DNA from: Gonapodya sp. JEL0774
Taxonomy: Eukaryota
Assembly: GCA_027604505.1 (NCBI GenBank)
Contig: JADIIX010000020.1
Location: 186,001-218,896 of the forward strand
Length of the DNA: 32,896 bases
Direction of reading: 5' to 3'
Shown: piece by piece, positions 1 to 32,896 of the stretch
Layout: every line of letters begins with the position of its first letter
Position numbering within the stretch: the first letter of the stretch is position 1
Translations under genes and position numbers: made by a program
The notes under the pieces: generated by a model
The model's database searches: none
What the model was told of the DNA's origin: nothing
The model's input: only the letters and a program-made list of their open reading frames with translations

Positions 1-737
1 CTGTGGACTCGAAGGGATGGCATGATCGTGGTCCCAGTACAGCCTCAGTGGCGTCAGCAGGATCGCAGCACTCGGCTCCACGCCAACAGTCAGTGCTTCC
101 GGATGTTGCGAGAATATCGAGTTGGAGCTCGATTGACTCTGGAAAGCTACCTCAACCACTCATGCTGTTAAATCCCGCGCGTCCTACCAATTCTGGGAGT
201 TCAAACAATGCCACAGTTTCGTCGGGAACAACGGGTAGCGTAGAGCAACCTCCTCCCGTTCCAGAAAAAGACAATATTGATGGGATGGTTGCCGCTGCAA
301 TCAATGGCTTTTCTTTAGGCGACAGCAATGTAGAAAAGCGAAAACCCCCCAACACGCCAACATTAAGTCAGCTGAGTTCCATGTCTCCATCTACCCGAAA
401 TACACCATCCTGGAGTGCAGGTCCAACGGGCAACATGAGCACCATTCAGAGGCAACCTTCGCGATCTGCTGGCGGACAGGCCACAACGTCAAATTTTACA
501 CCCCAGCTGCAATCATATCCACAAACTCCACCATCACATTCTCTGTATCATAGTCCGAACACGCTAGCGCAAGTCGCGAACTCAAATGCATCGCAACAGA
601 CTTTTACCCCGTTCGTTCCAGCGCTTGTAGCAAGCTCACCCACCTCTCTGTCAACTCGTTCGAACTCACCACAGCGTCCTACAGGGGTGAAGGCACTAAC
701 TTCACATTGGAATGAACGAACAAGCACCCGAGGATGA
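1..737 (+). CDS. 3' end of a gene encoding a Ser/Pro/Thr/Gln-rich low-complexity C-terminus (5' part outside window); function unknown
   Basis: Frame open from the window edge to TGA at 735-737; 244 aa of disordered-type composition; no recognisable domain. Confidence 0.65.
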   Translation, partial: VDSKGWHDRGPSTASVASAGSQHSAPRQQSVLPDVARISSWSSIDSGKLPQPLMLLNPARPTNSGSSNNATVSSGTTGSVEQPPPVPEKDNIDGMVAAAINGFSLGDSNVEKRKPPNTPTLSQLSSMSPSTRNTPSWSAGPTGNMSTIQRQPSRSAGGQATTSNFTPQLQSYPQTPPSHSLYHSPNTLAQVANSNASQQTFTPFVPALVASSPTSLSTRSNSPQRPTGVKALTSHWNERTSTRG

Positions 738-789
738 GACAGTAATTGTAACTGCTATGTATTTCGTGATAACAATATACCCGTGTTTC

Positions 790-3700
790 TTAACTCTTTG
801 CCGCAGGTGTGACTGGATGAAAGTTATTGTCAGAAATGCGTACACCGTATGGGAAAGAAGTCAGACAGTGCTCACCCTCAAACTCCACCAAAATCTCGTC
901 AGCTGCAACACTTGCGCCTTGTGATACGTTGACCTTCGCAATTTTTCCAGCCCTGGGCGCCCTCAACACGTTCTGCATCTTCATCGCCTCGACAATGGCG
1001 ATTTCCGATCCTTCCGCCACATTGTCGCCCGGCTTAACACTCAGTGAGATGACAGTACCAGGCATGGGAGCCAAAACAACGCGAGACGTGTCAAGCTTAG
1101 GCTTCTCCTTCATGTACTGGGTGGCAGTAAACTGGGCGGGGGTGTAAGTGTTGACGTTGAACTGGTGACGGAAACACACGGCTCAACGATTGCGTTCCTT
1201 GATGCAACCACAACAACGATTGTATGCTCACTAAAGTTCCGTGGTGGATCATGTTGAACCCAACGGGCAGGGGCTCTGAATATTGGACGACATAGCTCGA
1301 CCTAGCGCCGGTATCCTGTCCACCTTGCAACCGCACATTTATGAGGCTAGATTCGAGCTTCCAATCGGCATCCACAACAACTTCGGTCTTGTCGTCAATG
1401 ATGATCTAATGAAGAGAGCATTCCAGGGTAGGCATGGGTGACAGAGACCTTCTGAAATCGCGAGCGCGCTCACCTTGTACTCCTTGCCAGACCTCTCAAT
1501 AGCGAGTTTGAAGCTTTTCTTCTCCATTGTTTTGTTCCCCACGACTGCGTACATCACCCAACTCTGCGTCTCTTCGTGGAATTTGCTGACGTTTGCTTCC
1601 AGCCACGAACGGTCCCTCTGGTCCCTTCGGGCGTATGCGTACCCAGTCGCAGCAAGGAGCTCAACCGTAGACGCGGTGGTGAGCTTGTGACCACGGAAGC
1701 CCTGTGGATATTTCTCCGGCAAGTATTTAGTAGAGATCTTTCCTGCGCGGTAATCAGCTTCGGCTACGACCTCGCGAAGAAGTGGGATGTTGTGTGTGAC
1801 ACCTATTCGCAAGTTTCAACAAACATTTCCACACTTAACCAAACTTCGAAAAGCCATCACTAGAACTCACCCTTGATCACATAGGAGTCCAGCGCCTTCT
1901 CCATCAACTCCAAGGATTCCTTCCTGTCTTTGCCGTGCGTAATCAACTTACAGATCATTGGATCGTAGTACATGCTGATTTCGCTCCCTTCCCTGATACC
2001 GGAATCACAGCGCACAACGGGAGGAATGTCCCCCGTCGCCTCATAGCCCTCTGGCAGCTTCGGTTCCTGGTAGTGATTGAGGCGACCAATGGAAGGCAGG
2101 AAACGGACAGGGTCCTCCGCATACACACGAGATTCAGTGGCCCATCCAATGATCTTGATGTCTTCTTGTTTGATTGGGATATGATGCCCTGCTGCCGCAA
2201 GAATCATGAGTTCGACTAGATCGAGACCGGTAATTTGTTCGGTAATGGGGTGCTCGCTGAGGTGGCAAGAACAATAGTCAATTAGTGCCGAATGTCAGCC
2301 ACTCACAGTGAACACGTCTTTGTGGGGTAGGTAACTCACACTTGCAACCTCGTGTTCATCTCCAGGAAGTAGAAATTGCGATGCGCATCACAAAGCATCT
2401 CCACAGTCCCCGCCGAGTAGTATCCGACGTTTTTCGCCAGCGCCACAGCTTGCTCACCCATCTTGCGACGAGTCTCTGGGTCAATGTGCGTGGATGGTGC
2501 TTCTTCGATGACCTTTTGGTTTCGGCGCTGGATAGAGCATTCACGCTCTGGAAGATAGAGCTAGGAAAGCGAGGGTTGGGGGGGAAGTCAAAGACTTGAA
2601 CCCCTCAAAAACCAATCTACTCCTAAACTCGAACTCACAATATTGCCGTGCTTGTCCCCGATCAACTGAATCTCAATGTGCCTTGGATCCTCAATAAACT
2701 TCTCCACCAACAACCTGTCGTCACCGAATGATGACTTGGCCTCCGACGAGGACAACCGGAAGGCCTCCCTAGCCTCCTCGTCGTTCCAGGCGATACGCAT
2801 GCCCTTGCCTCCTCCGCCAGCGGAAGCTTTCACCATGACGGGGTAACCAATTTCACGGGCTGTTGATAAGAGTTAAGAGGATTGTTTACTGTGTCAGCGT
2901 CCATAGTTGATAACATATTGCGTCAAAAGTCGCCAGTTGATTGTACTACGCCCAAAAGTCTTCAGCGCCGTGTGTTCTGGACATCGAAACAGCCTCACCC
3001 ACAACTGTCACCGTTGAAACTCACCAATCTCTACCGCGTGTTCTGCGTCCTTGACCACACCATCGAATCCGGGAATACAGCTGACACCAGCCTGACGCGC
3101 GATAATCTTGGATTGAATTTTATCACCCATAGCGAACATGGCGGACGTGTTGGGGCCAATGAACGCAACTCCGGCCTCGTCGAGGGCCTTGACAAACTGA
3201 CTGTTTTCGGAGAGGAAACCGTAGCCTGGGAGAGATGATGAGTGAAACTGGTGAGAGTTCGTTCTATGACAGCTCCTCCGAGTCTCGAAGATCAATCGCC
3301 CTTCTGGCAAACCCACTGCACTGCTATTGACTCACCCGGGTGCACTGCTTGCGCCCCCGTCTCCTTACAAGCCCGAATAATGTTATCAATAACCAAGTAG
3401 CTCTGGTTGGTGGGCGCAGGTCCAATCAAGACAGCCTCATCAGCCTCTTGGACGTGAAGAGCGTTCGCGTCAGCCTCCGAGTAGACTGCCACAGTTTTGA
3501 TCCCCATTTTGCGGGCGGTGCGGATGACACGGCAGGCAATTTCTCCACGGTTGGCGATGAGGATCTTGTCAAAGGTCTTGTTTACATTGATTTGGAGGGG
3601 GGGAGGGGCGAGAGGTTTGGACAGGCAGCATCAGGTTTTGGTGAAGAGGATCCGAAATGAATGGAAAACAAATGGAATGAGAAGAATGAAGATTAAAAAC

Positions 3701-4243
3701 TGTACAAATTATATAATTGAGTCGAGTGAATTAGAAACATCGGGGACCATTCCTGTAACTCAAGAGGTTCCCAACCGGGGATGTGGGGATGTGGGGTTTC
3801 TTCCCACAAGTCTGTTCAGTCGGCCCCAAGAGAGTCCCAAAGGAATCTCTAGTATATGTGTCTCGGAACAAATAAATCATTCCGATATGGTCCACCCGCC
3901 AACCCCACGATATGGTGATAAGGCAAGTACCGGACAGGAGTGGCGGAAGGCGTTGCTCCACCACAACGTCGTCTGCTGATGAATCACTCACCTTCGGGTA
4001 GGTCTTTTGTGGAGTCTGTGTGGTGGCATACTGCCTTGTCTGCGACTGAGGGATGGGAGCCACAGCAGACGAGTTGCGGACCTTTGTTGGTTGGGACCGG
4101 ACTGTGCGGGATTGCAGAGGTGTCGCGGTGACCGAGACCGCGGATAGCGCGCGAGAGGCAACACGGGTAGCGGGAATCGCTGCTGTAGCAACTGAAGCCG
4201 AGGTAGCGGCCCGGGAAACAGTGATTGAGGAGAGCGATGCCAT
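790..4243 (-). CDS. PCCA: Propionyl-CoA carboxylase alpha subunit (biotin carboxylase + biotin carrier), mitochondrial precursor, ~9 introns
   Basis: ATG 4243 begins an Ala/Ser/Arg-rich presequence. Motifs [78 protein letters not shown] and biotinylation site EAMKMQN (PCC-type). GT..AG introns join the ORF fragments; last intron 875-813 gives C-terminus EFEVTPAAKS, stop 790-792. Confidence 0.93.
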
Positions 4244-4841
4244 TGGGAGGAGAGTGATCAACTTCCAGGGAGGGATGAAACAAGTACGAAAGTCAAGGGG
4301 TGTTAGAACGCGGAAAAGAAAACACAAGTCGCAAATTCGCAATCGGTTGATAGCTCACGTTCAGGTTTCGGAATTGAGAAAAAATGACGTTAGGGACTCG
4401 CGATGACAGATGTTCGACGGGAAGCAGGAGCCACCGAGTACGAGCACGCGGGACGATTGAAAAATGTTGGACTGAAAGTTGGATCGAGTTCACGGAACTG
4501 GTGGGAATTTCACACGGGAATGTGGAGAAAATGAAGTTTTGATTGAAGATTTCAGCGTGTCGGAATGAGGCGAGGGAGTTGCCGATGACAAATGGACGCT
4601 ATGACTCCATCCGAACTCCCGAAAATAAACCTGACGTGATTCCACGCCATTACGCCGTGCTATCTGTAAAGCGGATTTTGATACTTCGCTACTCTGACAA
4701 CTGTGCGAGCTATTTGCTTTTACCTGCCTCTCGCGCTCTCGTGTCTCAAACTCCCATCGGCATCCGACTCCTCCCAATCCTGTGGTTTTCGATCCCTTCC
4801 CACACCCTCAGCATTGTGAAGTATCACAATCCTCACTGCTA
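4244..4841. promoter_or_regulatory. Putative bidirectional promoter region between PCCA and PCCB
   Basis: 598 bp between divergent start codons; pyrimidine-rich tracts precede each ATG on its own strand. No specific motif identified. Confidence 0.55.
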
Positions 4842-7510
4842 ATGGCTTCTTCCCTTCCTTCAATCGTTCGGTCGGCTGCTGCGGCTGCTCGCCCAATGAT
4901 CGCCGCGACAGCTTTGAGGTCCTCTGCCCGAACTTCCCTATCTGCTGTTCGACGTATGGCGGTGGCAGCCACTCAAGGAAAAGTTAGTTGCTCTTATTTC
5001 TCCTTTTTGGAGCGTTTCGTTCGGAATCGAGCTCGCTTTGTATTGCATTTCCTTACTTTGAACTGATCCAAACCCTCGGTCATCCACTAGGAACTCTCGG
5101 ATATTATCGAGGCCGAGAGGCAGGCCGCCCACATTGGAGGGGGTATCAAGAGAATCGAAGCACAGCACGCTCGGGTGAGTTTTTAATGGACTACCCAGAG
5201 GTTTGACTTAGGTCTGTCCCGGAAGGCATCAGAGACTCTCTTCTGACAATGGTGTAGACTCTCTTCTGGCAATGGTACACACTCATTTCTTATTCGTCGA
5301 GCCGTGGTCACTTCGGTATTGAATCTACTATGGACTGGGCATAGTGCCGTTAGGCAATCCTGATCACGTCAGCACGGAGAAGGGATGATGTGAAGGGCCG
5401 ACACTTCCATCCCATTGGAAACCGACGCGCTGACTTGCCCTTCCGTATTACTTATTTCTGACTTCTCAAATACTCCCTCTCCATTCTAACCTCGTAACTC
5501 CAGGGCAAACTAACCGCCCGCGAACGTCTAGAGCTCCTTCTCGACCCTGGCTCCTTCCGCGAATTTGACCAGTTCGTGGTCCACCAATGTGTCGATTTCG
5601 GAATGGATAAAAACAAAATTACCGGTGATGGTGTGGTCACGGGTTACGGGACCATCTCTGGACGGTTGGTGTACGTGTTTTCGCAAGACTTCACCGTCTA
5701 CGGAGGGTCGTTGTCGAAGATGCACGCCCAGAAGATTTGCAAGGTGAGTCATTTTCATAAGATGGCGTGGTGCACCGTTGGGTTCTGGACGGGGGATGAG
5801 GAATCTGCGTCTGGGAAAGGTGACGCAAGGATTCTCTCAAATGCGTCATCATAGAGATGTGATTCTAATCCCTTTCTCACGTACTTCATACCCTTTGAAT
5901 TTCACGTGAAAATTCAGGTCATGGACAAAGCCATGCTCGTCGGCGCACCGGTGATTGGCCTCAACGACTCAGGTGGTGCCCGTATTCAAGAGGGTGTAGA
6001 CTCTCTTGGAGGATATGCCGATATTTTCCAGGTGGGTTGAAACTTGGAGGCGTTTGTGGGGCAAAGAGCACGTCTGGACAGAATCTATACCATAACGTCG
6101 TTTTATTTTGTTCACCAAATCATGCACACGTACCCCATTTTGAAATTTACTAGCGCAACGTGATGGCCTCCGGTGTTGTCCCTCAAATCTCCCTCATCAT
6201 GGGACCCTGCGCCGGCGGTGCTGTCTACAGTCCTGCCCTCACTGATTTCACCCTCATGGTCCGGGACTCCTCGTACCTGTTCGTCACGGGACCCGAGGTT
6301 GTCAAAGCAGTCACAAATGAGACAGTAACACAGGAAGAATTGGGTGGTGCAAAGGCGCACACATCGAAGAGTGGTGTAGCGCATTTGGCTTTTGACAATG
6401 ATGTGGAAGCGTTGAACAAGTGAGTCCTTGTACGCACGGGACGTCCCCTCACGGCCTGCAATGCACTGACGTATCATGTCCTGAAGACTACGTGAATTCA
6501 TTGATTTTCTCCCCCTCTCAAACCGCGAGGAGCCCCCAGTCCGTGTGACGGAAGATAGTCCGCTGAGGGAGGACCCCGTATTGGATGAGATCGTACCTGT
6601 GGATCCAACAAAGGCTTATGACATGAAGTATGTCGTGGAGAGGGTGAGTATATCAGATGTGAAATGAGACCTCAATAGTTACGGATCGGTAACTTTCCGG
6701 TTATTTCCAATACCCAGATTGTCGATGATGGTAACTTTTACGAAATAGCCCCCGATTTCGCCAAAAATATTATCATGGGTTTCGCGCGTATGAACGGCAA
6801 GACCGTTGGTATCGTTGGCAACCAGCCTCTCGTTTCCTCCGGTGTGTTGGACATCAACTCGTCTGTAAAGGCCGCTCGGTTCGTGCGGTTTCTGGACGCT
6901 TTCAACATCCCCATCATTACATTTGTGGACGTGCCTGGATTCCTTCCCGGTACAACTCAGGAACATGGAGGTATCATTAGACACGGCGCGAAACTGCTGT
7001 ATGCCTACGCGGAAGCAACTGTGCCCAAAATTACTGTTATTACCCGGAAGGCGTACGGAGGAGCCTACGATGTTATGGCGTCGAAGCACTTGAGGGGTGA
7101 TGTGAGTTGTTGCTAAATTACTCTGGAAGCTGAACATTTCATTGAGAGTGGACTCCCCCATCAATCAAGTCCAACTACGCATGGCCTGCCGCGGAAATCG
7201 CAGTCATGGGCGCCAAAGGCGCTGTGGAGATTATCTTCCGTGGTCTGGATGCCGAAGGCAGGCGTAAGTTATCTCTCTCAGTGATTCTGTGCTCTACGCA
7301 CTCCAAAATTCGCTTTGGATCTGCACAGGGAAAGCCGAATTAGACTATATCCGTACTTTTGCGAACCCTCTTCCGGCAGCCCAGCGCGGTTTTATTGACG
7401 ATGTGATCGAGCCCCGTTCAACGAGGAAGCGCATCATTGAGGATTTGGAGCAGCTTAAACACAAGAAGCTGACAAACCCGGCGAAGAAGCACGGAAACAT
7501 TCCTTTGTAG
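4842..7510 (+). CDS. PCCB: Propionyl-CoA carboxylase beta subunit (carboxyltransferase), mitochondrial precursor, 8 introns
   Basis: ATG 4842 with presequence [18 protein letters not shown]. Spliced motifs [72 protein letters not shown] and C-terminal KKHGNIPL. Confidence 0.95.
5233..5278 (+). repeat. 23-bp tandem duplication in PCCB intron 2
   Basis: agactctcttctgacaatggtgt / agactctcttctggcaatggtac, followed by a degenerate partial third copy. Confidence 0.85.
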
Positions 7511-7659
7511 ATGATGGGCGAAGCGAGCAGCATATGATAGTTCAGTACCATGACATTGTGTGTGAAGAGAGTGGTGGAAGTGTCAATATTATGGTCTCGT
7601 GCACATCAATGTTGATACGATCATTATGTATCGTCTGTTTCTTTGTTTTCCTTTCGTTG

Positions 7660-9099
7660 CTATTGCGGAGGCGATCCTGAGCCTTCGGATTCATTCTTCT
7701 CCCACAATTCTTTGGCTTTGGGAAGTAAGAACCGCCCTCCCTCCCATTGCTTACGGAACCACGGTGCGTAATTGCGCCATATACTGGCTCGGGAAGCCAA
7801 GACTGTCAAGAGTGTATCCACGGCGTCGCCTGGTTTGAGGTCACTCGGTTTGCTGGGAAACTGGAGGCGACTTCGAAGATTCAAAAGTGCACGACGCTTT
7901 TGAGCAATTACACGAGCCGGAATTGTCGGCATGACATTCTGGAGGAAGTTCTCTAGATCGCTTGTTTCGATGTTGAAAACAGCGGAATCCCAGTCCACGT
8001 ATCCCTCGTACGGAAGAATCAAGTGGTCGGCCATTATGATAGGAATGCATCCTGCCATAACTGAGGTGAATAGCCTTCGTGTGTCATCAGTATCGCCACG
8101 AGGACAGGGACAGAACGTGGATGATAGCATCGAAGTAGTGAAGTTAGATCCAAAGCCACGATCGGTGCCCAGGACGATGGTGCCCGGTACAGTGCGAAGG
8201 GCCTCACGAATTCTATCGCGAACCGAGAGAGCGTAGCGACGTTGGCCCATCATTATGAACGCAAGGATGGGTCGATCACGGTCAGGATGGAGAAGGGGAT
8301 CATTGGATTGAAGTTCCGTGAACTCCTCGTGCAGCTCCGGGTACGGTACAACTATGTTCCGAGAGTAAGTGTGGTAATCGAAGGCGAAAGACTCTCGGGG
8401 TGTCTCATTTTCTTTAGATGGCGGTGTGTAAAGGTGATATGAGAGGGAGATTCCAGTTCCTGAAAGCCCGCCCCAAATATTTGTCCATACAAAATTGTAT
8501 CCATGTGTGGCTAGAAATTCTGGTGAGCTAGACACCGTTTCCACGAGTTGGGATTGCGTAAGATGTTTGCATTCGTTGTTCGGGGTCGGTGGCCACTGAT
8601 CCAATTCCGCCGCACACCAAAGCGTCTGACACGTGGGAACGATGACTAGGTCAGCCTCAGAGATGTTGCTTGTGTAGCTGGGGTGGTGTGAGAGGGTTTG
8701 AGCCCATATCCACTCAAACGCAAAATGGGAATCGAATCCATCCTTATCGAGAAGCACTGATTTGATCTTCGCGTTGTGCTCGGTGCGTGCAAGTGCGTCT
8801 TTGACTAGCTGTGATACATCCCAAACGAAGAATTTCACGTTTGGAAACTGCTGTGTTGCGAGGAATACCGGACTGGTCTTGAGCGCAGAAGCAGGTAATG
8901 AGGACGTGGTGGTGGCAGGACCGAACCACGAAGAGATCTTTGCTGTGAAGGTGACTATCGCAACTCCCATCAAGGCGAAAATCTGTGCTCGGTGTCGGGT
9001 CACCCCACTTGTTGGAGACGGCTGTACAGTTCTGTTCGTGAACTGCACAGTCAACGAATAGCACGGACAATACCGAAGACATACCTTTTGATACAGCAT
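7660..9099 (-). CDS. Exostosin-like (GT47) glycosyltransferase, type II membrane protein
   Basis: N-terminal hydrophobic anchor (IFALMGVAIVTFTA); EADLVIVP, IVVPY and the GT47 signature MLSSTFCPCPRGD..TRRLFTSVMAGCIPIIMAD..ILPYEGYVDW. Probable in-frame 63-nt intron 9084-9022 (gtatgt..tacag). Confidence 0.85.
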   Translation of the reverse strand: MLYQKVCLRYCPCYSLTVQFTNRTVQPSPTSGVTRHRAQIFALMGVAIVTFTAKISSWFGPATTTSSLPASALKTSPVFLATQQFPNVKFFVWDVSQLVKDALARTEHNAKIKSVLLDKDGFDSHFAFEWIWAQTLSHHPSYTSNISEADLVIVPTCQTLWCAAELDQWPPTPNNECKHLTQSQLVETVSSSPEFLATHGYNFVWTNIWGGLSGTGISLSYHLYTPPSKENETPRESFAFDYHTYSRNIVVPYPELHEEFTELQSNDPLLHPDRDRPILAFIMMGQRRYALSVRDRIREALRTVPGTIVLGTDRGFGSNFTTSMLSSTFCPCPRGDTDDTRRLFTSVMAGCIPIIMADHLILPYEGYVDWDSAVFNIETSDLENFLQNVMPTIPARVIAQKRRALLNLRSRLQFPSKPSDLKPGDAVDTLLTVLASRASIWRNYAPWFRKQWEGGRFLLPKAKELWEKNESEGSGSPPQ

Positions 9100-9388
9100 G
9101 GATTCTGAGGCCAACTCTCTTCCAATGCTTCTTTCGGTATTTGGAGCGGTGGCGAGACTGTAATGTTATGATTGGCCCATCAAGAACTTGGAGTGGGTCA
9201 GCCGGCCATCTGACATGTTCTTCAACTCATCGTCCCATCAACAGCAATTTAACCAGAGCGCTCTGTGAACACTTTTTTCAGTGCATTAACGATTCCTAGA
9301 GGTGAATATTCGAGCATTCTTTGAGGATTAACGTTTGCAGTCTTCAACTCCTGTCGGGACTGTCAGTTCGTTCCCCCATCACAGACAG

Positions 9389-11929
9389 ATGCCACGCCAC
9401 CGCTATGACGATTCAATAATACCGCGCACTGAAGTCATGTCCAACGTTTCACGAGGACCTGTGTGGAAGGCTCGAGCATCGCGTCGTCGCCTCTTGGCAA
9501 TGCTCGCTATTACTCTCGGGGTTTACTTTGCATGTTTATGGTTGGGTTCGGAGGGTGAAAAGCGAGCCCATAATTTGTCTTCCCGCTCTGTGCAGAGTGA
9601 ACCAATGAACGATGACAGACCAGAAGGTCAGTCTCCGCTTGTGGCGGATGAACTCCACTTCTCCATCCCTCAAATTCACATACAGCCGCTCGGACAACAT
9701 GTGGATATCAAACCGGACCCACCTGTTAGAAGCGTTCCAGAAACGCGACCAGTTTACCGTGACCCGGTCACCGACCGATGGCCCATTTGTCCGTCGCAGC
9801 TCTCATTAGTAACTGCTTGCCAGAATCGCCACGATCATCTTCGCACCGCGCTAGCCTCGTGGATCCGCACTACGTCACCACTGAAGCAAATCGTCATTGT
9901 AGATTGGTCCTCGGAGCCCGGCCTGGAGTCTGTAGTGAAGGAAGTGCTTGAGGCTTGGGAGGATGACGTATACCAGGATCAAGACAAAATGAAATCGAAC
10001 AGTGACGAAGCACAAATGAAACAGTGTTGGGAACGTCCAAAGTTGATTCTGCTCCAAAGTTCGGGAGTCGAATCCGATATTCTGGCTGGTGAATCCAGCT
10101 TGGCCCTCCCTTGGATACTTTCCTGGGCCAACAATCTCGCAGCTTACGCTGCTACCATGCCCGAACTCTCGCGTGATGAATTCTCCCGTGGAATCGTCAT
10201 TTCCACAACCGATGCACACAAATACGAAGGGGGGGACCACACAATTCTCAAGCTTGATTGCGACGTAATTGTGCACCCAGATATAATCGACACTCTATCA
10301 GCGGCTGGTTGTCCATGTGGTAGAGCTCATGCTGATGGCCGAGTGTTGCCGCCAAACAGCTTTTTATCTGGCAACTGGCGAACAGCTTCTACTGAAAACG
10401 ACTTTCACCTCAATGGCGACTTTGCCGTTCGCGTCGCCGATTTTCACGCCATTCGTGGCTATGATGAAAGAATTCAGACCTACGGATGGGATGACAGTGA
10501 CCTGTACGAGCGACTGATGAGGTTGGGTGCTACTGGAGGCAACGGCACTAGGAAGGTTGATATTCCAGCTGGTTCTCTCACACACATCGCACATAGCGAT
10601 AGCGATCGAGTTTCTGGACGGGGTGGACGACGAAATTTGACGAACCTCGCGTTTGAGATCCTCCGTAATCGACTCTTGAGTGAGGCTGCCCCGGCATGGC
10701 CTGGGAACGTTACTGGATCTCGTTTCCGGCTGAGGATGGTGAATCCAGAAAAAGCATATTGTGGTGAAAATGGACGATGTTACGTGTTGCAGACTATTGG
10801 TGCCCAGTTGCTATCACACCCACCACCTCTCAAAGAGTTCGTATCAGAAGCCACACAACAGTCTATTGAGCTCACAGCCTATCGCACCACGCTTCGAAAG
10901 TATGGACTACTTGTGCCGCTTTCTTTCATGCAACTCCCGACATCCTATCTCTCTGCACTTCTCGGCACATTCACAATTGCTACACAAGGAATCACAGCCC
11001 TGGATGCTCGGCCCTCCTCTGTCCCTAAAGTTGCTGGCATTCTTACCATTGATGTGCAGCATGGATTATCAAATCGTCTTCGAGCTTTGGCGTCCGCAGC
11101 TTCAGTCGCGAAACAAGCGGGATGGCACCTGCGAGTTGTGTGGGTTCCGGATGCACACTGCGGTGCACGATTTGACGAGCTCTTCGAGGTCGGCGATCTA
11201 GATGTATGGAGCGAACCCATCGACCCCTTGGAGTGGAAAGCGGTTAAACCATTCACAAAACACTATTCGTACATGGACAGCGATGGCGGAAAAAGAGAAC
11301 CCATTGACACAATAACAGGGACTGACCCGGCCATTCGCCCGGCAACTTCTAAACAAACCTATCGTGTGCAGCAAGTGTATGTCAAAAGTGCATACCTTCT
11401 CAACCACACGGCGGGGATGAATTCAAAGGAAATAGGAAAGTTCCTCAGGTCTCTCACCCCCCGTCCATCCATCAGAAAAAAAATTGCGCTCATGAAAAAT
11501 AACTTCAGAGGCGAGTCGTATGTCGGAGTACACATACGAGCAACGCCACCGTTGGGAGAATTTGTTGGACTCCGGCCAGAAGATTACTCTGAAAAGGGTT
11601 GGAAGTCGCTGGAAACCGCGCGGCGTGCCACATCTGACGTGAACAAGTTTGTCTCTCGGCTTTCTGACAGTAAATCCGGTGTGTACTTATCGTCGGATTC
11701 ACCAATTGCGGTTCAAAAACTATTGGACAGACTGGGGCCAAGGGTTCGTTGGCTCGATAGTCAGGGCTGCATCAACCGATCAGCTCGATGTTTAGAGTAT
11801 GCAATAGCGGATCTCTGGGTGCTGGGTGGGGCGGAAAAACTTGTGGGGAGCTGGTGGTCTTCTTTCGGCGAGGTGGCTGGATATCTTGGCGGGATAGATG
11901 TTGATTATGTTGGTCGGACTGCTGACTGA
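9389..11929 (+). CDS. Intronless two-domain glycosyltransferase: TM anchor + GT-A/GT7C(galactosyltransferase)-like domain + fucosyltransferase-like GT-B domain (paralog 1)
   Basis: TM LLAMLAITLGVYFACLWL; IVIVDW, DxD motif KLDCD, GYDERIQTYGWDDSDLYERL (GT7C-like); GLSNRLRALASA, VGVHIR, YLSSD, DLWVLG..LVGSWWSSF (motifs of the GT11/GT23/O-FucT superfamily). Start may be 9389 or 9437. Confidence 0.8.
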   Translation: MPRHRYDDSIIPRTEVMSNVSRGPVWKARASRRRLLAMLAITLGVYFACLWLGSEGEKRAHNLSSRSVQSEPMNDDRPEGQSPLVADELHFSIPQIHIQPLGQHVDIKPDPPVRSVPETRPVYRDPVTDRWPICPSQLSLVTACQNRHDHLRTALASWIRTTSPLKQIVIVDWSSEPGLESVVKEVLEAWEDDVYQDQDKMKSNSDEAQMKQCWERPKLILLQSSGVESDILAGESSLALPWILSWANNLAAYAATMPELSRDEFSRGIVISTTDAHKYEGGDHTILKLDCDVIVHPDIIDTLSAAGCPCGRAHADGRVLPPNSFLSGNWRTASTENDFHLNGDFAVRVADFHAIRGYDERIQTYGWDDSDLYERLMRLGATGGNGTRKVDIPAGSLTHIAHSDSDRVSGRGGRRNLTNLAFEILRNRLLSEAAPAWPGNVTGSRFRLRMVNPEKAYCGENGRCYVLQTIGAQLLSHPPPLKEFVSEATQQSIELTAYRTTLRKYGLLVPLSFMQLPTSYLSALLGTFTIATQGITALDARPSSVPKVAGILTIDVQHGLSNRLRALASAASVAKQAGWHLRVVWVPDAHCGARFDELFEVGDLDVWSEPIDPLEWKAVKPFTKHYSYMDSDGGKREPIDTITGTDPAIRPATSKQTYRVQQVYVKSAYLLNHTAGMNSKEIGKFLRSLTPRPSIRKKIALMKNNFRGESYVGVHIRATPPLGEFVGLRPEDYSEKGWKSLETARRATSDVNKFVSRLSDSKSGVYLSSDSPIAVQKLLDRLGPRVRWLDSQGCINRSARCLEYAIADLWVLGGAEKLVGSWWSSFGEVAGYLGGIDVDYVGRTAD

Positions 11930-11996
11930 GGTTGGGCTATCATGCCGGGGACAGCGCAATGTAGAATAGTTCAGATGCTACATCATTTTGTTCAAT

Positions 11997-13499
11997 TCAT
12001 TCTATCGGCCGCTTTATCTCTTCAAGCAGGCGCAGTGCTATGCTACTAGCTTCAAGAGGATCTTTCGCTTCAAAAGCCTGCAGATTGTCTTGGTGACATT
12101 CCGGAGTTCCTTGGAACGCCGCCTCCCGGCACGAACGGATCTTCCCGTAAATGTTATCTATGTACACAACTGGCCGACCCAGCAATGTTGCGAAGATTGT
12201 TGCGTGCAGTCGATCTGTCACAACGATTCTGGCTTCCGACACGATTTGGTTGCCGAGAGCGATCCGCCGTTCCACCATATCCGTTTTATCGTAGCCTGGG
12301 TTCATCCACATGCGATCTGGGAGCTTCCAATCTCTATGTACGTATGTGATGTTCGCTTCGTCAAAAGCTCGCTCAACAATGTTCCAACCTCCGTGTTCAA
12401 CCCGAGTTTCGTGATCATTGCGCCCAAGAATAAGCACATCATAAATTGGAGAAGAGTCCGGGCTTATTGGCCCAACCATGAACGCCATATCAGGAACAAA
12501 CATTGAAGGTATCATCGGAAAATACTTTCTGGCGTTCTCAAGGGAGTCCTGAGAGCGCCAGGTCATTGTTAGTCTCTTCCTATGTCGCGACAAAACGACT
12601 GAATCATTTCTTGCGATATCCCAGTCGCGGTAATACATAGATTGGGGCATAATGATCATCGGAGTTTGTTGGAGAAGTTCAAGGAGAGAAAAGCGATTTT
12701 CATGCCAACTCCGCCATAGGTCTCCAAAGTTTCCGCCCCCTGGGAAAGAATATAGTGATATTCGACAGAGAGACGGCGATGGGGATGAGCCGCCAACGTG
12801 ATAGGTGAAATGTTCAAAGGTCATTCATGACAATATCGTTTTGAAAGCTATCGAAACTCCAAGTGTCTCACCATGAGCAAGAACAACAAACGAAGAGCCT
12901 CTGGAGCTCAGATTCTGCGCAAGTTGTTCCATATTGCAATCCAAACGGGCACCGTCGTGTGTGCACATTTCAACAATGTCTAGGCCCAAAATCCGGACCA
13001 ATCGCTGTTCGCCTCCCCTTCATAAACGAGTAGAGGTTACGAGGTGAGGTTGGCAAGAATGGGCATAAGGTCGGAGCGGAATTGTGGAACAGTTGGGCGG
13101 AAGAAGCACAAAGGTTAAGAACGTATCGACGCCCCCAAAAGCCATTTCACGTTATTACCAGATCCAGTTATCGCCAATGTTGTGATGTGCTGCCATGTCT
13201 GGCAAGAACACTTCTTTCGCATCCCCAAGTATTGATTTCATTCGTGCGATGATATCCCACCGCACCCGCTCGAGGCACTTCAATCGATTCCATTCACGAA
13301 GAGCTTTTGTCTCTAGTGCTGCCACTCTCCTGGCGCGGTGTTGTAGGGGGACGCCATTGTTCGGATATTGGGTGAAGTGCAGACGAGTCATCAGAGCGAG
13401 GACCACAATCCCAGAGAGAATAAGCATTTGCCATATCAAGCGAGCGCGACGCGGCGGAGAGCTTCTTTGAAGGAGATAAATATTCTCGTGATCCGACAT
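11997..13499 (-). CDS. Polysaccharide pyruvyltransferase (Pvg1/EpsI-like), type II membrane protein; exons 13499-13159, 13017-12872, 12739-11997
   Basis: Spliced product gives HHNIGDNWIWGGEQ, LAHGGGNFGDLW, MPQSMYY, PDMAFMVG, VVTDRLHATIFATLLG, DNIYGKI; N-terminal TM LIWQMLILSGIVVLALM. Confidence 0.9.
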
Positions 13500-14102
13500 T
13501 CGGGAGACTCCTTGGGCACCTGGGAAATCAGGGGCCGGGTGGATGAAGATGAAATTAATTAATTACGCTCAGATGACCCTATTGAGTCACGGTGCCCGCA
13601 AACCTTCATTGAAAGGAAAGACAAACTCATGCAGACCTAGTAGATATTCGCTTACAAGCTCCATGTGATACTGCGTATGGAGTTCACACAGGTGATTCCT
13701 GGAGGGGATTAAACAGCCAACCATTTTGGGACGTTTCCTAGAATGCGCTTCACTCAATTCTTGCGTGACTTTGCATCTTTTCCTTGAGAATTGGATAAAG
13801 CAAAAGTGCGAGAAAGTGGCGTGTGGTGAGTACTGAGAATTATCACTAAGAATGCACTGTTTCTATTACTATTGACTATACAGCCGGTAAGAAGTGTGTT
13901 CAGGGGAAACTGCAGTCTCCAAGGGTCTCAACACAAGAGATATCTGCTGATGAGACCCTGCCAAAATGACCCGCACCCCATAATATGCATCCGGCATCAA
14001 CTATTTATTTATCTCCACAATTCCCACCAAACTTCCTAAATTCAAGGACCAAGACTCCGGAGATCTAGTCCTGCTTCTATCCCATCGTTGGATCTCGGTG
14101 GA

Positions 14103-17100
14103 ATGCGCTTTTCATCGGACATGAAGGGCACGCTCCGATTCCTGATCATTCTTTTGAGCTGGTACGCAGCTACAACAATCACAGCCGCGTCAACCAAGCA
14201 TGCACTGCGACTCTCTCCGCGTCCCATCGCCCTTACATTCTCTCAATTCGCTATTTCGACCCTTCTCACAATTGTCGTGTTCCCAGCAGCTCGCCGACCG
14301 ACGAAACCTTCCAGCGCCGAGGTTGTGATTGGAACGGAAGATGATACTTTCTTTCACCGTCACGGCAAGGGATGGTGTTTTGGCCTTACCAGAATCTGTC
14401 TCCACAAAGCGTCGTCTCTACCACTGGGTTTGCTCCATTTCACTGCCCAGATTTTTAACCTCGTTGCGATCAACCAAATGCCAGTATCTCTGGTTCAAGT
14501 TACAAAGGCAGGTGTTGTGCTTGTCGAAAGCCTGTTCGGGTTTGTAACCACTTGTATCAGTCGCTCGCTCCTTTGTACACAGTTGTCGCGTCCAGCATCT
14601 TTTTCTCCCTCTCATATCCCTCAAAAGTGTACCGTGCGTTAATACCGGTGGTCCTCGGTGTGATGATTACCTGTGTCGACGGGTTGGACGATGTTTCAAT
14701 TCTGGGAGTTCTTGCGGCCCAAACCAGCTGTGTGTTTTTCGTGGCTCAGAGTCTTTGGACAAAACATTTGCTGAAGACGACGGGGTCATGTTTGTACTCA
14801 GAGAACATCGTTTCGGATCAAGTCTCAATGGTTTTGTTCGATACTTTCGTTGTGGGGACAGTCGCTTCAATCCCTCTTCTGACGCTGGAAGTCAACATTT
14901 ACAAATGCGATGTCCATGAATTTTCGTGTTTTTGGGAGGATTTTCAAAATGTTCGGAGACTGGTCCTTCTCAATGGCATATCGTTCTTTGTGCAGACCAC
15001 TTTAATGAGCATCATTCTAGAAGTGTCGAGTCCGGTTACGTATTCAGTGGCCAACCTCTTCAAGCGCTTGATTGTGATTATTGGCTGCATTTTCTTGGCA
15101 AATGAGAGTCTCTCGTGGACCCAGATTGTTGGCACCACTATGACGCTTGTCGGATTACGACTTTACCAAGTGAGTCATGTGTGCCAAGAAGTTGTACATC
15201 ATCTTAAATCGTACGCTTTGATGAACAGCTTGCTGCTTGGGATGTCAACCGCACCGAAAATCCCCCAGTTAACATCGCAAATCAGATGGTCAAGAATTCT
15301 CACGATTTGGGTGGAATTTGTAAGCGGACATGGATAAAGCGGACGTTGATTTCTCTCGCCACCGTTGCATCGGTGGCGTTGATCCATCCATCCGCTCGAG
15401 TTCCCCACTTACCACGGTTTCTTCGGCACACCGAAGGCACGGCAAATCAATCTTTATTGGACAGAGAAATACCAAGTTGTAAAGCTCCGGTATCGATTGT
15501 AACGGCCTGCAAGAACCGCCCCGATACGTTCGGTCGGGCGTTTGCGTCTTGGCTCCGGACGGACCTCACTCCGAGGTCAGTGGTAGTTGTGGACTGGGGA
15601 TCAGATTTGCCATTACTCTCCATAGCGGAAAGAGAACTGGTTCAGTGGGCCACGGAGCAAGCGCGACAGAATGCTTCATATACGAGTGACCGTGCGTGCA
15701 TGCAGAGAATGGACGTGACAGTTGTGCGTGCTTACAATGAAAGCTCGGAAGACTTGAAATGGACATTAACATGGGCGTTCAACTTAGGGTTCCGGGTGGC
15801 TGAGGATAAAAGGTTGAGGCTGCAGATGAAATCTAGCGAGACACCCCTTGCTTTCATTTCCGAGGGTAGTCCAGAAGATGTCGTCCTTAAGCTTGACTGT
15901 GACAACGCCTTGCACCCACGCTTTAAAGCCTTCTTTCCCTATTCGAATGAGTCAATGCACAGTACTTGGTCTACTGATTTCGCGCTGCCAGCCAACAGCT
16001 ACTTCTCAGGAAACTGGCGAACTGCGCAGGACGAAAATGAACGTCATTTAAATGGAGCTTTCCTTGCACGAAGTTCTGATGTCCACCGCGTTGGCGGATT
16101 TGACGAACGCATCCAAACTTACGGGTGGGACGACAGCGACTTGTTTGAACGACTCTCGGGTTCGACTGATGTCACCGAGCTTTCATTCAATACTTTGCAT
16201 CAACTGAAGCAGATTGACTTCCCTAGATTTGCTATACAACATATTCAACACGTGCGGTCAGACAACCTTGGATCACGCCACGGAAACGTCATCAACGCCA
16301 ATGCAGGGTTCGAAACACTCAAGAACATGATTCTCATTAATATGGTCCCAAAATGGAACAATACTGCGGCAAAATGTCAATTCACACCAATGAATCCCGA
16401 TCTCATCCGGCGTTTTGATTCACCTGCAAGGACTGTTACATTGAGCACAATAACGACATCTCCGTTGCGTTGTCCGATGGCACTGGACCAAGAAGTTACG
16501 CGGAACCAATATCGTGATGTTCTCACTACTGCATTTCATCAAACATTTTCCAAATTCGGCCTTGCGCCTGATGTGTTCTTTGACGTAGATTCCGAGTACC
16601 CCGCGCGACTTCTCCAAACACTAACTATTGCAACCAGACATAAGTCTCCCATATCTCCACTCGAACCTAATCCACCGGTTGTGGGCATTTTAACAGTGGA
16701 CGTTCAGCGGGGGCTTGCAAACCGGCTACGCACTCTGGCATCCGCAGCGGCGGTTGCAAGTGCAGTTGGTTGGCACCTACGAGTGATTTGGGTTCCTGAT
16801 AACCACTGCAAGGCAAGGTTCCGAGATCTTTTTCAGACAGGAACCATGGATGTTTGGGATGAGCCCGTGAGCACAACAGAGTTCGAGGCAACTGCAGAGT
16901 TTACTGAAAAGTACTCATACATGGATCGCGATGGCGGTTTGAGGACCCCAATTGACACAGAAAGCAGAACAGATCCATCTCAGTCGCCTTTGAAAGACCA
17001 CCAAATACATCGGCTTCGTCATATTTACATTAAAGCCGGTACCTACCTAGCTCACCCCGCTGGCGGACCTGATATGGGACGTTATCGCTTCCACCTTCTC

Positions 17101-17571
17101 TCATTGGAGCCGGTCGACCGCATTCGAAACATGATCAGCGAGGTTCAAAGTCGGTTTGAACAACCTTATGTTGGGGTTCACATGAGGTCCCTACCCCCAG
17201 AAAATGAAGTGGCTGATTTGCAGAGCTCCGATTACAAGTCCGAAACTTGGAAAAAATTGAAAGAATTCCGCAGTATGGGCTCCAGTCTGGAAGCATTTGC
17301 ATCTCGCTTGCCTTACAATGGAAATACTACTGTGTACGTTTCGGCGGACAACCCTCAGTTGGCGAAGGATTTCGCCAACAGACTCGGCTCAAAAGTGATA
17401 TATTTGGTCAACAAAGGATGCGTGGATCGGTCGGTTGTTTGTGTGTCGTATGCTTTGGCAGATCTTTGGATATTGGGTGGGGCGCGAGCATTAATCGGGA
17501 GTCCATGGAGCTCCTTTTCAGAGGTGGCAATGTCTTTGGCTGGAGTCCCCATGGACTTAATTTCAAACTGA
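14103..17571 (+). CDS. Predicted fusion: TPT/SLC35E-family transporter + TM + GT7C-like + fucosyltransferase-like domains (paralog 2); exons 14103-14507, 14561-15169, 15229-17571 (~1118 aa)
   Basis: TPT motifs PIALTFSQF, PVSLVQVTK|SLAPLYTV, SPVTYSVANLFKRLIVI. Phase-0 intron 15170-15228 (gtgagt..aacag) continues without a stop (LAAWDVNRTENPPVNIANQ) into ORF 15286-17571, which shares many blocks with 9389-11929. Domain calls are firmer than the fusion itself. Confidence 0.75.
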
Positions 17572-17957
17572 CTCACACGGCAACGAGCCAACCGGCTTGA
17601 GACATATACTGTTCGCTTTATACATCACAATGATTATTGATTGACAGTTCTTTCAGATAGTATCAGATTTAAATGTAGTAGCACGATTCGCTGAAGAACA
17701 TCCTCACACGCTCCTCGCTCGGTATCATCTGACTGCGGTCTACCGTGCGATGATGAAGACAGAGGGTTTTCGCGGTGCTGGTTTTGGAGGAGATAGGTTT
17801 CCTGTGTGCCACCATGTGTTATTAGAGATTGGCCTGCAGTGCACCATTTGTACACACAAAGCTTCGCCCAAGCAACAACGGCTGATGACAGGAAAGTCTC
17901 AATATTTTCACTTATCAAGGCCTAGCCTTTCTTTTGGGTAATCTCCTAAACTCTCCA

Positions 17958-19610
17958 ATGAGCTTGTCAAGAACCAATGTTCGTTCAGGTTTTGGGGACC
18001 GATATCACTACAGGAGGAAGACTTCCGAACCACCGCCTGAGAATCATCACCGATCCGTGGGATCGCTCAGCCGCCATCTTAGCGTCTCCACTGAGCTGCA
18101 CTATCCGCGAGCTGCTGAAGGTCGCAATTCTCGTCCAAGTTCTCCCTCACCTCCCTACTCGACCCCATTTCATCCTCCTCCTGAGTCTACCATTGCACAC
18201 AATCCTTTTCGGGAACCTGTAGCTTCAGGTTTTTTGTGGACGTCTCCTGTCCCAATTATGCCTCCTGAGGTCTGGGAGCATGTTTTCTCCTTTTTGACTT
18301 TTCGAGCGCTGTTCGCCATCAGACTTGTTTCCAAGAAGTGGATGGCTCTTGCCGACATTGGAGTCAATGCCAAATGGAGACGTGAGGGATGGAGTCTTAT
18401 AGTTCGACTGGACACTTTTGGCAGGAAATCAGGAATGGGACACCTTCAACTCATCCACATTGATGGTGTGAGTGCTTGTATTTGTCAACCTTATATTGTT
18501 ATTATACCCTAATGTCTTATGATATAGGTTCGGTGGCATTTTCGGCCTAGTGCTCCATTTTTGCTCAACCACCTTCCAATCGGTACAACACTCAGATGGA
18601 GGTGTTGGATGGTTCCCGGACTCGCTGGCGCTTCCGCGCTGCCTGACGACTCTTCATTCCACGTTGCGGGTATGCCGAGTAGTACTGATTTGCGTGGTGG
18701 TCGCCAGGTTGCGGAATCCGATATACGTACGGCATTCAATGTTGAGGGTGGCGATGATGAACCAGCGTCTAGGCAAGGCGTGCTTTGGCGCTATCCCGCA
18801 GACACATCTTTTCTTTTCAAGATTAGAGTTGAGAAGTCATCAGAAGATTCTCGCGATGTTTTCGTGGATGGATTCGTGTGCACGCCCGGATTTCTGTTCA
18901 GTGGATCAACTGATGTCTCCCACTTTTTCGGACTAAACTCAACCGGCCTTCCACATGTCTCACGCTCTTCGTCGTCTGGGACATCCTCCCTTGCATCAAT
19001 CTCTGTCCCTTCTCCGACAAATCCCCATCGTTTCCAACAACCGCTCTATGACTCTGCTCTCGCCGACTTTGTTCTTCGTACTGCTGAAAGTACTATTGAG
19101 AGCCTCGACGCTTCGCTGTTTCTTTCTGATGATGCTGTTGCAGTTTGGCTTGCTCGGGCCGCTCTTGGAGATCGCGATGATGCTGCGCTACCTCATGTAA
19201 TTGCGCACTATGCTTGGACGAAAGAGCTCTTATCCGTGTCTCGTGATGTGCTGGGTCAACTCATGGAGCGGCATCGATTTCCCACGGACTGGGGTTGTGT
19301 AGCACCTGCACAAGCAGTGGCATCTCTATTGGAGCAAAACTACGGGTATAGACGGAGACTATACTCTTCCCTACGTCGGGTTCGATTTCTTGTAGATGGT
19401 CGAAGCTGGGTCGGAGATGATACTGACGGAAATTGCTCGAAGCGTGCCGAGTGCAAATACCCTGCGAGTACTATATCAATTGGGAGAGCACTGGTCGCGG
19501 ACATGAAACGGCGAAACGACGGTTTGCTGGCAATAAAGCCGTATTTGGCCGGTGAGCTTGCTCGCGTAGTGGAGGAGATTGTGAATAAGGTTGGGTCGAT
19601 GTCGGCTTAG
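17958..19610 (+). CDS. F-box protein; exons 17958-18467, 18528-19610
   Basis: F-box motif MPPEVWEHVFSFLTFRALFAIRLVSKKWMALA; phase-0 gtgagt..atag intron joins ORFs 17934-18512 and 18561-19610; C-terminal region unrecognised. Confidence 0.8.
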
Positions 19611-19917
19611 AGGGTTTACTTTTTATTGTGGTCAATTGTAGAACGTACTCCGCACAGAGGGCGCACTACGTATTGAATAGGGTTTATCCTATATTACATG
19701 CATCCATATTTAAGAATCCGGAGCAAAAGCTTACAGTAAGATCGATCAGTCCAGCTGGCACTCCTCTGTGTGAAGTCCATTAGTCCCAGAGACGTTGACC
19801 AGTAACACGACGAAATCGAAGCAGTTGTTTAATATATATGTAAGATGGATCGATGTTGACTCAAGATTTGCTACGAAATGTTTTAGATTGGCCGGGTTAA
19901 GTACATTCAGGTAGCGC

Positions 19918-21413
19918 CTAATGCCACCCGTCAAAGGTAACGTTGCAGTAATCTGCACTACCAAAATATCGTGCTGCTCTGCCGATATCAAATCTGTGTT
20001 TGTACTCCGCAATTGCTTCATCCCTCCCAAAGTGGTGATCCTCGAGTGCCATGGAATCCAAGAGGCAAAAGGTTCCATCTAGGAACATTTTGCGGAGTAC
20101 AGGGTACTCAGCACCTTCAACGTCCATTTTGACGATTCTAGGAAAAGTAAAATGAACTAAAGTGCACAAAATAACGGGTAAGAAAACCAGACGTGTGGAG
20201 AAACACTCACACATAATCGTCCGGGTGAACGTACTCGCGGATGAAAGAAGAGAAGTCGATCATGGCCACCTACGACCACAGAATTAGCACCGAAAGTCAC
20301 GTTGACCAGAGTATGTAGTCCCTCGCCCACTCCCACTCCCGCAACATTCGGTACTCACTTCAACTTTGGTGCGGTTTGCACCCAAACCACCCCAGTCCAC
20401 CACACTCGAGCCCCAGCTGGGAAGTCCTTCCTTTGAGCCATGATTAGGATCATCAACATAGAATGTTTGCGGTGTAAAATTGTCCGATACACATGCGTCA
20501 AAGTACTGGGTTATGGTCGATTGTTGTGAGTGAGAAGTTAGTACATAGTCGAATCACGGTGAAGTGCAATGCTTGCCGTCTCACAGTAAAGTCCAGCTTC
20601 TGAGCAGCATCCAGCAGCCGTTCGCGCAAGGCGGGATTGCATTCAAAACCAATTTTGACAAACTCTGCCGCATCTGGGTGGCCTTTCACGAAGCCATACA
20701 TTGTGTCTCCAACACTGAGAGAGCAATACGTCAGGGCAGAACAAAAAGTGCTTTCGACAAATCTTACTTCATCCCGAGGTCGAACCAGAACTTCTGAATG
20801 GGTGAAACACACCGGAGGTGAGCGGAGCAGTTTAGAAGGAACCCGCGAGTGCTTGTCAAAGCGTACTTCTGCTACGTGGCTTCACTACACAAAAATTACT
20901 TACTCTCGGTTTGCCATCCGCAGAAGGAATTGGTTCACCCTTGATTGTGCGCGTGGAGTCGTGAAGTGGAATAGGCCATGTCGGGCGGGGCTGCACCGGC
21001 TTTGTTGGCTCCACTACTTTGCTGAGCTCTGTCTGCTTGGGCCTTACAGCCGCGTCGAAGACATTCCAGCACTCCGCTTCGAGATTGGGGTGGGGTGCAC
21101 GAGGTATTAGATTTGGTGGTGTGGACTGGGCTTGGGCAAGGCATTCTAGCAGGACAGAGCGAGGTTTTTCAAGAGCGAGAACGATGGATTTGGTGGTGTT
21201 GGTGGTGGCGAGAGAAAGATTTGTGAAGTTGATATGCTGGTGAACAAAGAAGTTGAATTAGACCGATTCGTGGAAAGGAATAGAGCTTCCGATCGAGAAT
21301 AAACGTACCGATAGTGTTGCAATCACTATCACGGTCAACCCTACGCAGGTCAGAGTCTTCCACGAGAAGCGTAGGTTCGAGGAAGGACGGGAAGGAATGG
21401 GCGCGGGGGTCAT
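19918..21413 (-). CDS. FkbM/Methyltransf_21-like SAM-dependent methyltransferase with N-terminal type II membrane anchor and Pro-rich stem; multiple short exons
   Basis: Exon 1 21413-21309 (MTPAP..LTCVGLTVIVIATLS), exon 2 21236-20904. Then spliced KFWFDLGMNVGDT, GFECNP, IDFSSFIREYVHPDDY, IVKMDVEGAEYPVLRKM, ALEDH; stop 19918-19920. Exons 1-2 are not in the ORF track. Confidence 0.8.
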
Positions 21414-21752
21414 TGTGACGGCGGATGGCACGCGATGGGCTACGCTGTATATTGGCGCTTGATTTTAATAGAGGTATTCACCGGGTTTGGTTGACATGAA
21501 TTGTGATGGCGCGTTTGCCCAGGCCCTGCTCATCGACGATCAATATGAGGCCACAGAGGGGTAATGCTAATAAAAAGTTGTATCGCTTAATGTGCGTATT
21601 AACGGGATGAAAAACATCGGATGGCTGGTTCGTAGAGACCACTATAACCAATCAGTCTCGCCCAACAACTAGTGTTCACTGATTGGCAATTGTTACTTGT
21701 TGCAGAGTGTCACCCCTTGACACGTAGCGAGAAGAAACCAACATTGAATGAA

Positions 21753-21806
21753 TAGCGAAAGATTTAATGGGATGAAAAGTAGCGATAGATTTAATGGGGT
21801 GAAGAG
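21753..21806 (+). repeat. 27-bp imperfect tandem duplication, intergenic
   Basis: tagcgaaagatttaatgggatgaaaag / tagcgatagatttaatggggtgaagag. Confidence 0.8.
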
Positions 21807-22165
21807 TAGTAGGCCGCATGGAGGACGGACAGCCTGCCAACTACGATACTTGAGAAACTGAACATGACTTGTATTCATTTGGCATCGGATGAGGTCTTGA
21901 GATCAACGAAGACAATCACTCCAGCCAGCAAGCACGGTTGATAAGACCGGTGCTTCATGAGTCGGCAGCCAGCAATCCGACGCTAGTGCGGGGAACAATC
22001 GGATACATGCATGATGTTTCTCGAAGTTCCAGGTTTTACGAGGGACACTATTATGGTATTCTCCCTGTTGAACATTCAGTAGGTGCAGTTACTACGAAAG
22101 TGCTATAGGCCAGCGTGCCATCACATAAATAGAAATTGGAAGCTCTGAACGTACTTCGAACTTTA

Positions 22166-25074
22166 CTACGTTGTACCCCCCAATTTTCTCTCTTCCGATA
22201 ATCTTTCGAATCCCCTCTTAAACTCTTCGTGATATTTTACTAGCGATGACTTTATATCCGGCCTTCCAGCAAAAGCGCGACTGAGTAGCATTTTGACGTA
22301 GGAGAAGTCATCGTTGTTTGGATCGAGTAACGCCCCCCCGCCGCGGTAGAGCTCAAAGCTTCCTGGACCAACCTGCACATAGAAGAAAAATTACAAACTA
22401 GCTGACTGCTAGTCCAAGAGGATCTTTAAAGATACCCACATGTGCGGATATCATTCTGTAGAGAAAGTCATCCAGCTCAAACAGGTTGGTAGTGTTAAAA
22501 TCGCTCCTCCAATCATAACGTCGGTTTCTTCCGCTGGGTCCATTGATCATCTCTCCAGGCTTGATCAAGTTTGCGAGTTCCGGAATTGACGTTGTGTTGG
22601 GGTACCCTGGAGTGCGCGCGATACTCCTCGAAAGATACTTTTCGTCGTACTCAATTAGCGTGAGAAGCCTTTTGTCCTCTTCCGACTCGGGAAGTCGCCC
22701 AAAAGCTCTCTGGAAGCGCTCAGGTGTCAATGCCGTGACTAAGTTGGACGTAATAGATGTTAAGTCGTCCCCAACCGATAAGTCCAACACACTACGAAAC
22801 GTTCCAGCAGTTGCGGAGATATGGCACATCGAAAATCGGGGCGCTTTCATATCACTAACCCTGAGGCAGAGGTTAAAAGTCAGCGATCGGAGAATCCTGC
22901 TGTGAGAAACAGCGACGCGTACCGATCGACGTAGACCTTGTCCTTATTCGCTTTCAACCATTTCTCAATGTTCAGAAAATAATTGCAACCCAAAGGGAGA
23001 AAGTCCAAATCTCCCATAATCAGCCTATCATTTTCTGCGAATCGCGTCCAAGAGCCCGCAAATATTCTCTGCAACGCACTCTGCTGACCTGAGTCATGGA
23101 CAGCGAGTGGAACTTTGTGGAATTCGAATCCGCCGTTGGATAGGTATGATACTACCTCACGACCAGGCCAAGAAGTATTAAACGGTCGCAAGTCCTCCAC
23201 AAAGAGAAAAATGGGGACAATGTCACAGCGGCGCCACATCTGAATTGTCAAACCGCAAATAAGTCTCAGTAAGTTTGCGACCACAAGTCGACACAGGGAT
23301 AGCTTGCACTCGCCTCCGCCGCAAATGGTGCCCAGTATACAAACAAATCGATCATGTTCCCTGACAGAATCGCATAGGTCTGCCCTCCTACATCCTTGCT
23401 GGATGAACGCCCATCAAACAATGTATTGCCGGTGGATTGTGCTCCTCCCAACCCAATGATTGCTCCTGCCATGTAAATTCCCAAAAGCCCCGTCATTCCG
23501 ACAGACATGACTTTGAAGGGCAAGCCTTGCCTTGAGATTCTCATCATTGCCCAGGTTAGTTGACTTTCTTTTAATAGAGATACTGGCTTCGTTTCACTTG
23601 ATACCGACAAGTCGGATGCCGACGGTGTGGCATACAAAGCAATCGCAAAAGCCACGATGGCAACACTGAATGCGAACAAGAAGCTCACGTGAAGGCCAAA
23701 TAGGTAAGCCGAGCATACAACAGTAATAAGGATAGAAATTGAGGAGGCAAAGTTTTTCAGAATATTGTCTGTGGAATTCCAAAGTCATGATCTTAATCCA
23801 AGCGAGGAACCAGTGTGAAACCGTACGCGCAACCATTTACCAGCATACTTCATAATAACGGCCACAAGAAGACCTCCACACGCTTGGAGACAGATAGCAG
23901 CCCAGGTCCAGATAGTGTAACCTTGGAAAAATCCCCCTTCGGAGTAACTCTTGCCGTCGAACCACAGCACTCCAATAAAGAAACCAGGGACGACCGAGAA
24001 CAGCGAAAGCTGCACATTGCGTATCCATAAATCGGTGCTATTGGCTTTGATCACTTTCTCGAGATACACCCCAGCGAACCCAGATATGACGCTTGCGAGA
24101 CACACTTGAAGGAATCCAGCGATTGCTCTGGAGGTAAACGGACCTCCAACATCCGACCCAGCGTCACCACGTGTGGTTGAGCGTTGCGCAAGGAAGACTC
24201 CCAATGCAAGAATCATCAGTGAAATCCACCTGATAACTGATAAATGTCGTTTCAAGATAAAAACAGAGAACAGAGCAGTCGTGAGAAGCTACAAAATATA
24301 AAGAATGCACTCAAAACTTTTCAAAATGACAATGACAAAAGTTTGAACTTACCTTAAGCTGGTTGGTCATCTGATGCACAGCGGGACTCAGAGTTGTAAG
24401 CCCGGCGACCAAAAGGTTGCTCTGAACAAGATACAAAATTCCCGGTATCGTCAGCTCCATCCATTGGGATTCCACCCCAAACGCTTCGTTGTAGATCCTG
24501 GAAAGAATCCACCCGGGGCCAGCTGCATGCGGTTTAGCCCGTGACTGATTCACCGCACAGACGGCGATCGATATGAAAAGCTTTATCAGCTCAGAAGAGA
24601 CTAGTGTGTGAGAACAGTTGTTAAAAGAACAACTCACGTACACTAGCAACACTACTTACCGACCACTGTCGAGTTGAGAAACTTCGTCCCCGGTCGGGTC
24701 TGGGCGAATTTCAGTACAAGGGTGTGACAAGCGGCCTGCATCACTAGTGCGGCTAGTGAGAGCCATCTAATCCACCAGTTATGATTTCTGACAGGCTCTC
24801 CTGTGAGATCGTGAAAGGAATTGAACATAGGGGATGCAAGTGTTGCTTGACTAGATGAGATGGGATTGCCTTTGCAACGAGAGCGGGAACAATAACACGG
24901 GAGATGTAATGCAAGAATCAAAACAACAGATAGAAATTCCCTACCATGAATTCCTTTGAGCGCCCCATCGTCAGATTGGCCGAGCGATGTGACAGGTGGA
25001 ACGCTGACCATCGTCGAGCTCTTGAGCACTGCTGGCGATCGCGCAGACGCGATCTTGCCCGCGCTTTCAATCAT
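22166..25074 (-). CDS. Predicted fusion: SLC35A (UDP-galactose/UDP-GlcNAc-type) nucleotide-sugar transporter + TM + uncharacterised DxD-containing luminal domain; exons 25074-24945, 24800-24660, 24600-24353, 24288-23841, 23768-23314, 23239-22923, 22860-22440, 22372-22166 (~788 aa)
   Basis: SLC35A motifs STVVVSSELIK, IPGILYLVQSNL, QLK|LLTTALFS, SGFAGVYLEK, LWIRNVQL, GGLLVAVIMKYADNILKNFA. Within exon 23768-23314 the last transporter helix runs without a stop into a linker, a further TM and a soluble domain (YWAPFAAE|MWRR, IMGDLDFLPL, FSMCHISA). Confidence 0.8.
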
Positions 25075-25210
25075 TCTTGCTGCTTTAGTGATCGTATTTA
25101 TGGTCTCCAATGAGCGCTCGCGTCAGTTACCCTCAATATATTCGGATGATGAGCTACAATCCGGCTGTGGCCACAATTTCAATATTACACAGATCATTGG
25201 CAAGAGAGAC

Positions 25211-26581
25211 CTATCTTTTCGAAATCATCTGGTTTACAATAAGTTTGTTGGACATGACATCTACAGGATACGACATTTCCACATGCCACTGCAGGTCTGG
25301 CATGCAGCATTCCGTACAGTTGAGACTTTTCTGGCACTCATCGTCACTGTAGGCTGCCGCGAACGAATCTAAAACAGCGTTTACAGATGTCGGAAACCCG
25401 TTTGTTTTCAGGTTCGTGATGACGCGTGAGGAAAAGGGTTGCTCATTAGCTCTGTTCAAGAGTTCTTTTAGTCAGAGAATCGGCCTCATAGGATTGTAAT
25501 GCAACACAGACTCACATAATGCAAAGCTCCATCGTCGCTCTGGCCAGATGAATCGTCTTGGAGTGAATTATTCGCACCAGTCGTTTTACCATGAGGGTGT
25601 GATCGTGAAGTCTGCGCTCATTTGGATTGCTCGGGTTATCAACCCAGGGTTCATTTTTTCCTGGTCGAAATCTCATTGAATATTCGGTCGCGAGACGCCC
25701 GACTTTCAAAGTTTCTTTGTGACTTAAATCCCAAAGAGCGTGAAGTAAAGTGGCTTGGTCGTTAGCTGTCTTTCCTTGCCTATGAATCTCCAGCCATTTA
25801 CGGTGAATTGAAAGGAATCCGGGAGATTTGCGGTACACCATGACTCCATTATCCGGGAGAAATGATCCAGTCGAATCGTGAGAGTTGACAGCGAGATCGA
25901 CCTCGGTAGGAAACTCTTCAAAAAGCTCCAGTAAGCTGCCACAACAAAATGTGTCACCATCCACAGCGAGAGTTATTGCAAACGGGGAGTGATAAAGGAG
26001 CTCGAGTCTCGTCGTCCATTGATGATTAGCGACGCTACTGTTTCTCATTCCTTGAGGAATGTCCAGCACATGTGAAAATATATGCCGGTCCATAAATAAG
26101 TCCGGTGTTGACGTGAAGATAGCAATCGGCATTCCCGGGTTGTGGAGGCGGTAAGTTGCGGCGGACATCTTCACCATTTTAACTAATTCAGTGAGGGACG
26201 AACCGTCACCGTACGCAAAGAAGAGAATTCCTGTTGTTTGACACACGAATAGCGCACAAGAGCGTAGTTAAGGACCTGATTCTTCTTCTGTTCGATGAGC
26301 AGTGACCCACCAGCGTCCAGATCAAGCCAAGGATCCCTCCGTCGCCTCTCTTCTCTGTTCCCGAAATCAGCGCGGTCTGGACACCAATTTCGCGGTCGTT
26401 CGACCATCGCATTCATTTCTTCATCAGTGCTCGCGTGAAAGGCCCGCAAATGGTTATCATTGAGTACTTCAGCGGGTTTCCTTGTCAGAATGACGGAGAC
26501 GAAGACGGCAACAGAGAAGGCGAGGACAAGAAAGAAAGCGCGATTACGGTTCGAGAGCATCGAGTGGAATAGTGACGACAT
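25211..26581 (-). CDS. GT-A nucleotide-diphospho-sugar transferase-like type II membrane protein; exons 26581-26311, 26230-25516, 25451-25211
   Basis: TM AFFLVLAFSVAVFVSVIL; GILFFAYG, SPFAITLAVDGDT (DxD), DNGVMVYRK, NDQATL; phase-consistent GT-AG introns of 80 and 64 nt. Confidence 0.72.
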
Positions 26582-26676
26582 CCTCGGATATTGATGCGTG
26601 GATTGGAAGATGGGTTAGGGTTAGCTTGGCGTGATCTGGTGTTATGTAATGTCATAATTTTTATGCGCGAGTTCTT

Positions 26677-28276
26677 CTACAAAACACTTTCTTCAATAAT
26701 CTTACCCATTCTCCTGAATCCTTCTTCAATTTCACTCTCACTGGCCATGCTGTAGGACACCCTAATGTACGGACATCTGCCTTTTCTCGATACAGGGAAA
26801 AACGGCCCACCAGGAACAACAAACAGTCCAACAGGAAGCATCTTGTCGATTACGAGGTTAGTCACATCAACGACGGACTCGCCAGTCTCATCGTCCGTAA
26901 AAGTGCTGGCCGCGGGGCCTTTGAGCACCTTTATCCAAAGAAACATGCCGGCCGTGGGAGCTTTCCACTCGCACGTGGACGAGAGGTACTTGTCCGCCAA
27001 AGCCAATACCATATCTCTCCTTTTCTTGTAAAAACCACAGACCTCCTTTGCATGCGCCAAGACCCCTTCAACTCCCATATCTCTCACGACTGTGTCGATG
27101 GCCGCTTGAGCAAAGATGGATCCGTGACCAATCGTGCCCATTGTGAAACAATCGAGAAGTGCGATGAGTTCCTTTGGCCCCGATACCCACGACACGCGGG
27201 CTCCTGCGGAGAGAAGCTTTGCAAAGGAGTCGAAGCGGAGGACGGGGGGGCAAGGTGTGGGAGGAGTGGAGTGGGCGATGGAGAAATAAGAGCGAACTAA
27301 CGTTGGTGTGAATTGAAGGAAGTAGTAACTTCGGGTTGAACGGAAGTTAGGTGCGTCCGGTTTCCAGTTCCAAGAAAATCTGTCACTCACGGATCATCCT
27401 CCAGAATTAACACTTCATATCTTCCACAAATCTCTAAAATCCTGCTCTTGCGTTCCTCCACCGTGGTGACACCGGTTGGGTTCCCGCCAGTTGGCACTGT
27501 GTAGAATATTCGGGGCCTCTTTCCTTTACTATCATCCCATTCCCGAAGCACTTTTTCTAGTCCCTCGGGTATAACACCCTCTCCGTCCGTTGGCACGTCC
27601 ACCGGCACGGCCCCGATCGTCCTCAAAGGGGTGAGGGCTCCCGTGAATGTCGGTGCATCGCAAAGGATAAAATCACCACGGTCCACGAAAAGATCAAAGG
27701 CAAGGAACATGGTGCCGAGACTTCCCAGAGTGATTGAGGTTTCGAAGTTCGATGTGGGAACATGTTGAACGGTGGAGGTGAATTCGTGACACCATGCGCG
27801 GAGGGACGGGTAGCCATTCTTCGTGTGAAAACATATGGAAATGTATCATGTCAACATGCAACAAGATAAAGACCAAGCTCCTCTGCCACAAACATGGTGT
27901 TACTTACGGGCATCCCGTAGTCGTTGGCGATAGCTGTTGCTTCCAATCCCATCGGCACTGATTTGCCGCTCCTCAGCTTTAGCTCCACATCAACAATTGG
28001 GAAAGTTGAGGGATTCGGTTTACCCCCCGCCAAATGTTGCTGTTGGTCAGTAGGCAGTGTTGCCGCGGAAGCAATTGCACCCCTCATAATGGAAATAATG
28101 GGTTCCACACGGCAGCTCAAGGCTCGGAGCGAGAGGTATCTACCATAGAGAGATACGGTGTCCGGTAGGGAGTGACCTGCGGCGAGCTCCGCACGGAATG
28201 CAGCGTTCGCTTGGGAGTAATCTGTATCGAAGTGTTTTGAGTACCCAGAGTTCCGGTTACTAGATCTATTGATCAT
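26677..28276 (-). CDS. PLP-dependent class I aminotransferase, 2-aminoadipate/kynurenine/aromatic (AADAT/Aro8-like)
   Basis: LAGGKPNPSTFP, YTVPTGGNPTG, ILEDDP|YYFLQF, RFDSFAKLLSAGAR (PLP lysine), PTAGMFLWI, YIRVSYS; at least 2 introns; start codon approximate. Confidence 0.88.
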
Positions 28277-28936
28277 CGCTTTTCGAGTGGATTGCACGCA
28301 GATCAGGGGAAGTTGAGCGAGCGCTTATGGATTGCAAGTTATGAAGAAGAAATCTGCTCCCTGGAAATATGAGGTACTTTTATAAACGGAAAACCTCACG
28401 TAGAGGCACAGTTCTCCGCGCTGGTGAAAACAATATTACTCTCGTAGCCAGAATAACAACAGATCTAAATTTTCAGAATTTCGGCAGTTAGTTGGAAGAA
28501 TTGCACGGTCACGATCACGCTCACTCGGAGAGCAGGCAAAGGCAAACCCATGGAACGGATGAACGAAACTGGATGAAAAACATATGGAATAACTTCAAAG
28601 CCGCTTGTGCATGACGAAGTCATATTATAGGAACTGCCGGTAGCCCGGACCTCACACGTCCTCCGTCATCAGGATCACCGACTGTCATCATGATTCCCAT
28701 CTTTCTGTTCATGCACATTCAGATTTGGATATTCATTCACGTCTGTAGTAGTCTTCATAAATCTGATGAATTAACCTGTCGGGGTCAGCCGATGCCGTGC
28801 CGATGCTGTGCAGATGCTGACGGATGCATTTGTTGTTTCCAGTTTGCATCTGATGCGAAGTCGGCCGGTTTGTCCCCTGCCCTGCCAACCACATACCGCC
28901 ATTTATACTCCATTTCAATTCACTCTTAAAACAGCA

Positions 28937-30888
28937 ATGCGGCTCTCAACAGCGCGATTTCACTCAAGAGCACTGTACTCGGCGTTCTCATCCACTGTCA
29001 TCACAGCGCAAGTCCCCATCCTCGTCGCCCCTCGAAAGACTCCAGCACCCCTCTGTCATCGCTCGTTCTCGCGCTCAACTCAACCCATTCTCGCCCGTGT
29101 GTCCTCAACAACTCTCGAAGAAGAGGAACAAAGGATGTCTGCTACCGCTCCCAACCCCACCCCCCTGCGGTCCGACAAAGCACTTCCAGACATCGATAGT
29201 TCAAAGCTCAGTGTGGAGCTCACCCAAACACCCAGGTCGATGCCTCCCCTCAAGGATTTAGTGTTTGGAAGATTATGTGAGTGCCTTGAGGTAGAATGGG
29301 AGGGGTAACTAAGAGAACGTTGGCGGGATGTACTCAACGGTTGCAACGACGTCCGTTCGGATTGCATTATTTGACCCGGTTGGCACCATTCCCTCCCTAA
29401 TTATAAGTTTCGGACCACATGCTGCAGATTGAATGGACGGCCGGTAAAGGCTGGGCAAATCCCAAAGTGAGCCTTCCGGCGAGCTGCTGAACTGGCGTTC
29501 TCGGTCTGACAAATCGGATATCTCTCTGTCGTTGTCGAACCCCACTTCTCCAGATCATGCCTTACCAGAAACTCCAACTTGAGCCCAGCGCTGTCGTGTT
29601 CCACTACGGTATCGAGTGCTTCGAAGGTCTCAAAGCGTACAAGGACACGGATGGCACCATCCGACTCTTCCGCCCGGACATGAACATGAAGCGCCTACAT
29701 AAGTCGGCGCAGCGGATAGCATTGCCAGCCTTCGATAGGGAAGAGCTGCTTGAGTGTATTAAGAAGCTTGTGAGGATCGACAAGGGGTGGATTCCCGACA
29801 AGAAGGGGTACTCCCTGTACATCCGCCCAACTATCATCGGAACACAGGTAAGCACTTGACTGTGATTCGTTTCTTTCTCAAATCTGCCTAGATTACTCAG
29901 TTGTTGTTGTTATTTAACCCGTCAGGAATCGCTTGGGGTAGGCCCCTCTAATCGCGCCCTCTTCTTCTGCATCATGTCCCCCGTCGGCCCGTACTATGCC
30001 TCTGGCTTCGCCGCTACTTCTATTCGCGCAACATTTGAGTATACGCGTGCCGCCCCCGGTGGTACAGGCGACGCAAAGCTGGGTGTCAACTACGCTCCTG
30101 GTATCAAACCGCAAGTGGAGGCAGCCAAGGAAGGGTACCAGCAGAATTTGTGGTTGTATGGAAAGGATCATCAGGTGACGGAGGTGTGAGTGATTCGCTG
30201 TGGGCTTGGTGGTGGGAGGGATATCGAAGAAGTACCCCTTACGAGATGGTCGACTGACTATATCCTGAATATGTCGTCATAGGGGAACCTCAAACTTTTT
30301 CGTTTATTGGATCAACGAGCAGGGCGAGCGAGAACTCGTCACCCCCGACCTCGACGGTAAGTCCTTGATCCCATTCCCTTTACTGGCGTTCCCTTAAGCT
30401 CATCCATACGGAAACCGCCCTCCGCCGCAGGCACCATTCTCCATGGTGTGACTCGTGACTCCGTACTCGCGATTGCACGTGGATGGGGCGAGTTTAAGGT
30501 GTCGGAACGCTACATAGTGATGAACGACTTGGTAAAAGCCTCGGCAGAGGGGAGGTTGATTGAGTGTTTTGCGACAGGTGAGTTGACGCATGCCTTGGCA
30601 CGAATGCGAGCTCAGAGAGAGTACGGGATGAGTAACGAATCAAAAATTTCTACCATTGTACGACACCAACCCATACACGTTGGATTTCTCTCAAATCGAC
30701 ACCTAGGCACTGCCGCTATCGTGAGCCCCATTAAGCTCATCGGCTATAAAGGCCTGGATATCCCTGTGCCCCTTGACCCCAGCAATCCCGAATCCCAAGC
30801 CGGCCCTCTTGCCCGCAGACTTTTCGAGGAGATAATGGCGATACAGTACGGTGAACGGCCGGGACATCCTTGGAGCGTGGTGGTATAA
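28937..30888 (+). CDS. Branched-chain amino acid aminotransferase, mitochondrial precursor (BAT1/BCAT-like), multi-intron
   Basis: Presequence [67 protein letters not shown] (PLP lysine), [35 protein letters not shown]. Confidence 0.93.
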
Positions 30889-31237
30889 AGTCGGTGATGA
30901 CGACCTCGCGGGGGAATGGATTACAGCGTAGTAACTGTTTGTAATCGTGGTGATTGTTGCCACTGGCTTTCATGTAATTGAAAACTGTCAGTGTACCAGC
31001 GGCTATCAAATCCAAGAGTGTGTTGGAATCCTCAAGCAACGTGACACTTAACACGAGCCACACTACAGTACGGGATCTTGACTTGTGCCCGAGTGTGGGG
31101 ATAAACAACTATTGGAAACGATGGACGGGTGGAAACTAACGCACATCCAAAATTCAAATTGTTGATAGTATTCCGAATACATTGCTGCTCAAAGCATTCC
31201 TGCTTCATTGCACCATTCTACATGGCCGCCCGTACAC

Positions 31238-32483
31238 TTATGCTGGACTCTCAAATGCTGCAAGACCCCTCACAAGCCTCCCAACGGCCTGCCCAAACCC
31301 CTCATTGACGATCCTACCCTCCCTCCTCGCCAACGGGTTTCTGGCTACGTGTTCCACGTAGCACTGAGCATGAATTTGTTTCAGAGCCGCTTGGATGACT
31401 GAGGATTCAATGGAGGGGTCGGTGAGGAGGACGAGATGGAGAGATGTTGCGGTGGTGTGGTGGTGAAGTTTATACGAAGACGTGCTGGAAAGGCGACAGA
31501 GAGCAAGTGAGAAAAGGGCGTTGTCGCGAAATTCCCCGGGAAGGGTTTGAGGGGGCCGTGGCGAATGTTCGCGACGACCATAGGAAGGGGCTAGAAACCT
31601 GGTAATATGGAAGCCACGTCCAGGATTTTGAAGGCATCTATTTGCTCTCGTGAGTCATTGAAGCCATTTTCATTCCGGTGAAGATCAAACACGGGAGTTC
31701 CGCTCGCTCCGTGCAGTACCAAATTTTGAAGATGTCTGCCTCCGGCACTTACCGATAAGAGAGAAAGCCACCTTCCGACGAGCTGAGGGTAAATGGTGAG
31801 GGGTTGTGAGGTGGGCAATTTGCCAAAGAGTGGTGAAGAGGGGTAACAAGAAATCGAGTCCCACTGGAGGTCATCTGACGCAACCACAGTCTCCAAGGTG
31901 AAATTCCCAGAAACTACCACATCTTCAATCCACCCCTTATAGTTTTAAGACATCGGCGTGACGGGCAGTTCTACTCTCCTGTTCCCAGCATCATCTTTTC
32001 GTTGATCCCAACGCAAGCGTATTCTTGTCGATTCAACACGAAAACTAACCCTTTAAGTTTATTGCAGATGTTCCTGAGGGAGAAGACAACACCGTACACG
32101 AGTTTGGCTTCTTCCTCCCACCCGATCCCCCCCCCAGATTGTCCCCGAGCGCCTGCTGCAAGGGAAAGTGGTTCTGAGCCTGGCCCCGATCCTACGTCTG
32201 AATTTCGAAGAGATGTAGGTTGGCTAGGTGGTTGCAGGCGGGAGGTGGAGGCGGAAACGTTAGAAGAGGATGGTGGGAGAGGCGGTGTTGAAGGGGGCGA
32301 GGCAGACGAAGTTGCTTGAGAAGATGGAGCCTTATGCCACTGTGTATGATAAATGCAGACACAATGACGATCGAAGATGTACTAGGCAGTCGAATCATTG
32401 CCGTTGAAATGACCACGAGGTGAATTGCAACTTCAGGGCATCCATAACCCAACAGTTTTTCAGCCTACGATGCTATATATCAT
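31238..32483 (-). CDS. BET5: TRAPP complex subunit Bet5/TRAPPC1 (sybindin-like), 4 exons; not represented in the ORF track
   Basis: Manual splicing gives MIYSI|YIFDRHCVCIYHTQW..EEEAKLVYGVVFSLRNICNKL..GFLSYR|TSSYKLH..VLLTDP..YVEHVARNPL..NEGF; stop TAA 31240-31238. Confidence 0.88.
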
Positions 32484-32819
32484 GGGCCTGTTGCTCCTCC
32501 CTGGGATCTGCAGTGATGTAACGAATGTCCGGGTGCAATTAAATTGAGGATATGGCGACGATCGACAACTGACATTTTGTGTCAACCATACCCTGCACAT
32601 ATTTGGAGTTGTGAGCGTTCACATTCCCCTGGCGCCGCTCATGACAAGAGACAATGAATGAGCATGAAGGCAGTCCGCACCACAATCATTTCGGTTTTTG
32701 GAACCCCCGACTCCCGGCAGCCCTCGCCGCCATCCCTCCGCACCGCGCTTATTGCTCATGGAATATTTTACTTATCAAAGATTAATACTGTCAATGATGA
32801 CTCCTTTGGTGCAACTGTT

Positions 32820-32896
32820 GGGAGGATGGCCGAGTTGGTCTAAGGCGCCAGATTAAGGTTCTGGTCTCTTCGGAGGCGTGGGTTCGAATCCCACTT
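32820..32896 (+). tRNA. tRNA-Leu(AAG), 3' end cut by window edge
   Basis: A-box TGGCCGAGTTGGT, anticodon arm ccaga-TTAAGGT-tctgg (AAG at 32855-32857), long variable arm ctcTTCGgag, T arm gtggGTTCGAATCccac. Confidence 0.95.

Follow-up and report, generated by a model that had tools for sequence, protein, structure and literature searches.

A probable in-frame fusion of a TPT-family transporter to a two-domain glycosyltransferase in a glycan-synthesis cluster of Gonapodya sp. JEL0774

The locus that we discuss lies in a window of 32,896 nt from the monoblepharid fungus Gonapodya sp. JEL0774 (assembly GCA_027604505.1, contig JADIIX010000020.1, positions 186,001 to 218,896 of the forward strand), and all positions given are those of the window. 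Between 7660 and 26581 there is a cluster of glycan-synthesis genes flanked by housekeeping genes, with as members a GT47 gene, two GT-A/GT-B paralogs, a gene for a Pvg1-like enzyme, a TPT gene, an SLC35A-type transporter gene and a gene for a type II DxD protein (Table 1). The transferase genes in it are intron-poor compared with the flanking genes. The Pvg1-like gene (three-exon model, about 409 aa) stands head-to-head with the TPT gene, across a gap of 603 bp. Outside the cluster a divergent pair at 790-7510 is presumably, from inspection by eye, that of the propionyl-CoA carboxylase alpha and beta subunits, and the sequence at about 32815-32896, cut by the window end, looks tRNA-like by eye although ARAGORN found no tRNA there.

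An earlier note, made from these letters alone, proposed that the TPT transporter is fused in frame to one of the two-domain glycosyltransferases (GTs). The best database match of the GT open reading frame (ORF) is HDU93_003353 of the same organism, an NCBI model of 1335 aa (P0001 in our searches), and when mapped on the window it contains the intron 15170-15228 exactly as in that note. However it begins late, so that most of the transporter is missing, and it also takes in the downstream F-box gene (17958-19610, + strand), the C-terminal region of which is unassigned, at the cost of the last part of the GT-B domain. As an over-merging model it is thus to be taken as an agreeing prediction and not as proof of fusion. 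We reject its join to the F-box gene (17443-17921), as the GT-B domain would thereby lose its conserved C-terminus. With both introns of Table 1 removed the joined reading is 1118 aa with no internal stop, and it is likely that a single gene at the HDU93_003353 locus yields a spliced 1118-aa Golgi protein consisting of transporter, GT-A and GT-B domains.

Table 1. Features of the fusion locus and of the surrounding cluster
Feature	Position in window	Strand	Basis
HDU93_003353 exons	15005-15169, 15229-17442, 17922-18470, 18531-19607	+	NCBI model mapped on window
Transporter exon 1, N-terminal part of TPT domain	14103-14507	+	Pfam TPT model 2-99, E 1.1e-6
Intron 1, probably GC-AG, 53 nt	14508-14560	+	frame; alignments to TIGR00817 and 5Y78
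Transporter exon 2, rest of TPT domain through last helix	14561-15169	+	TIGR00817 100-292, E 6e-24; 5Y78 E 2.4e-5
Intron 2, 59 nt, GTGAGT...CAG, predicted transporter-GT join	15170-15228	+	splice statistics; also in P0001
Predicted cytosolic linker, 38 aa	15229-15342	+	stop-free; best score as GT-frame coding
Marginal type II membrane anchor	15343-15396	+	Kyte-Doolittle 1.46 over 19 aa
GT-A domain, GT2/GT7-like, with DxD and YGWDD motifs	15478-16497	+	fold and profile matches
GT-B fucosyltransferase-like domain and stop codon	16609-17571	+	fold matches; NodZ E 2.7e-12
Last exon in the rival reading as a separate transporter, with acceptor 15268 and stop at 15335-15337	15269-15337	+	worst score in transporter frame
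Pvg1-like pyruvyltransferase, type II anchor	11997-13499	-	PS_pyruv_trans E 3e-17; S. pombe Pvg1 5AX7 E 3.8e-27
Unfused two-domain GT paralog, own anchor	9389-11929	+	39% identity over 723 aa
GT47 exostosin-type glycosyltransferase, start approximate	7660-9099	-	Pfam E 2.8e-29
SLC35A-type nucleotide-sugar transporter	23266-25074	-	about 6 kb downstream of fusion gene
Weak FkbM-like methyltransferase match	about 19900-20260	-	in glycan cluster

Intron 1 of the transporter is most likely of the GC-AG type, as alignment to TIGR00817 and the structure 5Y78 sets in at the second or third residue of the exon that begins at 14561. Removing this intron leaves the frame intact and preserves the stretch aligned to TIGR00817 from position 100 and to 5Y78 from 118. 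The GT-donor alternative 14512-14582 is also in frame but has no G at +5, which is present in 29 of the 31 introns that we modelled in neighbouring genes. Our acceptor model prefers a wrong site for intron 1 (0.62 against 0.16), a point that also tells against the fusion. If the intron is read through the transporter frame stays open for 44 codons; the NCBI model missed it, and the annotated transporter N-terminus is shortened as a result.

Judged by sequence, the transporter is a complete member of the TPT family. Pfam TPT (PF03151) matches its two exons at model positions 2-99 and 95-290 with 28.7 and 91 bits (cut-off 30), and the top Atlas matches of exon 2 are also TPT (score 0.96). TIGR00817 gives 85 bits, far under its subfamily cut-off of 317.9, so that this is not a plastid TPT proper. 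There are nine hydropathy peaks in residues 1-338 (threshold 1.2) for the ten helices of the family, and the tenth helix has support from the alignment, in which it falls on the last helix of 5Y78. With Sly41/SLC35E and the plastid phosphate translocators (GsGPT, 5Y78) it has in common the Pfam family and, in the 5Y78 alignments, the positions matching GsGPT K204, K271, K362 and R363. It differs from GsGPT in having Gln at both the Y339 and the R266 position, Ala at that of E207, a short N-terminus and the predicted C-terminal fusion. This numbering was carried over by one hand-worked offset, with K204 counted three residues back across intron 1. Overall we take the transporter to be more like Sly41/SLC35E than the plastid translocators. 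In the GsGPT work (10.1101/206912) K204, K362 and R363 form the phosphate site, and Y339 and R266 are needed for exchange.

The two-domain nature of the transferase is borne out by fold for both domains. AlphaFold2 modelled the lumenal part from a 110-sequence alignment with a pLDDT of 87.7 and a pTM of 0.88. In the case of the N-terminal half the fold matches are heparosan and chondroitin synthases and GalNAc-T2 (Z 14-15), that to the heparosan/chondroitin synthases having Z 15 and rmsd 3.5 over 199-223 aligned residues. B4GalT1 was matched in a profile search, and Pfam Glyco_transf_7C gives E 1.4e-4 with 21.9 bits, below the cut-off of 23. With its DxD and WxxxDD-type motifs, near residues 559 and 636 of the fusion, and the modelled GT-A fold, this domain appears to be a GT2/GT7-like glycosyltransferase. 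The C-terminal half matches AtFUT1, NodZ, FUT8 and the POFUTs (Z 14-19), with Z 18.9 and rmsd 4.2 over 264 residues for AtFUT1, and Z 17.8 and rmsd 3.1 over 237 for NodZ, whose family profile also matches (E 2.7e-12). The aligned donor-site motifs of the fucosyltransferase superfamily are present, and the model places the GT-B domain in that superfamily (NodZ, FUT8, AtFUT1, POFUT), fucose transfer itself being predicted.

The case for the fusion depends on intron 2, and what the earlier note described at the junction is there: a phase-0 GTGAGT donor at 15170, a CAG ending at 15228, after which reading continues in the GT ORF frame, a linker of 19 stop-free codons (15229-15285), and a GT ORF of 761 aa from the ATG at 15286 to the stop at 17571. 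Without splicing the transporter frame stops at 15337, giving the 52-nt overlap (15286-15337) that had been noted. For comparison we have the 31 introns in nine neighbouring genes, modelled by frame continuity and so models rather than RNA; one transporter gene model in the set may hold a missed in-frame intron. GTGAGT opens 16 of them, a share biased upward because donors were picked from consensus-like candidates, and it occurs nowhere in 15,213 nt of modelled coding sequence or in a further 3,302 nt (about 18.5 kb in total). The modelled introns are 59-415 nt long, which puts intron 2 at the short end. AAG acceptors are used in 7 of the 31, which looks high for a fungus, and weak branch motifs are found in many.

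With regard to the acceptor, beyond 53 nt no YAG with a clear AG-free zone comes before 15228, and the first site of this kind is the one chosen in 21 of 25 comparable introns. In leave-one-out tests on 29 introns (two longer than 200 nt were omitted) the acceptor model put the true site on top 26 times; it gives 0.65 to 15228, 0.33 to 15268 and 0.02 to the rest. Site 15228 had been called the first plausible acceptor, and it is indeed favoured, but the CAG at 15268, which continues the transporter frame, is also a candidate. A codon-position Markov model scores 15229-15268 as GT-frame coding 6.7 bits better than as intron (a ratio of about 3.5), and for 15269-15337 puts the transporter frame 8.4 bits below the GT frame. 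The spliced C-terminal end aligns to 5Y78 with 30.5 bits and the unspliced end with 27.5, a weak comparison as the two queries differ in length. The other in-frame acceptors, 15285 and 15294, were rejected since the preceding AG is 17 and 9 nt upstream, while the minimum is 20 in the 30 introns with an upstream AG; 15285 does have a well-placed branch motif.

There are also observations against the fusion. Beyond the donor the transporter frame has no stop over 55 codons, matched by only two of the 31 introns, the body of intron 2 is 3.4 bits more coding-like than intronic, and the GT ORF retains its own ATG, which lies within the predicted linker, and its own anchor. A branch motif with good spacing was looked for in intron 2 and none was found. 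Start-codon context and composition of the 5' flank were uninformative on fusion or two genes, and the linker has no homology to the N-terminus of the paralog in the window (shuffle p 0.46 and 0.78). Combining by hand the splice-signal statistics and the agreeing, though over-merging, gene model, we consider a transporter-GT fusion through acceptor 15228 probable. That we do not put it higher is due in part to none of 165 relatives being fused. The in-frame fusion that had been proposed thus stands as the best-supported reading, with the splicing of the intron predicted and no fused relative found.

One alternative is a pair of overlapping genes, with acceptor 15268 giving a 360-aa transporter that ends at 15337, and with transcription of the GT initiated within the transporter gene and its translation at ATG 15286. 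The GT start context equals that of the unfused paralog, every relative examined is unfused, and the acceptor model does give 15268 substantial weight. The earlier note had argued that there is no room for a separate promoter, which is a weak argument given that tandem genes on the - strand of the window (26677/26581 and 25211/25074) have only 95 and 136 bp between them; a promoter near or within an upstream gene is therefore plausible, and these tight gaps suggest overlapping or read-through transcription. However two genes would require a 52-nt same-strand coding overlap where the three other measured tandem gaps in the window are positive, the rival last exon scores worst in its own frame, and a qualifying CAG would be skipped, as happens in 4 of the 25 introns, all of them longer ones. 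We regard this arrangement as quite unlikely. Improbable too is that intron 2 is unspliced or often retained, giving a 393-aa stand-alone transporter with the GT made from its own transcript, or a mixture of retained and fused forms. The long open frame and the slightly coding-like intron body would fit retention, but the absence of GTGAGT from modelled coding sequence is against it, and an open frame is seen across intron 1 of the gene too. The 150 nt past 15337 have an AT fraction of 0.49, against 0.51-0.59 in the 3' flanks of ten other ORFs, a difference partly forced since the stretch is GT coding. It is very improbable that two genes were brought together by misassembly, or by a recent deletion without function, through loss of a stop or spacer: although the arrangement is known from one assembly only and word-based searches gave the transporter no further relatives, neither ORF is disrupted, catalytic motifs are present, the fold is confidently predicted, and the splice signals at the junction are normal.

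In the fused protein the GT domains are predicted to face the lumen and the protein would be located in the Golgi. The earlier note had reasoned from a cytosolic transporter C-terminus followed by a type II anchor, which is consistent with Sly41, a probable nucleotide-sugar transporter of unknown substrate whose termini are described as cytosolic (PMC4865320). The topology is a prediction and the anchor is marginal, its hydropathy comparing with 1.6-2.1 for the anchors of neighbouring transferases, though the charge pattern is positive-inside, with four K/R on the N side and two on the C side.

A word search for the GT gave 22 proteins among 7995 scored candidates, with a TPT domain only in P0001, and a profile search gave 23,697 matches, of which the best 150 provided relatives. 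Pfam found no TPT domain in the 20 relatives scanned from the word search or in 30 long relatives from the best 150 of the profile search. More than two hydrophobic segments were found in none of the 165 other GT relatives among the matches listed, and a TPT-like match in none of 104 viral and metagenome loci. This is a soft test of the fusion, since prokaryotic, viral or unspliced calls seem to make up most of the set. The named eukaryotic relatives are from Quaeritorhiza, Hyaloraphidium, Rotaria, Porphyridium and Klebsormidium; those of the first two, and the paralog in the window, start with their own anchors. Searches with the transporter gave only P0001 among 1450 longer candidates, and nothing among 6 shorter candidates or 102 metagenome pattern matches.

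Proteins with the GT7C and NodZ-like pair are found in bacteria, giant viruses, algae, rotifers and chytrids, and share the two-domain core at 25-40% identity. They often bear extra modules, but none of the 165 carries a transporter. A pyruvyltransferase domain is fused to the GT module in 3 of 20 and 6 of 30 relatives scanned (9 of 50). The three Gonapodya GT paralogs form one clade with support 1.0 (FastTree, 52 sequences), its sister group being unsettled. The third of them is HDU93_001292, in the model of which no N-terminal anchor is present. As no fused relative was found and the Gonapodya paralogs form their own clade, the fusion, if real, would be lineage-specific, and probably arose after GT duplication.

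It had been suggested that the fused transporter imports substrate for its own transferase domains. We think this less likely, as the phosphate-binding Lys/Lys/Arg set is kept and the head-to-head neighbour encodes a Pvg1-like pyruvyltransferase, which together point to import of phosphoenolpyruvate (PEP). The joining of the GT module to a pyruvyltransferase domain in some relatives fits this as well. We assume that the Pet proteins of S. pombe are members of the TPT family. PMC4872226 and PMC6801904 describe S. pombe Pvg1p as a Golgi enzyme with PEP supplied by the Golgi transporters Pet1p and Pet2p, and table rows in PMC5990653 and PMC11118472 also cover this pathway. In common with the pyruvylated-galactose pathway of S. 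pombe, the Gonapodya cluster has a Pvg1 homolog and candidates for a Golgi PEP carrier and a beta-galactosyltransferase. What sets it apart is the clustering of its genes and the predicted fusion of the carrier to an unrelated GT of two domains. The transporter would bring PEP into the Golgi, the GT-A domain would add a beta-linked hexose or HexNAc, most likely galactose, the GT-B domain would use a GDP donor to add fucose or a similar sugar, and pyruvate capping of the product, with the PEP brought in, would be the work of the separate Pvg1-like enzyme. The fusion would then tie PEP supply to the enzyme making the acceptor, with no channelling of donor into its own active sites.

For the locus as a whole the best explanation, which we hold to be on balance a probable one, is a spliced 1118-aa fusion with lumenal GTs and a transporter likely to import PEP for the neighbouring pyruvyltransferase. 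The cargo taken by itself is less certain: given the fusion, PEP or a similar phosphate ester on the one hand and everything else on the other seem evenly balanced. The positions of Y339 and R266, both needed for GsGPT exchange, are Gln and that of E207 is Ala, which tells against PEP, and a nucleotide sugar has some claim as cargo; another cargo, or an inactive transporter, is unlikely. That the fusion is made and carries a nucleotide sugar (UDP-Gal-like or GDP-Fuc-like) to its own transferases, a rival to the mechanism only, seems to us rather unlikely overall. The clan of TPT and SLC35 includes nucleotide-sugar transporters, and transporters and transferases do form Golgi complexes (PMC6453868), but the retained phosphate set, the need of the neighbour for PEP and the separate SLC35A-type transporter downstream all weigh on the other side.

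On the preferred PEP reading, the simplest view of the cluster is that it makes a galactosylated, fucosylated and pyruvate-capped glycan, with the fused carrier supplying PEP. The full proposal, of a chytrid pyruvylation cluster in which a PEP importer is covalently fused to a bifunctional galactosyl/fucosyl transferase, which makes the acceptor and stands one step before the enzyme that receives the PEP, is tentative and more doubtful than not. One review lists eukaryotic glycan pyruvylation in fission yeast, algae, a sponge and a sea hare, chytrids not being on its list.

The earlier note knew of no characterised protein with this architecture. None has come to light that is characterised, but a gene with a TPT domain and a glycosyltransferase is in print, ostta19g00600 of Ostreococcus (PMC5082852). 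There too the surroundings are a cluster of genes for sugar modification, one for an FkbM methyltransferase being close by. The gene differs in GT family, in having one GT named against two folds here, and in being from a green alga and not a chytrid; the likeness is one of description, not of sequence or domain order. Mammalian SLC35A2/A3 with MGAT form Golgi transporter-transferase assemblies (PMC6453868) and share the physical coupling, though there it is non-covalent, the family is SLC35A and the donors are known. Our literature search, largely of open-access papers, gave no description of the Gonapodya locus or of a TPT, GT-A and GT-B combination. The general TPT-glycosyltransferase architecture thus already has a published example, and the version with two GT folds is a variant, probably real, in one genome.

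Channelling of substrate between Golgi transporters and transferases has so far been studied with non-covalent complexes; a natural fusion would offer a test, since its halves can be separated and joined again. Should the cargo be PEP, an orphan TPT/SLC35E-type carrier would be linked to glycan pyruvylation and assigned a substrate, and this would point to pyruvate-capped, fucosylated glycans in zoosporic fungi. The value is limited in that the fusion is a sequence prediction from one assembly and its architecture has a published example.

The anchored DxD-motif protein of the cluster (26581-25211, - strand, about 408 aa) is homologous to a C-terminal third domain that is fused to the GT module in four relatives, two of them from Quaeritorhiza, while here it is a separate gene; its main exon has no Pfam or PDB sequence match. 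A second fusion, of this gene to the SLC35A-type transporter, was considered and rejected, because the gene ends in a stop at 25211 and 136 bp separate this from the ATG that follows. Five viral contigs (L018, L024, L015, L022 and L020) have GT47-like matches near or inside the region matching the GT, and L024 also matches the DxD domain, so that these contigs echo parts of the Gonapodya cluster.

Follow-up and report, generated by a model that had tools for sequence, protein, structure and literature searches.

An SLC35A transporter and a DxD domain are encoded in one reading frame by a single gene of the aquatic chytrid-type fungus Gonapodya sp. JEL0774; the fusion was first observed in an initial annotation of the locus and is confirmed here. 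The gene lies on the minus strand of the 32,896-nt stretch of DNA that was analysed (the window), where eight exons (25074-22166; Table 1) splice to a single open frame of 811 codons plus stop. The spliced product is letter-for-letter identical with KAJ3342139.1 (HDU93_003355, Gonapodya sp. JEL0774; below P0001), the NCBI model of which is a prediction from the same DNA and not independent proof of a transcript. The SLC35A transporter part of the protein is complete, with ten helices; it is followed by a tail of 40 residues, a further hydrophobic helix (the 11th) and a domain of 340 residues.

Gene structure and reading frame

The junction was found, as originally claimed, within one exon (23768-23314). 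This exon holds the stretch DNILKNFA..IALYA (residues 346-391), from which the frame runs without a stop through the tail and a hydrophobic stretch (residues 432-450, mean hydropathy 1.81) into the first 25 residues of the soluble domain. The open frame alone is no strong signal, because the remaining two frames of 23768-23266 are likewise stop-poor, with 2 and 1 stops; at the sequence level, the evidence for the fusion is the homology at both ends of this single exon. The three exons downstream proved to be phase-consistent and to complete the soluble domain, in agreement with the initial annotation. For exon 2, an alternative in-frame acceptor at 24801 would cost 23 residues.

Table 1 Features of the fused gene and of the neighbouring candidate fusion (positions within the window)
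Feature	Positions	Strand	Remarks
Exon 1	24945..25074	-	ATG at 25074; N-terminal tail, low confidence
Exon 2	24660..24869	-	Transporter start, TM1; acceptor as in NCBI model
Exon 3	24353..24600	-	TM2-TM4
Exon 4	23841..24288	-	TM4-TM8; N287, S291, A339 (mouse CST N210, Y214, S261)
Exon 5, junction exon	23314..23768	-	TM9-TM10, tail, 11th hydrophobic helix, stem, first 25 GT-A residues
Linker, residues 392-431	23512..23631	-	Predicted cytosolic; ATG ATG at 23547 (M420)
Cryptic intron-like stretch	23531..23597	-	GTGAAA donor, CTAAC at 23559, AAG acceptor
Predicted 11th transmembrane helix, residues 432-450	23455..23511	-	Hydropathy; structure model
GC-AG intron	23240..23313	-	74 nt, phase 0, GAG/GCGAGT..TTCAG
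Exon 6	22923..23239	-	Invariant W499, R555, DxD (D574, D576 at 23011-23003)
Exon 7	22440..22860	-	Conserved C615, D675-E676, R717, W720, H743
Exon 8	22166..22372	-	C-terminal helices, stop
Neighbouring candidate fusion	14103..17571	+	TPT-family (PF03151) transporter, intron 15170-15228, type II GT7C-like + NodZ-like protein, 1118 codons

GC donors are uncommon, and the fusion depends on one, in the intron 23313-23240 that had been proposed from the first reading. Its donor is the best consensus match among all GT/GC sites of the exon, and the intron scores 11.4 bits (leave-one-out), as compared to 6.0-17.4 for the 20 introns of the window, on a crude splice matrix for which 13 of the 20 introns were chosen by consensus. 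Splicing yields WAPFAAE/MWRRC, which aligns gaplessly to FAPLAVEAWRRC-type stretches of relatives only in the spliced form and restores the Pro-x5-Trp spacing of the domain family (Trp499 in 52/52 relatives, Pro493 in 43/52). Were the intron retained, the frame would stop at 23266; the product would be a transporter extended by one helix and a stub, and exons 6-8 would be dead or expressed separately. The rarity of such donors speaks for this, but it is regarded as highly improbable: against it stand the gapless alignment of the flanking conserved residues, the splice score, the family's invariant residues kept in the downstream exons and a second GC donor, at 14508, that is needed by the neighbouring TPT gene.

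It is also very unlikely that an assembly error removed a linker stop or shifted the frame, so that two ordinary genes merely look joined. The sequence comes from a single assembly and P0001 forms a single-member cluster, but the window contains no N and is part of a 218,896-nt contig; even with a stop, less than 90 nt between TM10 and the ATG at 23547 would have to accommodate a tail, a terminator and a promoter. The GC and GC3 values of the transporter half (0.50/0.54) and the enzyme half (0.48/0.53) are alike, and so give no sign of recent foreign origin. An 8-residue peptide repeated at 25545 and 24981 was attributed to chance, as 4 of 20 shuffles yield one.

The transporter half

The transporter half matches Pfam Nuc_sug_transp (PF04142) with 282 bits (cut-off 27) over model positions 5-314 of 315, and aligns with residues 9-327 of the mouse CMP-sialic acid transporter (PDB 6oh2/6oh4). 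Ten confident helices were modelled within residues 73-392, together with a short helix at 142-154 (block pLDDT mostly >85). K120, K196, N287 and K350, the equivalents of mouse K55, K124, N210 and K272, are invariant in 44/44 relatives and kept here. In these respects P0001 resembles the SLC35A transporters, including SLC35A2 (UDP-Gal) and SLC35A3 (UDP-GlcNAc). It differs in its C-terminus: instead of ending with the short cytosolic tail that follows TM10 in stand-alone members, it continues for 420 in-frame residues with the 11th helix and the enzyme domain.

The hallmarks of SLC35A1 (CMP-sialic acid), Tyr214 and Ser261, are replaced by S291 and A339. The alanine is the residue of UDP transporters, and the two together fit a UDP donor; at the position of S291, Ser is present in 21/44 relatives and Gly in 9/44. 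Six positions (A89, H92, S174, N193, L272 and N351) differ from every chytrid relative having a residue there, and some of these line the substrate cavity. The transporter has a branch length of 1.51, as against 0.1-0.4 for other chytrids, and departs from 8/63 conserved columns, as against 0-3. These values fit relaxed constraint as well as they fit a new specificity. The transporter is a fast-evolving chytrid paralogue, probably of the UDP type. Complementation of a UDP-Gal transport mutant, the experiment suggested earlier, may fail independently of the fusion, because six positions differ from all the chytrid relatives examined.

The enzyme half

The soluble domain had been described as an unknown DxD domain. 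The DxD was found at D574-L-D576, with the strand at domain residues 100-105 ending on D574, and a Pfam search of residues 392-811 gave no match at E up to 1. A GT-A fold is indicated by the structure model, Foldseek and VIA. The model of the soluble domain (pTM 0.80) shows a Rossmann-like alpha/beta GT-A fold; the full-length model has no alignment depth in the enzyme half and is unreliable there. The Foldseek and VIA matches listed are mostly GT-A enzymes and related nucleotidyltransferases, which also have a GT-A-like fold. The best Foldseek matches are GT24/GT8 (E about 2e-4), and the nearest named Atlas clusters are GT8 and Nucleotid_trans (0.94). VIA (Z 12.5-9.9) places CHSY3-CHPF, KfiA, GlcAT-P, WrtF and Fringe as high as or above GT8/GT24, and because the top structural matches are tied, the donor and acceptor are not readable from the fold. 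The retaining GT-A enzymes of GT8/GT24 (UGGT catalytic domain, glycogenin, LgtC, WbbM) have in common with the domain the GT-A core and the DxD after a beta-strand, whereas identity is 7-15%, the TM-score is about 0.4 and there is no Pfam match. The domain is predicted to be a GT-A glycosyltransferase, or transferase-like.

GT-A enzymes feature a C-terminal metal-binding His and an acidic acceptor-site motif. W499, R555, D574, D576, C615, D675, R717, W720 and H743 are kept in the Gonapodya domain; H743 is present in 50/52 relatives and D675 in 49/52. D574 and D576 are invariant among the 18 relatives in the alignment, although conservation of the DxD in the viral set is partly built in by the search pattern. 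Two mixed alignments, in which domain relatives were misplaced, were left out. No Pfam glycosyltransferase match was obtained for 15/15 phmmer relatives and 4/4 viral members scanned, and no glycosyltransferase family of NCBIfam or PHROGs for the 19 sequences of the domain alignment. A weak match to the beta-1,4-GalT7 profile (E 0.46) was not taken as evidence of family, and the DxD gene upstream proved unrelated to the soluble domain.

From sequence comparison, the domain belongs to an unnamed family that comprises stand-alone type II proteins, a rotifer protein among them, and viral proteins. Its closest relatives are type II membrane proteins that form one clade with the Gonapodya domain (SH-aLRT 99), and the N-terminal helix is present in 4/4 of the full-length ones. 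A profile built from 39 viral relatives alone finds P0001 at E 1.5e-14 among 86 proteins. The family occurs on 52 viral contigs and in eukaryotes. At 18 of the 21 viral loci sampled from these 52, a glycosyltransferase is encoded among the five nearest ORFs, and at the other three an FkbM methyltransferase lies nearby. One of the 16 phmmer matches, P0007 (1792 aa), was dropped as false owing to fibronectin-type repeats. A word search for short domain relatives confirmed 0/933 candidates, a longer search with exon 6 gave P0001 as the sole match among 24, a genome-contig scan with the bacterial-type subfamily gave 25 pattern matches, none of them confirmed, and the phage and plasmid records searched held no match.

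Linker, 11th helix and alternative products

According to the passages available from PMC6508934, the C-terminus of SLC35A proteins is cytosolic. The initial annotation had read the hydrophobic stretch behind the linker as a new transmembrane segment; its hydrophobicity is only moderate, it is rich in glycine, and its prediction is poor (model helix 437-449, low confidence). Residues 420-476 show a type II layout of short tail, one helix, stem and luminal domain, the orientation being predicted, and the ATG ATG at M420 looks like the beginning of a gene for a type II enzyme. From M420 or M433 to the conserved Trp there are 80 or 67 residues, respectively, as compared to 67-74 in four free relatives.

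These methionines ahead of helix 11 bear on the possibility that two separate proteins are made, wholly or partly. With the weak cryptic intron 23597-23531 spliced, the transporter could stop at 23493, at a length of 414 residues and with a tail of normal size (23 residues); the enzyme would start at M420 or M433, and the fusion would be a minor or absent isoform. The stretch resembles the gene's true introns in length (67 nt) and GC content (39%), in its AAG acceptor and in a CTAAC motif like that of a branch point; in 10,561 nt of coding exon the pattern was counted 6 times, a frequency at which about 0.07 would be expected in the 120-nt linker. On the other hand, its donor scores 0.0 bits and its total of 3.2 bits is below all 20 window introns and 62/84 coding-exon background windows, by the same crude matrix. 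For a free enzyme, moreover, a promoter would have to lie within the sequence that codes for the transporter, and the last exon of the transporter would overlap with the first exon of the enzyme. This arrangement is considered rather improbable, and the fusion protein is preferred as the product.

A neighbouring fusion and the gene cluster

A second candidate fusion, on the opposite strand, joins a TPT-family transporter (14103-15169) to a GT7C/NodZ-like ORF ending at 17571, and opens to its full length only when the intron 15170-15228 is spliced; this intron scores 14.3 bits, above 84/84 coding-exon background windows. A free paralogue lies nearby (39% identity over 723 columns). The claim that the two fusions are independent is supported: the transporters belong to different families (PF04142 and PF03151), tblastn with P0001 gave no match to the TPT exons, and the enzyme halves are unrelated. 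Each of the two enzyme halves looks like an entire type II gene, start methionine included. The neighbouring genes encode GT47, GT7C/NodZ-like, pyruvyltransferase and FkbM proteins.

Comparable fusions and complexes

In the search for SLC35A proteins with a C-terminal extension that had been recommended, a transporter followed by one helix and a soluble transferase-like domain was found in 2/53 other long SLC35A proteins, P0065 and P0066 (unnamed JGI proteins), which agree with P0001 in order and predicted topology, including the short tail. They sit in a separate branch of the transporter tree, and their enzyme half is LicD/fukutin-like (Pfam E 0.057, below cut-off; Atlas 0.95). Three of the four members of the P0066 cluster are full-length; a metagenome scan with P0066 brought no DNA context for these proteins, returning one distant stand-alone transporter and no fusion. 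Long chytrid SLC35A models frequently take in an unrelated neighbour (Mo25 twice, CFAP58, molybdenum-cofactor sulfurase-type domains, GT71 without a helix), and hence the NCBI model counts for little. P0025, with GT71 ahead of SLC35A and no helix between, was weighed as a parallel fusion and discarded as a likely gene merge. No second genome with this exact fusion was found among the exon 6 matches (n=24), the 933 word-search candidates, the phmmer relatives and the long SLC35A proteins.

In Ostreococcus, a nucleotide-sugar-transporter-type domain and a glycosyltransferase in one polypeptide are mentioned in a single sentence of PMC5082852. As in Gonapodya, the two are in one chain within a glycan gene cluster and an FkbM methyltransferase is nearby, but the families are TPT and GT92 rather than SLC35A and an unnamed one. 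In mammals, complexes of SLC35A2/A3 with MGATs, B4GalT1 and B4GalT4 are described in the available passages of PMC9368800 and PMC6453868. There, an SLC35A transporter stands beside a type II transferase in the Golgi membrane, as proposed for P0001; the complexes are non-covalent and multi-partner, whereas P0001 is a single chain. A literature search of titles and abstract starts, with most subscription journals outside its scope, brought up no work on natural fusions of a transporter with a transferase or on HDU93_003355. P0001 appears to be a new version of a recurrent, seemingly unstudied transporter-transferase architecture, and not unique.

Possible function and origin

We lean towards P0001 being a single Golgi protein of 811 residues with 11 membrane passes, which brings a UDP-sugar into the lumen and transfers the same sugar to a glycan there. 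Both halves are in one frame. With the tail after TM10 cytosolic, as expected from SLC35A topology, helix 11 would bring the enzyme to the luminal side, some 25 residues away from the membrane. The transporter would carry a UDP-sugar in exchange for UMP; the positions at which it has changed suggest a sugar different from the UDP-galactose type carried by the ordinary chytrid copy. In the enzyme, Mn2+ and the diphosphate would be bound by the DxD and His743. It may lengthen a surface or secreted glycan that is built together with the products of the GT47, GT7C/NodZ-like, pyruvyltransferase and FkbM genes nearby. The join might, as the most tentative step, have been kept for co-expression, a 1:1 ratio and local donor supply, a sealed hand-over not being required. 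The join probably arose when a native transporter gene had been duplicated and the copy merged with the gene that came next, which encoded a type II enzyme.

Selection for channelling, which had been suggested initially, has a live alternative in a tolerated merge of neighbours, given the tight packing of genes here (136 nt from the upstream stop to the HDU93_003355 ATG), the complete type II enzyme halves and the single genome. The fusion protein would then be made as a by-product of a stop lost between co-oriented genes, with a topology that fits by chance and halves that work independently. The free paralogue of the TPT fusion and the start-to-Trp distances agree with this. It is nonetheless thought unlikely, as two joins with different transporter families occur in one 18-kb cluster, a similar layout arose separately elsewhere (the SLC35A-LicD-like proteins; Ostreococcus, in the sentence of PMC5082852), and several cavity positions changed with the nucleotide contacts kept. 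The single-chain Golgi protein remains the preferred reading.

A bolder and doubtful extension is that the cluster works as an assembly line for glycans of the fungal Golgi. Transporters of two families would have been fused to an enzyme in separate events, and each would have been retuned to pass its own nucleotide sugar to the enzyme tethered to it; the enzyme of P0001 would found a new glycosyltransferase family common to viruses, rotifers and Gonapodya, and splice choice at each of the junctions may switch between free transporter and fusion.

Such fusions recur in other microbes, and the join in P0001 rests on one genome. For the mammalian complexes, functional coupling is just suggested in the passages available from PMC9368800, and a natural single-chain version allows a direct comparison of fused and split forms. 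For a glycosyltransferase family that is nameless in Pfam, NCBIfam and PHROGs, the transporter half gives a hint of the donor, and the gene cluster suggests that this early-branching fungus makes a modified glycan not yet described.

Gene model and junction

The open frame of the fusion gene, which joins an SLC35A transporter (Nuc_sug_transp, PF04142) to a C-terminal enzyme half, is real and the gene model is sound. The DNA of the window is eukaryotic, with short introns, and eight spliced minus-strand exons (811 codons and a stop) exactly reproduce P0001 (hypothetical protein HDU93_003355, KAJ3342139.1, Gonapodya sp. JEL0774), the single protein matched by a one-exon search, at 100% identity. 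The initial annotation had placed the junction inside one exon, and this was borne out: exon 23768-23314 runs without a stop from the last two transporter helices through a 40-residue tail and a hydrophobic stretch (residues 432-450) into the soluble domain, of which it encodes the first 25 residues. As the end of the transporter and the start of the soluble domain share this exon, the join is independent of any predicted intron. The GC-AG intron 23313-23240, proposed at the same time, is likewise regarded as real; its donor is the best consensus in its exon, and its removal restores the Pro493-Trp499 spacing of the family. Its leave-one-out splice score is 11.4 bits, within the range of the 20 introns of the window (6.0-17.4); the matrix is crude, as 13 of these 20 were chosen automatically by consensus, and 4 of 84 background windows from coding exons score at least as high.

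A minor splice switch is possible, in which removal of 23597-23531 from the linker would leave a free transporter of 414 residues. This stretch is intron-like and has a good branch motif, and patterns of this kind have a frequency of 0.57 per kb in coding exons; however, its donor is poor, and its 3.2 bits lie below all 20 introns and 62 of the 84 background windows. An assembly error may also make two genes look joined. Finally, a tolerated merge of neighbouring genes is possible, since packing is tight (upstream gap of 136 nt) and residues 420-811 resemble a whole free gene; the occurrence of the fusion in one genome only also fits such a merge.

Glycan gene cluster

The fusion gene belongs to a run of glycan genes of about 19 kb (7660-26614; roughly 7.6 to 26.6 kb of the window), flanked by carboxylase-like and aminotransferase-like ORFs which, by their motifs, we take to be ordinary metabolic genes. 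When the upstream DxD gene was compared with the fused domain, no relationship was found. An identical 8-residue peptide on the minus strand, at 25545 (off-frame in the upstream gene) and at 24981 (exon 1), was ascribed to chance, as 4 of 20 shuffles give one.

Features of the glycan gene cluster
Feature	Position	Strand
GT47	7660-9165	
GT7C-like long ORF, weak NodZ match	9332-11929	+
Polysaccharide pyruvyltransferase, TPT-family transporter and FkbM methyltransferase	in the cluster	
GT7C-like long ORF	15208-17571	+
F-box gene, mid-cluster, without evident link to the glycan genes	17889-19610	+
SLC35A fusion gene	25074-22166	-
Type II-like DxD gene, main exon without Pfam match, ending 136 nt before the fusion ATG	25211-26614	-

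This cluster probably contains two independent joins, the SLC35A fusion being one of them; their independence is indicated by the difference in both transporter families and enzyme halves. The count of two proposed initially thus held, although the other fusion (14103-17571, plus strand) is less directly shown. Its TPT-family transporter gene (PF03151; weak match to PDB 5y78) and the downstream long ORF, a type II GT7C-like/NodZ-like enzyme half, are in frame over 1118 codons if intron 15170-15228 (14.3 bits) is spliced; three of four acceptors tried keep the frame, and retention would give a stop after 393 residues and hence a free transporter. A GC donor at 14508 is needed in addition. The GT7C-like ORF at 9332 is a single-ORF, free-standing paralogue of this enzyme half, with its own N-terminal helix (39% identity over 723 columns) and GT7C-like and weak NodZ-like matches.

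Transporter half

Residues 77-391 match Pfam Nuc_sug_transp with 282 bits. The transporter half aligns to residues 9-327 of the mouse CMP-sialic acid transporter, and the predicted model contains ten confident helices. A tree of 45 rows (P0001 and 44 of 53 long-SLC35A hits, leaving out eight redundant vertebrate rows and one partial) placed this half inside the chytrid clade (support 95/85), where its branch is long (1.51) and its exact position unsure; most probably, then, it arose by duplication of the native gene followed by divergence.

As read from the sequence, the substrate site is of the UDP type. K120, K196, N287 and K350, each present in 44/44 relatives, are retained, and mouse S261 and Y214 are replaced by Ala339 and Ser291; the available text of PMC6709370 confirms that Tyr214 weighs heavily for CMP-sialic acid. 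A89, H92, S174, N193, L272 and N351 differ from every chytrid relative having a residue there (5/5 or 7/7). We infer an active transporter half whose cargo has shifted; alternatively, constraint may have been relaxed, consistent with alteration of 8 of 63 conserved columns. Chytridiomycota are predicted to make UDP-linked Glc, GlcNAc, Gal, GalA, Galf, GlcA, Rha and Xyl (PMC8092308), a list that does not narrow the donor because Gonapodya is absent from the available text of that source.

Enzyme half

The enzyme half had been described as an unknown DxD domain. Its family is indeed unnamed and without a Pfam match, but the predicted fold is recognisable as GT-A. The predicted model (pTM 0.80, 19-row alignment) was matched by Foldseek to the GT-A enzymes UGGT, glycogenin, WbbM and LgtC, with further structural matches to viral GT8-like and other GT-A proteins. 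In VIA, GT-A enzymes and nucleotidyltransferases were tied (best Z 12.5, rmsd 3.7, 215 aligned), and in the Atlas 30/30 nearest clusters were without a common Pfam family, GT8 and Nucleotid_trans being the nearest named. Together with the conserved residues of its relatives and their viral gene neighbours, these matches make it very likely that the enzyme half represents an unnamed GT-A family of glycosyltransferases.

A full HMMER scan (E up to 0.001) gave 16 hits: P0001 itself, a false match and 14 relatives, not one of which is a fusion protein. The nearest full-length relatives have about 350 residues and a single N-terminal helix, one being named from the rotifer Adineta steineri; in a quick tree of 53 rows the domain groups with four type II proteins (SH-aLRT 99). 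A narrower alignment matched 52 viral loci on 52 contigs, where the relatives (about 230-300 residues, GT-A-like) lie in glycosyltransferase and methyltransferase clusters, with the match near 5001 in most. Run against 86 proteins, a profile of 39 distinct viral proteins alone recovered P0001 at E 1.5e-14 but matched none of the transporter-only proteins at E up to 10. Residues kept in Gonapodya include W499 and R555 (52/52 relatives each), P579, C615 and R717 (51/52), W720 and H743 (50/52) and D675 (49/52); D574 and D576 of the DxD motif are at 52/52 each, partly by construction of the search. Among the five nearest ORFs, a glycosyltransferase was present at 18 of 21 scanned loci (of 52) and FkbM methyltransferase at the other three. 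FkbM and pyruvyltransferase are neighbour types common to the viral loci and the Gonapodya cluster. At two loci (L004, L009) the relative forms the end of a 550-residue ORF.

Proposed working of the fusion protein

With the transporter predicted to end on the cytosolic side, the hydrophobic helix would bring the enzyme into the lumen, where it would stand on a stem of about 25 residues as in ordinary type II proteins. The transporter half would import UDP-sugar in exchange for UMP, and the enzyme half would consume it as donor. UDP requires a luminal diphosphatase prior to export, and the fusion protein would thus not be a closed cycle. The simplest benefit of the join would be fixed co-expression and local supply.

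Other fusions

In a survey of long SLC35A proteins (best 7,997 candidates scored; 53 other proteins), the transporter of several chytrid models is fused to an unrelated domain (Mo25, CFAP58, GT71); these look like annotation merges, which is why the in-exon join matters. In two Synchytrium species, the SLC35A-Mo25 models P0027, P0028 and P0086 probably stem from conserved neighbouring genes that annotation has merged.

According to the available text of PMC5082852, a glycan cluster of Ostreococcus contains a GT92 that carries a triose phosphate transporter domain. Mammalian SLC35A transporters bind transferases non-covalently in the available text of PMC9368800 and PMC6453868, unlike the single predicted chain of Gonapodya. 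Among the papers listed by a literature search there was one passing mention of a natural transporter-transferase fusion and no study of one. This architecture is a recurrent one among microbes, apparently unstudied; the Gonapodya fusion, with its UDP-type SLC35A domain and unnamed GT-A family, is therefore a new variant of it and not a new kind. Two unnamed JGI proteins (P0065, P0066) share its layout but have a LicD-like enzyme domain and a separate transporter branch; their transporter halves are near-identical, whereas their enzyme halves are very different. P0078 and P0079, also unnamed proteins from JGI, likewise combine SLC35A and a single added helix with a LicD-like domain.
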